From an uncultured Anaerolineaceae bacterium (GTDB lineage: Bacteria > Chloroflexota > Anaerolineae > Anaerolineales > E44-bin32): DNA of 62,979 nt. Position numbers and translations under genes: made by a program. How positions within the stretch are numbered: position 1 is the stretch's first letter; every line of letters starts with the position of its first letter. The notes beneath the pieces were generated by a model. That model saw only the letters and a list, made by a program, of their open reading frames with translations. It did no database searches and was not told where the DNA came from. The stretch lies in NCBI GenBank assembly GCA_964517315.1, contig CAZFCJ010000004.1, forward strand, positions 267 through 63,245, read 5' to 3'. Of this stretch, positions 1 through 62,979 are shown in pieces.

Positions 1-46
1 GCTTCGTTTTTTGTATCGGCTGGAACAAACGCATTGCAGAGAGTAC

Positions 47-69
47 GCGCCCGGATCACATCCGGGCGC
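47..69. terminator. GC hairpin (GCGCCCGGAT-cac-ATCCGGGCGC) downstream of the cupin gene
   Basis: Perfect 10-bp inverted repeat. Only a weak U-tract on either strand. Confidence 0.35.
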
Positions 70-103
70 TTCTACGTTGCCAGGCTGGGCGGTCGGTCGG
101 CGC

Positions 104-607
104 CTAGCCCTGCGGCGGGGGTCCGACCGGCTCGATGGTGTACTTCTTCATCAGCGGCAGGATCTTGTCGCCCAAGGCCTCCATCGTGACCGGCCCGTCG
201 TGGGCCTTGATGATCTCGTTGGCCTCCATGAAGTACTGCTCGATGCCGGCCGGAACGGCCAAAGTGACCGCCCGAATATGGCCTTCAGCGCGGGGCGCGT
301 GCGCGGCACCAGACGGTACATAAATCGCTTCCCCTGGGGTGCCCTTCACGGTCTCGCCTTCGATCTGCACCGTCACTTCACCCTCCAGGACATAGAAGAC
401 CTCTGCGAAGTCATGGCGGTGAGGCGGAGGCGCCACGCCCATTGGCGCCTCGTAGTCGATCACAGTGAAGGCATCATCCGTCTCCTTACCGTGGACCAAT
501 ATCGAGAAGTTCTGGTCGCGGAACGAAAAGCTCTCGACGTTGTCGCGGCTGCGGACAAGTCCGTCTCCGCTCAGGTTCGCTGCGGTCATCACTGGCTTCT
601 CCTTCAT
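104..607 (-). CDS. cupin domain protein
   Basis: 167-aa ORF with cupin His motifs (PPPHRHDFAEVFYVLEGE ... GEAIYVPSGAAH). Confidence 0.8.
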   Translation of the reverse strand: MKEKPVMTAANLSGDGLVRSRDNVESFSFRDQNFSILVHGKETDDAFTVIDYEAPMGVAPPPHRHDFAEVFYVLEGEVTVQIEGETVKGTPGEAIYVPSGAAHAPRAEGHIRAVTLAVPAGIEQYFMEANEIIKAHDGPVTMEALGDKILPLMKKYTIEPVGPPPQG

Positions 608-783
608 CTCAAAACTTGTGGTATTTGCTCCCGGTCTGCAGGCGCAGCGCCGATGGTACGATCAAGGCGTACGCTGGTGGTCGCCCCAGCGGCGGAGTTC
701 TGCTGCGCCGGTTACACCCTGGATCCCGGAGAGCGACAGATTGTTTGTAAACACCCCCCGCTTCAAAAGCGTTAAATGACACC

Positions 784-3700
784 ATGCCCCACCTGGAGTT
801 GAGGCTGCTCGGCCCGCCGCGGGTGCTCCACGCTGGTCAGCCGCTCGAGCTGCCGACCCGCAAGGCGCTGGCCCTGCTGCTGTACCTGGCCGCCGAGGGA
901 GGCGTCCAGCCCCGGGAGAAGCTCGCCCGTATGCTCTGGCCCGAGCGCGAACGGCCGCGCATGCTGGCCAACCTGCGCACCGCGCTCAGCCATCTGCGGG
1001 CCGCGCTGGAGGCGCAGCAGGACGACGGCGCACCCCATCTGCGCGTTGAGACCGAAAGTCTGGTGTTCAACCAGGAGTCCGACTACCGGCTCGATCTGGA
1101 GCTGCTGCGGGCTGCGGCCGCCGGGCGGGAATTGAAGCCGAATGACCCGGGCGCCGCGGTTCAAGTCCTGGCTGACGCCTGGAGTCTGTACCGGGGGCCG
1201 TTCCTTGACGGGTTCTCGCTTTCGGACGCGTCCGAGTTCGAGGCCTGGCTGCAGGGGGAACGTGATCTCTGGGTCCAGCGCGCGGACCGGCTGCTGGCCG
1301 AGCTGACCGAACTGCAGATGATGACTGGGCGGCCGGCGCAGGCATTCGAAAGCATCCAGGAGTGGCTGCAGGTCAACCCGCTCAGCGAGCGGGCCTACCG
1401 GCGGCTGATGCGGGTCCAGCTGCAGCGCGGGGACCGAGCGGCCGCGCTGCGGGCCTACGAGCGCTGTCGAGCCGCGCTCGAAGGCCATTTGGGTCTTGAG
1501 CTCTCGGAGCGCACCCAGCAGCTGGCCGCACGGATTCAGCGGGGCTCGGTTGACTCGGTGGAGGTGCCCACGGATCGGAAGCGTGCGTCGGCGGGGCTGG
1601 ACCTGAGCGAACTGCCGCTGGTCGGCCGCGAGGGTGCACACGCTCGGCTCGTCGATGCCTACCAGGCCGTCCAGCGGGAAGGCTGCCAGCTGCTGCTGTT
1701 GGAGGGCGAGCCCGGGGTGGGCAAGACCCGGCTGGTGGCGGAATTCTCGCGCTGGGTGGGGAGCAGAGGCGGGCTCGTGCTTCGGGGACGCTCGAGCGCG
1801 CCGGCCGGTGGGACACCCTACGGCGCGCTGGCGCAGGCGCTGCGCGCCGGGATGGAGGATGTGGTTTCGACGCAAGAAACGCTGGACCGACCCTGGCGCC
1901 GCGAGCTGGCCCGTTTGCTGCCGGAGCTGGAAGACGCGAACGATCCGCCGCCCAACCCTGCCCCGGAAGCCGCCCTCGCTGCCACCCGGCTGAGGACAGC
2001 GTTGATCAGGCTTGGCGAGTCGCTGGCGGAGTGGTCGGGCGTGCTGCTTGCCCTGGATGATCTGCACGCCGCGGACGCCGCCACCTTGGAGTTTGTGGGC
2101 CACGCCGCCGCTCGCTGGCAGCGGGCTGGGGCCCCGGTTCTGATACTCGCCAGCGTTCGGAGCGCCCCGCTCGGGGCGGCCGTTGCGGGGACGTCTTCCC
2201 CGACACCCTTCCAGGATTGGTGGGCCTCCCTCGCCAGCGACACTCCCCTCGCGCAGATCAGCCTCGCGCCGTTGACGGTGGACCACGTTTCGGATCTGGC
2301 GTGGCGGCTGCCGCTGGGCCAGGGGCAGTCGGTCGGCCCGGGGCCGACCGGCGTCGCGGCGTTCGTGGAGTGGCTCCTCGCCGAAAGTGGAGGCAACCCG
2401 CTGCACTTGTCCTTGATCATCCAGGCCCTTGCAGATGAGGGGCTGCTGCAGGAGCGCCGTGCAGAGGATGGGCGGGCTTACCTCGACGTGACCCCTGCCT
2501 TGGACCCGGCCGGAGCCGCAGTCGCGGCGGAGCTCCAAGGCTTCCTGCCGCCCGGAATCGAGCAGTTGACCCAGAGACGATACGCGGGATTGGGGCGCGC
2601 GGCGCGGGCCGCCCTGAACGCAGCTTCAATTTTGGCACAGCCCGCTTCGCTTGAGCTGGTGGAGCAGGTTGCGGAGCTGGATCGGGATTCTGCGGTGCGC
2701 GGTGTCGAGGAGCTGAGCCGCTCGGGCGTGCTGCGATCGGAGCCGGACGGCTATCGTTTCGCGCATGAGAAGATGCGCCGGGTGGCCCGCGGCCACCTTA
2801 GCGGCGCGCGGCGCCGGGACCTGCATCGGCGCGCACTGGCGGCCGGCAGGGAGTACGGCAGCCCGGCCGCAGAGCTGGCGCGCCACGCACGGGGCGCCAG
2901 TTACCCCGAGCTGGCGTTCCAGCACGATGTAGCGGCCGCCGCCCACGCGCTGGAGCTGTCCGCGGTGCGGGATTCGATCCGGCACTTCGCGCGAGCCTGG
3001 GATTTCATGCTCGAGTCGGACGATCTGGAGCTGGAGCTCGATGAGCTCGAGCGGCTCGGCTTCGGCCTGGCCCGGGCCTATGAAATCGTGGGTGAACTGG
3101 AGGCCGCAGAAGAGGTTTTGGCCGAGGTGCGGCGTCGGGCTGGAGCATCCGAAGATTTGGTCCTCGAGTGTATGGCGATCAATCGGCTCGCGTTTGTGCT
3201 CGCGCACCAGCACCGACCGCAGGAAGCGGCGCAGTTCTTGGATCGCGCGCTGGAGCTGGCGCGTCGGGCCGAGGCGCCACGGGCACTGGCCGAGACCCAC
3301 TGGAGCCTGGCGCAACGCGGTCTGTACGACGCCGCGGCGGAATCGGTTGAAGAGCACGCGCGGCGCGCGCTGCGGTTGGCGGAGGAGCTGGAGGACGAAG
3401 AACTGGGCGCCCGCTGCCGCAACGTTCTTTCCTATGTGGCCCGCAATCGCGGCGCGGGGGACGAGGCGGCCGAGCACGCGCATCGAGCCCGTGCGATATA
3501 CAGAGCCGCAGGCGACCTGGCGATGGAGAGCGATTGTTTGGGGGCGCTGGCGCAAGCCGAACTGCTGCGGGCTCGGCCGGTGTGCGCGTTGCGGCGGGCC
3601 GCGTCGGCGCTCCGCATGAGCCGGCGCGTCGAGAGCGAGCACGGGATCGGGGCCCATACGCTCGAGCTTGTGCTGGCCCAGATTGAACGCGGTCTGCTGG

Positions 3701-4407
3701 GGGACGCGCTGGGGCTCGCTCGGGAAGGGGCGGAGCGAGCGCGCGCGGGCGAAGGAGCGGTTGAGTTCGTGCTGGCGCTCATCGCGCTGGGCCGGGCCCA
3801 GCGGGCCGTTCACAAATTTGAGGCCGCTGAGACCACGCATCGTCAGGCCCTGGAGCTGGTGGAAAGCGATGGCATCCCCTTTACGCTTGGCCCGCTTTTG
3901 GCGGGGGACCTGGCGGCTGATATGGGTCCCGAGGTCGCCGCCGCGGCGGCGGAGTGGGCTTGCAAGGCAGTTTTGACCCCCGATGAGCCCACCTTCCTGC
4001 TGGGGGCGCTCCTCCCCTGGTGGACTTTGGTGGAGAGCTTGATCGAAGCCGAATCACTCGACCGGGCCGAACGGATGGTTGCGGAGGTAGCCCAGTATGC
4101 GGATGGAGCTGAACGCCTGCGGCTGGCTCACCTCGCCTGTTCGGCGATCGCTGCGTCCCACAAGGGTGACCTATCCACCGCCAAAGAGAATCTGGAGCGC
4201 AGCCTGCGGGCGGTCCGGGACAGCCGGCTGCTCCCCATGCGGAGGCGTGTCGAACTGCTCCTGGCCGAGGTGTACCGGCGGCAGGGCCGGTCGGATGACG
4301 CGGATGAAATGGGGCGCGCGGCCCGATCTACCCTCGCTCATCTGGCGGACATGATCGAGGAACGAGAAATCCGTGAATCGTTCTTGGTTTCCGCCGATAG
4401 ACAGTAG
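784..4407 (+). CDS. SARP/BTAD-family transcriptional regulator fused to an AAA/NB-ARC-like ATPase and TPR repeats (AfsR-like)
   Basis: N-terminal winged-helix plus BTAD (LELRLLGPP..., ERAYRRLMRVQLQRGDRAAALRAYERCR). Walker A GEPGVGKTRL, Walker B LLALDDLH. Long Ala/Leu/Arg-rich helical-repeat C-terminus. Confidence 0.85.
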   Translation: MPHLELRLLGPPRVLHAGQPLELPTRKALALLLYLAAEGGVQPREKLARMLWPERERPRMLANLRTALSHLRAALEAQQDDGAPHLRVETESLVFNQESDYRLDLELLRAAAAGRELKPNDPGAAVQVLADAWSLYRGPFLDGFSLSDASEFEAWLQGERDLWVQRADRLLAELTELQMMTGRPAQAFESIQEWLQVNPLSERAYRRLMRVQLQRGDRAAALRAYERCRAALEGHLGLELSERTQQLAARIQRGSVDSVEVPTDRKRASAGLDLSELPLVGREGAHARLVDAYQAVQREGCQLLLLEGEPGVGKTRLVAEFSRWVGSRGGLVLRGRSSAPAGGTPYGALAQALRAGMEDVVSTQETLDRPWRRELARLLPELEDANDPPPNPAPEAALAATRLRTALIRLGESLAEWSGVLLALDDLHAADAATLEFVGHAAARWQRAGAPVLILASVRSAPLGAAVAGTSSPTPFQDWWASLASDTPLAQISLAPLTVDHVSDLAWRLPLGQGQSVGPGPTGVAAFVEWLLAESGGNPLHLSLIIQALADEGLLQERRAEDGRAYLDVTPALDPAGAAVAAELQGFLPPGIEQLTQRRYAGLGRAARAALNAASILAQPASLELVEQVAELDRDSAVRGVEELSRSGVLRSEPDGYRFAHEKMRRVARGHLSGARRRDLHRRALAAGREYGSPAAELARHARGASYPELAFQHDVAAAAHALELSAVRDSIRHFARAWDFMLESDDLELELDELERLGFGLARAYEIVGELEAAEEVLAEVRRRAGASEDLVLECMAINRLAFVLAHQHRPQEAAQFLDRALELARRAEAPRALAETHWSLAQRGLYDAAAESVEEHARRALRLAEELEDEELGARCRNVLSYVARNRGAGDEAAEHAHRARAIYRAAGDLAMESDCLGALAQAELLRARPVCALRRAASALRMSRRVESEHGIGAHTLELVLAQIERGLLGDALGLAREGAERARAGEGAVEFVLALIALGRAQRAVHKFEAAETTHRQALELVESDGIPFTLGPLLAGDLAADMGPEVAAAAAEWACKAVLTPDEPTFLLGALLPWWTLVESLIEAESLDRAERMVAEVAQYADGAERLRLAHLACSAIAASHKGDLSTAKENLERSLRAVRDSRLLPMRRRVELLLAEVYRRQGRSDDADEMGRAARSTLAHLADMIEEREIRESFLVSADRQ

Positions 4408-4495
4408 CGGAGGCTGCCCCATTCTCCCTGGTATGGAAGCGGCTGCCAAGAGGTCTAACGGACGCGCGGGAGTCTAACTTATAATTTCCCTCGCG

Positions 4496-5248
4496 ATGCC
4501 CAACGCAGTCTTCCTCTCCCCTCATCTCGACGACGCCATCTTCTCGTGCGGCGGGTTGATGGCCCGCTTGGTCGGCGAGGACCGGTCGGTCACGGTGCTG
4601 ACGATCTTCGCCGGCGACCCCACCGCCGGGCCCCTCTCGGAGTTCGCCGAGAAGCTGCACGAGCGTTGGGGGCTGGGCGAATCGCCGGTGGCACGCCGGC
4701 GTGAGGAGGACCTCGAAGCCTGCTCGAAGGTCGGCGCCGGGGCGCTGCACATCGACATCCCGGAGGCGCTCTACCGCCGGGACGCCGACGGCGAGCTGCT
4801 GTACCCGGTCGAGAAGGCCATCTTCGGCGAGATCGATCCCGCCGACGATCTGTTGGTCGAGCAGCTGACCGAGGTCATCGACGAGGTCAGCCCAGGCGGC
4901 GCGCAGGTCTATTCGCCGCTGGCGATCGGGGGGCACGTCGACCATCGCATCGTGCGCCGGGCGGCGGAACGGCTCAGCCGGCCGCTGTGGTACTACCACG
5001 ATCTCCCCTATGCGGCCCGGGAGCTGAAGGCGCCCAAGGGGTTTCGCTCGCCCACCGGCGCCTCGACCGTGCTGCCGCTGGAGGACGAGGAGCTGGCCGC
5101 CTGGATCGAGGGCATCTGGGCTTATGAGTCACAGCGCTCGACGTTCTGGGACGATGAGGACGACGTCGAGTATGAGCTCCGATCGTATATGGAGGACCAC
5201 CGCGGCGTTCCCGTGATCGCGCCACGAGCCCGTCGGCAGGCGGGTTGA
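4496..5248 (+). CDS. PIG-L/LmbE family N-acetylglucosaminyl deacetylase
   Basis: SPHLDDAIFSCGG and GGHVDHRIV zinc-site motifs, 250 aa. Confidence 0.8.
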   Translation: MPNAVFLSPHLDDAIFSCGGLMARLVGEDRSVTVLTIFAGDPTAGPLSEFAEKLHERWGLGESPVARRREEDLEACSKVGAGALHIDIPEALYRRDADGELLYPVEKAIFGEIDPADDLLVEQLTEVIDEVSPGGAQVYSPLAIGGHVDHRIVRRAAERLSRPLWYYHDLPYAARELKAPKGFRSPTGASTVLPLEDEELAAWIEGIWAYESQRSTFWDDEDDVEYELRSYMEDHRGVPVIAPRARRQAG

Positions 5249-5278
5249 CGGTTTGTACGAACAATTTGTGCAATTTGC

Positions 5279-5307
5279 TGGACACCCGTCTGGATCTGTG
5301 CTATGAT
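5279..5307 (+). promoter_or_regulatory. sigma-70-type promoter (TGGACA-17 nt-TATGAT with extended -10 TG)
   Basis: Hexamers and spacing read directly from the sequence. Lies upstream of the greA leader. Confidence 0.45.
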
Positions 5308-5332
5308 GTCGCCAGCAACAAACAGGTCCGGG

Positions 5333-5360
5333 CTGAGAGCTGACTCTCAGTTCTTTTTTA
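5333..5360 (+). terminator. intrinsic terminator 1 in the greA leader
   Basis: CTGAGAG-ctga-CTCTCAG followed by TTCTTTTTTA. Confidence 0.6.
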
Positions 5361-5369
5361 TCTGTGTGT

Positions 5370-5393
5370 CGGGCCGCAGGGCTCGTTTTTTTT
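5370..5393 (+). terminator. intrinsic terminator 2 in the greA leader
   Basis: 6-bp stem CGGGCC/GGCTCG (one G-U pair) followed by T8. Confidence 0.5.
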
Positions 5394-5429
5394 CAGCATC
5401 AAACCTGATGGGTCCGAAGTGAGGAACGT

Positions 5430-5897
5430 ATGGTCAACAACGCAGTCTATCTGACAGACGAAGGCCGCCAGAAGCTGGAGGCCGAATTGAAGCACCTGCG
5501 CACGGTCCGGCGGAAGGAGGTCGCCGAGCGGCTGCACGAGGCGATGCAGGGCGGCGAACTGATCGAGAACGCCGAATACGAGGCGGCCAAGAACGAACAG
5601 GCCTTCGTCGAAGGTCGGATCCTCGAACTCGAGGACCTGCTCTCGCGGGCCAAGCGGATCGAAAAGGGTGGCGCCGACGGCGTCGTCCGGGTGGGCAGCA
5701 CCGTGACCATCAAGGAGGGACGGCGCAATCCGGAGACTTACACTATTGTGGGCGCGGCGGAGGCCTCACCGAAGAACGGCCTGATCTCGAACGAGTCGCC
5801 GCTGGGCAAATCCCTGCTTGAAAAGCACAAGGGCGATGTCGTCGAAGTGCAGACCCCGTCGGGGACGCGCAAGGTGCGCGTGGTGAAGGTGGAATAG
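5430..5897 (+). CDS. greA: transcription elongation factor GreA
   Basis: 155 aa. LTDEGRQKLEAELKHL coiled-coil N-terminus and a GreA C-terminal domain. Confidence 0.95.
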   Translation: MVNNAVYLTDEGRQKLEAELKHLRTVRRKEVAERLHEAMQGGELIENAEYEAAKNEQAFVEGRILELEDLLSRAKRIEKGGADGVVRVGSTVTIKEGRRNPETYTIVGAAEASPKNGLISNESPLGKSLLEKHKGDVVEVQTPSGTRKVRVVKVE

Positions 5898-5921
5898 CAG
5901 ATCTAACCCACGACCCAACAG

Positions 5922-5950
5922 CCCCGCGCCCACGTGCGCGGGGTTTTCTT
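5922..5950 (+). terminator. intrinsic terminator after greA
   Basis: CCCCGCGC-ccacgt-GCGCGGGG followed by TTTTCTTGTTG. Confidence 0.7.
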
Positions 5951-5992
5951 GTTGTACACTCAACCCTTGTTGCGAACCGATGAGATGACGGG

Positions 5993-7510
5993 ATGGAAAG
6001 TATGGCCGAGCTGAACGATCTCGAGCGCGTGCGCAAGCAGAAAATGGAGGCGCTGCGCGAGGCTGGGGTGAACCCTTACCCGCCCGGAGGACACCGCACC
6101 CACACGACGCAGCAGGCGCTGAACGCCCTTCAGAAGGCCGAGGACGAGTCGGTGGAGGCCGCGCTCGTCGGGCGAATCAAGTCGATCCGAGACATGGGAA
6201 AATCGGTGTTCGCCCACATCGAGGACGGCGCCGGCCGCCTCCAACTGTACCTGCGTGTGGATGAGATCGGCGAGGAGGCGCTCGAGCAGTTCAAGGACTA
6301 CTTCGATATCGGTGACTTCATCCGGGCGAGCGGGACGCTGTTTCACACCCGCACCGGCGAGGAGACGCTGCGGGTGACGTCCCTGCGCATGCTGAGCAAG
6401 GCGATCACACCGCTTCCCACGCCGAAAGTCGAACAGGTGGACGGCGAAGAGATCGTCCACGACGCCTTCACCGATCCGGAAGCCCGCTACCGCCAGCGCT
6501 ACGTCGATTTGGCGGTCAACCCCGAGGTGCGCCGGATCTTCCGCACCCGGACCCGAATCGTGCGCGCGCTTCAATCATTTCTGGACGAACGGGGGTTCCT
6601 GGAGGTGGAAACCCCGATTCTGCAGCCGGTGTATGGGGGCGCTGCGGCCACCCCGTTCGTGACCCATCACAATCAACTGCATCAGGATCTGTACCTGCGC
6701 ATCTCGTTCGAGCTGTATTTGAAGCGCCTGCTGGTGGGAAACTTCGAGCGCGTGTACGAGATCGGGCGCGACTTCCGCAACGAGGGCGTCTCCTACAAGC
6801 ACAACCCGGAGTTCACGCAGCTCGAGTTCTACATGGCGTACGCGGATTACGAGGACGTCATGGTTGTGACCGAGCAGATGGTCGCCTTCACCGCCGAGCG
6901 AGCCGTGGGCTCGACCACGATCGAGTTCAGGGGACATGAGATCGACCTGACGCCTCCCTGGCAGCGCATGTCGCTGCACGAGGCGATGCTCGAGTACGCC
7001 GATCTCGACCTCGCGGCCTACGAATCGGCGGCTGACCTGCGGTCCGAGATGGGTGCCCGCGACATGGATCCTCAAGCGGGGGCGAGCCGGGGCAAGCTGA
7101 TCGACTCGCTGATCAGCAGGTTCATCGAGCCCGAGCTGATTCAGCCGACGATCGTCTACGATTACCCGCGCGACATCTCTCCCTTGGCTCGACGCAAGCC
7201 GGGGGAGCCGGATCTTGTGGAGCGCTTCGAAGGCTTCGTGGGCGGTATGGAGCTGTGCAACGCGTTCACCGAGCTGAACGACCCCTTCGACCAGGAGCAG
7301 CGGTTCTTGGAGATGGGGCGGACGTACGAGGAGGGAGACGCGGAACGCCATCCGCTGGACGAGGATTACCTGCGGGCGATGCGCTATGGGATGCCGCCCA
7401 ACGGCGGTTTCGGCATGGGGTTGGACCGGCTGACGATGCTGTTGACCGACAGCCCCAACATCCGCGAGGTCATCCTGTTCCCGCACTTGCGGCCGGAGGA
7501 GGAGGGTTGA
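5993..7510 (+). CDS. lysS: lysine--tRNA ligase, class II
   Basis: 505 aa. OB anticodon-binding domain plus class II motifs (FRNEG, ELCNAFTELNDP, GMGLDRL). Confidence 0.95.
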   Translation: MESMAELNDLERVRKQKMEALREAGVNPYPPGGHRTHTTQQALNALQKAEDESVEAALVGRIKSIRDMGKSVFAHIEDGAGRLQLYLRVDEIGEEALEQFKDYFDIGDFIRASGTLFHTRTGEETLRVTSLRMLSKAITPLPTPKVEQVDGEEIVHDAFTDPEARYRQRYVDLAVNPEVRRIFRTRTRIVRALQSFLDERGFLEVETPILQPVYGGAAATPFVTHHNQLHQDLYLRISFELYLKRLLVGNFERVYEIGRDFRNEGVSYKHNPEFTQLEFYMAYADYEDVMVVTEQMVAFTAERAVGSTTIEFRGHEIDLTPPWQRMSLHEAMLEYADLDLAAYESAADLRSEMGARDMDPQAGASRGKLIDSLISRFIEPELIQPTIVYDYPRDISPLARRKPGEPDLVERFEGFVGGMELCNAFTELNDPFDQEQRFLEMGRTYEEGDAERHPLDEDYLRAMRYGMPPNGGFGMGLDRLTMLLTDSPNIREVILFPHLRPEEEG

Positions 7511-7708
7511 TTCCGATGAGCACGGAGGGTTGAACCTCCAGCCGGTGGCCATGGCCCCTTAGGTTAAGGATTCAGGTATCAGGTGTCAGCTATCAGCCCT
7601 CAGTCTCCAGTCTGAGGGCGCCAGTCTCCAGTCAACCAGTTACCAATAGGAATAACACCAAGACACAAAGACTCAACACATCCCTTCATGCCTTTCGTGT
7701 CTTCATCG

Positions 7709-8473
7709 TTACCCCTCCGGCTCCAGCTCCGCAACCGAGGTGAGCACCCGAGTGGGGCGGTAGGGGAACCGTTCGACCTCTTCGCGATCGGTGACCCCGG
7801 ACAGCACCAGCACCGTTTCCATCCCGCTCTCCGTGCCGGCGATGATGTCGGTGTCCATACGGTCGCCGACCATGACGGTCTCCTCGGAGTGGGTGCCCAG
7901 CTGGCGCAGCGCAGCGCGCATCATCAGCGGGTTCGGTTTGCCCACGAAGAAGGGCTCGATCCCCGTCGCGGTGGAGATCAGTGAGGCCACGGCTCCGGTG
8001 GCCGGCACGATGCCCGCCTCGGCCGGGCCTGAGACGTCCGGGTTGGTGGCGATGAAGCGTGACCCCGAGGCCACCTGACGCGCGGCGTTGGTGATGCTCT
8101 CGAAGGAGTACGATCGGGTCTCTCCCAGCACCACGTAATCCGTCTCGTGCTCTGCGAGCACATAGCCGATTTCGTGCAGTGCGGTCGTCAGGCCGACCTC
8201 GCCGACCACGAACGCCGAGCCGCCCGGTCGCTGATCCTGTAAGAATGCCGCCGTAGCCAGCGCGGAGGTGAAGATCGACTCCTCGGGGATGTCCAACCCG
8301 GCCCCGTTCAGCCGGGCGCGCAGGTCGCGCGGCGTGTACATGGAGTTGTTGGTGAGCACCAGGAATGGACAGCCGGCCTCCTTGAGCGACTCCATGAAAT
8401 CGACCGCGCCGGGGATCGGGGTGCTGCCTTTGACCAGAACCCCATCCATATCGATCAAATACGCCTTGGGCAT
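7709..8473 (-). CDS. HAD-IIA family hydrolase (NagD-like)
   Basis: YLIDMDGVL motif I, LTNNS, GKP ... GDRMDTDI. Start chosen at the ATG preceded by AAGGAGGG. The longer ORF reaches 8518. Confidence 0.85.
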
Positions 8474-8557
8474 GGTTTGATGTATCCCTCCTTTGGCCTC
8501 CGAATCGGGCCCTTTCACTGCCCGAGAGGTCTTAGGTCGCTTGGTGGACGGGCAGGC

Positions 8558-9565
8558 TCAGCTCCCCGAAAGGTCATTAGGCAGCGAGACGCCGATTTCT
8601 TGGGCCATGGCTGGCAGAGTCTCCCGCAGGCCTTCTTCAAGCGAGCGGGGGCTGTACCCCAATTCGCGGCGGGCTTTGTCGTTCCTGCCCAGGTAGGTGG
8701 TCCCGGCCTGAACCCGGAGCGCCTCGCTGCGGTACCTATCGGGGACGGGAAGGAGCCATTCCAGCGGCCGCATCAGCGCCGCGGCGGCTCGCAGTCCCCA
8801 GGGCGGGGGACGCAGGCGAGGCGCGGGGATCCCAGTGAGCCGTTCTGCGATCTCGTAGGCCTCGACGAATGAATGGCATGGGCCGGCGATGATGTAACTT
8901 TCCCCGGGCTCCCCTCGCTCCAGCGCCAGCAGATGGCCCTGCACCGCATCATCGACATGGGTCCAGCACACCGCCGTCCCTTGCGGCAGGGCCGGCAGGT
9001 CACCGCGCAGGTAGTCGCGCATGGCGTCCCCCGTCTGGCTGGTGTCGCCCGGTCCGTAAATCGCGCCGGGCATCACGATGACCAGCGGCAGGCCAGAATC
9101 GATGAGCGGCTGAGCCACCTGATGGTGGGCCTGCCACTTGGTGCGGTCGTAGACGCTCAGGTGGCGGCCCGCGAAGCGGTGGGTTTCGTCGACCCGCTGG
9201 CCGCCCGTGTCGCCGTTGACCGCCAGGGTGCTCGTGTAGACGCCTTTTGCGATCCCCAGTTCGACCATCAGCGTCAGCACATTACGGGTTCCGACCACGT
9301 TCACGTCGTGTGCCGTGCGTTCATCGGCGGGACCCACCCGATACCAGCCCGCGACGTGGAACAGCGCGTCGCTGCCGCGCATCCCCTCGCGCATGGACTC
9401 CTTCTCTGTGATGTCGCCCTCAACCAGCTCAACTCCGGCCTGAGCCAGATCGACGGCGTGGCCCGCGTCGCGTACCAGCGCCGTGACCTGGTCGCCGCGG
9501 GCCAGCAGGCGGCGGACCAAACGCCCGCCGACAAAGCCGGTTGCGCCGGTGACATAGGCATTCAT
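8558..9565 (-). CDS. NAD-dependent epimerase/dehydratase (extended SDR)
   Basis: [13 protein letters not shown] Rossmann motif, 335 aa. Confidence 0.85.
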
Positions 9566-10333
9566 GAGGTCCCCTTTCGTATGGATGGAGCCTGGGCTGA
9601 CCTGACCTTATCGTACCCAACGAACGCGGTTTCATGATCCCGGCTGGCGGGATCTGTGCTCCCCATTCTCGCACCTTGGACGGGACCACTGAGCTGTCTG
9701 CGCCAGCCCGCTTCCCGTGAGAATAGATGCACCCCGACGGGAGCCGGCGGCCGAGGCACACCACATAGACCGCTCGACGCCTGAGCAAAGCCGCGTTTGC
9801 ATCCATGCCTGTATCCACTTCTCATGACCGGATGCATGGAATGTGGACCCGAACCCCGGTAGTTTGGGAGCACATGGTTTGAGAACGCCGAACAAAACCG
9901 GCTGGGGTCCCATCCTCGGACGAACGAACCGCGCTCATCATGCCGGCTCTCATTGCGGACTTAAGTCCCGCCTGGAGGCCGCCATTGGTGCGCTCGAAAT
10001 GGGCGAGTGGCCGATGGTTTCCACGGGGACCAACCCGAACTGAGCCCCGATCTGGTGGTGAACCACTTGTTTGATGACCGTGCCTCAATCGAGAGCCCAC
10101 TGGGGCGGTGGAAAGGTGTCAGTCCTGAGGCGAATCTTACCCCCTGGGCTGCTGGTGACTGTGTGGACGCGTCCTGCGTACTTGGGGTGGTTTTCTTGGA
10201 TCGCGCATCGAAGCTTCTCACCAAGGTCTCCATCACGTGCGGACCCAAACTCTCACTCGGCGGGCGGGTTGATGGAAGTGACTGGCGGTCCCTCCCGACG
10301 AGGACATGCAGGTGATCGAAGACAGATTACGCA

Positions 10334-10888
10334 GTGTTGGCTACTTTTGAATGGCGCCCTCCCCGCTGTGGAGAAATTGCGGTCGCCTCCGCGGTCTCGG
10401 CGATCCCGATCTTCGTTTGGTCGACGCTGGCGGTGCTGGAAGCCGTTCCGGCTTGGATCCTCAAGATGAACGCCTGGGATCTGGTGGGGATGCTCGCCTA
10501 CACCCAAGCCTTCGCCTTCCTGGAAGGCGCACTGATTGCCCTGACGCTGGTCCTGGCCGCCACCGTGCTGCCGAGACCGCTACTGGGACAGCAATTCGCA
10601 GTCAAGGGATCAGTGCTTGGATTGCTCAGCGTGTTCTGGTGGATTGGCCTGGAGACCATCGACAAGCGAATACTCGACAGCCGAACAATGAGCATCGCCG
10701 CGCTCACAGCTGCCTATCTGATTCTCCTGGTCCTTTGCTACTTCTTCGTATACCCGCGGCAAAGGCCGGCCGGTGTATTGCGCAGGGCGATCGAAAGCCT
10801 CTCTGTGTTGGGCTTTCTTTATGCAGCGCTGGGATTGCTCGGCGTGGTCATCATCTTGCTCCGAAACCTGATCGGACTGCTTGGATGA
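10334..10888 (+). CDS. polytopic membrane protein, unknown function
   Basis: GTG start, 184 aa, about 5 hydrophobic helices. Its stop overlaps the next gene's start (ATGA). Confidence 0.6.
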   Translation: MLATFEWRPPRCGEIAVASAVSAIPIFVWSTLAVLEAVPAWILKMNAWDLVGMLAYTQAFAFLEGALIALTLVLAATVLPRPLLGQQFAVKGSVLGLLSVFWWIGLETIDKRILDSRTMSIAALTAAYLILLVLCYFFVYPRQRPAGVLRRAIESLSVLGFLYAALGLLGVVIILLRNLIGLLG

Positions 10889-12405
10889 GCGTGGGACTTT
10901 CGCGGCGGGATTTCATCAAGCTGTCGGGCATGTTGCCGCTGGTCAAGCCCATGCAGGCCGGGCTCGGCGATCTCCATGGCCCGTCGCCACCGAGCATTCT
11001 GATTCTAGTATTGGACACCCTCTCCGCTCGCCATATGTCGCTGTTCGGCTATCGGCGGCAAACGACACCCAACTTGGAGCGCTTCGCCCAACGGGCCACT
11101 GTCTTCCACCGCTGTATTTCCGGCGGAAATTTCACCACGCCCGGCACGGCTTCGCTGTTGACCGGTACCTACCCTTGGTCTCACCGTGCGTTTCATATCA
11201 ACGGCACAGTCGCTGATCAGGTCGCCGGCCGCAATCTTTTCAGGCTCTTGCGCGGTCGAGCGTATCGCCTCGCCTATACCCACAATACTCTGGCTGATTT
11301 TCTGCTATGGCAATTCGCGCAGGATATCGACGACCACAAACCGAGCCGCGAACTGGCCATTAACAGCGACAAGTTTGCCGAGCTGATCTTCCCGGCGGAT
11401 CCCATCGTGGCTCGCTCGGCCGAATGGGTCATCGAGAACGGAGACGACAGCGTCCACCCCAGCTCTTTGTTTCTTCACCGGCTCCACGATCGGCTGGCCA
11501 GTGGCCTTCAAACCCAGGCCAGAAATGCTCTGGGGGACCGATTTCCTCGCGGCGTGCCACGGATACATGGTATGAACTTTGTGTTAGAGGATGCCATCGA
11601 TTGGATCGCCGGCCAGCTGAAATCCTTGCCGAGGCCGTTTCTCGCCTACGTTCACCTGATCCCGCCCCATGCCCCATACGCTGCCCGCCGCGACTTCGTC
11701 GATCTTTTCGAGGGTGCCTGGACGCCGAGTGTCAAGGGACCTGCTCTCTTCTCGCAGGGGGTTCATCCCGATAGGCTCCGACACGAACGCAGGATGTACG
11801 ACGAATACCTGGCCTACACGGACGCCGAATTCGGGCGCCTCTTCGACTTCATGCTCCAAGAGCAGATACTCGACGATACACTGTTGGTCGTGACTTCCGA
11901 CCATGGTGAACTCTTCGAGAGGGGCATTCTCGGTCATCTGACCTCGAGCTTGTACGACCCCGTCATACACGTTCCCTTGCTGATTTCTCACCCCGGCCAG
12001 GAACGGCGTGTCGATATCCGTGTGCCTGTTTCGACAGTCGACATCCTTCCTACACTGCTTCGCGCCTTGGGCGAACCGATCCCCGGATGGGTGGAGGGCC
12101 GGGTTCTTCCCGGCTTCGGCCCTGACAGGCATGCCGGGGCCCGAGCCGTCTACGCCGTAGAGGCCAAGAAGAGCCCGAAACAGGGTCCGCTCCGCACCGG
12201 AGGGGTGGCCATGGTTAAGGGGGAATACAAGCTGGTGCGATACTTCGGCCATGATGAGCCGCTTCACGACCATTATCAACTTTTCCATCTTCTCAACGAT
12301 CCTGAAGAGATGCAGGATCTGTATCCAAAGGGGCTGCGCATCGCCCGGCTCATGCGGGAGGAGCTGTTGGAGGAGATGAGCTCGGCCAATCAGAACCTCT
12401 TCTAG
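10885..12405 (+). CDS. sulfatase-like alkaline-phosphatase-superfamily enzyme with a Tat signal
   Basis: MSVGLSRRDFIKLSG twin-arginine signal, VLDTLSARH, TTPGTASLLTGTYPWSH, SDHGE motifs. The upstream 178 codons of the long ORF are rejected. Confidence 0.85.
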   Translation: MSVGLSRRDFIKLSGMLPLVKPMQAGLGDLHGPSPPSILILVLDTLSARHMSLFGYRRQTTPNLERFAQRATVFHRCISGGNFTTPGTASLLTGTYPWSHRAFHINGTVADQVAGRNLFRLLRGRAYRLAYTHNTLADFLLWQFAQDIDDHKPSRELAINSDKFAELIFPADPIVARSAEWVIENGDDSVHPSSLFLHRLHDRLASGLQTQARNALGDRFPRGVPRIHGMNFVLEDAIDWIAGQLKSLPRPFLAYVHLIPPHAPYAARRDFVDLFEGAWTPSVKGPALFSQGVHPDRLRHERRMYDEYLAYTDAEFGRLFDFMLQEQILDDTLLVVTSDHGELFERGILGHLTSSLYDPVIHVPLLISHPGQERRVDIRVPVSTVDILPTLLRALGEPIPGWVEGRVLPGFGPDRHAGARAVYAVEAKKSPKQGPLRTGGVAMVKGEYKLVRYFGHDEPLHDHYQLFHLLNDPEEMQDLYPKGLRIARLMREELLEEMSSANQNLF

Positions 12406-12486
12406 GGTCCTCGCATCGGCTGAGCCCTGAAATTGAGAGGGTTAAATTCGGTCCATCAGGGGCTGATCCAGGCGCGCCTGAAATGA

Positions 12487-12525
12487 GGGCCCGTGGCATC
12501 CCCGGTCCGGGAACACCACGGGCCC
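12487..12525. terminator. GC hairpin between convergent genes
   Basis: GGGCCCGTGG ... CCACGGGCCC, a 10-bp stem. No clear U-tract. Confidence 0.4.
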
Positions 12526-12574
12526 AAGCGCCGGCTTTGATTCCCCGGCGCGTTACGGTGGGCTGCGCCGCAGG

Positions 12575-13264
12575 CTACTCGGTATCGCCGACCTCCGTGC
12601 CCCAATAGGATCGGATCTCCGCGTCCCAATCCGGGTCACTCGGATCCGGCCATGTGTTCAGATCTACAGTTGGGGCGCCCTGCAACTGCTCCTGATCGAT
12701 GTCGAGGGTGATGGTCCTCTGCTGCTCATCGAGGCTGACCAGGTCCCAAGGGACAGGCGTACCCTGCGAAACGGCCTGTTGGCCCTGGCCCTCTGTCGCC
12801 GGAGTGGGGGAACCTGTGGTCGTCTCCCCACCAGCTTCCGGCTCCAAACTGATGACCAGGTAGACCACCCTGCCCTGGTTCAGATCGAGCACGAGATCCA
12901 CCAGAGAGCCGACCTCTGTGCCATCCGCCAACTGGACTGAGTATTCCTCGAAGATATCGGTCGACAGGTCCGGCACCATCTCCTCACCCGTCGGCGGTAT
13001 CGCCCCTTCTGTCTCCGTGGCAGCGGGTGTCTCTGCGGCCGGCGTCTCGGCCAACGGCGTCTCGGCCAGCGGCGTCTCGGCCAGTGGCGTCTCGGCCAGC
13101 GGCGTCTCCGCAAATGGCGTCTCCGCTATGGGAGATCCCTCCATGGGTGTCTCCAGAGCGCCGGGGGTTCCCTCGCCATCTTCGGCGGGCTGGCATCCTG
13201 CCAGGACAACCGACACGGCCAACAGCGCTGAGATCAAAATCGTCTTCTTCATCTTTACCTTCAC
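12575..13264 (-). CDS. lipoprotein with (A)ETPL tandem repeats and a PRC-barrel-like C-terminal domain
   Basis: Signal peptide plus lipobox VLAGC, a repeat tract, then EEYSVQLADGTEVGSLVDLVLDLNQGRVVYLVIS. Confidence 0.75.
   Translation of the reverse strand: MKVKMKKTILISALLAVSVVLAGCQPAEDGEGTPGALETPMEGSPIAETPFAETPLAETPLAETPLAETPLAETPAAETPAATETEGAIPPTGEEMVPDLSTDIFEEYSVQLADGTEVGSLVDLVLDLNQGRVVYLVISLEPEAGGETTTGSPTPATEGQGQQAVSQGTPVPWDLVSLDEQQRTITLDIDQEQLQGAPTVDLNTWPDPSDPDWDAEIRSYWGTEVGDTE
13026..13130. repeat. about 7 tandem copies of a 15-bp unit (GGCGTCTCGGCCAGC) inside the lipoprotein gene
   Basis: Direct reading. Encodes AETPL x5-7 on the minus strand. Confidence 0.9.
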
Positions 13265-13732
13265 TCCTTATTCGCCTTTAGTCTCCAAAGGTCGACGGAA
13301 GCTTGGGGATTAAGCGAGATTAGGCTGCAGCCTGGCGAAGATCGCCCCGCGCCCCTGTCCGGCGCCTTTGGTGACCTTAAGCTATACGTTCCCTACTTTA
13401 GGGGCCATGGATCAGGGATACAGACCGAGCGGTACACGGGATAGAGGCTGAAGGGCTTGACGACCGGCTGTCATAGGCCGAAGTTCGGTCATTGGCTCAG
13501 CGAAGACTCAGCACCGCTGATCCGGGAGGCGAACCATCCATTCACAGAGAGCACGAATTGGTGACCGGGCGCCTATGAGGTCCATCTTTGGGCGGTCCGG
13601 CCGTTCACAAGGGGCCGTGTCTCATCTGGATGCCCGGCGATCATGTGCAGGCCAAGTGCCCATCGCGAGCAGCCGGAAGCTGGAAGCTAGGCGCGAACAG
13701 CCAAAGGCCGGTGGCCAGTGGGCGAAGGCTAC

Positions 13733-14443
13733 TTATGCTCGGGGCTCAGGCTCGCTGTTCTCGCAGCCGGGATGTGACCAACCCAGGCGCTTGCGCCAGC
13801 TCGCCCAGCGGGACAGCAAATGTACCCACGGAGGCAAGCGGCGGCCGAGGCGCTGGGCGCGTTTGAGCGAGGCCTTCATCTCGGCCGGGCCATCGAAGGC
13901 GGGCAGGCGCAGAGTGGTCCGGCCGAGCTCGAACGCGGCGTGGGCGTCGGAGCCCGCCGTCTGCAAAACGCCGTGTTTCCGCGCGAACTCGGCGGCGCGT
14001 CGGTTGGGGGCGTCGCTGATCGAGCGGGCGTTGAAGCCCTCGATGGCGTCCACCAGCGGCAGGATTTCACGCAGCGCCTCGACCCCCCAGGCCCCCGTGC
14101 GGTGGAAATCGAACGGGTGCGAGACGCTGATGAGTGCGCCCTGCTCCCGTAGACGACGGATGGCCTCACCCGGCGCCAGCCCGGCCGGGATTCCGTCCTC
14201 GAGGTAATAGGCCAACAATTCGCCCTGGGTGGTCTGGATCTCCTCGCCGATGATGATTCGCTCCGGATCCAGCTCGGCGCAGGCCAGCGCGCCTCCGATG
14301 GTGTTGTGATCGGTCACCGCGATCCGGTCCAGGCCCCGTTTGCGGGCGTGCTCGACCAATTGATCGGGGCGCACCAGGCTGTCCGGTGAGAAGCAGGTGT
14401 GGCAGTGGAGTTCGACGATGAACGAAGTGGGCGTGTCAGTCAA
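13733..14443 (-). CDS. PHP-domain metal-dependent phosphoesterase
   Basis: ELHCHTCFSPDS, IAVTDHNT, SVSHPF, GSDAH motifs. TTG start proposed at 14443. The ATG at 14548 would overlap the upstream gene by 113 nt. Confidence 0.75.
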   Translation of the reverse strand: MTDTPTSFIVELHCHTCFSPDSLVRPDQLVEHARKRGLDRIAVTDHNTIGGALACAELDPERIIIGEEIQTTQGELLAYYLEDGIPAGLAPGEAIRRLREQGALISVSHPFDFHRTGAWGVEALREILPLVDAIEGFNARSISDAPNRRAAEFARKHGVLQTAGSDAHAAFELGRTTLRLPAFDGPAEMKASLKRAQRLGRRLPPWVHLLSRWASWRKRLGWSHPGCENSEPEPRA

Positions 14444-15437
14444 CGGAGGCCCGCTCCGGGTGCGGCTCGAACCGGGTTGCGTCAGGAGCGGTTGCAAACA
14501 GCTCTCGGCGCCACACCGCCCAGGCCGCGAATCCCGTGGCCACGCCAAACCACAGCGTTAACAGGCGCACGAGCAGCGTGGCCGCGGCCGCCTGGGCGGT
14601 CGACATTCCGAGCACGAAGGTGAACATGCCCGCCATCGTGATCTCCGAAGCCCCCAACCCGCCGGGGAGCGCCGAAAGGGCGCCTACGATCGTCGAGAGG
14701 GCCAGGACGAAGACCGCCAGCGTCAGGGTTCGCCAGCCGGGCTCCACGCCCAGCCCCAGCAGGACGAGATAGGTGGCGATACCTTCTCCGGTCCAGGCGA
14801 TTGTTCCCAGCAACACCGCGATTAGGTTGGGTTTGGGGCGGAAGAGCTGGTAGGCGCCGTCGTAGAACTCATGTAGATCGTGGGCAAACCGTTCGACCAG
14901 AGGCAGCCGCTCCATGATCGAAAGCAGGCGCAGGGCCAGCGGGCGGGTCTGCAGGACCAGGATCAGGGCGATCAGGAACGCCAGCGCGGCCAGGAAGGCC
15001 GGCAGGTAGCGCGGGAAGGCCAGGATGCCCAAGGTGGAAAGCACCAGCATCGCCAGGCCGTCGCTGACCCTCTCGGCCAGCACCACCGGGACGCCGCGGG
15101 CCACCGGCGCGCCGGTGGCCTGATGCAGCCACACCGCCTTCATCGCCTCTCCGACCTTGCCCGGGGTGACCGCCAACGGGAAACCGGCCAGAAAGATCCG
15201 CGCGCTGCGCCGTGCGCCAATCGGGGGCATGTCGACTTGTCCCAGGTAGTAGTGCCATTTGACGAAGCGCAGCGCATAGTTGATGAGCGTACCTGCCAGG
15301 ATCGCGGGGATCAGGACGAGCGGAAACGACTCCACATGGCCGCTCAGTTGACGTGCATCCGCCACCAGAAGCAGTGCCACAATGACGACAAAGCCGATGA
15401 CAAGTCCGGTCAGGACGCGCTGCCGGATGTTCCGCAT
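14436..15437 (-). CDS. UPF0104 / lysylphosphatidylglycerol-synthase-TM-region (flippase-like) membrane protein
   Basis: 333 aa, about 8 TM helices, N-terminus typical of the family (RFVKWHYYL). Confidence 0.75.
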   Translation of the reverse strand: MRNIRQRVLTGLVIGFVVIVALLLVADARQLSGHVESFPLVLIPAILAGTLINYALRFVKWHYYLGQVDMPPIGARRSARIFLAGFPLAVTPGKVGEAMKAVWLHQATGAPVARGVPVVLAERVSDGLAMLVLSTLGILAFPRYLPAFLAALAFLIALILVLQTRPLALRLLSIMERLPLVERFAHDLHEFYDGAYQLFRPKPNLIAVLLGTIAWTGEGIATYLVLLGLGVEPGWRTLTLAVFVLALSTIVGALSALPGGLGASEITMAGMFTFVLGMSTAQAAAATLLVRLLTLWFGVATGFAAWAVWRRELFATAPDATRFEPHPERASVD

Positions 15438-15526
15438 CTAGAGGCTCCTTTCCGCGGTCCATTCTAGCGCGCGGGTGGAGTCGGGCGCCACGAGGTTGGA
15501 TTGGGCGGCGTGCTACAATATCCAAC

Positions 15527-15979
15527 GTGAGCGAACATCGGGAATGGCCACCACGAGATCGGCGAATAAACCCCATCACCCGCGCCGCTTTTCGGCGCCA
15601 AGTCTGGACCCAAATTTACGGACCGTTGGCGGTGGGGATCCTGTTGATGGCGGCCGTGGCGGCGGCTTTGTGGACCGGCCGCGAGGCCGGAGCCAGCGCT
15701 TGGGCCGACGCCTCGGCGATGCTGTTGATCTTACCGGTCTTGGTGTTGGGCATCCTTGCGCTCATCCTGGTTGTCGGTGGCATTTACGTCCTCCGCATCG
15801 TCATGGCCCGCATCCCCAAACCCGCCCAGCGGATCCAGGCGGTCGTGCGCGAGGTCGACCGCAGGGTCGACCGGATTGCGCAGATCTGTCTGCGACCGTT
15901 CGTCGCTGCCGGCGCGGCGCGCGCCTCCCTGGTTCACGGGATGCGGCGATTGGCCTCGATTGTCCAGTCTGAAGACTGA
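15527..15979 (+). CDS. hypothetical membrane protein
   Basis: GTG start, 150 aa, two long hydrophobic helices. Confidence 0.5.
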   Translation: MSEHREWPPRDRRINPITRAAFRRQVWTQIYGPLAVGILLMAAVAAALWTGREAGASAWADASAMLLILPVLVLGILALILVVGGIYVLRIVMARIPKPAQRIQAVVREVDRRVDRIAQICLRPFVAAGAARASLVHGMRRLASIVQSED

Positions 15980-15984
15980 GGAAA

Positions 15985-16233
15985 ATGATGAGCGACAGTC
16001 CACGGGAAGACTTCCAGGTCCGGCAAAGTTCATCGAATGCCAAGTTTCTCTTTCTGGGCGGCTGCCTCGGCGCGCTGACCGGAGTGGGAATAGCCTATGT
16101 GCTCGCCCAGCGCGCTGAGCGCCAGGGCGGCGAGGTTCGCTTAAGCACAGGCGAAGGTCTGCGCTTGGGCTTGGTGATGTTGGGCATGCTGCGCCAGGTG
16201 GCAGACCTGGCCTTGCCGGACGAGGAGGAATAG
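15985..16233 (+). CDS. hypothetical small membrane protein
   Basis: 82 aa, one TM helix, followed by a strong terminator. Confidence 0.5.
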   Translation: MMSDSPREDFQVRQSSSNAKFLFLGGCLGALTGVGIAYVLAQRAERQGGEVRLSTGEGLRLGLVMLGMLRQVADLALPDEEE

Positions 16234-16255
16234 GACCGGCCCTCACCTGGTCCAC

Positions 16256-16282
16256 ACGGCGCCTCGAGGGCGCCGTTTTTTT
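16256..16282 (+). terminator. intrinsic terminator
   Basis: ACGGCGCC-tcgag-GGCGCCGT followed by T6. Confidence 0.7.
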
Positions 16283-16291
16283 GTGCCCCGG

Positions 16292-16319
16292 TTGTCAACT
16301 GGATCGAATCGAATATAAT
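16292..16319 (+). promoter_or_regulatory. promoter TTGTCA-16 nt-TATAAT; the arsR-family ATG lies 7 nt after the -10 (leaderless)
   Basis: Direct reading. Confidence 0.5.
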
Positions 16320-16326
16320 AAACTAT

Positions 16327-16659
16327 ATGGTTGAACAAACTGCGCGCCGATTGGATGTGACGTTCGCCGCGTTGGCCCATCCTACCCGCCGTGACCTTTT
16401 ACGGCGGCTGGCGGCAGCGGAAGCCACGGTCACCGAGCTCGCGGCTCCCTATGACATTTCACTGGCGGCGGTCTCCAAGCATCTTCAGGTCCTGGAAGGC
16501 GCCGGCCTGCTGCGGCGGCGAGTCGAAGGGCGCCAGCATCGCCTGTCGCTCGAAGCCGGACCGATGCGGGAGGCAGCGGAGTGGCTGGCGCATTACCGTG
16601 GCTTCTGGGAGGATAGCCTTGATGCGCTGGAAGCATTGGTGGAGGAGGACGGGCACTGA
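16327..16659 (+). CDS. ArsR/SmtB family transcriptional regulator
   Basis: LAHPTRRDLLRRL ... ISLAAVSKHLQVLEGAGLL helix-turn-helix. Confidence 0.9.
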   Translation: MVEQTARRLDVTFAALAHPTRRDLLRRLAAAEATVTELAAPYDISLAAVSKHLQVLEGAGLLRRRVEGRQHRLSLEAGPMREAAEWLAHYRGFWEDSLDALEALVEEDGH

Positions 16660-16694
16660 GACCTCAGGACGAGCTCACGCTCCAGGTACGGCGC

Positions 16695-17090
16695 GTGGTC
16701 GACGCACCGCGTGAGCGCATCTTCGAGCTGTGGACCGATCCGGATGCCGTCAAACGCTGGTTCGGGGGCGAGGATGTCGAAGTGGAAGCCGTCGACATCG
16801 ACCTGCGCGTCGGAGGCGCGTACTCCATACGCATCCGGGAGACGGAGGGCCATACGCTCGTCCGGGGCGAATTCCTCTACGTGGATCCTCCTGAGCAGCT
16901 GGTGTACACGTGGAAGATGGAAGGTCCCGAGCTTCAGGCGGGTGAGAATGTGGTGCGGGTTTCATTTCGCGATCAGGAGGGACGCACCGAGATCTTGTTG
17001 TCGCATGGTCCGTTTGTCGATCCGCAGGTGGAAGGCGCGCATCGCCAGGGCTGGCACACCTGCCTGGAGGCGCTGGAAGCCCTGTTGTAA
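16695..17090 (+). CDS. SRPBCC (Aha1/BPI-like) domain protein
   Basis: DAPRERIFELWTDPDAVKRWF. Homology appears to extend upstream (ELTLQVRR), so the true start may be a non-canonical codon at 16635-16656. Confidence 0.75.
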   Translation: MVDAPRERIFELWTDPDAVKRWFGGEDVEVEAVDIDLRVGGAYSIRIRETEGHTLVRGEFLYVDPPEQLVYTWKMEGPELQAGENVVRVSFRDQEGRTEILLSHGPFVDPQVEGAHRQGWHTCLEALEALL

Positions 17091-17114
17091 AGGCAGGTCG
17101 GCGCCGGGCTTAAC

Positions 17115-17143
17115 TTGACCCGACTTTTCTTTTGGAGTATTAT
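17115..17143 (+). promoter_or_regulatory. promoter TTGACC-17 nt-TATTAT
   Basis: Direct reading. An inverted repeat ATTCAAC-N6-GTTGAAT (17142-17161) overlaps the -10 and the expected TSS. Confidence 0.55.
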
Positions 17144-17181
17144 TCAACTACTTCGTTGAATATATGGAAGGAGAGCACATC

Positions 17182-17613
17182 ATGCCCGACATACTGCTGG
17201 AGGTTCCGATCGAATCCGATCCGACGCAGGTCTACGACGCGATCACCCGGGCGGAGGGTCTGCGCTCATGGTGGACGACGGACGTGGAGGCGGAGCCGGA
17301 GGAAGGCAGCACCGCGAGATTTCGGTTCGAAGAGGGAATGGTCGAGATGATCATGCGCATCGATCGCCTGGAGGAGGGGCGAGCGGTGGAGTGGTCGGTT
17401 CAGGACCCGGCTCCGCCCGAGTGGGAGGGTACCCGTGTGACCTTCGACCTGACCTCCAGCGATGAAGGGTCCAAGCTGATGTTCGGACATCGGGGGTGGG
17501 AGTCGGTCGACGGCAGCTTCGCCTCGATCAATTACAACTGGGCGTACTACCTCACAAGCCTGAAACAGTACGTTGAGACCGGCGAGGGGTTCCCCCACCG
17601 GCTTGGCGGATAA
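17182..17613 (+). CDS. SRPBCC (Aha1-like) domain protein
   Basis: ILLEVPIESDPTQVYDAITRAEGLRSWW. Start at the ATG preceded by GGAAGGAGAG. The ORF track starts at 17164. Confidence 0.8.
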   Translation: MPDILLEVPIESDPTQVYDAITRAEGLRSWWTTDVEAEPEEGSTARFRFEEGMVEMIMRIDRLEEGRAVEWSVQDPAPPEWEGTRVTFDLTSSDEGSKLMFGHRGWESVDGSFASINYNWAYYLTSLKQYVETGEGFPHRLGG

Positions 17614-18019
17614 CCCCTCGACCACAAGCTCCCGGGAGCAGCATTCGGAGAGATGGCCTCCGACTCCCGGTTTCCGGCCTGTGGCCATCCGATTCGTTGT
17701 GGATCAAGGAGAGGAAAAAGTCCATTCGCCAAAGGGGCTGAAACGCCCGGCACTAGCGAAGTGCCGGGCGGCTCCATCGCTCCGCGTGGGGCCATGGCGT
17801 TTCCCGATCATATGCCCAGTGGGGGTCAAATGACCAACGGAGTCGGCCACGGAGGCTCATGGGCCAATTGTCCTCGTGAAGACTGTGTCGAAGGGATTCT
17901 GTCTTGCCCGTCCCCGGGCGTCGCTCAGGATCGCGATGGGGCCAAGGGTCAGCCGCCAGAGGTCATTCTTGGGTTGCACCCTTTCAAACTGGGGTTTGGT
18001 CATGGGATAATCGGATCTC

Positions 18020-19645
18020 ATGGTCCGCCAACCCTCATGGATCCGACTGTTGATCTTGGTGCCACTCTTCGCCGCCTGCGCGGCGCCTCCAGCGGCTGTG
18101 ACGCCTACGCCACAGAGGCCGGATCCGACGCCCACGCCGTTCCAAGCCGAACCGCCGACGGTCACCCCGGGACCGATCCACCTGTGGATTTCACCGGTGC
18201 TGCCCGAGCCCCTGCGCGATTCCGCCGCCGAACTCACAAGCGCGCTTGGCCGGGATGTGACGGTCGTCGAGTCGCCGGAGCAGGCCGATGTCCGCCTCGA
18301 GCCCGGCGCGGAAATCCCCGTGGCGCGTTGGATTTACGCGCTGGTGGCCCCGTTCCCGACGATCACCGACGAGGTCGACGAGGCGACGCTGAGTCGGATC
18401 TGGGCGGGTGAGGGGACGGTGGATCTGGTCGCGGCTGGGGGGACTCTAGCGGCCCTCGAGGGCCATCTAGGTCCGGCGGGGGCTGTCGAGACCGCTCTGC
18501 CGGAGGATCTGCTGGATCGTACCTGGTCCGATGGGGGGAGTTGGGCGGTTGTGCCGTTCGGCGGGCTGGAGCCGCGCTGGAAGGTGCTGCGCGTCGCGGG
18601 CCAATCGCCCATTGACAGAGGCTTCGAACCCAGCGCTTATCCGCTGGCGATTTCGTTCGGCGTGAGCGGCGATCCTTCGCTGGCCGGGGCGGTGGCGCAG
18701 CGGCTCGAGTGGCCGAGCTCGAACCGGAATCCGGGTCTGCTCACTGTGGTAGCCATGACCGGTGTGACGGCCCTCACTCGCGCCACCGCCTGGGCGATCG
18801 AGCGCCAGGGGGTCGACTGGGCTGTGTCGGACGTCGAGCCGTGGTTCGACGAGTCCGATCTGGTCCACGTGAGCCACGAGGTGCCGTTCGCAGTGGATTG
18901 CCCGCCGGTGAACCCCTCGCGCGACATCATGAAGTTCTGCGGCCAGCCGGAGCAAATCGAAGTCCTGGGGCGGATTGGAACCGACGTGGTCGAGCTCACC
19001 GGCAATCATGTCATGGACTGGGGCCCCGAGGCCTTCTCTTACACGCTGGAGGCGTACCGGTCACGGGGTTGGAGGACCTTCGGCGGCGGCTCGAATTTGG
19101 AGGAAGGCTGGGTACCCGCGGTGCTCGAGCACAACGGCCATCGCCTGGCATTTTTGGGCTGCAACGCGGCCGGGCCGGGCTTCGCGTGGGCTACGTCCGA
19201 GAGCCCGGGCGCCACCCCCTGCGACATGGGGCGGCTGCACGCGGAGATCAGCCGCCTGCGAGCGGCGGGCTATCTTCCCGTCGTCACCTTCCAGTGGGCC
19301 GAATCCTACCGGCGCTGGCCGCTCCCTCCGCAGGCCGAGGCCTTCCGCGCTGCGGCCGAGGCCGGCGCGGTGATCGTCAGCGGAAGCCAGGCCCACCAAT
19401 CCCAGGGCTTTGAGTTCGCCGAAGGATCGTTCATTCACTACGGTCCCGGCAACCTGTTTTTCGATCAGATGTGGTCCACCGAAACCCGCCAGGAATTCAT
19501 CGACCGCCATGTGTTCTACGCAGGGCGTCACATCAGCACGGATCTGCGCACAGCATTTCTCGAGGGGTACGCTCGGCCGCGGCCGATGACCGACGTGGAG
19601 CGGGCGGAGTTCCTGGAAGAGGTGTTCTCCGCCAGCGGCTGGTAG
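18020..19645 (+). CDS. CapA/PGA_cap family metallophosphatase-like lipoprotein
   Basis: Lipobox LFAAC; VAMTGV, ELTGNHVMD, FLGCN, SGSQAHQ motifs. Confidence 0.85.
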   Translation: MVRQPSWIRLLILVPLFAACAAPPAAVTPTPQRPDPTPTPFQAEPPTVTPGPIHLWISPVLPEPLRDSAAELTSALGRDVTVVESPEQADVRLEPGAEIPVARWIYALVAPFPTITDEVDEATLSRIWAGEGTVDLVAAGGTLAALEGHLGPAGAVETALPEDLLDRTWSDGGSWAVVPFGGLEPRWKVLRVAGQSPIDRGFEPSAYPLAISFGVSGDPSLAGAVAQRLEWPSSNRNPGLLTVVAMTGVTALTRATAWAIERQGVDWAVSDVEPWFDESDLVHVSHEVPFAVDCPPVNPSRDIMKFCGQPEQIEVLGRIGTDVVELTGNHVMDWGPEAFSYTLEAYRSRGWRTFGGGSNLEEGWVPAVLEHNGHRLAFLGCNAAGPGFAWATSESPGATPCDMGRLHAEISRLRAAGYLPVVTFQWAESYRRWPLPPQAEAFRAAAEAGAVIVSGSQAHQSQGFEFAEGSFIHYGPGNLFFDQMWSTETRQEFIDRHVFYAGRHISTDLRTAFLEGYARPRPMTDVERAEFLEEVFSASGW

Positions 19646-19704
19646 GGCGAACGCATCCGCACCGGTGGGTGGGGCCAGAACTTCCCAGTGGCCGCTGCGC
19701 TCGC

Positions 19705-21234
19705 TCAGACCTCAATCCCGGCCCGCTCGGCGAGGGTCGCCCGGGTCGCGCCCAGGGCGTCCCCTGCGCGTGCGCGCAGGCTCTCGATTTCCCGGAGCCA
19801 AACGCTGACCGCCTCCTCATCGGTGGCGCTCTGCGCGTTGATGTGCACGTTGTACGCCGCAGCGCGCAGTGCGGCCCAGGCCATTTCGGCCGCGGCGGCG
19901 GAGTCACTGACCGCGTTGGCGTTGCCCTTTTCGGTCACTTCGGCGGCCAGCTCGGCCACCCTGGCGGCGTGCTCGGCCACCTCCAGCGGGACGCCGGCGG
20001 CGCTGTGCAGTGCGGTCTCCAACGCTTCGGCTCGGGCCTGCTTCTCCTTCTCGGTCGACTTGGGCATGCGCAGCGCGCCCATCACCGAGTCGAACGCCGC
20101 GGCGTCGCGCGGCACCGCAGCCTCGAGCTCGCCGCGCAGTTCGTCACTGGTGGTCGCGATCTCGCGCATGCGCGGCTCGACCTCAGCGTACTTCTCCTTG
20201 CCCAGCGTCAGCCGGGCTACCATGGCCACCAGCGCCGCGGCCGTGGCCCCGACGTGGGCCGCCGCCGAGCCTCCCCCAGGCGTCGCGCTGCCATCCGCCA
20301 GCTCATCCAGGAAGTTCTCAGTGGGGCCGGCCTCGGCCATCCTGTCGTACAGCCGGGTTTCCAGGAGTTGGTCCGCCTCGAATTGATCGAGCTGGAGGTA
20401 CCAACGGGCGGCGTCGATCAGCGCCTCCTGGGGCGCCAGTCCGACCAGCTCCGCGTGGTGAACTCCCACACCGTAGCGCGCCGCCTCGCGGCGGATCAGC
20501 TCCTGAACCCGGGCGATCGGGCTGCGCCGGTAGTCGGTCAGGTTCATCGAGACTTGGGCCCGGCCGTCCACCTCCAGTCCGATCGACTTGACGTGGCGCA
20601 TTCCACCGGAGGAGTGGCGAATGGCGCGCGCGATCTTCTTGGCGATCTCAACCTCTTCAGTGGTCAGGTAAACGTTGTAGGCGACCAGGGGTGCCCGGGC
20701 TCCGATGACGGTCGCTCCGGCGCTGCCCATCACGGAGGGGCCGAAGTCCGGCTGGCGGTCCGGCTCGCTTTCGATGAGCGCTTTGAGCTGCTCGTACTCA
20801 CCGCGCCGGATGTTCTCCAGGTTCTTGCGGTCCGGGCGGGTGGCGGCTTCCTCGTACAGGTAAACCGGAACGCCGAGCTGGTCTGCGACCTTCTCGCCCA
20901 GCTCGCGCGCCAGCTGCACACAGTCCTCCATGGGCACGCCGCTGATCGGCACGAAGGGCACCACGTCGGCGGCCCCGATGCGCGGGTGCTCACCCCGGTG
21001 AGATTCCATGTCGATGAGCTCCACCGCCTTGGCGATGGCGGAGAAGGCGGCCTTTTTTGCGGCCTCCGGTGGCGCGACGAACGTGATCACGGTGCGGTTG
21101 TGGTCTTCGTCGGAGTGTTGGTCGAGGATGTGGGCGCCGGGGACTTCGTGGATCGCCTTCTCAATCTCGGAGATGACCTCCGGCCGGCGTCCCTCGGAAA
21201 AGTTGGGGATGCACTCGACGAGCGGCTGAGGCAT
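19705..21234 (-). CDS. bifunctional glutamate formimidoyltransferase / formimidoyltetrahydrofolate cyclodeaminase
   Basis: N-terminus LVECIPNFSEGR ... HPRIGAADVVPF. C-terminus SATPGGGSAAAHVGA cyclodeaminase motif. 509 aa. Confidence 0.9.
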   Translation of the reverse strand: MPQPLVECIPNFSEGRRPEVISEIEKAIHEVPGAHILDQHSDEDHNRTVITFVAPPEAAKKAAFSAIAKAVELIDMESHRGEHPRIGAADVVPFVPISGVPMEDCVQLARELGEKVADQLGVPVYLYEEAATRPDRKNLENIRRGEYEQLKALIESEPDRQPDFGPSVMGSAGATVIGARAPLVAYNVYLTTEEVEIAKKIARAIRHSSGGMRHVKSIGLEVDGRAQVSMNLTDYRRSPIARVQELIRREAARYGVGVHHAELVGLAPQEALIDAARWYLQLDQFEADQLLETRLYDRMAEAGPTENFLDELADGSATPGGGSAAAHVGATAAALVAMVARLTLGKEKYAEVEPRMREIATTSDELRGELEAAVPRDAAAFDSVMGALRMPKSTEKEKQARAEALETALHSAAGVPLEVAEHAARVAELAAEVTEKGNANAVSDSAAAAEMAWAALRAAAYNVHINAQSATDEEAVSVWLREIESLRARAGDALGATRATLAERAGIEV

Positions 21235-21351
21235 GCAGGCCTCCTTGGTTGGTGGTGGCTCCTATGGGGATTATATGCTCTGGAAAATGAAAACCGACGG
21301 GCGCCCGTCGGCGGGTTGCTTGATGGTCAAATGGAGTAGCGGGGTGGCTGG

Positions 21352-22062
21352 TCAGCGGTCGGCCTGAAGCTGGAGAGCCTCCCTATCGAGAATGCGAATC
21401 TTCTTGCGGCCGATGTCGATCCAGCCGCGGTCTTTGAATTCGTTGAGCGTCTGTGTGGTCGTTTCCCGGTATGTCCCCAGCATTTCGGCCATGTCCTGGT
21501 GAGTGTAGCCGACGACGTCGTTGCGGCCGTTCTTGTGGCCGGCGAGTTTGATCAGCAAACCTGCGAGCCGGCTGGGGATGCTCTTGAAGGCGAGATCCTC
21601 CAATTTCTCCTCGGCGTCCTGAAGCCGGCGGGCCATCGCCTCCATGAAGCGCAGGGCCACCTGAGGCTTGTTGGTCAGGAGCCGCTCCACATCGATGCGG
21701 CTCATCACACAAAGCAAACACTCGTCGATGGCCTCGGCAAAAGTGTTGTGCATTCCCTGACCGACGATGGACATTTCACCGAAGATCGAGCCCGGTCCGA
21801 CCACCGCCACGACCAATTTCTTGCCCTCGGTCGATAACCGGTAAAGCTGGACCCGACCTTTCTTGAGCAGGAATAGAACCTCTCCGGTCTCCTCGGGCGC
21901 GTAGAAGACTCGACCCGGCTCGCACGTGGTCATGGTCGTGCGCCGGTCCATCTCTTGGACTTCTTCCTTGCTCAGGTCTTGGAAGACTTCGATTTTGGAA
22001 AGCGCTTTGAGTTTCGTCTCGTTCATCGTCATATCCATGGATTTCCGCTCACGGATGATCAT
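21352..22062 (-). CDS. Crp/Fnr family transcriptional regulator
   Basis: cNMP-binding beta-roll (GSIFGEMS) plus a C-terminal HTH (THQDMAEMLGTYRETTTQTL). Confidence 0.9.
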   Translation of the reverse strand: MIIRERKSMDMTMNETKLKALSKIEVFQDLSKEEVQEMDRRTTMTTCEPGRVFYAPEETGEVLFLLKKGRVQLYRLSTEGKKLVVAVVGPGSIFGEMSIVGQGMHNTFAEAIDECLLCVMSRIDVERLLTNKPQVALRFMEAMARRLQDAEEKLEDLAFKSIPSRLAGLLIKLAGHKNGRNDVVGYTHQDMAEMLGTYRETTTQTLNEFKDRGWIDIGRKKIRILDREALQLQADR

Positions 22063-22069
22063 ACCATTT

Positions 22070-22324
22070 TCAGGTGCTGGTCAGCTGCTTCAGATGGTGC
22101 AGCAGCTCGGCCTCGTCCGGGGTGCCGAGGGACCAGGTTTCCCCGTTGAGAAGGTAGGTGGGGACGGCGAAGACGTTGTCCGGAGCGCGGGTCCCAGGCT
22201 GCGAGATGTCGATGACCGATACCTCCACTTCAGGCAGGCGGTCGCGCACGACCTCGGCCACCCGGAACGCGGAATCGCAGTTGAGGCAGTCGGGTTCGAT
22301 GTAGATATCAAGTTGAATGTTCAT
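22070..22324 (-). CDS. small thioredoxin/glutaredoxin-like protein
   Basis: 84 aa, CLNC redox motif at the end of beta-1, VPTYLLNG cis-Pro region. Confidence 0.7.
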   Translation of the reverse strand: MNIQLDIYIEPDCLNCDSAFRVAEVVRDRLPEVEVSVIDISQPGTRAPDNVFAVPTYLLNGETWSLGTPDEAELLHHLKQLTST

Positions 22325-22478
22325 CGGTCCTTTCCCTCACCAAGCAAGGTTAACATTCATCAGAGAAGGGAGGGGTAATCGCCATTACACGGGTCATGGT
22401 CGTTGCGCCAGCAGGGGCGCGAGACCTTAATCCTTCAGTAATCTTTATCTGTTAGCATGCGTTAAGTCAGTCCGTCCC

Positions 22479-23069
22479 GTGAAACATCACTGGAAATTGG
22501 AGGCATCAGCGTCGGCCGTGCGCTCTCACCGCCTACCTCTCATACTGCTGGGCGCCACGCTGCTGTTGGCGGCCTGCCGACAGGGCGCGGCCGCGCCGAC
22601 GGCGGCGCCGACCTTGCCGCCCCCAACTCCGACCGATGTGCCGGCCACTGCGACGCCCACTGAGGTGCAGGAGGCCTCGCCGGCGACGTCGCCGCCCGAA
22701 CCCACGGCGGAGGGACTGGGACCGATCCCCCAAGGCAGCTCCCAACTCAAGGCCAGCAATCCGACCCATGTCGACCTCTCGGCCGGGAAGCCCACGCTCG
22801 TCGAGTTCTTTGCATTTTGGTGACCGACGTGCCAGGCGCTGGCGCCCGTCGTGCACGGGCTCGAGGAAAAGTGGGGCGACCAGGTCAACTTCGTGTATCT
22901 TGACATCGAGGACAGCCGCACCGATTCCTTCAAGCGGCAGCTAGGCTACAACTACCAACCGCACTTCTTCCTGCTGGATGGACAGGGCCAGGTGATCGGC
23001 CAATGGATCGGCTACGTGCAGGGAGAGCAGCTGCAGCGCGCCATGCACCAGGCGCTGCAGGATGGTTAA
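22479..23069 (+). CDS. TlpA/ResA-like thioredoxin-fold lipoprotein with an in-frame TGA in the redox motif (candidate selenoprotein, W-U-P-T-C)
   Basis: ORFs 22479..22823 and 22851..23069 share one frame and are joined by TGA at 22821-22823. Read-through gives LVEFFAFW-U-PTCQALAPV...VNFVYLDIED...PHFFLLDGQG. Lipobox LLAAC. Confidence 0.65.
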
Positions 23070-23289
23070 CGCGGCCGCGCCGTTATTCATCACAGAGTTC
23101 ACATAGAACACAGAGAAATTCTTAGGATTTTCCGTCGAGTTTGCCGGGGAATAGGCTCCCGGGGATCATGCCAGATGCCGGGGACCTGGTTGGAGCAAAG
23201 ACATAAATAACTCCGCGTACCCTGCGTTGTCCGCGGTGAAAGAACTCGCTCCGCTGCCCATGAGACACCTTCCAGTTGTACGGTGAGCC

Positions 23290-24441
23290 TTAAACCTCGC
23301 CGAACAGGTGTTTGGCGATGACCATGCGCTGGACCTCGCTGGTGCCCTCGCCGATCGTCATCAGACGCGCGTCCCTGTAAAGACGCTCCACCGGATACTC
23401 CGGGCTGTAGCCGTAGCCTCCAAAAACCTGTATCGCGTCGCGGCACACCCGTTCGGCCATTTCGGTGGCCTGGAGCTTGGCGATCGAAGCGGCGCGGCTG
23501 AACTCCTTGCCTTGACCTTTCATCCAGGCGGCCCGGTACACCATCGTGCGGGCCGGTTCGATCGCCGCCGCAGCGTCCGCCAGCATGAAGCGCACCGCTT
23601 GATGCTCGGAAAGGGGCCGGCCGAATGTTTCGCGCTCTTGCGCGTAGCGCACGGCCTCCTCCAGCGCGGCTTGCGCCAGGCCAACGGAGATCGCGCTGAT
23701 TCCTACCCGACCTCCGTCGAGCACTTGCAGGACCTGATAGAGGCCTTCGCCGGGCCGGCCCAGGACGTTGTCTGCGGGAACCCGGACCTCCTCGAACGTC
23801 AGCGCGTGGGTGGGCGAGGCGCGCGTGCCGAGCTTTTTCTCCTTGGGGTGGATGGTCAATCCCCCGGCGTCTCCGGGGACGACGATCAGGCTCAACGACC
23901 CCGAGCCGCCCGCCGGGTCGGTCCGGCACAGGGTCACGATCCATGGCGCGAGGCTGGCGTTCGTGATCCAGGCCTTGTTGCCGCTGATGACCCAGTGGTC
24001 GTCCTCCTGTTCGGCCTTGGTCTGTACGCCGCCGGCGAGATCGGATCCCGCCCCCGGCTCGGTCAGTGCGAGCGCGCCCAGCCCGCGCTCGCCGGAGGCT
24101 AGATCCGGCAGCCAGCGCTCCTTCTGCTCGCCGGTGCCAAACCGGGCGATCGGTTCGCACGCCAGGCCGTTGTGCGCGGCCACCGAGAGGGCGGTGCCGC
24201 CGCAGGCCCAGCCGAGTTCTTCCACGGCAATAGCGGCGCTCACCGGATCCACCCCGGCCCCGCCGTACTCCTCCGGGACGTTGAGACCGAGCAGGCCCAG
24301 CGGCCCCATCTTGTCCAGCGCGGGCTGGTGCAGGTGTCCTTCGGTGTCCATCTCCGCCGCGTGCGGTTTGACCTCCTGAGCGGCGAATTCGTGCACCGCC
24401 TGCCGCCACATTCGTTGTTCGTCGGTGAGGGAGAAGTTCAT
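23290..24441 (-). CDS. acyl-CoA dehydrogenase
   Basis: 383 aa. ALTEPGAGSD, QVFGGYGY, IGEGTSEVQR motifs. Confidence 0.95.
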   Translation of the reverse strand: MNFSLTDEQRMWRQAVHEFAAQEVKPHAAEMDTEGHLHQPALDKMGPLGLLGLNVPEEYGGAGVDPVSAAIAVEELGWACGGTALSVAAHNGLACEPIARFGTGEQKERWLPDLASGERGLGALALTEPGAGSDLAGGVQTKAEQEDDHWVISGNKAWITNASLAPWIVTLCRTDPAGGSGSLSLIVVPGDAGGLTIHPKEKKLGTRASPTHALTFEEVRVPADNVLGRPGEGLYQVLQVLDGGRVGISAISVGLAQAALEEAVRYAQERETFGRPLSEHQAVRFMLADAAAAIEPARTMVYRAAWMKGQGKEFSRAASIAKLQATEMAERVCRDAIQVFGGYGYSPEYPVERLYRDARLMTIGEGTSEVQRMVIAKHLFGEV

Positions 24442-24462
24442 GGGGTCCTCAGGTCTAGGAGC

Positions 24463-25167
24463 TTATGGCCGGTGTGGATGGAAAAATCTATCTTCGGTCC
24501 ATTTGACTGGATTGCTGATGATGTATTCCTCAATCCTCCTGAGTTCATCATCATCTCGGATGATCCGATCATAGTAGTTTCGCTGCCAAAGTCTGTCTGG
24601 GAACCGTGGCCATCCCTCTCGCTTGACCTGCCGAATATAGTGGAGTGTAGTGATCGATTTGAATCCCTGAATCACGCGACCCAATGATCCTGGCCTTGTT
24701 CCACTCGGAACCCTGCTATCACGTGAGGAATTGGCTGATCTCGGACTGGTCTGTTGGTCATTGTCGTCGGGGCGAACACCAGGTTCGCCCCTACGAATGG
24801 GAGGGGGTAGATTCCAGTCCGCGACTTCACCTTCATTTCCGTAGGGGCGATCCTTGTGATCGCCCTGGTCTTCCTCGCGGTCACCTGGCTCGTGGGTGTC
24901 AAGAATATGTACGATCCCGTGAATGTGGTTAGGCATGACGATATGAGGGCCAAGTTCGATGTAAGGAAATCGCTCTGGAAGCCCGGTCCAGACCCTGTCT
25001 ATCATCCGTCCTCCATCGTTTGGAACTAACTTGTCATTTCGGACCACTCCAAACAATGGAATGCGTCCCTCTGTGACTATCGTGACAAAATACGCCCCAA
25101 GCGATCGATAATCCCATCCAGCCAACCGCCGGCCCGAACGACGCTTCCGATGTCCAGACACAATCAT
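24463..25167 (-). CDS. IS200/IS605-type Y1 (HUH) transposase-like protein, RAYT-like
   Basis: GAYFVTIVT, HUH motif MPNHIHGIV, C-terminal LWQRNYYDRIIR. Lower GC than its neighbours. A variable insert carries two hairpins. Confidence 0.8.
   Translation of the reverse strand: MIVSGHRKRRSGRRLAGWDYRSLGAYFVTIVTEGRIPLFGVVRNDKLVPNDGGRMIDRVWTGLPERFPYIELGPHIVMPNHIHGIVHILDTHEPGDREEDQGDHKDRPYGNEGEVADWNLPPPIRRGEPGVRPDDNDQQTSPRSANSSRDSRVPSGTRPGSLGRVIQGFKSITTLHYIRQVKREGWPRFPDRLWQRNYYDRIIRDDDELRRIEEYIISNPVKWTEDRFFHPHRP
24766..24794. repeat. REP-like hairpin (GTcGGGGCGAAC-accag-GTTCGCCCCTAC) inside the RAYT ORF
   Basis: 12-bp stem with one mismatch. Confidence 0.8.
24844..24866. repeat. REP-like hairpin (GGGCGATC-cttgt-GATCGCCC) inside the RAYT ORF
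   Basis: 8-bp perfect stem preceded by GTAG. Confidence 0.75.
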
Positions 25168-25176
25168 CCTCCCCCC

Positions 25177-27129
25177 TCAACCCCCTGGGCCGTGGACCTC
25201 CTCCAACACCTCGGGGTTCACCAGGGCCGAGGTGTCGCCGGGCTCCTCGCCAAGGTAGGCGGCTCGCAGCATGCGCCGCATCAGCTTGGCGTTGCGGGTC
25301 TTGGGAAGGTCGCTGACGAAGACCAGATCTTGAGGCGCCAGCGGCTTGCCCAGCTCATCGACCAGCCACTCGCGCAGGGTGCGCTCGATCTGGAACCGGT
25401 CCGCGCCCTCGCGCAGCACGCAGAAGCAGACCAGGGCCTCGCCCTTGATCTCGTGCGGCACCCCGATCGCCGCGGCTTCGACCACCTCGCGGTGGCCGAC
25501 CAGAATCGACTCCACCTCCGCCGGCCCGAGCCGCTTGCCTGCGATCATCAGAGTGTCGTCCGATCGGCCGAGGATGAACCAACTGCCGTCCTCGTCAACC
25601 CGGGCAAAGTCCCCGTGCACCCAGACATCGGGCCAGCGTGACCAGTAGGTCTCCTCGTAGCGCTCGGGATCCTGCCAGAAGCCCCGCGTCATGCCTATCC
25701 AGGGCGACTTGATCACCAGTTCACCCACCTCGCCGACCAGCGAATGACCGTCGGGATCGAACACGTCGGCGTCGATCCCCGGGCAGGGGGCGGCCAGGGC
25801 GGTGGACTTCAGGGGAACGATCGGGTTGCCCATCACAATCCCGCCGGAAATCTCCGTGCCCCCCGAATAGTTGATGATCGGCTTTTCCCCGCCACAGACG
25901 ACTTCGAACAGCCAGCGCCAGGGATCCGGATTCCAGGGTTCTCCGGTGGAGCCGACCAGCCGCAGGGAGGAGAGGTCATGCTTGCGGACCACCTGCTCGC
26001 CCTCCGGGATCAAGGCCCGCACATACGTCGGCGACAAACCCAACTGGCGAACTTCATGGCGGGCGACCATCTGCCAAATGCGGTCGGGTTCTGGGTGCAT
26101 CGGCGAGCCGTCGTAAAGGAACATCGTGGCGCCCAGCAGCAGTGAGCCGAACACGAGCCAGGGTCCCATCATCCACCCCATATCGGTGATCCAGAAGATC
26201 CGATCCCCGCGCTGGACATCCATGCCGAACGCCATGTCCTGCGCCGATTTGACGGGGAAGCCGCAGTGGGTGTGCAGCGCGCCTTTCGGGCGCCCGGTTG
26301 TGCCCGAAGTGTAGATGATCATCAACGGGTCCTCGGCCGCGGTCACGGCCGTTTCGGCCCGATCGGATTGGGCCGCGACGAACTCATGCCACCAGCGGTC
26401 GCGCCCATGCCGCATCTCAACTTCGTCGCCGGTCCGCCTCAGCACGATCATGTGCTGCAGGCTCGGGGCGCGCTCGGCCGCCTCATCCGCTGTGGATTTC
26501 ATCGGCACCACGTTTCCGTTGCGGAAGAAACCGTCAGCGGTGATGAGGACTTTGGCCTCGGCGTCCTGCAATCGACTGGCGACCGCCCCTGCGCCGTAGC
26601 CGGAGAAGAGCGGCAAAATGATGCCGCCGATCTTGGCCACCGCCAGAAGGGCGACGACTTCCTCCGGGGTGAGCGGCATGTACAGGCCCACCGCGTCGCC
26701 CGCCTCGACTCCCAACTCACGCAGCGCGTTGGCGGCCCGGTTCACCTCAGCGTGAAGGCCGGCGTAGGTCATGCGCACGGTCTCGCCGCCTTCGCCCTCC
26801 CAGATCAGCGCCACCTGGTCCGCGAGTGGGGTGTCCACATACTTGTCCACGCAGTTGTGAATGATGTTTAGCTCGGCGCCCACGCACCAGCGCGGCCAGG
26901 CGATGCCGCGTGAGAGATCGAGGATGCGCTCATAGGGCGTATAGAACTCGATGTCGAGGAAGTCAAGCAGGGCCTCGGTGAACCACTCGACGTCTTCCAC
27001 TGACCTCCGCTGAAGCGAATCGAAGTCCTCGAACCCATACTCGCGCATGAACCGCGTCAGGTTGGCGCGCTCGATGTCTTCCGGGGAGGGTCGCCAAGCG
27101 TACTTCTCGGCACCGCGCACGGCCATCAT
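25177..27129 (-). CDS. AMP-forming acyl-CoA synthetase (acetyl/acetoacetyl-CoA synthetase-like)
   Basis: 650 aa. YTSGTTGRPKG AMP-binding motif, GDFARVDEDGSWFILGRSDD, PKTRNAKLMRR. Confidence 0.9.
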   Translation of the reverse strand: MMAVRGAEKYAWRPSPEDIERANLTRFMREYGFEDFDSLQRRSVEDVEWFTEALLDFLDIEFYTPYERILDLSRGIAWPRWCVGAELNIIHNCVDKYVDTPLADQVALIWEGEGGETVRMTYAGLHAEVNRAANALRELGVEAGDAVGLYMPLTPEEVVALLAVAKIGGIILPLFSGYGAGAVASRLQDAEAKVLITADGFFRNGNVVPMKSTADEAAERAPSLQHMIVLRRTGDEVEMRHGRDRWWHEFVAAQSDRAETAVTAAEDPLMIIYTSGTTGRPKGALHTHCGFPVKSAQDMAFGMDVQRGDRIFWITDMGWMMGPWLVFGSLLLGATMFLYDGSPMHPEPDRIWQMVARHEVRQLGLSPTYVRALIPEGEQVVRKHDLSSLRLVGSTGEPWNPDPWRWLFEVVCGGEKPIINYSGGTEISGGIVMGNPIVPLKSTALAAPCPGIDADVFDPDGHSLVGEVGELVIKSPWIGMTRGFWQDPERYEETYWSRWPDVWVHGDFARVDEDGSWFILGRSDDTLMIAGKRLGPAEVESILVGHREVVEAAAIGVPHEIKGEALVCFCVLREGADRFQIERTLREWLVDELGKPLAPQDLVFVSDLPKTRNAKLMRRMLRAAYLGEEPGDTSALVNPEVLEEVHGPGG

Positions 27130-27179
27130 GCCTCAGCTCCTTTACGGCGAAGGCTGCTTCCTGCTGACGATTCCAAAGC

Positions 27180-29648
27180 TTACTCAATTCCCAAGAGGCG
27201 CGCGTATGCAAACGATAACATGTCGCCGGCCGGCTTACCGTACACAGAGGCCGATTTGTCCTGAAGCGCGGCCAGAGGGTAGAAGCGGCGGGTGGTAAAG
27301 CCCTGGATGCGCGCGCGCTCCGCGGCCTGGACGAACACGGCTTGGAGGGCGCGGGATTGGGCGGCGAGGTCGACCTGGATCTCCGGGTCGACGACGGCGC
27401 CGGCGTCAAAGTCGGCGCTGGCGCGGCAGCCCCCACCCGCCGCCGGCGGGCAGGCCGCCGCGCTGCCCTCGATCGAAAGGTACTCGACGCTCAAGTGCAC
27501 GGGCCGGTCCGTCGGGGTGATGGAGAGCAGGACCTGCTCGAGTCCTTGAGCCGCGGCTAGCGTCAACTGGTCTTCGCCGGCGGCGGGGTCCTGGCTCAAC
27601 GGGTAGTGCCAGTGGACGTGCACCGTGTCGAAGGCCTCCAGGAAGCCGGGGCGAGGGGTCAGGTCGTCGGCGATTTCGAGCTCGAAAGCCACTTCACCCG
27701 AGAAACGTCCCCGGATGTCTGCGATCAGGCCGCGCCAACGGGACTCCGCATCGAGCGGAACGCCGGAAGGCGATCCATCGGCGAGGCTTCCATCCGGCAG
27801 CGCGGGTGCGATCTGGCTCCCGGTGATCACGAGTCTCGCCGCGCCGACGCGCTCGGCCAGGTTGGCCTGAGTCAGCAGGAAGGAGCGATATTCGTCAAAC
27901 CAGACCGACCACCAGATGTTGTCTCGCGGAGCATCCGTCCACCATTCATCGAGGTCTCCAGCGTCCGGCCTGATCTCGGGGCGCAGGATCACGGTCAGGC
28001 CTTGGTCGTCCGCGGCGGCCGCGGCGGCCGCCAGGTCCTCCTGGTAGCGGGCGTGGCGCGGGTCGAACTCGATCACCGGCAGCGGGCGGTCGGTGGGCAG
28101 CGTCCAGGCCGGGGTGAGAACCACAGTGTTGGCGTTGAGTTCGGCCACGCGCGACATGCTGCGGGCGTCATATTTTGGCCAGGAGGGCCGGTAGCGGGGC
28201 ACGATCTCCGCGCCGACCTGCCAACCGGCTCGTTCGGGAAGATCTCCGCTCGCTGCGGCCCCGCCGATCCATGGATCCTCCCACCAGGCCCAGCTTTCAA
28301 TCGTATCCTGCAAGGTCTGTTCTCCACCGGGAGCTAAAGGCCGGCCGGGCGCCTGGTCCCCCGTGCTTTGCGCGCTGTCGGCCCGGCCGCACTCGAAGTT
28401 GCGGCAGTAGCGATAGTCCAGGGAGTCTGCGAAATCCAAGGGGCCGCGCAGCGTGTAGCTCCAACTGCCGTCCTCTCGCTCGACCATCGGCAGCGGTTCA
28501 AACCACGTGAATGGGTTGAGCTGCAGCGTGATGTGGTCCTCCCGAGGCGTGTTCTGCGGGGGCGCGACTTCAAACCGCACCTCGCCGGCGCCGTCCGCAC
28601 CCCAAGAAGCGACGGTGTCGGCGACAGTGGCCTCGGTCTCCGGAACGATCAACTGGCGGGTGAGGAACGAACCGTCGAGGCGGCGCTCCGCGTTCCAGAG
28701 GCCGTCGCCGAGGGTGTACTTGTATCGCAGGTCGGTCCCCGCGTACATTCGGGTGAGGAAGATGTAGCTTGAGGCGTCGACCGGGACCAGCTCGGGGAGT
28801 CGAGCGGGGCTGATCTCGACTCCGCCGGGCAGTTCGGCAAACTGCGCGCCCAAAGAGCGCACAGAGCCGGCCACGCGCAACGGCAATCCGTCCGGGGTGT
28901 TGCCGGGCACCGTCACCTGGAATGTGAGGGTGACCGGCTCGGCCGGGCGGACCTCGAACGCCGCGGGCGTGGTCCGATTCTCCGCGATCACCGCGCCTTG
29001 TTGGGCGAGGCGGTAGCGCCCCTCAGGATGGTACACGACCACGTTGTGCAGCCCGGGGGGAAGACCGTCCAGGCGAAAGTGGCCCTGACCGTCGGTGAAG
29101 GTTTGCAGGCCGGCCGCGCTGACGATCATTTCCTGCACCGGCGCGCCGTCGCTCGTGCGGACACCTCCCAGCAGGCGCCCGGTCGGGCCCTCGTACGGCG
29201 CCTGACCCCAGGCGGCGACGCGGTCTTCGACCTCCATCGGGCCCGGGACGTGCACCAGACGGTAGCGGACCGGCTCACCGAAGACGGTGGATTCAACGGC
29301 GTTTTCGGCCGCGGTCGTGACGTAGCGGTAACGGACCAGAGAACCGATCGGGATCTGTACCTTCGTCTGCCAGCGGCCATCCGAAAGGCGGTTCATGCCG
29401 GCCTGTTCGCTGTGGTAAGGCGCGCCGGTGACGATATCGACGAACTCGATGGCGAGCTGCGCTTCGGCCGGGGTGGTGTCGGGTGGGATGAGTGTGAAGG
29501 TGACCTGCGCGTCGGTCCGCGGTGTCCCGCCCGTGCCGGGTACCGCTGTAGGAGCCGGGAGCCAGGCGCTGGAATCGAGGCCGACGCAGCCGCTGAGGAG
29601 AAAGAGACCGATACATATCAGCGGTATCCCGCGGCGGCTACGGTTCAT
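27180..29648 (-). CDS. large secreted lipoprotein with a carboxypeptidase-regulatory-like domain; C-terminal region possibly glycoside-hydrolase-like
   Basis: MNRSRRGIPLICIGLFLLSGC lipobox; GVRTSDGAPV...TDGQGHFRLDGLPPG. Start ATG overlaps the upstream stop (ATGA). Function is uncertain. Confidence 0.7.
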   Translation of the reverse strand: MNRSRRGIPLICIGLFLLSGCVGLDSSAWLPAPTAVPGTGGTPRTDAQVTFTLIPPDTTPAEAQLAIEFVDIVTGAPYHSEQAGMNRLSDGRWQTKVQIPIGSLVRYRYVTTAAENAVESTVFGEPVRYRLVHVPGPMEVEDRVAAWGQAPYEGPTGRLLGGVRTSDGAPVQEMIVSAAGLQTFTDGQGHFRLDGLPPGLHNVVVYHPEGRYRLAQQGAVIAENRTTPAAFEVRPAEPVTLTFQVTVPGNTPDGLPLRVAGSVRSLGAQFAELPGGVEISPARLPELVPVDASSYIFLTRMYAGTDLRYKYTLGDGLWNAERRLDGSFLTRQLIVPETEATVADTVASWGADGAGEVRFEVAPPQNTPREDHITLQLNPFTWFEPLPMVEREDGSWSYTLRGPLDFADSLDYRYCRNFECGRADSAQSTGDQAPGRPLAPGGEQTLQDTIESWAWWEDPWIGGAAASGDLPERAGWQVGAEIVPRYRPSWPKYDARSMSRVAELNANTVVLTPAWTLPTDRPLPVIEFDPRHARYQEDLAAAAAAADDQGLTVILRPEIRPDAGDLDEWWTDAPRDNIWWSVWFDEYRSFLLTQANLAERVGAARLVITGSQIAPALPDGSLADGSPSGVPLDAESRWRGLIADIRGRFSGEVAFELEIADDLTPRPGFLEAFDTVHVHWHYPLSQDPAAGEDQLTLAAAQGLEQVLLSITPTDRPVHLSVEYLSIEGSAAACPPAAGGGCRASADFDAGAVVDPEIQVDLAAQSRALQAVFVQAAERARIQGFTTRRFYPLAALQDKSASVYGKPAGDMLSFAYARLLGIE

Positions 29649-30445
29649 TCTGTCATTACGCCCTGAAGCATCTGAAAGCAAAGGTCGATGTTGGGGACCT
29701 CGGCCGCGGAGAGCTTGATCGGCTTGAGGTTTGTCTCCGGGGTGGGAAACAGAGTCAGCTCGCCGTGATCCAGCGAGGCCCCGTGGAGCAGCTTCCACGG
29801 AAGTTGGCGCTGACCCACCTGTACGCCCTGCGGTCTAAGCGTGATCGGCCCGAACTGCAAAGTCCCTCCCCGGTTGAACCTCTGCGTGTAGGCTCTGAGC
29901 ATCGGAGGGTACACCTTCTGCTTTACGGTGTCCACCAAGGACTTGAAGTCGGAGAGTTCCTGGGTAAAACGCAGTGTGCGGCCGTCCGCGGTTTCCAGGC
30001 TGAGCGAGAGCGGCCGGCCCACGCCCAGCAGCCGCAGGCCCGGCCAGGGGCCGGCGGTGCGGATGGCGACGATTTCCTGCCAGGGGAGGTTGATCGACCG
30101 GCCGCCGCGCCGAACGAGTATTCCGCTCGGGTAGACCAGGACCCTTGTCTTTCGGGTGCGCCACAGTGAAAGAAAGCCGAGCGCGGCCAGCGGAGTGAGC
30201 CCTAACGCGCCCATGAACCACGGGACCGACCAGCGCCAAACGACCGCCGGTCCATAGTTTGTGTAGGCCAGCGTCCAACGCCAGACTCCCACGCCCGAGC
30301 ATATCAGCACGCCGAGGGTGCCCGTTATCACTCCGATCCACTGCACGGCTCGGAGACCGCTGCGGATGGTGTGGGTTTGGAGGGGCGCTCCCGGGCGGGG
30401 CGTCGCCTCGTTCGCCGTCTCAGAGCGCCGGGCGACCGAAGTCAA
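29645..30445 (-). CDS. hypothetical membrane protein with a PH-like soluble domain
   Basis: Three TM helices, then GILVRRGGRSINLPWQEIVAIR. Overlaps both neighbours by 4 nt. Confidence 0.55.
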   Translation of the reverse strand: MTSVARRSETANEATPRPGAPLQTHTIRSGLRAVQWIGVITGTLGVLICSGVGVWRWTLAYTNYGPAVVWRWSVPWFMGALGLTPLAALGFLSLWRTRKTRVLVYPSGILVRRGGRSINLPWQEIVAIRTAGPWPGLRLLGVGRPLSLSLETADGRTLRFTQELSDFKSLVDTVKQKVYPPMLRAYTQRFNRGGTLQFGPITLRPQGVQVGQRQLPWKLLHGASLDHGELTLFPTPETNLKPIKLSAAEVPNIDLCFQMLQGVMTE

Positions 30446-31227
30446 GTGAGGACCAGTCTGCCGGACGCCAGTGAGCCCAGGAAGGCGAGGATACCCAACC
30501 CGGCGCCCAGCAGCGCCCGACGGCGGAGAGAGGTCGGCGAGAACGCGGCGCCCAGACCGAAGCCAAGCGCGAAGACGGAGGCGTGATATGCGAGCTGCAC
30601 CAGCGTGTGCCCTATCGCTGAGGTGGGCAGGGTAAGGCTGGCGATCGTCAACAAACCCGCGCCGACGCCCGCCACCGCGGCGCTGGTCGCGAACGCGTCG
30701 CTGCGGTTATCGATCACCTCGGGGATGGGGGCAAGGTCCTCGGGGAGCCCGACCGTGCCCGCCGTCCCGTAAAGCATGCGGTAGAAGATAAATTGGTTCC
30801 AGGCCACGACCGCCATGACGACGCGCACAATGGCTCGTCCAACCGTCTCAATGATGCCGCCGGAGAACACCTGTGAGATCGGATCCGGCCCGAACACCGC
30901 AGCCATGCCGGGGATCAGTGCGACAAGCGACAGGGCCCAAAGAAGGGCGACCAGCGCCAGCAGCGCCGGCTGCAGCAGTGTGGCGAGAAAGGCCGCTCCG
31001 ACCAGCCATGGCAGCGATGCCCACGGGTAGGCTCCGCCGATCGAAATCCAGCTGAGGACGGCCATGCCCGCAAATAGCGCGGCCCAGATCCACTGGATGC
31101 GCTGGAGCCGCGTGGCGGCGAGCTTCAAATTGGGATGATCGGCGGGGAGAGGCTCAGGCCCGTCGGCCCGCGCCGCCGCCGAGCCGGCGGTCTCCGCCTC
31201 CATTTCAGGCCCGGACGAAGTAGACAT
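30442..31227 (-). CDS. hypothetical polytopic membrane protein
   Basis: 261 aa, about 6 TM helices. First gene of a 3-gene operon. Confidence 0.55.
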   Translation of the reverse strand: MSTSSGPEMEAETAGSAAARADGPEPLPADHPNLKLAATRLQRIQWIWAALFAGMAVLSWISIGGAYPWASLPWLVGAAFLATLLQPALLALVALLWALSLVALIPGMAAVFGPDPISQVFSGGIIETVGRAIVRVVMAVVAWNQFIFYRMLYGTAGTVGLPEDLAPIPEVIDNRSDAFATSAAVAGVGAGLLTIASLTLPTSAIGHTLVQLAYHASVFALGFGLGAAFSPTSLRRRALLGAGLGILAFLGSLASGRLVLT

Positions 31228-31236
31228 CGGTGGGTT

Positions 31237-31461
31237 TCACTTGGCGGTTGTGCAGGTAGCCTGGCTTGACCTGCATCCGAGTGCAATCGCGAGAAGCCTG
31301 CTCTGAAGCCACACCCACGCTTGGGGGAAGCCGGGGCGATCGATCTCAAGATGCTCGAGCGCGGCGTCATAGGCGGCCTTGACGACCGCTCGCAAGGTCT
31401 TATCGGGCCGGAACTTGCTGGACCTGGAGATCCCTCCCGAAATCACATAGACGGGTCGCAT
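31237..31461 (-). pseudogene. possible N-terminal remnant of a thiolase-like gene
   Basis: MRPVYVISGGISRSSKFRPDKTLRAVVKAAYDAALEHL resembles thiolase/SCP-x N-termini. The remainder is not protein-like. Confidence 0.25.
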
Positions 31462-31651
31462 CGGCGGCTCCCTTCTTCGCGTCCAGGGTCTGTCGGTGGA
31501 TTCTACACCGGCGTGATGCAGGTCGGAAGCCACATCTTATGGCTCCCAGGCCGCCGACATGACCTGGCGGCCACGAGCAGCCCGTCGTGGGTTCCGTTGA
31601 CGGTAGAATCGAGACACAGTTTCCTCCTTATGGGGAACGGAAAGGAAACCG

Positions 31652-32962
31652 ATGTCTCTCCTGATTCTGAACGTCCTCATTTTGTTGCTTCTGGTGCTGG
31701 CCAACGGTGCCTTCGCGATGGCTGAAATCGCGGTCGTATCGGCCCGCCCCATCCGCTTGGAGCAGCAGGCCAAGGAAGGCGACGCCGGCGCCGAAGTGGC
31801 GCTGAAGCTGAACCAGTCACCTGGGCGCTTCCTCTCCACCGTCCAAGTCGGCATCACACTTGTGGGTGTGTTCTCAGGAGCGTTCGGAGGTACCACCCTG
31901 GCCGGGCCGATCGCCGAGGCTTTACAGGGCGTGCCCGTGCTCGACCCTTACCGTCAGGCGATCGGGCTGGGCGTCGTGGTCGTGTCGGTGACGTATCTGT
32001 CGCTGATTCTGGGCGAATTGGTGCCCAAGCGTATCGCGCTTCACGACCCCGAGGAAGTGGCCGCCCTCATGGCCCGGCCGATGGGTCTGCTCGCCCAACT
32101 GGCGAGGCCGGTGGTTTATTTCCTGACCTGGTCGACCGACGTCGTGTTCGGCATGCTGGGTATCCGCCCCGATGAACAGCCCGAGATCACCGAGGAGGAG
32201 ATCAAGGTGATGATGGAGAAGGGGCTGGAGGAGGGCGCCTTCGTGCGCCACGAGCAAGCCGTCGTCGAACGCGTCTTCCAATTGGAGGAACGCAGGGTCG
32301 GTTCACTCTGCACCCCGCGCACCGAGATCATGTGGCTTGATTTGGAGGACCCGCTGGAGGAGACGAAGCAGCGCATCCTCAGCAGCATCCACTCCCGCTT
32401 TCCCGTCGCCGAAGGGGGCCTGGATCACGTCGTGGGGATCGTGCAGGCCAAGGACCTGTTGGCGCTGTGCCTTTCCGGAGAGCCGCTGGACGTACGCAGG
32501 GTGATGCGCGATCCGAAGTTCATCCCCGAATCGATGAAGGCGTTCGAGCTGCTCGAGGCGTTCAAGGAGGCCCGTATGCACATCGCGTTGGTCATGGACG
32601 AGTACGGTGGATTGGAGGGGGTCGTCACGACCAACGACGTGCTCGAAGGGCTGGTCGGCGACATCCCGGTGGCCGGTGAAGAGAGCGAAGCTCCGTTCCG
32701 ACGGGCGGACGGATCCTGGCTGCTGGAGGGCATGCTGTCGGTGGAGGAGTTCAAAGACCTGTTCAACCTGCGCGAGGTTCCGGGGGAGGAACGCGCGCTC
32801 TTCGAGACGTTGGGTGGATTCATCATGAGCAAACTCGGCCGGGTCCCCCGCACCGGAGACTCTTTCAGGTGGCGCGACCTGGAGATCGAGGTGGTGGACA
32901 TGGACGGTCTGCGGGTCGATAAAGTCCTGGTAAATCCCCACACCGGTAAGGGTCAGGAATGA
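31652..32962 (+). CDS. CNNM/HlyC-CorC family transporter (DUF21-CBS-CorC)
   Basis: GAFAMAEIAVVS DUF21, CBS pair, C-terminal CorC_HlyC domain. Confidence 0.9.
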   Translation: MSLLILNVLILLLLVLANGAFAMAEIAVVSARPIRLEQQAKEGDAGAEVALKLNQSPGRFLSTVQVGITLVGVFSGAFGGTTLAGPIAEALQGVPVLDPYRQAIGLGVVVVSVTYLSLILGELVPKRIALHDPEEVAALMARPMGLLAQLARPVVYFLTWSTDVVFGMLGIRPDEQPEITEEEIKVMMEKGLEEGAFVRHEQAVVERVFQLEERRVGSLCTPRTEIMWLDLEDPLEETKQRILSSIHSRFPVAEGGLDHVVGIVQAKDLLALCLSGEPLDVRRVMRDPKFIPESMKAFELLEAFKEARMHIALVMDEYGGLEGVVTTNDVLEGLVGDIPVAGEESEAPFRRADGSWLLEGMLSVEEFKDLFNLREVPGEERALFETLGGFIMSKLGRVPRTGDSFRWRDLEIEVVDMDGLRVDKVLVNPHTGKGQE

Positions 32963-33067
32963 CCGGTCCGCCCCGGTCCGTTGTCCTCGCGGCTGGATGC
33001 CGCGAGCCACGGTCTGACCGGATGAAATTCTGCGCTGAAGATCTTCCCGCGTTCAAGCAAATGGAGC

Positions 33068-33829
33068 TCAGCTCGAGCTCTTGCGCCCCTGCTCAACAAT
33101 ACGCTGCCGGAGCTTCACCGGTTCGGGCCGAGGGCGCCTGACCTGCAGGTTCAGCACTTCGACGACGACCGAGAACCCCATTGCGAAGTAGATGTAGCCT
33201 TTGGGGATGTGGAGCCCCAGCCCCTCTGCGATCAACGAGGTCCCGATCAGCAGCAGGAAGCTCAAGGCCAGCATCTGCACCGTGGGGTGATGGTGGACGA
33301 AGTCGCTAATCGGTCCTGATGACCACATCATCACGACGATGGCGACAATAATGGCCGCGACCATCACCCACAACTCGCGCGCCATCCCCACGGCCGTGAT
33401 CACCGAATCCAACGAGAACACGATGTCGAGCAGACCGATCTGAACGATTACGGCGGACAGCGTAGCAGCGACGGCTTCGGAGGCGGCGTGCTCCTCCCCC
33501 TCCAGCTTGTCGTGGATTTCCCTCGTACTTTTGGCCAACAGGAACAGGCCACCGCCAATCAGGATCAGGTCGCGCCCGGAGAGCGGATGGCCCAGCACTT
33601 CGAAGAGCGGGGCAGTCAACCCAATGATCCAGGTTATCGAGAACAGCAGGGCGATGCGGGTAATCATGGCCACCGCAAGCCCGAGGATCCTGGCGCGCTC
33701 GCGCTCTGCGGGAGGGAGGCGATCGGAGAGGATCGAGATAAACACGATGTTGTCGATGCCCAGGACGACCTCCAGGGCGGTCAGTGTGACGAGGGCGATC
33801 AGGTTGTCCGGGGTCAGTGCGATAGGCAT
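33068..33829 (-). CDS. TerC family integral membrane protein
   Basis: LEVVLGIDNIVFISI and LDIVFSLDSVITAVG repeated motifs. Confidence 0.9.
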   Translation of the reverse strand: MPIALTPDNLIALVTLTALEVVLGIDNIVFISILSDRLPPAERERARILGLAVAMITRIALLFSITWIIGLTAPLFEVLGHPLSGRDLILIGGGLFLLAKSTREIHDKLEGEEHAASEAVAATLSAVIVQIGLLDIVFSLDSVITAVGMARELWVMVAAIIVAIVVMMWSSGPISDFVHHHPTVQMLALSFLLLIGTSLIAEGLGLHIPKGYIYFAMGFSVVVEVLNLQVRRPRPEPVKLRQRIVEQGRKSSS

Positions 33830-33902
33830 GGCCCACCTCCGCTAAGGGGTGAAAAGCTTCGGGCATTATAGGGGCTGACCGGATTGGGAGAGCCGGCGGC
33901 TC

Positions 33903-34742
33903 TTAACGGCCTCGGCGGGCCAACGCGGCCATGCCGATGCTCAAGAAATAAAGCAGGATCATCGGCGCCATGACAAGGCCCATGTTCACCGGGTCGATGG
34001 TGGGCGTGATCATCGCGGCCAGTACGGCAATGGCCACGATCGCGATCCGCCAGCCGCGCCAGAGCATCGCGGCGTCGACGATCCCAACCAGGGCAAGAAT
34101 GTAGACCAGCAGCGGGAATTCGAACGCCAGCCCCAGCCAAAACATCACCCCGGTGACGAACTGAATATAAGAAGACGGACGGAGCTCGGCCGGGATGCCG
34201 AGGAAGTTCAGCAAGAACGGGAGCGCGGCCGGCAGCATGACGTAGTAGGCGAAGGACATACCGGCCACGAACAGCAAGGTGCCGACCGGCAGCAGCACGA
34301 GCACCAGCTTGCGCTCCTGCGGCCTGAGAGCCGGGTTCAGGAACAGGAATAGCTCCAGCAGGAGGTAAGGCAGAGCGAGCACCAGCCCGCTGAGCAGTGA
34401 GACGCGCATGAAGGCGCCGATGGACTCGGTGACCTCGATCGCCTGCAGCTCCTGGATGCCTCCGATCGGCGCGGTCAGCCAGCCCAGGATGCTCTGGGAG
34501 AAGGTCACGCTGATGCCGGTGGTCAGGATCAAGAAGACGAGCGCCCGGAGTAGGTGCCGGCGCAGCGCCTCCAGATGGTCGACCAGCAGTGAAGGCTGTT
34601 CGAAGGTCCTGGAGAACACTTCGGCGGTGGGGGTCTCGTCCGGCTCCTGGTTCAGCCAGGCCGAAAGGCGCCGCATGGGAGCAAGCAGAAGGCGAATAGG
34701 CCATGTGATCCAGGAGCCGAGCCGGCGCAAAATGCGGCTCAT
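33903..34742 (-). CDS. tatC: twin-arginine translocase subunit TatC
   Basis: HLEALRRHL..., 6 TM helices, 279 aa. Confidence 0.9.
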   Translation of the reverse strand: MSRILRRLGSWITWPIRLLLAPMRRLSAWLNQEPDETPTAEVFSRTFEQPSLLVDHLEALRRHLLRALVFLILTTGISVTFSQSILGWLTAPIGGIQELQAIEVTESIGAFMRVSLLSGLVLALPYLLLELFLFLNPALRPQERKLVLVLLPVGTLLFVAGMSFAYYVMLPAALPFLLNFLGIPAELRPSSYIQFVTGVMFWLGLAFEFPLLVYILALVGIVDAAMLWRGWRIAIVAIAVLAAMITPTIDPVNMGLVMAPMILLYFLSIGMAALARRGR

Positions 34743-34745
34743 AGG

Positions 34746-35135
34746 CTAACCGTTGGCAGCGTCATCCGTCTTATCGGCTTCGGCGGATGGCTCTTCCTCG
34801 GTCTCTTCGGCCGCCGGCGGCCGACGGGATTTCGGCGTGGGACGCCAGGCGTCCATCGGCTCGCCCTGGTTCCCTCGGTCCCCTGAGCCCTGGGGCTCTT
34901 TGTGCAGCGTTTCGTCCAGTTCCTCGAGGGCAGCCTCGCGCGCCAGCCGGTTGGGAAGATTGCGGAACTCTTGCGAAGCTCGGCTGAGCGTGTCCCAGAC
35001 CTCGGAGCGGTACAGCCGGTTCAGAAAGCGGCCCACGCTGCGCGCGAAGCGGGCGATTTCTCTCGGCCCGAGCACGAGCAGCGCGATCAGCAGGATGAAG
35101 GCCAGCTCGAGCGGCCCAACTCCGAGAAAGTCCAT
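34746..35135 (-). CDS. tatA: twin-arginine translocase TatA/TatB family protein
   Basis: GPLELAFILLIALLVLGPREI N-terminal TM helix plus amphipathic helix. Confidence 0.85.
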   Translation of the reverse strand: MDFLGVGPLELAFILLIALLVLGPREIARFARSVGRFLNRLYRSEVWDTLSRASQEFRNLPNRLAREAALEELDETLHKEPQGSGDRGNQGEPMDAWRPTPKSRRPPAAEETEEEPSAEADKTDDAANG

Positions 35136-35138
35136 CGC

Positions 35139-35585
35139 TCAGCCGGCGGGTTCGAGCTGCTGGCGGATCTCGTGCCGTCGCTCGGCCAGCGTTCCGAGCA
35201 CGCCGTTGACGAAGCGGGAGCTGCTGTCCGAACCGAACAGTTTGGCCAGTTCAACCGCTTCGTTGATGGCCACCTTGACGGGCGTCTCGTCCGAAATGGC
35301 CAATTCCCAGAGCGCCATCCGCAGCAGGTTGCGGTCGACAACTGCGAGCTGGTCGACCGGCCATTCGGGGGCCGTGGAGGCGATCAGGCTGTCGAGCTTA
35401 TCGGCGAGATTGAGTGTGCCCAGCACCAGCCGCCGCAGGTAGACAAGACCGCTCTCGGTGAGGTCCGCGTGCCGTTCGATGGCGCGCGCCAGCACCGCTT
35501 CGGGTGCGTGGCCGACGGAGTCGACTTCGTAAAGGATCTGCAGCGCTGCGGTGCGGACTTTGTGCCGCTCGTGCTTCTTTCCCAT
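35139..35585 (-). CDS. nusB: transcription antitermination factor NusB
   Basis: RHKVRTAALQILYEVD ... NGVLGT. Start at the ATG 8 nt after the Asp23 stop. The ORF track reaches 35660. Confidence 0.9.
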   Translation of the reverse strand: MGKKHERHKVRTAALQILYEVDSVGHAPEAVLARAIERHADLTESGLVYLRRLVLGTLNLADKLDSLIASTAPEWPVDQLAVVDRNLLRMALWELAISDETPVKVAINEAVELAKLFGSDSSSRFVNGVLGTLAERRHEIRQQLEPAG

Positions 35586-35595
35586 CAGGTCGCCT

Positions 35596-35997
35596 TCAGA
35601 CGGACCCTCCGTTCGCATCGGCTTCTCGATTGGGGACTTCGATATCAAGGATGTGAACATCGATCCTGTGGGCGGACATGCCGACCATTTCTTCGATGGC
35701 CCGGGCGACTTCCCGCTGCACGACCCGGCTGACTTCGCGCACGTTGATTTCCGGTTTCAGAATCAGGTAAAGCCCGACTTCGACCTGGCCATTTTCGACG
35801 TCGACCTCCACACCGTCTCCAACGCCGCGGCGGAAGAAACGATTGACCCCGCCGGGACGGGGTGCCAACGCGGCCACTCCCTCCACGCGCAGGGCGGTGA
35901 GCTGAGCAATCGTGACCAGAACGTTGGGAGCGATGGTCGTGGTGCCAGGCGCCCGCTGCGGTTTCTTCCCCGATTCCATCCTTGCCGTCCTGTTCAC
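35596..35997 (-). CDS. Asp23/Gls24 family envelope stress protein
   Basis: TTIAPNVLVTIAQLTALRVEGV ... VDVHILDI. Confidence 0.85.
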   Translation of the reverse strand: MNRTARMESGKKPQRAPGTTTIAPNVLVTIAQLTALRVEGVAALAPRPGGVNRFFRRGVGDGVEVDVENGQVEVGLYLILKPEINVREVSRVVQREVARAIEEMVGMSAHRIDVHILDIEVPNREADANGGSV

Positions 35998-36750
35998 CTA
36001 GAACATCGCCATGCCGCCGTCCACCGTCAAGATGTGACCGGTGACATAACCGGCCTCATCGGAGGCCAAATAGGCCACCGCCTTGGCGATTTCCTCTGGC
36101 TGACCCTTGCGACCGAGCGGGATCAGTTCGGTCAGCGACTCGCGCATCTCCTCGGAGACGTCCGACCAGATCTCCGTGTCGATGTAGCCCGCGGCGACGG
36201 CGTTGACGGTGATGTTTCTGGGTGCGACCTCGCGCGCAAGCGATTTGGTAAAGCCGATCTGCCCAGCTTTCGAAGCGGAGTAGTTCGTTTGGCCGGCGTT
36301 GCCCATCAGTCCGGAAACGGAGGTGATGTTGACGATGCGTCCATAGCGCTTGCGCATCATATGACGAACGGCCGCCTTGGAGCAGCTAAAGGTGGATTTG
36401 AGGTTGACGCGCACTACGTCGTCCCAGTCGGATTCCGACATCGTCATGATCAATCCGTCGCGAGTGATGCCCGCGTTGTTGACCAATATCTGCAAGTCAC
36501 CGAAATGGTCCACGGTGAACTTCACGAGATCCTGCGCCGACGGGTAGTCTCCGACGTCGGCCTGATAGGCAATGGCGTTTCCCCCGCTGGATTCGATCTG
36601 TGCCACAACTTCATCGGCCGCTTCATCACTGTGGTTGTAGTTCACGAGCACGCTCGCGCCGTGCGCGCCCAGTTCCTCGGCGATCGCACGGCCGATTCCG
36701 CGTGACCCGCCAGTGACGATGGCCACCTTTCCTTCGTAGTCCATACTCAC
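35998..36750 (-). CDS. fabG: 3-oxoacyl-ACP reductase FabG
   Basis: VTGGSRGIGRAIA, NNAGI, YSASKAG catalytic motif, 250 aa. Confidence 0.9.
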   Translation of the reverse strand: MSMDYEGKVAIVTGGSRGIGRAIAEELGAHGASVLVNYNHSDEAADEVVAQIESSGGNAIAYQADVGDYPSAQDLVKFTVDHFGDLQILVNNAGITRDGLIMTMSESDWDDVVRVNLKSTFSCSKAAVRHMMRKRYGRIVNITSVSGLMGNAGQTNYSASKAGQIGFTKSLAREVAPRNITVNAVAAGYIDTEIWSDVSEEMRESLTELIPLGRKGQPEEIAKAVAYLASDEAGYVTGHILTVDGGMAMF

Positions 36751-36801
36751 TGCTCCATGTTCGGATCGTGTGGTTCAACAGCTTGAATGAGCTGGCGGCT
36801 T

Positions 36802-37872
36802 TCATCGGGCCCCCTGGTTTCCGGGGGGATTATACTCGCGAAGCCCTGGAACCCCGATCTCGGCGGCGTTGCCGAGCAGATCCTGTGCGCTCAAACGCCG
36901 CTCGACCGCCTCTTCGGGCTCTTTGGCCAGGCTGTGAACGGCGTGGGTCAGCAGACGGTTGGCCGGTGCGGGGAGGCCGACTTCATCGCAAGCCCCGACC
37001 ACGGCGCCGTTGAGCCAGGCCACTTCGGTGCGACCGCGGGCCACGTCGTGAAAGATGGAAGGCATTTTTTCGCCGCGCGCCCCTCCTACCTGCCAGCGAA
37101 GCAAAGGCCGAGTCAGCCACGCCGGCAGTTCGGCGAGCCGCGCGAGCCAGGCGGATGGCGCCCCGGGCAAATTGTAGGTGGGGACTCCCATCGCCCGCAT
37201 GACCCGATTCACTTCCCTCAGGCACTCCATCTCGAGTCTGTAAAGGCCCGGCTGAGCGTAGATTTTGCCCGGACTCAAGCCGGTGACGGCTGAAGTCGCG
37301 TTGCCCAGCAAATTGGCGAGCAGCTTGGACCACTTCAGCCCGGAGCGGGAGGGGTACCGGCGCGTCTTGATTCCCGCCTCTGTGAGACCCTCGGCGAGCG
37401 GACCCGCCATCGGATGGTCGGTGGCGAGGCCGACCCCTCGGCGGCGCTGAACGGTGATTCGGGAGGGGGACTCGAGCCGTACGGTCGAGGTCAATGTGGC
37501 GGCGACCACTCGCCCCTCGCCGAGCAGCTGCGCCAGCAGGTGTTCGTTGCCGACGCCGTTCAAAAATGAAACCACCGGCGCGTCAGTTCCAATCGCGGCC
37601 AGCTGCTCCGCCGCCTCGCGGCAGTCATAGGCCTTGACCGTAAGCAGAATGAGATCCGGCTTGGCCAACTGGAGCGCTTCCTCGAGGACTGCGCTGGCCT
37701 GTGGTTCGGCCATGTGGAGTCCGCCGGCGGGATCCTCGACCCGGAGTCCATGGTTCCCCAGCGCTTCCACAAAGGCGGGGCGGCCCAAAAAAACGACCGG
37801 GTGTCCCGCGGCGGCCAGACGGCCGCCCAGATAGCCTCCGACGGCCCCTGCTCCAAAGACCAGGATCTTCAC
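36802..37872 (-). CDS. panE: ketopantoate reductase family (2-dehydropantoate 2-reductase)
   Basis: MKILVFGAGAVGGYLGGRLA Rossmann fold plus ApbA C-terminal domain. Confidence 0.75.
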   Translation of the reverse strand: MKILVFGAGAVGGYLGGRLAAAGHPVVFLGRPAFVEALGNHGLRVEDPAGGLHMAEPQASAVLEEALQLAKPDLILLTVKAYDCREAAEQLAAIGTDAPVVSFLNGVGNEHLLAQLLGEGRVVAATLTSTVRLESPSRITVQRRRGVGLATDHPMAGPLAEGLTEAGIKTRRYPSRSGLKWSKLLANLLGNATSAVTGLSPGKIYAQPGLYRLEMECLREVNRVMRAMGVPTYNLPGAPSAWLARLAELPAWLTRPLLRWQVGGARGEKMPSIFHDVARGRTEVAWLNGAVVGACDEVGLPAPANRLLTHAVHSLAKEPEEAVERRLSAQDLLGNAAEIGVPGLREYNPPGNQGAR

Positions 37873-37878
37873 GCGGGC

Positions 37879-38739
37879 TCAGGAGTCTTGGTCTAACAGA
37901 CGCTCGACCAACGTGTTGAGCTCTTCATCCGAATAGAAGTGCAGCGTGAGCGTACCACCCTGGTCGCTGCGCCGCAGCTTGACCTTCGTGCCCAGCGCAT
38001 CCCGCAGGTCTGACTCGAGGGCCTTCTCCTCGGGATTGAGTTGTGGCGATTTCCGTCGCTTCTTGCGCCGTTTGCCGCCCAGCCTTCGGACGAGCGCCTC
38101 GGTTTGACGGACGTTCAAGCCCTGATCGAGCACGGTCTGCAGCGCGGCCAGCTGCGCCTCCTCACCGTCAAGACTCAAGAGGGCGCGCGCGTGGCCTTCC
38201 GAGAGCCGGCCTCGCTCGACGGCGGTCCGAGCTGCGTCGGGAAGGTTGAGCAGGCGCAAGGTGTTTGTAACCGTGGAGCGGCTCTTCCCGACTCGTTCGG
38301 CGATCTGCTCGTGCGACAGGTCGAAATCCTCGGCCAATTGGCGATAGCCTTCCGCCGCCTCGAGCGGGTTGAGGTCCTCTCGCTGCAGGTTTTCAATCAA
38401 GGCCCAAACGATCAGCTGTTCGTCGGTCGCTTCGCGCACTACGGCGGGGACGGTGCTCAAGCCGGCCTGACGGGCGGCCTGCAGGCGCCGCTCCCCGGCG
38501 ATCAGAAGATACTGGTCGCTGTCCTCCGGCTGTGCGACGATAAGCGGCTGCAGTACCCCGTGCTCGCGGATCGAGTCGGCGAGCTCCGCCAGTTCACCGG
38601 CGTCGAAGTTTTGTCTAGGCTGGCGCGGGTTGCGCTCGATGGAATCGACGGGCAGCTCGCTCACTTCACTGGCGGCGGGCTTATCGCCGCTGGGGATGAG
38701 TGCGTCCAATCCTTTGCCCAGGCCCCGGCGTCGGCTCAT
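37879..38739 (-). CDS. parB: chromosome partitioning protein ParB
   Basis: RGLGKGLDALI, NPRQPR, ALIENLQRE, HTH. Start is the ATG directly after the parA stop. Confidence 0.9.
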   Translation of the reverse strand: MSRRRGLGKGLDALIPSGDKPAASEVSELPVDSIERNPRQPRQNFDAGELAELADSIREHGVLQPLIVAQPEDSDQYLLIAGERRLQAARQAGLSTVPAVVREATDEQLIVWALIENLQREDLNPLEAAEGYRQLAEDFDLSHEQIAERVGKSRSTVTNTLRLLNLPDAARTAVERGRLSEGHARALLSLDGEEAQLAALQTVLDQGLNVRQTEALVRRLGGKRRKKRRKSPQLNPEEKALESDLRDALGTKVKLRRSDQGGTLTLHFYSDEELNTLVERLLDQDS

Positions 38740-38740
38740 A

Positions 38741-39544
38741 TCAGGCCTCCTCACGCGCGGCGACGGAGGGGACACGGATGCCGTCGGCTTGCAGGATCTC
38801 GTCCGCCAGCGCCTGGTAGCCGAGGGCGCCAGCGGAGCGCGGCGCATATTCGGAGATCGGCAGTCCATGCGATGGGGCCTCCGCGAGCCGCACGCTGCGT
38901 GGGATCACGGTCGTAAATACCTTGTCCGAGAAATGGCGTCGGACTTCGTCGACGACGTCTTGAGCGAGATTGGTGCGGGCATCGTACATCGTCATCAACA
39001 GGCCGCGTATGCGCAGCTCGGGGTAGTAGGCCCTGCGGACCCGCTCGATGGTACCCATGAGCTGGGAAAGCCCTTCGAGCGCCAGGTATTCACACTGAAT
39101 GGGAATGAGCACCCCGTCGCTCGCCGCCACCAACCCGTTGATGGTCAGGATCCCGAGCGAGGGTGGGCAGTCCACCAGGATGTAATCGTAGCGGCCATCG
39201 AGCGGCGCCAGGGCTTCGGCGAGGAGACGGCCCCGACCCTCCATGTCCACCAACTCGACCTGGGCTCCCGCCAGCCCGGCGGTGGAAGGGAGCAGTGAGA
39301 GCTGAAGTTTCGTGTTGCGCAGAATGTTGTCCGCGGCGGGGACTTCACCGATCAGTGTCTCATAGGTCCCGCTCTCGACTTGACGATGATTGACGCCCAG
39401 GCATGAGGTCGCGTTTGACTGTGGATCGAGGTCCACGAGCAGGACGCGTTGATCGCGCAGGGCGAGGTACGCGCCCAAATTAATGGCGGTGGTCGTCTTG
39501 CCCACGCCGCCCTTTTGATTGACCATGGAGATGATGCGCGTCAT
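38741..39544 (-). CDS. parA: chromosome partitioning ATPase ParA/Soj
   Basis: NQKGGVGKTTTAINL deviant Walker A. Confidence 0.9.
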   Translation of the reverse strand: MTRIISMVNQKGGVGKTTTAINLGAYLALRDQRVLLVDLDPQSNATSCLGVNHRQVESGTYETLIGEVPAADNILRNTKLQLSLLPSTAGLAGAQVELVDMEGRGRLLAEALAPLDGRYDYILVDCPPSLGILTINGLVAASDGVLIPIQCEYLALEGLSQLMGTIERVRRAYYPELRIRGLLMTMYDARTNLAQDVVDEVRRHFSDKVFTTVIPRSVRLAEAPSHGLPISEYAPRSAGALGYQALADEILQADGIRVPSVAAREEA

Positions 39545-40386
39545 GAGTTCGCTCGTGCCGCCTGGATCTCTTCGCTCGTGGGTACCGATTCTAGACCGAC
39601 CCGCCCGACGGAGCGAGAGGCCAGCTTGTTGGCAAAATGGGCCGCCTTGATCGGATCGGCCGTCTCATCGTAGCGGATCACGAACGAAGGGGCAAAGATG
39701 TCGCCGGCACCCGTAGGGTCAATCTGCTCCTCGTGCGGTGCCGGGACGTGGGTAGGGGTCCCCTCCTGAAAAACTCGGGCTCCATCCTCGCCGGCCGTGA
39801 GGACGAAGAGAGGGTACCGTCCTGCCAGACGCTTGATCCAGCTCCTTTCGCCGTTGATGTCCTCCTCGCTAAGGATGCAGATGTCGCCGTTGGGCAGGGA
39901 GCGGAAGACGTCGTCGGCGTCCTTGCGGCTCACCTTGCCGTCGGCGCTCCAGCGCCGCAGCCATCCTTGCGGGGTGAGCAGAAGCGTCGAGTCGGGGAAC
40001 GCGCCGGCCAAGCCCGGGTCGATTTCGTCGGCGATCGGCGCCAAATGGACCCAGCGCGCGCCGCGCCAGGCCTCGGGGACGCAGTCCAGGTCCAAATCCA
40101 GGGCGCGGCCGTGAAGGCGCTGCTCCCGCTTGCCGTCGATGTACTCGTTGACGAATGAGGTGGACTCCGGACTGTCGATGACGTGCAGTCTTAGGCCGCG
40201 CAGGGGCGACAGATCGAGCTCCTCGGCGGCGGAGGTGACGACGCCGACCCGCACGCCAAAGGCCGCCGCGGTGAGGCCGGCGAACGCGGCCGTTCCTCCC
40301 AGTCGGGCGCCGCCGGGAGTTTCATCCCTCGAGAGGTGTCCGACGATCAAGTAATCAACTGGCGCGCGGCGACTTGGTCCGACCAT
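39541..40386 (-). CDS. PfkB family carbohydrate kinase
   Basis: DPTGAGDIF C-terminal motif. 4-nt overlap with parA. Confidence 0.8.
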   Translation of the reverse strand: MVGPSRRAPVDYLIVGHLSRDETPGGARLGGTAAFAGLTAAAFGVRVGVVTSAAEELDLSPLRGLRLHVIDSPESTSFVNEYIDGKREQRLHGRALDLDLDCVPEAWRGARWVHLAPIADEIDPGLAGAFPDSTLLLTPQGWLRRWSADGKVSRKDADDVFRSLPNGDICILSEEDINGERSWIKRLAGRYPLFVLTAGEDGARVFQEGTPTHVPAPHEEQIDPTGAGDIFAPSFVIRYDETADPIKAAHFANKLASRSVGRVGLESVPTSEEIQAARANS

Positions 40387-40428
40387 GCTGGCCTTGGGAG
40401 CTCCGTAGTTCCTGGGAGAGATGTCCTC

Positions 40429-41166
40429 TCAAGCCTCGGGGATGATCGTTACTTTGCGGCGGTCCCCTTCGCCGACGCTCTGGGTGCGGACGCTGGGATG
40501 GTCGCGCAGCTCCACATGGATAATCCGGCGCTCGTTGGGGGGCATTGGCTCGAGGGCCAAGGTCCGTCCCCGCTCGACCGCCTGGTCGGCCATGCGACGG
40601 GCGAGGCGCCGCAGAGTTTGCTCACGACGGGCCCGGTATCCTTCAATATCGATCACCAGCGGAACTGATTTCTTGAGTTCCTTCCCGAGGATCAGGCGGA
40701 CGATGTACTGCAGGTCGTCCAATGTGTCACCGTGACGACCGATCAGAATGCTGAGGTCGCTGCCGGTGATGTCGACCAGCAGCGGGCGGGTGCGACCGGG
40801 TGCGTCCGGCTCGCCCCAGCGGGCCTCGATGTCGGCCTCGACCTCCATCAGCTCAAGCAGGTCTTCCACGGTGTCCCTGGCCAGCTGAACGGTCAGGGCG
40901 TCTTCGTCTTCCTCGAGCTCGAATTCGCGTTCGGCTGGCTCTCCCGGTGAAGGGCGTTCGGCCTCCATGGGCTCCGGGGCGTCCCCGCGCAGCGTCAGGC
41001 GAACTCGGGCCTGGCGTGCGCCGACTCCGAACAGACCCTCGCGGCCTTCGTCCAGCACCTCGACCTCCAAATCGTCGGGCGCGACCCCCAGCTCTTGGGC
41101 GCCGAGGGAGATGGCCTCGTCCACGGTCGGGGCGATTTTCTCGATACTTGGTTTGCTTTCTGGCAT
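40429..41166 (-). CDS. jag: Jag/KhpB (Jag_N-KH-R3H) RNA-binding protein
   Basis: KH-like and R3H (ERRIIHVEL) motifs, downstream of yidC. Confidence 0.85.
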   Translation of the reverse strand: MPESKPSIEKIAPTVDEAISLGAQELGVAPDDLEVEVLDEGREGLFGVGARQARVRLTLRGDAPEPMEAERPSPGEPAEREFELEEDEDALTVQLARDTVEDLLELMEVEADIEARWGEPDAPGRTRPLLVDITGSDLSILIGRHGDTLDDLQYIVRLILGKELKKSVPLVIDIEGYRARREQTLRRLARRMADQAVERGRTLALEPMPPNERRIIHVELRDHPSVRTQSVGEGDRRKVTIIPEA

Positions 41167-41196
41167 GCCTGGATTCCCTGTCGTTGACGCGAGTGC

Positions 41197-41952
41197 TTAG
41201 CTGCGGCTGAACAGCTCCGACCAGTCCACGTCACCCGTCACAGCGTACTGGAACACCTGCAGGATATTGGAGGCGACGAAGTAGAGCGCCAAGCCGGCGG
41301 CGAACGTATAGGCGAAGTAACCGAGCAAAAGGGGCATGTAAAGAGACATCATCTGCGTCATCTGCGCGCCCTGGCCCTGCCCCGCGCCGGTGGCGGGAGT
41401 GGTCAGCTTCGTGGACAGCCAGGTGGTCAGGACGACCAGAATGGTCAAGACCGGGATCCCAAACGGGATCCCCGGCAGGTGAAGGCGCTCAGGCTGTCCC
41501 AGCTCCATCCACAGAAAGCGGCTGTTGAGCGGAATCAATCCGCTGGGGATGGCGGGATAAATGTGCTTTGAGAGCTCGTAGAGCTGGAGGGGGGCGTCGG
41601 CCAGCGCGCGGATGATGGACTGGTACAGGCCGATGATGATCGGAAACTGGATTACGAGTGGCAGACAACCGGCCAGCGGATTGACCCCCATCTCACGGTA
41701 AAGTTTGAGCATCTCCTCCTGTTGCTTCGCCCGGTCGTCCTTGTACTTCTTCTGGATCTTCTTCGCCTGTTTGGATTCCTGCAGCTCCTGCATCTTCTTC
41801 GTGCTGCGCTGCTGCTGATAGGTCAACGGGAACGTGATCATCCGAATGATGCCGGTCAGGACGATGATGGCCAGTCCGAAGTTCTGCCCCAGCAATTCAT
41901 AGATGAAGAGCAGGGCGTTGATCATTGGGTTTAGAACGATCAAATCCCACAT
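41197..41952 (-). CDS. yidC: membrane protein insertase YidC (short form)
   Basis: 251 aa. PLTYQQQRSTKKMQELQ ... NPLAGCLPLVIQFPI. Confidence 0.9.
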   Translation of the reverse strand: MWDLIVLNPMINALLFIYELLGQNFGLAIIVLTGIIRMITFPLTYQQQRSTKKMQELQESKQAKKIQKKYKDDRAKQQEEMLKLYREMGVNPLAGCLPLVIQFPIIIGLYQSIIRALADAPLQLYELSKHIYPAIPSGLIPLNSRFLWMELGQPERLHLPGIPFGIPVLTILVVLTTWLSTKLTTPATGAGQGQGAQMTQMMSLYMPLLLGYFAYTFAAGLALYFVASNILQVFQYAVTGDVDWSELFSRS

Positions 41953-41964
41953 TGTTAAGTAACT

Positions 41965-43047
41965 TTACTCCTCCGCGGGTTGGAACGTCCAGCGGATGGC
42001 GCCGGACTCCGAGTCCATCGCCGTCAGCAGACTCTCACCGTCTACGGCCGTCACCAACAACGAATCGTTCACGATCAGCGGATCGGCTAACAGCCTGCCC
42101 TCGAGCGGCTGCTCCCACACCGGATCGTTGGTCTCGCCCTGGCGGGCGAAGACCGTCCCTTGTTCGGTCACGAAGAACACCCGGCCCTCGGCGTAGACCG
42201 GACTGGCGGCCACACCGCCGTCGAGCGCGTTCTTCCACACGGTCGTTCCCTGCTCGTCGACGGCGTACAGTGCACCGCTCACGTCACCGAAGTACGCCAG
42301 GCCGTCGCCGATCGCCGGATTGCCCCATACCCAATCGTCGGTCGGCACCGTCCAGGCCACCTCGCCGCTTTCCTCGTCGATCGCGTTGAGGGCCTCGCCG
42401 AATGTGCCGGTCAAGAGCAAGCCGTTCAAGCGGGCCGGCTGATCGGCGAGGGCGCCACCCAGTCGGCGGCTCCAGATCAACGACCCGTCTTCGGCGTTCA
42501 GCGCATACACATGGTGGTCGAGCGCAGCCACGTATGCTCGATCGCCGACCACAAGCGGCCGCGCCCAGATCGAGTGTTGCGACTCGAACGTCCAGGCCAG
42601 CTCCCCGTCCTCCAGGTCAAGCGCGTACAGGTTGCGGTCGGACGAAGGGACGAGCAACAGATCACCGGCGACGGAGGCACCTCCGACGATCCGCCCATCG
42701 GAAAGCTTGCGTTCCCAGATCAGCCGGCCGTCGTCGCGGCCGAGGGCGAAGACGACCCCCTGGTAGCCGCCCACAAAGAGACGGTCCTCATGTAGTGTGG
42801 GCGGGGCGTAGAATCCGCCGTCGCCTTCAATCTCGGGGCTGAAGCGCCACAGCTCCTCCCCGTCGTCCAAACCGACGGCGTATACGGCCTGGTTGAACGC
42901 GACGTAGGCGCGTTCCCCGTCGGCCACCAGTCCCGGCCAGCTTGAGCTGGGGTTTGTCGCCCCGGCGCAGCCGGCCAGGAGGAGAGCGACCAGCGGCAGG
43001 AGCAACCAAAGCGGCCGGAAGCGGCGGGTTGAGAGATGGGGTGCCAT
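41965..43047 (-). CDS. PQQ-like beta-propeller repeat lipoprotein (BamB-like fold)
   Basis: Lipobox LLAGC. Repeated YA(L/V)D..(D/T)G...W blades. Confidence 0.8.
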   Translation of the reverse strand: MAPHLSTRRFRPLWLLLPLVALLLAGCAGATNPSSSWPGLVADGERAYVAFNQAVYAVGLDDGEELWRFSPEIEGDGGFYAPPTLHEDRLFVGGYQGVVFALGRDDGRLIWERKLSDGRIVGGASVAGDLLLVPSSDRNLYALDLEDGELAWTFESQHSIWARPLVVGDRAYVAALDHHVYALNAEDGSLIWSRRLGGALADQPARLNGLLLTGTFGEALNAIDEESGEVAWTVPTDDWVWGNPAIGDGLAYFGDVSGALYAVDEQGTTVWKNALDGGVAASPVYAEGRVFFVTEQGTVFARQGETNDPVWEQPLEGRLLADPLIVNDSLLVTAVDGESLLTAMDSESGAIRWTFQPAEE

Positions 43048-43054
43048 GGAACTC

Positions 43055-43342
43055 CTATGGGACGGGATCGTGGCCGCCGGGGTGAAACGGCTGACAGCGC
43101 AGGATCCGCCAAACCGCCAAAGCGCCTCCTTTGACCAGGCCGTATTTGGCGATGGCCTGATAGCCGTAGTGCGAGCAGGTCGGGTAGAAGCGGCAGGTGC
43201 CGGCGGGCAGCGCTCGGGATGCGGTCTGCTGGTACAAGCGAATCAGGGCGAGAACGGGAAGTCGGGCCAGCGTACCCCAACGCAGCGGGATTTCAGACAG
43301 CGATGGCTCGGTGTGATAGTGCGTGTTGTCCTCAACGGTCAT
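43055..43342 (-). CDS. yidD: membrane protein insertion efficiency factor YidD
   Basis: [15 protein letters not shown] motif. ATGA overlap with rnpA. Confidence 0.85.
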
Positions 43343-43689
43343 GCGTCTTCCTCCGGGCGAAGCACGCCCGCCTGCTCGAGCAGGTCCTGAACGGCCGCGG
43401 TCAGCTCTTCCCAGGGAGCCTCTAACAGCTGCACCCGGGCAATAAATACCAGATCCCACCCCGGCTTGGTGGTCCGAAGGTGAGGCTGCAATGCGTGCCG
43501 CAGGCGGCGCTTGGCCCGATTTCGCTCCGTAGCTTTGCGGAGTCCCCGGCTGGTGGTGACCCCGAATCGAGGTTGCCCCAGCGAGTTGGGGCTCACTACC
43601 AGAACAACGAGCGGGTGGGCATAGGTTCTGCCAGTACGCCGCACCCGCTTGAAGTCGGTTGGGCTGGTAAGCCGGAAGTTGCGTTCCAT
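43339..43689 (-). CDS. rnpA: ribonuclease P protein component
   Basis: [15 protein letters not shown] ... [12 protein letters not shown]. Confidence 0.9.
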
Positions 43690-43757
43690 TCGGAAGGCGG
43701 CCGGAAACCGGCCGCCTTTTAGGGCCGCGCAAGGGCCCGGGTTATGGGCGAACCTTG

Positions 43758-43934
43758 CTAACCCTTCCAGTCGACCTTCTTGACGTGGTTATTCATCTTA
43801 TGTGAAAGTCGCTTGCGGCCCTTCTTGCGCCGGTTCTTGATCACCTTGCGGCCGCCCTTTGACTTCATGCGGGCGCGGAACCCGTGCTTACGGGCTCGGC
43901 GACGCTTCTTCGGCTGATAAGTACGCTTTGGCAT
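43758..43934 (-). CDS. rpmH: 50S ribosomal protein L34 (with about 14-aa C-terminal extension)
   Basis: Hand translation: [58 protein letters not shown]. Below the 60-aa cutoff of the ORF track. Confidence 0.85.
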
Positions 43935-43988
43935 AAGAAATTAACCTCGTCTTTCGACGCGTACGTTCCCTCTCAAACTCGATCCTTG

Positions 43989-44017
43989 ATTATAACGTAA
44001 CCGCCAGGCGCGGTCAA
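43989..44017 (-). promoter_or_regulatory. rpmH promoter TTGACC-17 nt-TATAAT
   Basis: Near-consensus hexamers read on the minus strand. Confidence 0.55.
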
Positions 44018-44099
44018 CGTGAGGGGCGCTACGCACGCCGAGAACGAATTGCGCTGTGGCTGGTCGTTGAACAAGGGACGATGAGGCGGCCAGCGCGCG

Positions 44100-44128
44100 T
44101 TGCTGGGGGCGGACGGCTGATCTATACT
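44100..44128 (+). promoter_or_regulatory. promoter TTGCTG-17 nt-TATACT; ATG lies 7 nt after the -10 (leaderless)
   Basis: Direct reading. Confidence 0.45.
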
Positions 44129-44135
44129 CGACCTC

Positions 44136-44900
44136 ATGACGCGCGCGATCGCAATTGCCAACCAGAAGGGCGGGGTCGGCAAGACGACTACGGTCATCAA
44201 TCTGGGCGCGGCGCTGGCTGAGCGCGGAAAGCGCGTGCTGCTGGTCGATCTAGATCCCCAAGCCGCGCTGACCGCCGCCGTGGGGCTCGACCCCTACCGA
44301 GTCGAACTTTCAACGCTGGCGCTGCTTCTCGACGAGGCCGCGCCGACCGAGGAGCTGATCCATCCTATGGGCGGGGCGCTGTGGCTGGCGCCGTCCGCTG
44401 TGGATCTGTCGGCGGCGGAGTTCAGATTGGCGCACGTGAATAACCGCGCCCGGCGGCTGAGGGCGGCGCTGGCCTCGGATCATGTGGCGGTGGACTTCAT
44501 TTTGATCGATACTCCTCCCAGCTTGGGCCTGCTCACGGTCAACGCGTTGACCGCAGCCGACGAATTGATCGTGCCTGTGGAGTGCCAGTACCTCGCCCTG
44601 CGGGGCGTGCGGGCGCTTTTGGAGACGACGCGCCTGGTCCACGATCGGCTGCACCCCGACTTGAGACTGTTGGGCTTGCTGCCCACGATGTACATCGAGG
44701 ATTCGCAGCACAGCCGGGCCGTGGTCGCGGAGCTGCGATCGGTGTTCAAAAGCCGCGTGTTCGACACCCTGATCGAGTACGACGAAGCAGTGGCGATGGC
44801 GCCGGCCGCGCGCAAGTCGCTGCTGGCCTTCAAACCGGACAGCCCCGCGGCCGCCTCCTACCGGCGGCTCGCCGACGAGGTGATGCGCGGGAGGCGATGA
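44136..44900 (+). CDS. orphan ParA/MinD-family ATPase
   Basis: NQKGGVGKTTTVINL deviant Walker A. No adjacent parB. Confidence 0.85.
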   Translation: MTRAIAIANQKGGVGKTTTVINLGAALAERGKRVLLVDLDPQAALTAAVGLDPYRVELSTLALLLDEAAPTEELIHPMGGALWLAPSAVDLSAAEFRLAHVNNRARRLRAALASDHVAVDFILIDTPPSLGLLTVNALTAADELIVPVECQYLALRGVRALLETTRLVHDRLHPDLRLLGLLPTMYIEDSQHSRAVVAELRSVFKSRVFDTLIEYDEAVAMAPAARKSLLAFKPDSPAAASYRRLADEVMRGRR

Positions 44901-45209
44901 GGGGGCGCGGGGGAGGGCGGATCCATGGGGGAAGAGAAGCGTTGGCGGCGCTCGATCCCGCTACAGGGCCACGACTATGTCGGTCCCGGAGCGTATTTCA
45001 TGACCATTTGCACCGACCGTAGACGACCCCTCTTCAGCACGGTGCGAAATGGGGTGATTCAGATGACCCCGCTGGGGAGTCTAGTGGAAGAGGAATGGCT
45101 GCGAACCGGTCAAATTCGCGATGAAGTTCGCCTGGATGAATACGTGATTATGCCCAATCACATCCATGCGATCGCGTTCATCGTGAAGGATCAAGCGCAA
45201 GACACCGGT

Positions 45210-45237
45210 GTAGGGGCGACCGGCCGGTCGCCCCTAC
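45210..45237. repeat. perfect 28-nt palindrome GTAGGGGCGACCGGCCGGTCGCCCCTAC (REP-like)
   Basis: Direct reading. Followed by the 10-nt palindrome GGTCCGGACC (45241-45250). Confidence 0.9.
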
Positions 45238-45557
45238 GAGGGTCCGGACCGGCAACTGGGTCACTTGGCGTTGGTCGCGGGCTTCAAGGCATCGGTAACC
45301 ATACGGACAAGACAGGAGACCGGCCAGCCGGACCTCCAGGTTTGGCAACGGAACTATTACGAACGCGTCATCAGGAATGAGGGGGAATCGAACCGCATAC
45401 GCCGGTACATCCGGCAGAATCCCTTCCGCTGGAAAGCGACCCTTACTTCACGGAGGGCTGAGCCACAGTCACGCCAGACAGCTGCCAGTCCGCCGAAGAC
45501 CCTCTCAGGGAGGCGCCTCTTGACTCTAGAACCAACCGTATCGTCATATTCGGCCTT

Positions 45558-45632
45558 GACCGGCCGACCCTACGACGGTCCGGACCGGCGTCCGGGTCAC
45601 TTGGTGCGTGCGTCGCGGGCTTCCTTTCACCG
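45558..45632. repeat. degenerate duplicate of RAYT internal segment 45217-45290
   Basis: Hand alignment, roughly 75-80% identity, keeping the GSLGACVAGF reading frame. Confidence 0.6.
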
Positions 45633-45696
45633 GAAGGGAGAATGTTCCAAGGGCCCGTCCCGAACACATACGGGGCAAATCTGAACCACTGCCCCC

Positions 45697-46983
45697 TCAA
45701 TCCTCCACCCGGTCAATGTGGGCCCCGAGGTCACGCAGTTTCTCGTCAATTCGCTCGTAGCCCCGGTCGATTTGGCCGATGTTGCGGATCTGCGACCTGT
45801 CCTGGGCCGCCAGCGCGGCCAGGACAAGGGCCATGCCGGCGCGGATGTCCGGGCTCTCCAGCGTTTCCCCGACCAATTGGGTGGGTCCCTCCACGATACA
45901 GCGGTGCGGATCGCACAGGATCACCCGGGCGCCCATCGATACCAATTTGTCGATAAAAAACATGCGCGTCTCGTACATCCAATCGTGGAACAGCGCGGTT
46001 CCCTGGCACTGGGTGGCCACGACGATGGCGATGCTCATCAGGTCGGTCGGAAACGAGGGCCAGGGCATCACGGAGATCTCGGGGATGGCGCCGCCGACGT
46101 CGGGTTCGATTTTCAGCGCTTGTTCACCCGGGACGACCAGGTCCTCTCCCTGCACCGTCCAGGTCACACCGAGGCGCTGAAGGACCAAGTGGATCATGTC
46201 CAGGTGCTCGGGGCCGGCCTGCCGGATGCGGATTTCACCGCCGGTGACCGCCGCCGCGCCGATGAAGCTCACCACCTCCAGGTAGTCCGGGCCGATCGTG
46301 TATTCCCCCCCGGAAAGCCGATCCACGCCCTGTACGTGCAGGGTGTTCGAGCCGACGTTCTCGATCCTGGCCCCGGCATGGTTCAAAAAGTGACAGAGTT
46401 CCTGCACGTGAGGTTCCGAAGCCGCGTTGCGGATGACCGTTTCGCCGCGGGCGGTGACCGAGGCCATGATGGCATTTTCGGTGGCCGTGACGCTGGCTTC
46501 GTCCAGCAGAACGTCGGCGCCATGGAGCCGGCCAGGCGTGTTGATGTGATACTGTCGGTCGTGGTACTCAGTCTCGGCCCCAAGAGTATGGAATGCGAGC
46601 AGGTGCGTGTCCACGCGCCGGCGGCCGATGACGTCCCCTCCCGGCGGTGGAATGTCGATGCCGCCCACGCGGCCCAACATCGGCCCCGCCAAGAGGACCG
46701 AGGCGCGGATGCGACGGCACAGTTCCGGGTCGAGGTTGGCGCGGCGCACCTGGCTGGCGTGGATCCGCCAGCTGTGCGGCGACAGCAGCTCGACTCTGAC
46801 GCCCAGGCTCTCCAGCAATCGGCGCATGGCCTTCGCATCGCCGATGTCGGGGATGTTGTGTAGCGTCACGGGCTCATCAATGAGCAGCGTTGCCGCCAGC
46901 AGCGGCAGGGCGGCGTTCTTGTTGCCTGAGGGGGTCACTTCACCCTTGAGCGGATAGCCGCCCTCAATGAGAAAACTGGTCAT
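45697..46983 (-). CDS. murA: UDP-N-acetylglucosamine 1-carboxyvinyltransferase
   Basis: 428 aa. GEVTPSGNKNAALPLLAA ... DRGYERIDEKL. Confidence 0.95.
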   Translation of the reverse strand: MTSFLIEGGYPLKGEVTPSGNKNAALPLLAATLLIDEPVTLHNIPDIGDAKAMRRLLESLGVRVELLSPHSWRIHASQVRRANLDPELCRRIRASVLLAGPMLGRVGGIDIPPPGGDVIGRRRVDTHLLAFHTLGAETEYHDRQYHINTPGRLHGADVLLDEASVTATENAIMASVTARGETVIRNAASEPHVQELCHFLNHAGARIENVGSNTLHVQGVDRLSGGEYTIGPDYLEVVSFIGAAAVTGGEIRIRQAGPEHLDMIHLVLQRLGVTWTVQGEDLVVPGEQALKIEPDVGGAIPEISVMPWPSFPTDLMSIAIVVATQCQGTALFHDWMYETRMFFIDKLVSMGARVILCDPHRCIVEGPTQLVGETLESPDIRAGMALVLAALAAQDRSQIRNIGQIDRGYERIDEKLRDLGAHIDRVED

Positions 46984-47822
46984 TGCGCCTCCCCATGGAT
47001 CATCTTGACGCGATCGCCCAGGTTGGCCTTCAAGCGCTCGTCGGCCCGACCGCGGTTGACGGCTACTTCCAGCAGACCCTCGCTTCCGATGTAGGCGACG
47101 AGGTCCCCCTCGGGGACGTCAGCGAAGGTCCCGTGCAGCGCCAGTTCGGAGCCCTCCGGCAGCCTTACCCGCACCCCCTCGACGTCGAAAGACCGTCGAT
47201 GCGCGTTCGGAAGCCAGGGGTCGAGGTGAGCCTCACTGCCCTGTAGCCGCATCCGCCCAATCGAAGTGATCAGGTTGCCGAAGCGGTCGATATGCACGAT
47301 TTCGCCCTCGACCTCGTCGACCTCCTGATGGAGCGCTGGCAGTTGAACGCGTTCCAGAGTCTCCGCCCTGGGCCCGAAAGCGTCGAGGGGGACGCCCTGT
47401 GCCAAATGCGCCCCGGCCGGTGCGAAGACATCGCGCCCGTGGAAGGTCGAGCTGACACGATCGAGCCGGTAGCGTGCGGATCGAAGTTCGTGGCTGGCCT
47501 CCGCCGGCGACGAGGCCAGCAGGTAGGACAGGACGCCGTTGTCCGGGGCCACCAGCTTGCGACCCTGCCAACCGACGACGATCGGGCGCCGCGCGGTTCC
47601 TACGCCAGGGTCGACAACGATCACGAAGATCGAGTGCTCAGGAAAGTAGCGAACCGCCTTCCACAGCTGAAACGCGCCGCCGCGGATGTCGCCGGGCGGC
47701 ACCGAATGGGTGACGTCGATCACATTCGCCGTGGGTGATATGGACGCGATGACTCCCTTCATCACCCCGACGTAGGTGTCGGCGGTGCCGAAATCCGTCA
47801 AAAGGCCGATGATGGGCAGCAT
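46980..47822 (-). CDS. SAM hydroxide adenosyltransferase (DUF62, chlorinase/fluorinase family)
   Basis: LLTDFGTADTYVGVMKGVI, VVDPGVGT, IDRFGNLITS. Confidence 0.85.
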   Translation of the reverse strand: MLPIIGLLTDFGTADTYVGVMKGVIASISPTANVIDVTHSVPPGDIRGGAFQLWKAVRYFPEHSIFVIVVDPGVGTARRPIVVGWQGRKLVAPDNGVLSYLLASSPAEASHELRSARYRLDRVSSTFHGRDVFAPAGAHLAQGVPLDAFGPRAETLERVQLPALHQEVDEVEGEIVHIDRFGNLITSIGRMRLQGSEAHLDPWLPNAHRRSFDVEGVRVRLPEGSELALHGTFADVPEGDLVAYIGSEGLLEVAVNRGRADERLKANLGDRVKMIHGEAQ

Positions 47823-47966
47823 GCGGGATCCTTTCGGGTGGCGCGGATTCTAGCGGAGGCCCTCTGCACGGTCAATCCGACCCGTGCCCGCCACGCATTA
47901 AGGGCGTCCCGACGGGGCCGAAAGCCTAGAACGGGTGTTCTATTCGACGGCGTTCGGGGCCTGCGC

Positions 47967-49016
47967 ATGGTAAAATGGGAATTTGTGAGTAGCAAAGTAT
48001 CCGGGGGAAACCAGGCCCCGATCGGCGTGATGGCATCATATGTACAGGGCTTCGATCGCGTCGCTGCTCGACCTTTGCTTCTGTTGCCCCCGCTCCTGCT
48101 CGATTTGTTCCTTTGGTTGGGACCCAAGGTTACCATTTCACCGCTCATGGAGCGCGTAACCTCCCAAATGGGCGCCCCGATTGCAGGTGACGAGGCGCTG
48201 CAGGAGCAAGTTCGGCTGATCCGTGACGCGCTGGCGACGATAGGCGAGCAATTCAACTTGCTGACCTCCTTGAGTTCGATCCCGACGGGGGTCCCGAGCC
48301 TGATGGCGGCGATCATGCCAGAGAGCGCGCCGGTCGAGCTGTTCTCCAAGATGCAGATTGGGGAGCCGGGCCTCGTGCTCATGGCTTGGTTAGCGCTCAC
48401 GGTGGTCGGGCTCGGTCTGGGATCCGTATATCACCGCTGGATCGCTCGTGCGGCGGCCCCTGAAGCCAATCTCCCGTCGGGGCTGTGGGCGTGGGGCCGG
48501 CTGTTGCTCTTGGCCCTTATGGCGTATGGTGGACTCCTGGTGGGGGGGTCAGTGGCCCTCGTCTTGGCGGCCACGGCCGCGGTCATCCTTCCGTTGTTGG
48601 GTATTGGAGTCAGCTTTGTCGCGTTCAGCTTGCTGTTCTGGTTGGTGGTGTATTTGATCTTTACGCCGCATGGAATCATCCGCTATCGCTTCGGCGTCCT
48701 TCGCGCGATGATTGAAAGCGCGCTGATTGTACGCTGGAATTTCTTGCCGACAGTGGGCTTTCTGGCCTCGGCGCTCTTCATATCATGGGTCACCAACATG
48801 GTGTGGGCGTTGCCGGAAAGCAGTTCGTGGTACAGCATGTTGGCCATCGTTGGGCACGCGTTTATCAGCGGAATGATCATCACCAGCAGCTACACGTTTT
48901 ACCAGAGTCGGCGCGAGTGGCTGGTGAGAGCGCGCGCAGAGGTCGAATCGCGGTTGCACGCCATGGAAGGGTCGACCGGTACTGAAGAAGGTAATTCGGA
49001 CGGAGGAGTCAGCTAG
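47967..49016 (+). CDS. hypothetical polytopic membrane protein
   Basis: About 6 TM helices. Start is uncertain (47838, 47967 or 48030). Confidence 0.55.
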   Translation: MVKWEFVSSKVSGGNQAPIGVMASYVQGFDRVAARPLLLLPPLLLDLFLWLGPKVTISPLMERVTSQMGAPIAGDEALQEQVRLIRDALATIGEQFNLLTSLSSIPTGVPSLMAAIMPESAPVELFSKMQIGEPGLVLMAWLALTVVGLGLGSVYHRWIARAAAPEANLPSGLWAWGRLLLLALMAYGGLLVGGSVALVLAATAAVILPLLGIGVSFVAFSLLFWLVVYLIFTPHGIIRYRFGVLRAMIESALIVRWNFLPTVGFLASALFISWVTNMVWALPESSSWYSMLAIVGHAFISGMIITSSYTFYQSRREWLVRARAEVESRLHAMEGSTGTEEGNSDGGVS

Positions 49017-50972
<1,956 letters not shown>

Positions 50973-51243
50973 CACGCTCTTCTGGGATCCGTGCCCCGGG
51001 ATTCCGCTGCCGGTTACCAGCTCGTTCCTGGTAACTGGCAGAGCGTGGCCCGTCAATCCGACGGGATTCCGTTCCAGAGAAGGCTATGCCCTCAAACGGG
51101 GGCCGGGCTCCCATGCCCGGCCGGCGATACGCGGGGGCGTGGCAACCCCCGCTCCCAAATTGGGTGCGGCATCCTATCCATCGACATCCCGTTGAACGAT
51201 CACGAGCGGCCAGCAGACGGAGGCCGCAGGCTGAAACCCAGAT

Positions 51244-52380
51244 CTAATCGAGGAAGCTTTTCAGCTCCTCCAGCAGAGCCGGATCGCGCAGCTCATCCAT
51301 CGCTTCACTCTCGATCTGGCGCACCCTCTCACGCGTCAGATTCATCTTCTCGCCGATCTCGGCCAGGCTGTGGCGCCTCCCATCGTCAAGGCCAAAGCGC
51401 AGCCGCAGGACCTTGGCGGATCGGGCCGGCAGATGGTCCAGCGCTTTGATGAGTTCGCTCCGCAGCTCATTCTGCTCGTAGGCTTCATCCAGGGGTGGCT
51501 GATCCTCATCCGGGATCAGGTCGATCAGCAGCGTCTCCTCCTCGTCGTCGATGGCGACGTCGAGTGGGCGGGGATCGGCCGCCGCGCGCATCAGCAGCCG
51601 CGTGCGTTCGATGTCGATGTTCAGCTCCCGGCTCAACTCCTCGATTGTCGGATCCCGGCCCAAGGTTTGCGTGAGGCGGACCTGGGTGCGGCGCAGTTTG
51701 GTGAGCTCCTCGATCACATGGACGGGAACGCGGATGGTCCGGCCCTTATCGGCGATGGCGCGCGTGATCGCTTGGCGGATCCACCATGTGGCATAGGTGG
51801 AGAACTTGAATCCACGTTCGTAGTCGAATTTGCTTGTCGCCCGCATGAGGCCGACGTTCCCCTCTTGGATCAAATCCAGGAATGACAATCCCCGCCTGAG
51901 GTAGCGCTTCGCCACGCTGATCACCAAGCGCAAGTTGGCCCGAATCAGGTGCTCCCGCGCCGCGTGGCCGTCTCTGACAGTTCCAATCAGCTCTTCGACG
52001 TCCTCTTGATTGGTGTTGGAGGCGAGCGCTTGGCGAGCCTTTATGCCCCGCTCCATGCGCTGCGCCAAATTGACCTCGTCCTCGCGGGTGAGCAGCGGCA
52101 CCGACCCGGCTTCCCGCAGGTACAATTCGACCGAATCCGTCGCCTGGGTGAGCCGCAGGTCCGGCGCGTTTAGAATGTGCAGCTCTGGGGGATCATCATG
52201 CTCGTCGATGAGACGATCGATGACGATGACATCAAGGTCGGAGAGAGCCGCACGGATCCCTTCGTACAGGTCTTCGTCGTGTTCGGCCTCGGGGACCGAT
52301 TCGAAGATCTGTTCTTCGCGGATCCAGCCTTGATTCTTCGCCTGCTGTACCAACGAATCCACTGCCGCTTGTTGGGCCAT
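51244..52380 (-). CDS. rpoD: RNA polymerase sigma-70 factor (primary-like)
   Basis: [41 protein letters not shown] plus the region 4 HTH. ATG preceded by GGAGAG. Confidence 0.9.
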
Positions 52381-52527
52381 CTCTCTCCGCCGATCGCAGC
52401 GCCTGTGGGGCACTTCATCGGATTGTAGATACGAACTGTTCTCGGGATTAGCTGGAATTTACCGTACTTTAATCGTTTGTGAGGGAAAGTCAAGGTCTTG
52501 ATCGGTCCGGCTCGTGACGGGCCTGAG

Positions 52528-53058
52528 TTACGCATCCAGCAATGGCAGAGCCAGCAGGAGGGCGCAAAGCGTCTTGGCGTCGCGCAGGCCGCCCTCGGCG
52601 ATCAGATCGTACACGTCGTCGATCGGGATCGGGACGATTTCGAGATCCTCATCAAGGTCCGTGGGCAGAGGCGCCTCTTTTAGGTCTGAAGCGAGAAACA
52701 GATAGCTGCGTTCGGAGGAGTACCCGGGGGCGAGAAAGACGCTGGAAAGCTCCACCAGCTCTCCCGGCTCCATGCCGATTTCCTCGCGACATTCGCGCCG
52801 GGCGCATTGCATGGGATCTTCGCCCCGCTCCAGGGTCCCGGCCGGGAACTCGAGCACCGTCGCCCCAACGGGATGCCGATACTGGCGCACGAACCAAAGT
52901 CTGTTCTGGTCGTCGGTCGGGATGAGCGTCACCGAGCCGTTGTGCTCAACAACATCGAAGCTCGTCTCGCGTCCGTCCTCGAACTTCACGCGGTCTCGGC
53001 GAACCGCGAATACGCTGCCCTGGTAAATGCGTTCGGATGCGAGGACGTCAGCGGTCAT
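52528..53058 (-). CDS. NUDIX hydrolase (ADP-ribose pyrophosphatase-like)
   Basis: Nudix box GTLERGEDPMQCARRECREEIG. Confidence 0.85.
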   Translation of the reverse strand: MTADVLASERIYQGSVFAVRRDRVKFEDGRETSFDVVEHNGSVTLIPTDDQNRLWFVRQYRHPVGATVLEFPAGTLERGEDPMQCARRECREEIGMEPGELVELSSVFLAPGYSSERSYLFLASDLKEAPLPTDLDEDLEIVPIPIDDVYDLIAEGGLRDAKTLCALLLALPLLDA

Positions 53059-53128
53059 TGGGACCTCCAGAACAAGAAAGGACGGTCAGCGACCGTCCTT
53101 CCATCAGGGACCTTCGCGGTCTCGGGGG

Positions 53129-53794
53129 TTACGGGATCTGCAGCACCGTACCGGCGGTTAGATCGTAGGGTTCGGTCAGCCCGTTGGCCTGGGCGATGGC
53201 GGCCGGCCACACGTCACCAAACATACAGGCGATGGCGTAGATCGTATCGCCGGCCTGTACGGTGTAGGTCGCCGGGTGTTCGCGCAGGGCGCGCTCACCT
53301 GGGAATCCGGCCGTGTCCTGAGGGATGATCAGCCTGTATCCAGTGGAAGGCACGACGGAGGGGTCCAAACCGTTGACGCCCAAGAGCCGTATGGGATCGA
53401 CGTCAAACCGTCTGGCGATGCAGAACGGGTGCTCGCCTTCCTGCAGCGTGTACGCATCTGGCACCTCGCCGACGAAGGGCGTACCGTCCGACGGGCTGGT
53501 GGGCGTGCCTTGATCGGCGGTCGGCGAGACCGTCGCCGCCTCGGTCGCGACAACCGCGGTGGGTTCCGGGGTCTCGGTCGCCTCCGCCTCGGAAGCCTGC
53601 GCGGTCTGAGTGAGCAGATCGGAGCGGACGGCTTCCATCGTTTGCTGCTGGGATGTCAGGACGCTGGGAGTACCCTCGTCTTCGCCGGTGGTAGCCGGCG
53701 GGGTAGAAGCCGAACGCGTGCAAGCTCCAATCACAACGGCGAGGCCGATCGCCGCGGCAAGAGCCGCGGTCGTTCTGAGGCGCTGGATACCCAT
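53129..53794 (-). CDS. secreted protein with two LysM domains
   Basis: Lipobox-like VIGAC. YTLQEGEHPFCIARRF and YTVQAGDTIYAIACMF LysM repeats. ATG preceded by AGGAGG. Confidence 0.8.
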   Translation of the reverse strand: MGIQRLRTTAALAAAIGLAVVIGACTRSASTPPATTGEDEGTPSVLTSQQQTMEAVRSDLLTQTAQASEAEATETPEPTAVVATEAATVSPTADQGTPTSPSDGTPFVGEVPDAYTLQEGEHPFCIARRFDVDPIRLLGVNGLDPSVVPSTGYRLIIPQDTAGFPGERALREHPATYTVQAGDTIYAIACMFGDVWPAAIAQANGLTEPYDLTAGTVLQIP

Positions 53795-53949
53795 GGATTC
53801 CTCCTGCCTGTCCGGCACAGGGAGCGTTGAAACCGACATTCAGCCGCGCATGGTAGCACAGGCGGCCGGGTTGTGCAACCAAACGGGTGAGAGAAAAAAA
53901 CCGCCCCGAACGCATGTGCTTCGGGGCGGGAGGGAGTGCTGGCGAAGTC

Positions 53950-54354
53950 TCAGGCGGCGGCCCGGAGCCGAGGACGGAATTTATAGCCGTAAAGAATCAG
54001 GTCGCGTTCGCCGCCGCTGCGCAGCTTACGGGTCACCATTTCGACCGGCATGCCGATCTCGACGTGCTGGGCCCCGACGTCGGTCAATTGCGCCGTTACC
54101 AGGGGGCCCTCGTCAAGCTTGACCAACGCGACCGTGTACGGGGCGGCCTCCTCGTGGCCTTTCGGGGCGTCGTACACCGTGGTGTACGAGTACACGCTTC
54201 CCTGGCCGCTGAAATGGTGCAGGTCGCGCGCCTCCTTCCCGCAGTCCGGGCAGACGTCACGCGGGGGAAAGATCTTGTTCTCGCAATGCGGACAGACTTC
54301 GCCCAGGAGGGCGTAGCGTTGCCTGCGGTTTCTCCAGTGTCGTGATACTTCCAT
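53950..54354 (-). CDS. DUF35 Zn-ribbon/OB-fold protein
   Basis: CPHC...CPDC zinc ribbon, then an OB fold. Last gene of the mevalonate operon. Confidence 0.85.
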   Translation of the reverse strand: MEVSRHWRNRRQRYALLGEVCPHCENKIFPPRDVCPDCGKEARDLHHFSGQGSVYSYTTVYDAPKGHEEAAPYTVALVKLDEGPLVTAQLTDVGAQHVEIGMPVEMVTRKLRSGGERDLILYGYKFRPRLRAAA

Positions 54355-54452
54355 AGTCGAACACCTCAGTTCGGGAACTTCCCTCAGTCGCGTTTGAAAT
54401 TTAGCGGTTTTCAGCTCTCAGGAACTATCAGATCGGCAGAATCCGGCGCTTC

Positions 54453-55655
54453 TCAGGGCTGAGAAGCGGTGCGAGAACCGGAATCATCGCCCCGAACCAG
54501 AAGATGGGTAGCGCAGGTAGCTCCATTGGCGCCGAGGCACTGGATCAGGGCCGTGTGCGCCTCTGGCACTTGATTTTCGCCGGCTCGGCCCTGCAGCTGC
54601 AGGGAGGCCTCCGCCGCTTGGTACACGCCGGTGGCGCCCACCACCTCGCCGCGGGCTTTCGAACCGCCGAAGGTGCTGATCGGGATGCGGCCGTTGAGAT
54701 CGATGTCGCCGTCGGCGGCCAGGCGCCAGCCCTCACCCCGATCGGCGAATCCCGCCGCCTCCAGCGCCAGTGCGGAGTAAACGGTGAACAGATCGTGCAG
54801 CTCGAACAGATCCACCTGCTCCGGAGCCAGCCCCGCCCGTTCATAGACCGACCGGGCGGTTTCGCGTGCGGATTGCAAAGTCAGTAGGTCCTTCTGATCA
54901 TGCAGGGCCAAGGCCGAGGTGCGGGCAGCTGAAGCGGCGATGCGCACCTTGGGGAAAGGCCAGTCGGGCGGAAGGATTCGGTCGCGTGTGAGCAGAAGAG
55001 CTGCCGCTCCATCCGCCAGCGGCGCGGCGTCGAACATATTCACCGGTTCACTGACCATCGTCCCGCTGGCGTAGGCTTCGGCGGAGATGGCCCGGCGGAA
55101 CATCGCGTTCGGATTGTGGACGCCGTTGGCGTGGGCGGCCAGGCTGAAGCCCGCCAGGGCGTCCGGGGGTGCGTTGTATTCATGCAAGTAGCGCCGCATG
55201 ATGAGCGCCGCCAAGGCTGTGGGCGTAACACCCTGAATGGCCTCGTAGTCGGCGTCGGTGGCGGAAATCAGCGCCGCGTCGACTTCCGCGCTGACCGACT
55301 CCGAGAGCTTTTCGACGCCTACGACCAGCGCGATGTCGACCTCCCCGGCCATGATGGCCATGAACGCCTGGCGGAGGGCCACCCCACCCGACGCGCCGGC
55401 GGCCTCCACGGTATGAGCCTCTACCCCCCCGAGACCGGTATAGTCGGCGATCAAGGCCCCCAATTGGGATTGCCTGGAGAGGGGGGCGGCCAGCATGTTG
55501 GCCACGAAGAGGGCTTGCGGCTGAAGGCGGCCCGCATCCTCCAACGCGGCGCTTATGGCCTGGTAGGCGAGATCGCGCAGCGAGAGCTCCCAATGCTCTC
55601 GGACCGGGGTCATCCCCAGCCCGGCGATGATCACATCATTGTTCTCAGGACCCAT
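54453..55655 (-). CDS. thiolase-domain protein (archaeal-type acetoacetyl-CoA thiolase)
   Basis: 400 aa, thiolase fold, C-terminal CLGANGATC-type motif. Confidence 0.85.
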   Translation of the reverse strand: MGPENNDVIIAGLGMTPVREHWELSLRDLAYQAISAALEDAGRLQPQALFVANMLAAPLSRQSQLGALIADYTGLGGVEAHTVEAAGASGGVALRQAFMAIMAGEVDIALVVGVEKLSESVSAEVDAALISATDADYEAIQGVTPTALAALIMRRYLHEYNAPPDALAGFSLAAHANGVHNPNAMFRRAISAEAYASGTMVSEPVNMFDAAPLADGAAALLLTRDRILPPDWPFPKVRIAASAARTSALALHDQKDLLTLQSARETARSVYERAGLAPEQVDLFELHDLFTVYSALALEAAGFADRGEGWRLAADGDIDLNGRIPISTFGGSKARGEVVGATGVYQAAEASLQLQGRAGENQVPEAHTALIQCLGANGATCATHLLVRGDDSGSRTASQP

Positions 55656-55668
55656 GATCCTCCTTTGC

Positions 55669-56742
55669 CTACGACGTCGTCAGCTTGCCGCGATAACGAG
55701 CATAGGTCGCGTAGTCGATTTCGACGCGGCGGTCCACGTAGGTCGCAGTCTTCGGTGCGGCGTCCTGTCGGCCGCGGATGCCTTCGGTGACCCGCAGGCT
55801 GAACGCGTCGGAGCCGGCGCCCGAGCCGTAGGACACCATCAGGATGCGGTCGCCGGGGTCGGCAATGTCCAGGATGGCGGTGAGGCCGATCAGCGCCGCC
55901 CCGGCGTACGTGTTGCCAATGCGTGAGACGAGCATCCCTGTCTCAATCTGGTCTCGAGTGAAGCCCATCGCCTTCGCCGCCCGTTGAGGGAACTTGGCGT
56001 TGGGCTGATGAAAGACGGCAAAGCGATAGTCCTCCGGCTTGGCACCCAGGCTTTCCATGAGCCGCTCTCCGGCCGCCGAGATGTGCGCGAAGTAAGCGGG
56101 TTCACCCGTGAAGCGCTCCCCGTGCTCCGGATAAATTTGGTCGGCGCGGCGCCAGAAATCCGGCGTGTCGGTGCTGTACGAATAGCTCGCTTCGTAGACG
56201 GCCAGGGCTTCGTCCTGGGGGCCGAGCAGGAACGCCGCCCCACCCGCGCCGGCCGTGTACTCAAGCGCATCTCCGGGTCGTCCCTGGGCGGTGTCCATTC
56301 CAATGGCCAGCGCGTAGCGGGCCATGTTCGAGCCGACGAAGCCGATGGCTGCCTGCATCGCCTCGGTGCCCGCCTTGCAGGCGAACTCCCAATCCGCCGC
56401 CTGGGTGTGTGGGGTTGCGCCGATGGCTTCGGCGACCACGGTGGCCGTGGGTTTCACCGCGTAGGGGTGGCTCTCTGAGCCCACCCAAACGGCCCGGATC
56501 AACTGGGGATCGATCTGGGCCCGGGCCAGCGCGTTGCGGGCGGCTTCGATGGACATGGTGATCACGTCCTCATCCAAGCCGGGAACCGCTTTCTCTTCAA
56601 TCGGCAGCCCCCCGGTCCCCCCTTTCCAAACCCTCGAAATCTCTGAGGCCGGGAGCCGGTACTGTGGCACGTACGCGCCGTAACCGACGATTCCGACCTT
56701 CTCACTTGGCCGAAGGATGCGGCCTACTCCGTCATCCGTCAT
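55669..56742 (-). CDS. hydroxymethylglutaryl-CoA synthase, archaeal-type
   Basis: 357 aa. [30 protein letters not shown]. Confidence 0.85.
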
Positions 56743-56793
56743 AAGTCATCTCCTCGCGGATCGCATAAAGGACCAGTGAATCCTCACAGGGTC

Positions 56794-58095
<1,302 letters not shown>

Positions 58096-58197
58096 CTCAG
58101 GGCGACGGTCCGTGTATAGGCGACATGGGCTGGCAAAAACTATCAGATCGCACCCCATGGGGGTACTTTGGTCGCAATCTGGGCGTCGAACGGGGTG

Positions 58198-58224
58198 CAA
58201 AGAAAAGAACCGGCGCGAGCCGGT
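58198..58224 (-). terminator. intrinsic terminator after the small membrane protein gene
   Basis: Minus strand: AACCGGC-tcgc-GCCGGTT followed by CTTTTCTTTG. Confidence 0.6.
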
Positions 58225-58253
58225 TTGGGTCCTGCTTGGGAGAAGTAGCCGGG

Positions 58254-58451
58254 CTAGCTCTTGAGGTACTTCGTCATGAGGATGAAGTCGAGCCAGATGA
58301 ACGACAAGCCGAACGTGGAGAGGAAGACCAACACCGTGTTGGATTCGCTGAACTTGTTGAACGTCGTACCAAAGGCAGCGACGGTGCCAAATGTCATGGC
58401 CACTCCGAACCCGATCGACACGATCCACACTAAAGCTCGTCGCACTTTCAT
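58254..58451 (-). CDS. hypothetical small two-TM membrane protein
   Basis: 65 aa. AAGGAG 12 nt upstream, GC-rich third codon positions, its own terminator. Confidence 0.5.
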   Translation of the reverse strand: MKVRRALVWIVSIGFGVAMTFGTVAAFGTTFNKFSESNTVLVFLSTFGLSFIWLDFILMTKYLKS

Positions 58452-58763
58452 CGAGGGACAGTCTCCTTCATGACCTCGGCTTGACGGGGCGGATTGTAGT
58501 ACACGGGTGTGGGTGCGTCAAGCGAGCTGCGCCCGCCCTCCTCATCCGCCTCATAACCGGCACACGCGGCTTCGCCCGCTTGGCCGAGGCGACGCCCCGC
58601 ACCAGTCGATCCCTGGCCGCATCGCAAGAAGACGTTCAGCTGCTTCCCGAGCGGTACGTTGCAGCGTGGTCGAGCTACCGATCAAGCGGGCGGTTAGCTC
58701 GCCGATGATGAGGACCGGATCGGTCATCGACACTCGACGGTGAGAAACAACCCGGGCAGGAGC

Positions 58764-59702
58764 TCAAATGATGGCTTCGATCGCCTCCCGCACCACCCCG
58801 GCGCTCCGGCGCAAGGCCTTCGTCTCTTCGTCGTTGATCGGCAGAGGGAAGTGGCCCAGGACGCCGGCCCCTCCAACCAGGCGGGGCAGCGAGACGGTGA
58901 CGTCGTGCACGCCGGCGACCTCTTCGGTTGGGGCGCACACCGTCAGGATGGCCCGCTGGTCGGCCAGGACCGCCTGGGCGATGCGCGCCAGAGCGCTTCC
59001 GATCCCGTAGTAGGTAGCGCCTTTTCCCTCGATGATGCGGTAGGCGGCCTGACGCACCTGGCCGTCGATCTCGGCTCGCACGTGATCGTCAAGTCGAACG
59101 TCGTGCTCGTTGCAGAACCGGGCCAGGGGCATGCCGCCGATCGTGGCCAGCGACCAGGTGAGGACCTCTGAGTCGCCGTGTTCGCCCACCACATAAGCGT
59201 GCACGTGGTGGGGGTCGACGCCCACATGCCGCCCCAGCAGCGAGCGCAGCCGGGCGGTGTCGAGCGTGGTGCCGGATCCCAGAACGCGCGCCTGTGGGAT
59301 CCCATGCTGTACCCCGAGCTGCGCTGACAGATGGGTCAGCGCATCGACCGGATTGGTGGCCACGAGCAGCACCGCCTGCGGGGCGTGTTCGAGGACGGGC
59401 GGGATAATGCTGCGGAAGATGTCCGCGTTTCGGCCCAGTAGATCGAGCCTGGTTTCCTCCGGTTGTTGGCCCACACCGGCGGCCAGGATCACCACCTTGG
59501 CGCCGTGCAAATCCGGGTAATCGCCCGCTCGAACCGCGAGCGGATGGACGAAGGGGACCGCGTGCAGCAGGTCATCGGCCTCCGCCTTGGCCCGCGCTTC
59601 GTCCTTGTCGATCAGCACGATCTCGCGGCCGATTCCGCGCATGATCAAAGCGTAGGCGGCCGTGGCCCCCACGTATCCGCTGCCGACGATCCCGATTTTC
59701 AC
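58764..59702 (-). CDS. ldh: L-lactate dehydrogenase
   Basis: GTG start after [36 protein letters not shown]. Confidence 0.9.
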
Positions 59703-59807
59703 CTTCCTCAGCCTCCCATTATGAGAAATCCCGTAAGGTGCTGCGGTGAATCTACCACGGTGGCGGATTTTCCGACGGTCGTGTCGGTTCCAAAGTAATG
59801 CGTGCCG

Positions 59808-60228
59808 GGGCGCATGGCCATGCGCCCTGTGCAAAGCGCTGGGGTATGGGGCGTCGATGTCGGCAGCGGCGCTGGCCCGATGTACCGTCGTAGGGGCGAC
59901 TCTCCGGTCGCCGCTACATCGGGTCTTGCGCTTGATCCTGCGGAAATTCGGCAACCAGGCGGGACGCCCGTACGGCCACGACAAAGCGGCCCAGACCCTC
60001 AGGTGCTGTGTATCTGGCCCCTAGGCGTCGCTCCTCAGGTGGACTGGAAGGGCGTTCCTCCGGACCTCCTAGAGAACGGTGGGACCGTAGGGGCGCGTCG
60101 CGATGCGCCCCTACGAGGAAACGTTGAATTGGAGATCTGCTGATGCCAGCCTGGAAGGGCGTTCCCCTGGTTCTCCTTGAGAACGATGTGTCCGTAGGGG
60201 GGCTTGCCGATGTGCCACCCCACGGACA
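59808..60228. repeat. cluster of REP-like GC hairpins plus two 107-nt-spaced direct repeat units
   Basis: 20-nt palindrome at 59808-59827. Hairpins at 59890-59917, 60086-60115 and 60189-60228. Units at 60044-60115 and 60151-60228 (42/50 identical in the first 50 nt). Confidence 0.85.
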
Positions 60229-60376
60229 TCGCGAATTGGGTCTCCAGTGATGCCGCCGACGGGGGCTGGGCTCGGGCGTCACGAGGGCGAACCCGGTCGC
60301 CGCGCGGCTGAGGCTGGGTAAGAGGGCGTCTGTTGAGCTTGTATTGTTCGCCCAGTTTGGACGTGAAGTCTTTTGT

Positions 60377-61306
60377 TCAGCCGAGCAGATCCTCGAGGGC
60401 GGGCTTCAGCTCAGGGTGCTCAAACGTGAAACCCGCTTGCTCAAGCCGCTGCGGAACCATCCTTTGGCCCTCCAACACGAGGCTGGCAACCTCGCCGAGC
60501 GCCAATCGCAGTGCAAAGCCCGGCGTGGGAAAGAAGGAAGGTCGATGGAGCACATCTCCCAGCGCCTTGACCAATTCACGGTTGCTGACCGGATGAGGCG
60601 CCGAGACGTTGTACGGTCCTTCGCTGTCCGGGCTTTCCAGCAGGAAGCGGTACGCTCGAATCGGGTCGTCCACGTGGATCCAGGGATAGAATTGGTCGCC
60701 CGATCCCAGCGGTCCGCCGACGAAGAGTTTCATCGGCAGCAGCAGACGGGGAAGCGGGCCCTCCCCGGGATCGAGGACGATGCCGGTGCGTGTGATCACC
60801 CGCCGCACGCCCAGCTCCTCCACCTCGGCCGTGGCGGCCTCCCACTCGACGCAGACCCTGGCGAGGAAGTCGTCGCCGGGAGGGGTGTCTTCGGTCTTGA
60901 CTTCTTGGCTGAGATTGGTGCCGTAGTAACCGGAGGCCGAGGCCTGAAGGACGAGCTCCGGTTTGTTGTCCGCCTGCCGAGCCGCCTCAACGACGGCCTG
61001 GCCCGCCTGGCGGCGGCTCTCGAGGATCAGGCGCCTGCGGCGCTCGGTCCAGCGCCTGGGGATGAACCTGCCGCCGGCGAGGTCCTCGCCCGCGAAGTTA
61101 ACGATCGCGTCCGCGCCGTCGGCGTGCTCGAGCCAGCCCTGCGATGACTTGGCGTCCCAGCCGACGATCTGCGCTTCTGAGGGCACTCGATCGCGCTTGG
61201 CTTGGGGACTGCGAGATAGAACGATCACCTGATGGCCGTCGGCTACCAGGCTGCGCGTCAATTTCGTGCCGAGCCGTCCTGTACCCCCGGTGACGACCAC
61301 TTTCAT
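60377..61306 (-). CDS. TIGR01777/YfcH-type SDR epimerase-family protein (DUF1731 C-terminus)
   Basis: VTGGTGRLGTKL ... C-terminal QRMVPQRLEQAGFTFEHPEL. Confidence 0.85.
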   Translation of the reverse strand: MKVVVTGGTGRLGTKLTRSLVADGHQVIVLSRSPQAKRDRVPSEAQIVGWDAKSSQGWLEHADGADAIVNFAGEDLAGGRFIPRRWTERRRRLILESRRQAGQAVVEAARQADNKPELVLQASASGYYGTNLSQEVKTEDTPPGDDFLARVCVEWEAATAEVEELGVRRVITRTGIVLDPGEGPLPRLLLPMKLFVGGPLGSGDQFYPWIHVDDPIRAYRFLLESPDSEGPYNVSAPHPVSNRELVKALGDVLHRPSFFPTPGFALRLALGEVASLVLEGQRMVPQRLEQAGFTFEHPELKPALEDLLG

Positions 61307-61445
61307 GTGTCATCCCTCCTGTTGTTTGTTCATGTCGGTGAGTCAGGGTCATGATGAGGCTAGAGTTTGCCTAGTGGGTCCATCTAAAGTGTAACAATCA
61401 CGGGGATTGAAATGGACGGTAATTGAAATGGACGTTAAACGAACG

Positions 61446-61468
61446 AGCGCCCGGTATTCCCGGGCGCT
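61446..61468 (-). terminator. hairpin downstream of tRNA-Glu
   Basis: AGCGCCCGG / CCGGGCGCT 9-bp stem. Partial U-tract on the minus strand. Confidence 0.45.
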
Positions 61469-61477
61469 TAGGGCAGG

Positions 61478-61552
61478 TGCCCCCACGGGGATTTGAACCC
61501 CGGTCTTAGGCTTGAAAGGCCTATGTCCTGGACCAGGCTAGACGATGGGGGC
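61478..61552 (-). tRNA. tRNA-Glu (anticodon UUC)
   Basis: Hand-folded cloverleaf: acceptor GCCCCCA/TGGGGGC, anticodon stem TAGGC/GCCTA, loop CTTTCAA, T-arm CGGGG-TTCAAAT-CCCCG, discriminator A. CCA is not fully encoded. Confidence 0.9.
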
Positions 61553-61590
61553 GCGCGCCGCCGGATTGTATCATGCGCCGCGCGCGCCGG

Positions 61591-62886
61591 TCAACGCCCG
61601 CGGCGCCGGCCCTTCTTGCCCCGATAGGAGGGCGTGGTGATGGCGTGGATGGTGCACAGCCGGGCGTCGAGCATGCGGGTGCGCAGCCGGGCGTCGATAT
61701 CGTCAAGCGGGTCGGCGGTCGTAATCACGGTGGGCAGCGCCGCGTTGTAGCGGTGGTTAAAGAGCTGGTAAAGCTTCTCTTTGACCCAGGGCGTCATCGC
61801 TTGCGTTCCCAGATCGTCCATCACGAGCAAGGGAGCGGCGCGAACTTCGTCGAAGCGGCGGTCGTAGGAGGTCTCGCTGCGCGGGCTGAACGTCGAACGA
61901 AGATGGTCCAGCAGATCGGGTACGACGATGAACATGACCGGGAAACCTTGGCTGGAACGGTAGTTGGCGATCGCCGCCGCCAGGTGAGTCTTGCCCACGC
62001 CGTAGGGCCCGGTGAAGACGAGCCAACCTTCGGGGTCTTCGGCGAACTCGCGAGCGGCCTCGAAGGCGCGCGCCAGGCTGCGCAGGTCGTCGCGGTCGAG
62101 GCCCTCCGATTTACGCAAACTGAGCGTGCCGAAGGTTTGCCCGGCGTGGACGCTGAGTGAGGACAGCTCGTGATGGCCCCCTTCGTCCTCGGGACGGCGG
62201 TAATCGGGCGCCAGAATGCGCACTTGGGTCACAAGGTCGGGATCGGAGAGACGGGATCGCATCCGCCCTTCGATCTCCTGTAGGGCCAGATTGGTGGTGA
62301 CGATCGTCGGCAGTTCGTTGATGTAGCGATAATTCAGGATCTGGAAGAGCTTCTCTTTGGCCCAGTCCGTCGCGTTCTGGGTGCCAAAATCGTCGAGCAC
62401 GAGCAGCGGTACTCGCCGCACCTGCTCGAAGCGCTCCTCGAACGCGCCGGCCGGTCCGCTGAAGGCGTAGCGCAAGGTGTCCAGCAGATCGGGAACTGTG
62501 AGAAACAGCGTTGAGACGCCGCGCGAGACGGCCCGGTTCGCGGCTGCGGCGGCGAGGTGGGTCTTGCCACAGCCGTAGCCGCCCTGAAGGAGCAGCCAAC
62601 CCTGGGGGCCGTCGGCGAACAACTTGGCGTGGTTGTACGCTTGCTTGAGCGTCGAGCGGGCCTGCTCGCCGATGCCGACTCGGCCCTGGGGGACGAACGT
62701 ATTGAAGGTCATGTGCTGCAGCTTCTCGAGATCGCTCATGCGAAATAAGCGGTCGCGTATGCGCGACTCGAGCTCTTGCTGACGGCAGGTGCAGACCTGC
62801 AGTTTGCCGAAATCGGGATCGTCGACCGGCAGGTCGCGGCGAATGTAGCCCAGCCCCTCACAGTGCGGGCAGTTTGGGTCGCCCAT
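61591..62886 (-). CDS. Zn-ribbon protein with two tandem DnaC/DnaI/IstB-like AAA+ ATPase modules
   Basis: CPHCEG...CTC. Module 1: GGYGCGKTHLAAA, LLVLDDFG, TIVTTN. Module 2: GPYGVGKTHLAAA, LLVMDDLG, TVITT. The frame stays open upstream to the window edge. Confidence 0.8.
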   Translation of the reverse strand: MGDPNCPHCEGLGYIRRDLPVDDPDFGKLQVCTCRQQELESRIRDRLFRMSDLEKLQHMTFNTFVPQGRVGIGEQARSTLKQAYNHAKLFADGPQGWLLLQGGYGCGKTHLAAAAANRAVSRGVSTLFLTVPDLLDTLRYAFSGPAGAFEERFEQVRRVPLLVLDDFGTQNATDWAKEKLFQILNYRYINELPTIVTTNLALQEIEGRMRSRLSDPDLVTQVRILAPDYRRPEDEGGHHELSSLSVHAGQTFGTLSLRKSEGLDRDDLRSLARAFEAAREFAEDPEGWLVFTGPYGVGKTHLAAAIANYRSSQGFPVMFIVVPDLLDHLRSTFSPRSETSYDRRFDEVRAAPLLVMDDLGTQAMTPWVKEKLYQLFNHRYNAALPTVITTADPLDDIDARLRTRMLDARLCTIHAITTPSYRGKKGRRRGR

Positions 62887-62979
62887 GCCGGCCCGTCGCC
62901 CGGCGGGTTCAGGCTCAGTGTTCGATGTGGTCGGCGAACTCGCCTTCGATGTATCTTCGGCGAGACGCTTCAGAGTCTC

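Follow-up and report, generated by a model that had tools for sequence, protein, structure and literature searches.

Introduction

Thioredoxin-fold proteins with a UxxC redox motif are the most typical bacterial selenoproteins, exported and lipid-anchored selenoproteins are less common than cytoplasmic ones, and the Chloroflexota are known as selenoprotein-rich. In the current catalogue, thiol-redox selenoproteins are distributed over classes such as Thioredoxin (PF00085, UxxC), Thiol:disulfide interchange protein, Thiol-disulfide isomerase-like, Redoxin family, DsbA-like and DsbG-like (PMC13188914). The UxxC selenoprotein thioredoxin (PF00085) of Treponema denticola has been verified experimentally, and the Rcas_1661 family thioredoxin-like (seleno)lipoprotein (NCBIfam NF041057) is entered as a ‘DsbG-like protein’ with a UxxC motif (PMC13188914 Table 1). 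Interchange of selenocysteine (Sec) and Cys at the nucleophilic Cys of a CxxC centre is the typical pattern (PMC1794560, PMC13188914).

The phyla that decode Sec include the Chloroflexi (PMC1794560, PMC5322559), in which the Dehalococcoidia are among the most selenoprotein-rich bacteria (PMC13326102). In the order Anaerolineales, Sec-type formate dehydrogenases (FdhA) and Sec-specific elongation factors are encoded in single-cell genomes, and a Sec elongation factor is also encoded by Anaerolinea thermophila UNI-1 (PMC4959059).

The gene described here lies in a stretch of 62,979 nucleotides (the window) from an uncultured Anaerolineaceae bacterium. It is interrupted by one in-frame TGA codon, which very probably encodes Sec (a probability of about 0.92), as was proposed in an initial annotation made from the window sequence alone. 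The gene is compared below with its relatives in genomes and metagenomes and with the described selenoprotein families.

Structure of the gene and of its product

Two open reading frames, 22479-22823 (114 aa, GTG start) and 22851-23069 (72 aa), lie in the same frame with the TGA as their sole separator; on this point the ORF listing and the translation bear out the initial annotation. Reading through the stop gives ...KPTLVEFFAFW-(TGA)-PTCQALAPVVHGLEEKW...YQPHFFLLDGQGQVIG..., and QPHFFLLDGQGQ is found among the further residues that follow PTCQALAPVVHGLEEKW. The features of the gene are collected in Table 1. An in-frame GTG at 22518, which lies 14 nt 3' of a GGAGG sequence (22499-22503), may serve as an alternative start.

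Table 1. Position of the gene and of its predicted protein and RNA features in the window.
Feature	Position	Strand	Description
Full gene of the predicted selenoprotein	22479..23069	+	196-aa precursor with signal peptide and lipobox, Pro/Thr/Ala-rich linker of about 60 aa and thioredoxin domain; orthologues have the same layout
Signal-peptide hydrophobic core and lipobox L-L-A-A-C	22533..22577	+	Residues 19-33, LPLILLGATLLLAAC; from the translation
Thioredoxin-fold domain	22731..23066	+	beta-alpha-beta-alpha-beta-beta-alpha, with the predicted Sec at the N-terminus of helix 1; from Pfam and the model of a homologue
Predicted Sec codon UGA	22821..22823	+	First residue of the U-P-T-C redox motif (W-U-P-T-C); TGA in 24 of 81 family genes and in metagenome contigs
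Predicted SECIS helix 1, GCCA(G)-GCG-(C)UGGC	22831..22843	+	4 conserved bp (22831-22834 with 22840-22843); from RNAalifold; overlaps the second Cys codon
Predicted SECIS helix 2 (main element), GCCCGU-CGUGC-ACGGGC	22844..22860	+	6-bp stem, 22844-22849 paired with 22855-22860

When the stop is replaced by Cys, the protein matches the Pfam family Thioredoxin (PF00085) with an E-value of 1e-11 and 45.2 bits against a cut-off of 23.5, and it also exceeds the Pfam cut-offs of Thioredoxin_2, Redoxin, Thioredoxin_8 and Thioredoxin_9. When the sequence is aligned with its homologues, the first Cys of their W-C-x-x-C motif stands exactly opposite the stop, in agreement with the initial placement of the TGA at the N-terminal redox Cys. 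The AlphaFold model of P0001, the closest Cys homologue, with 56% identity in the domain, has block-mean pLDDT values of at least 93 over the domain. In this model the domain follows a disordered linker of about 80 residues, the redox motif is found at the start of the helix formed by residues 108-123, and the domain consists of only the seven core elements of the thioredoxin fold.

The top Foldseek matches are classical thioredoxins with TM scores of 0.75-0.86, and identity to solved thioredoxins is about 25-32%. In sequence searches of the PDB, classical thioredoxins and PDI a-domains rank above the solved ResA structures. The domain is therefore, on both counts, nearest to these proteins, and by its size, fold and motif it is a classical-size thioredoxin fold within the known Trx/UxxC kind. 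The TlpA/ResA type that had been assigned to it was examined with curated models, and the scores are well under the cut-offs for ResA (NF002854, 19 vs 170 bits), TlpA (NF047696, 17 vs 230) and DsbE (TIGR00385, 30 vs 123; NF011941, 22 vs 359); the label is therefore unsupported. None of the NCBIfam models reaches its own cut-off for the read-through protein.

Residues 15-33, R-S-H-R-LPLILLGATLLLAAC, end in L-A-A-C and fit the pattern of a lipoprotein, with a positively charged N-region, a hydrophobic core and a lipobox ([LVI][ASTVI][GAS]C). Since a signal peptide with a lipobox is present, the product is predicted to be exported, and Cys33 of the lipobox would be the +1 residue of the mature lipoprotein. 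Under a strict pattern, a hydrophobic stretch and lipobox Cys are found in 87 of the 123 TGA-form genes listed that have a stop-bounded upstream ORF; in a subset of the TGA forms, an N-terminal TM anchor replaces the lipobox. Therefore, because either a lipobox or a membrane anchor is kept in the TGA forms, the protein appears to be extracytoplasmic. The lipoprotein export signal noted at first is thus seen both in the LLAAC of the window gene and in its orthologues, with lipidation itself as a prediction. In several genes that fail the strict pattern (e.g. L001, L036, L077 and L086), a lipobox is visible by eye.

If the UGA simply terminated translation, two products would be made, namely a lipoprotein stub (about 113 aa) and, from the GTG at 22851 or another internal start, a C-terminal piece of 72 aa. 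Both pieces are given by the ORF listing, and gene callers would give them too. However, the split would part strand 1 from helix 1 of the thioredoxin fold, as modelled for P0001, so that neither piece could fold by itself. The C-terminal one would also be without a signal peptide, and the hairpin covariation described below is accounted for by a SECIS, with no need for a conserved start or ribosome-binding site. Separate products from the two frames are extremely improbable.

Conservation of the TGA codon

A profile of the domain was searched against one genome per bacterial species. The 80 loci that were found all belong to Anaerolineales or other Chloroflexota MAGs, the best being 67% identical, and these GTDB species-representative loci together with the window gene form the family set of 81 genes. 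The first redox codon is TGA in 24 of them, TGC or TGT (Cys) in 46 and a Ser codon (SxxS) in 11, and it is never TAA or TAG; this comparison of orthologues in the redox column had been suggested in the initial annotation. Outside the window, the TGA forms come from 23 species-level genomes of Anaerolineales/Chloroflexota. Complete genomes with the TGA form include CP070708.1 (Anaerolineaceae bin52) and CP070639.1 (Anaerolineales bin917). In every TGA gene of the species-level set, the frame continues for 78-82 codons after the TGA to a normal stop, and the sequence is conserved on both flanks of the codon. Disruptions at varied positions, which had been named as the mark of a true pseudogene, were looked for in the 81 genes, and no interruption was found at any position other than the TGA codon.

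Metagenome contigs were searched with a pattern made of TGG-TGA and both hairpins (see below). At least 120 contigs match, and all of the 120 listed are in-frame members of the family: 103 of them continue for at least 75 aa before a real stop, 14 end at the edge of the contig, and three are shorter. The 103 complete copies listed represent 100 distinct C-terminal sequences with a median pairwise identity of 53%. Among the matches listed, the locus closest to the window is 80% identical over 199 bases. The metagenome set adds no independent covariation, because it was selected by the hairpin pattern. The three copies with shortened downstream frames are L132, L137 and L194.

These data bear on the explanation that the gene is a pseudogene or a product of sequencing or assembly error, in which a TGC or TGT Cys codon was mutated or mis-read and only the N-terminal part of about 113 residues, or nothing, is made. 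The TGA is one base away from TGC and TGT, the full-length homologues found in the protein database are all of the Cys or Ser form, and the three shortened metagenomic copies among the 120 listed suggest that some copies may decay. However, 24 species-level genomes and about 100 distinct metagenomic sequences listed have TGA at this very codon; no other stop replaces it, and no other position is interrupted. Beyond the TGA, the reading frames are intact and subject to purifying selection, and constraint on an RNA structure is confined to the TGA genes. As a source of this conservation pattern, a pseudogene or a sequencing error is in practice refuted by the comparative data, and for the window gene itself this explanation has a negligible probability.

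An RNA element downstream of the TGA codon

In the 24 TGA genes, RNAalifold predicts two adjacent hairpins and no other structure (Table 1). The initial annotation had named two GC hairpins in this region, both of which occur in the window sequence. The one given as its alternative, GCCCGT-cgtgc-ACGGGC, is identical with helix 2 and is both conserved and covarying. The other one (22825-22851) is retained in part: its inner GCCA/UGGC pairing is conserved as helix 1, but its outer CGACG/CGUCG pairing is not conserved in the orthologues and clashes with helix 2, and the full hairpin was therefore rejected.

When both hairpins are considered, 98.8% of the cells of the alignment are paired, compared with 16-45% when the partners are slid by 1-3 columns. 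In helix 1, 99% of the cells are paired and the changes are one-sided only (A-U to G-U). The second Cys codon is TGC in 24 of 24 TGA forms, compared with 32 TGC and 14 TGT in the Cys forms. In helix 2, compensatory changes are found at three pairs, from G-C to A-U in ten sequences, from C-G to U-A in two and from G-C to A-U in one, and the observed covariation score was matched by none of 500 shuffles. In all 24 TGA forms, codon +9 (Val GUC or Ile AUC) changes in step with the His codon +11 (CAC or CAU). The silent change in the His codon follows the Val/Ile change, and therefore the base pair is kept. The compensatory changes perhaps represent few events, since most of the A-U forms are grouped together in a rough NJ tree.

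Because the element also encodes a conserved peptide, A-P-V/I-V-H-G-L, the Cys forms were used as a control; this peptide or a similar one is encoded by many of the 46 Cys-form genes. All 6 bp of helix 2 are present in 22 of the 24 TGA forms but in none of the 29 Cys forms scored, including those with an identical peptide. Synonymous codon entropy is lowered at codons +3, +7 to +10 and +12 in the TGA forms only and not in the 46 Cys forms. For example, Pro is encoded by CCC in 22 of 24 and Gly by GGG in 21 of 22 of the TGA forms, whereas four codons are used for each in the Cys forms. At conserved residues that flank the element, the third positions vary freely in both the TGA and the Cys sets, a pattern that shows purifying selection on the predicted post-TGA part of the protein.

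Two Cys forms are placed inside the TGA clade of the rough NJ tree. Both hairpins are intact in L014, which was scored separately from the 29 Cys forms above, and helix 2 has decayed in L007. Judging from their sequences, the two genes look as Sec-to-Cys reversions would be expected to look at different stages of SECIS decay.

The published bSECIS criteria ask for a loop of 3-9 nt, a stem of 4-16 bp, a G in the first two loop positions, a distance of 16-37 nt from the UGA to the loop and an MFE of -7.5 kcal/mol or lower (PMC13188914). Helix 2 agrees with all of them: the 5-nt loop CGUGC on its 6-bp stem has G at position 2, followed by U, and begins 26 nt after the UGA, and the 46-nt region has an MFE of -17.4 kcal/mol. 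In this DNA of 64% G+C, the single sequence folds no better than shuffled versions of it (z-scores of 0.09 and 0.49). The evidence for the putative SECIS is wholly comparative, in that the hairpins become significant only through the relatives of the gene. No SECIS or other relevant family was found in Rfam, at the gathering threshold or with E-values up to 10; a chance match to Twister-sister occurs on the opposite strand.

Decoding of the UGA codon

The UGA could also be recoded without Sec, if Cys or Trp were inserted by a near-cognate or suppressor tRNA or if UGA were reassigned throughout the lineage, with the hairpin acting as a generic stimulator of read-through. Such a mechanism would agree with the results of the search for the Sec machinery: selA, selB and selD (tblastn with E. 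coli queries) and tRNA-Sec (ARAGORN) were not found in the 63-kb window or in the short flanks of the 80 genomic and 120 listed metagenome loci. Because these flanks are short, it is to be expected that the Sec genes are missing from them, and Sec machinery has been reported from within the order Anaerolineales (PMC4959059). Against reassignment, more of the long genes in the window end in TGA (24 of 42) than in any other stop. A scan of the window for other in-frame TGA codons flanked by coding-like frames gave only adjacent gene pairs and antisense frames, so that no second gene has a coding signal on both sides of such a codon. UGA is not reassigned in the host. Furthermore, the recoded site is the nucleophilic Cys of a CxxC motif and interchanges with Cys in the homologues (PMC1794560, PMC13188914), and the loop, stem and spacing of the hairpin fit the bacterial SECIS model. 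Recoding without Sec is very unlikely.

Therefore, overall, the reading of the gene as a UxxC selenoprotein, which was the central claim of the initial annotation, is strongly supported by the conservation of TGA to the exclusion of other stops, by the intact downstream frames and by the covarying hairpin in the TGA forms. The proposed decoding can be described as follows. The gene would be translated as one polypeptide in which the UGA is decoded as Sec. Within the coding sequence, the mRNA would form a bacterial SECIS composed of the small helix 1 followed by the 6-bp helix 2, and, by analogy with known systems, SelB carrying Sec-tRNA(Sec) may bind the apical hairpin and bring Sec to the ribosome paused at the UGA. 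After export, Cys33 of the product would carry the lipid, and the flexible Pro/Thr/Ala-rich linker would hold the protein at the outer face of the cytoplasmic membrane. Its most likely role is that of an extracytoplasmic selenol/thiol-disulfide oxidoreductase with a U-P-T-C centre, which probably acts in the direction of a reductase. No electron donor of the CcdA/DsbD type was seen near the gene in a crude motif search of the ORFs at the loci.

Gene neighbourhood and evolution of the family

The genes csoR, copZ and copA lie directly downstream on the same strand in about 50 of the 57 loci with a Cys or Ser form and in five basal loci with a TGA form. By type, they encode a CsoR metal-sensing repressor, a CopZ-like metallochaperone and a CopA-type P-type ATPase. 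Since most of the Cys/Ser forms and the basal TGA forms are found upstream of csoR-copZ-copA, it is probable that the family originally had a role linked to copper stress at the cell surface. Judging from this synteny, the ancestral protein probably kept, for example, exported cysteines or a copper-handling partner reduced.

The window copy, for which a link with copper would be putative, has no adjoining cop operon and is a member of a subclade that has left this operon and acquired a conserved neighbourhood of its own. The genes for FtcD, a Crp-family regulator and a small MJ0307-type thioredoxin are found on one side and that for an acyl-CoA dehydrogenase on the other, and these genes flank the family member in up to 12 loci; the shared flanking genes support the predicted orthology of the window-type loci. 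One MAG contains both kinds of copy, an SxxS form beside the cop genes and a TGA form elsewhere (L052 and L054), and therefore the TGA subclade may be a paralogue. Overall, Cys, Sec and redox-dead SxxS versions coexist in the family, sometimes within one genome.

One evolutionary scheme, which is tentative and rather doubtful at present, suggests that these genes form a distinct, uncurated selenoprotein family: a surface-tethered W-U-x-x-C lipoprotein of Anaerolineae-type Chloroflexota, which was ancestrally the first gene of a csoR-copZ-copA operon and used extracytoplasmic selenium chemistry against copper stress, and of which a later duplicate, the window type, escaped from the operon. If this were so, selenium could serve to reduce copper-damaged disulfides or Cu(II), or to hand over Cu(I). 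The linkage with csoR-copZ-copA suggests a connection between selenium use and cell-surface copper stress that can be tested.

The gene also marks its uncultured Anaerolineae-type host as a likely user of Sec. Standard gene callers split or pseudogenise the TGA-form gene, which affects 23 species-level MAGs and at least 120 metagenome contigs, and the signature of TGA and hairpin may be used to repair the split annotations. With its Sec, Cys and Ser forms and two apparent Sec-to-Cys reversions, the family is a compact natural system for the exchange of Sec and Cys and for the evolution of the SECIS.

Comparison with known systems

TlpA/ResA/DsbE proteins are also membrane-tethered or periplasmic, with a thioredoxin fold and a W-C-x-x-C motif, and their models match the window protein weakly; however, as given above, the specific models remain far under their cut-offs. 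In its predicted location and its likely job the window protein resembles them. TlpA and Scs proteins have been linked to copper, and in this respect they resemble the family of the window protein with its csoR-copZ-copA synteny.

The NF041057 proteins are likewise thioredoxin-fold UxxC (seleno)lipoproteins, and their weak match to the window protein spans the region from the signal peptide to the redox motif. Membership was rejected, since the score is 19.1 bits against a cut-off of 190 and residues 24-120 match positions 3-106 of a profile of 247 positions; they are a different family. The Rcas_ locus tag presumably denotes Roseiflexus castenholzii, a species of the Chloroflexota, and the Rcas_1661 family would therefore set a direct precedent in this phylum for thioredoxin-like lipoproteins that are exported and contain Sec.

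The thioredoxin selenoproteins of the Treponema denticola type share with the window protein the PF00085 domain, a classical-size fold, Sec in the first place of the redox motif where helix 1 begins, homologues of the Cys form and a SECIS inside the coding region just after the UGA. Whereas they are cytoplasmic, the window protein is predicted to be exported and to be tethered to the membrane through its lipobox and its long linker. The canonical thioredoxin motif is W-C-G-P-C, whereas the window protein has W-U-P-T-C, and its score of 45 bits is far below the cut-off of 97 bits for the NCBIfam thioredoxin equivalog.

By its sequence, the window protein lies outside every curated specific family and inside the known UxxC thioredoxin-fold kind. 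No description of its family was found in the selenoprotein literature searched. Catalogues based on domains would probably file it under ‘Thioredoxin, UxxC’, and there is a modest chance that the family, with its copper link, deserves a description of its own. Current understanding is not overturned by this gene, which is a sound and fairly ordinary addition to a well-known kind of selenoprotein.

Apparent copper-operon neighbourhood of the family

At about fifty loci (L011, L015-L018, L020-L036, and others; L-numbers denote related loci), csoR (PF02583), copZ (HMA), and copA (P-type ATPase with HMA) lie 3' of the thioredoxin-like lipoprotein gene on the same strand. This set comprises most loci with a Cys or Ser form, i.e. 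with Cys or Ser as the first redox residue, as well as five with TGA at that codon. The exported thioredoxin-like protein looks like the first gene of a conserved copper-efflux operon.

In eleven family members (L029, L050, L052, L057, L059, L061, L066, L068, L070, L071, and L078), W-C-x-x-C is replaced by W-S-G-P-S, or in one case each by W-S-G-V-S and W-S-P-I-S, and therefore the redox cysteines are absent. All eleven have the cop-operon context. One MAG, DYGV01, has the Ser form at L052 together with the TGA form at L054.

Variation among the TGA forms

Two genes inside the TGA clade of a rough neighbour-joining tree, L014:2571 and L007:3082, carry TGC (Cys). Both SECIS hairpins are still intact in L014, and helix 2, the main element, is partially decayed in L007 (ACGGGC to AUGAGC). 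Both look like Sec-to-Cys reversions, with loss of the SECIS at a different stage in each.

Part of the TGA-form group (L084, L085, L095, L097, L098, L104, L106, L107, L122, L123, and L075) has an N-terminal transmembrane anchor and no lipobox Cys, while others have the lipobox; therefore, two modes of membrane tethering occur within the family. Among the 120 metagenomic TGA-form copies listed, of at least 120, three have a short frame after the TGA (L132, 20 codons; L137, 62; L194, 17) although no contig end cuts it off; gene decay or faulty assembly may account for them.

Gene neighbourhoods in the window

Features are listed in the table below. Genes typical of the surroundings of a bacterial replication origin are clustered at 37879-50972; no dnaA was identified. 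The gene run at 53950-58428 gives this Chloroflexota genome a module for HMG-CoA or the mevalonate pathway. The transposase-like ORF sits between the gene for acyl-CoA dehydrogenase and one that is acetyl-CoA synthetase-like.

Features of the window and of two cop-linked loci
Feature	Position	Strand	Remark
Crp/Fnr-family regulator	21352-22062	-
Small thioredoxin-like protein, 84 aa	22070-22324	-	C-L-N-C; Pfam Thioredoxin_3
REP-associated tyrosine transposase-like ORF	24463-25167	-	sub-threshold, 51 bits (cut-off 80)
parB/noc-like	37879-38868
jag-like	40429-41166		by eye only
yidC	41197-41952
rnpA	43339-43689
parA	44136-44900
gyrB	49017-50972
DUF35-like ORF, 134 aa	53950-54354	-	by eye
Thiolase-domain protein	within 53950-58428	-
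HMG-CoA synthase, archaeal-type	within 53950-58428	-	543 bits
HMG-CoA reductase	within 53950-58428	-	matches 'degradative' NAD-type model
DnaC/IstB-like double AAA protein	61591-62886
csoR-copZ-copA	L040:3452-6312	as family gene	downstream
csoR-copZ-copA	L058:3436-6309	as family gene	downstream

The window copy has no adjoining csoR-copZ-copA. This selenoprotein gene (+) is divergent from the genes of the Crp/Fnr-family regulator and the 84-aa thioredoxin-like protein, the latter matching the MJ0307-family thioredoxin model weakly, below cut-off. Six related loci keep this arrangement. The selenoprotein gene and its divergent neighbours may be linked through regulation or redox chemistry.
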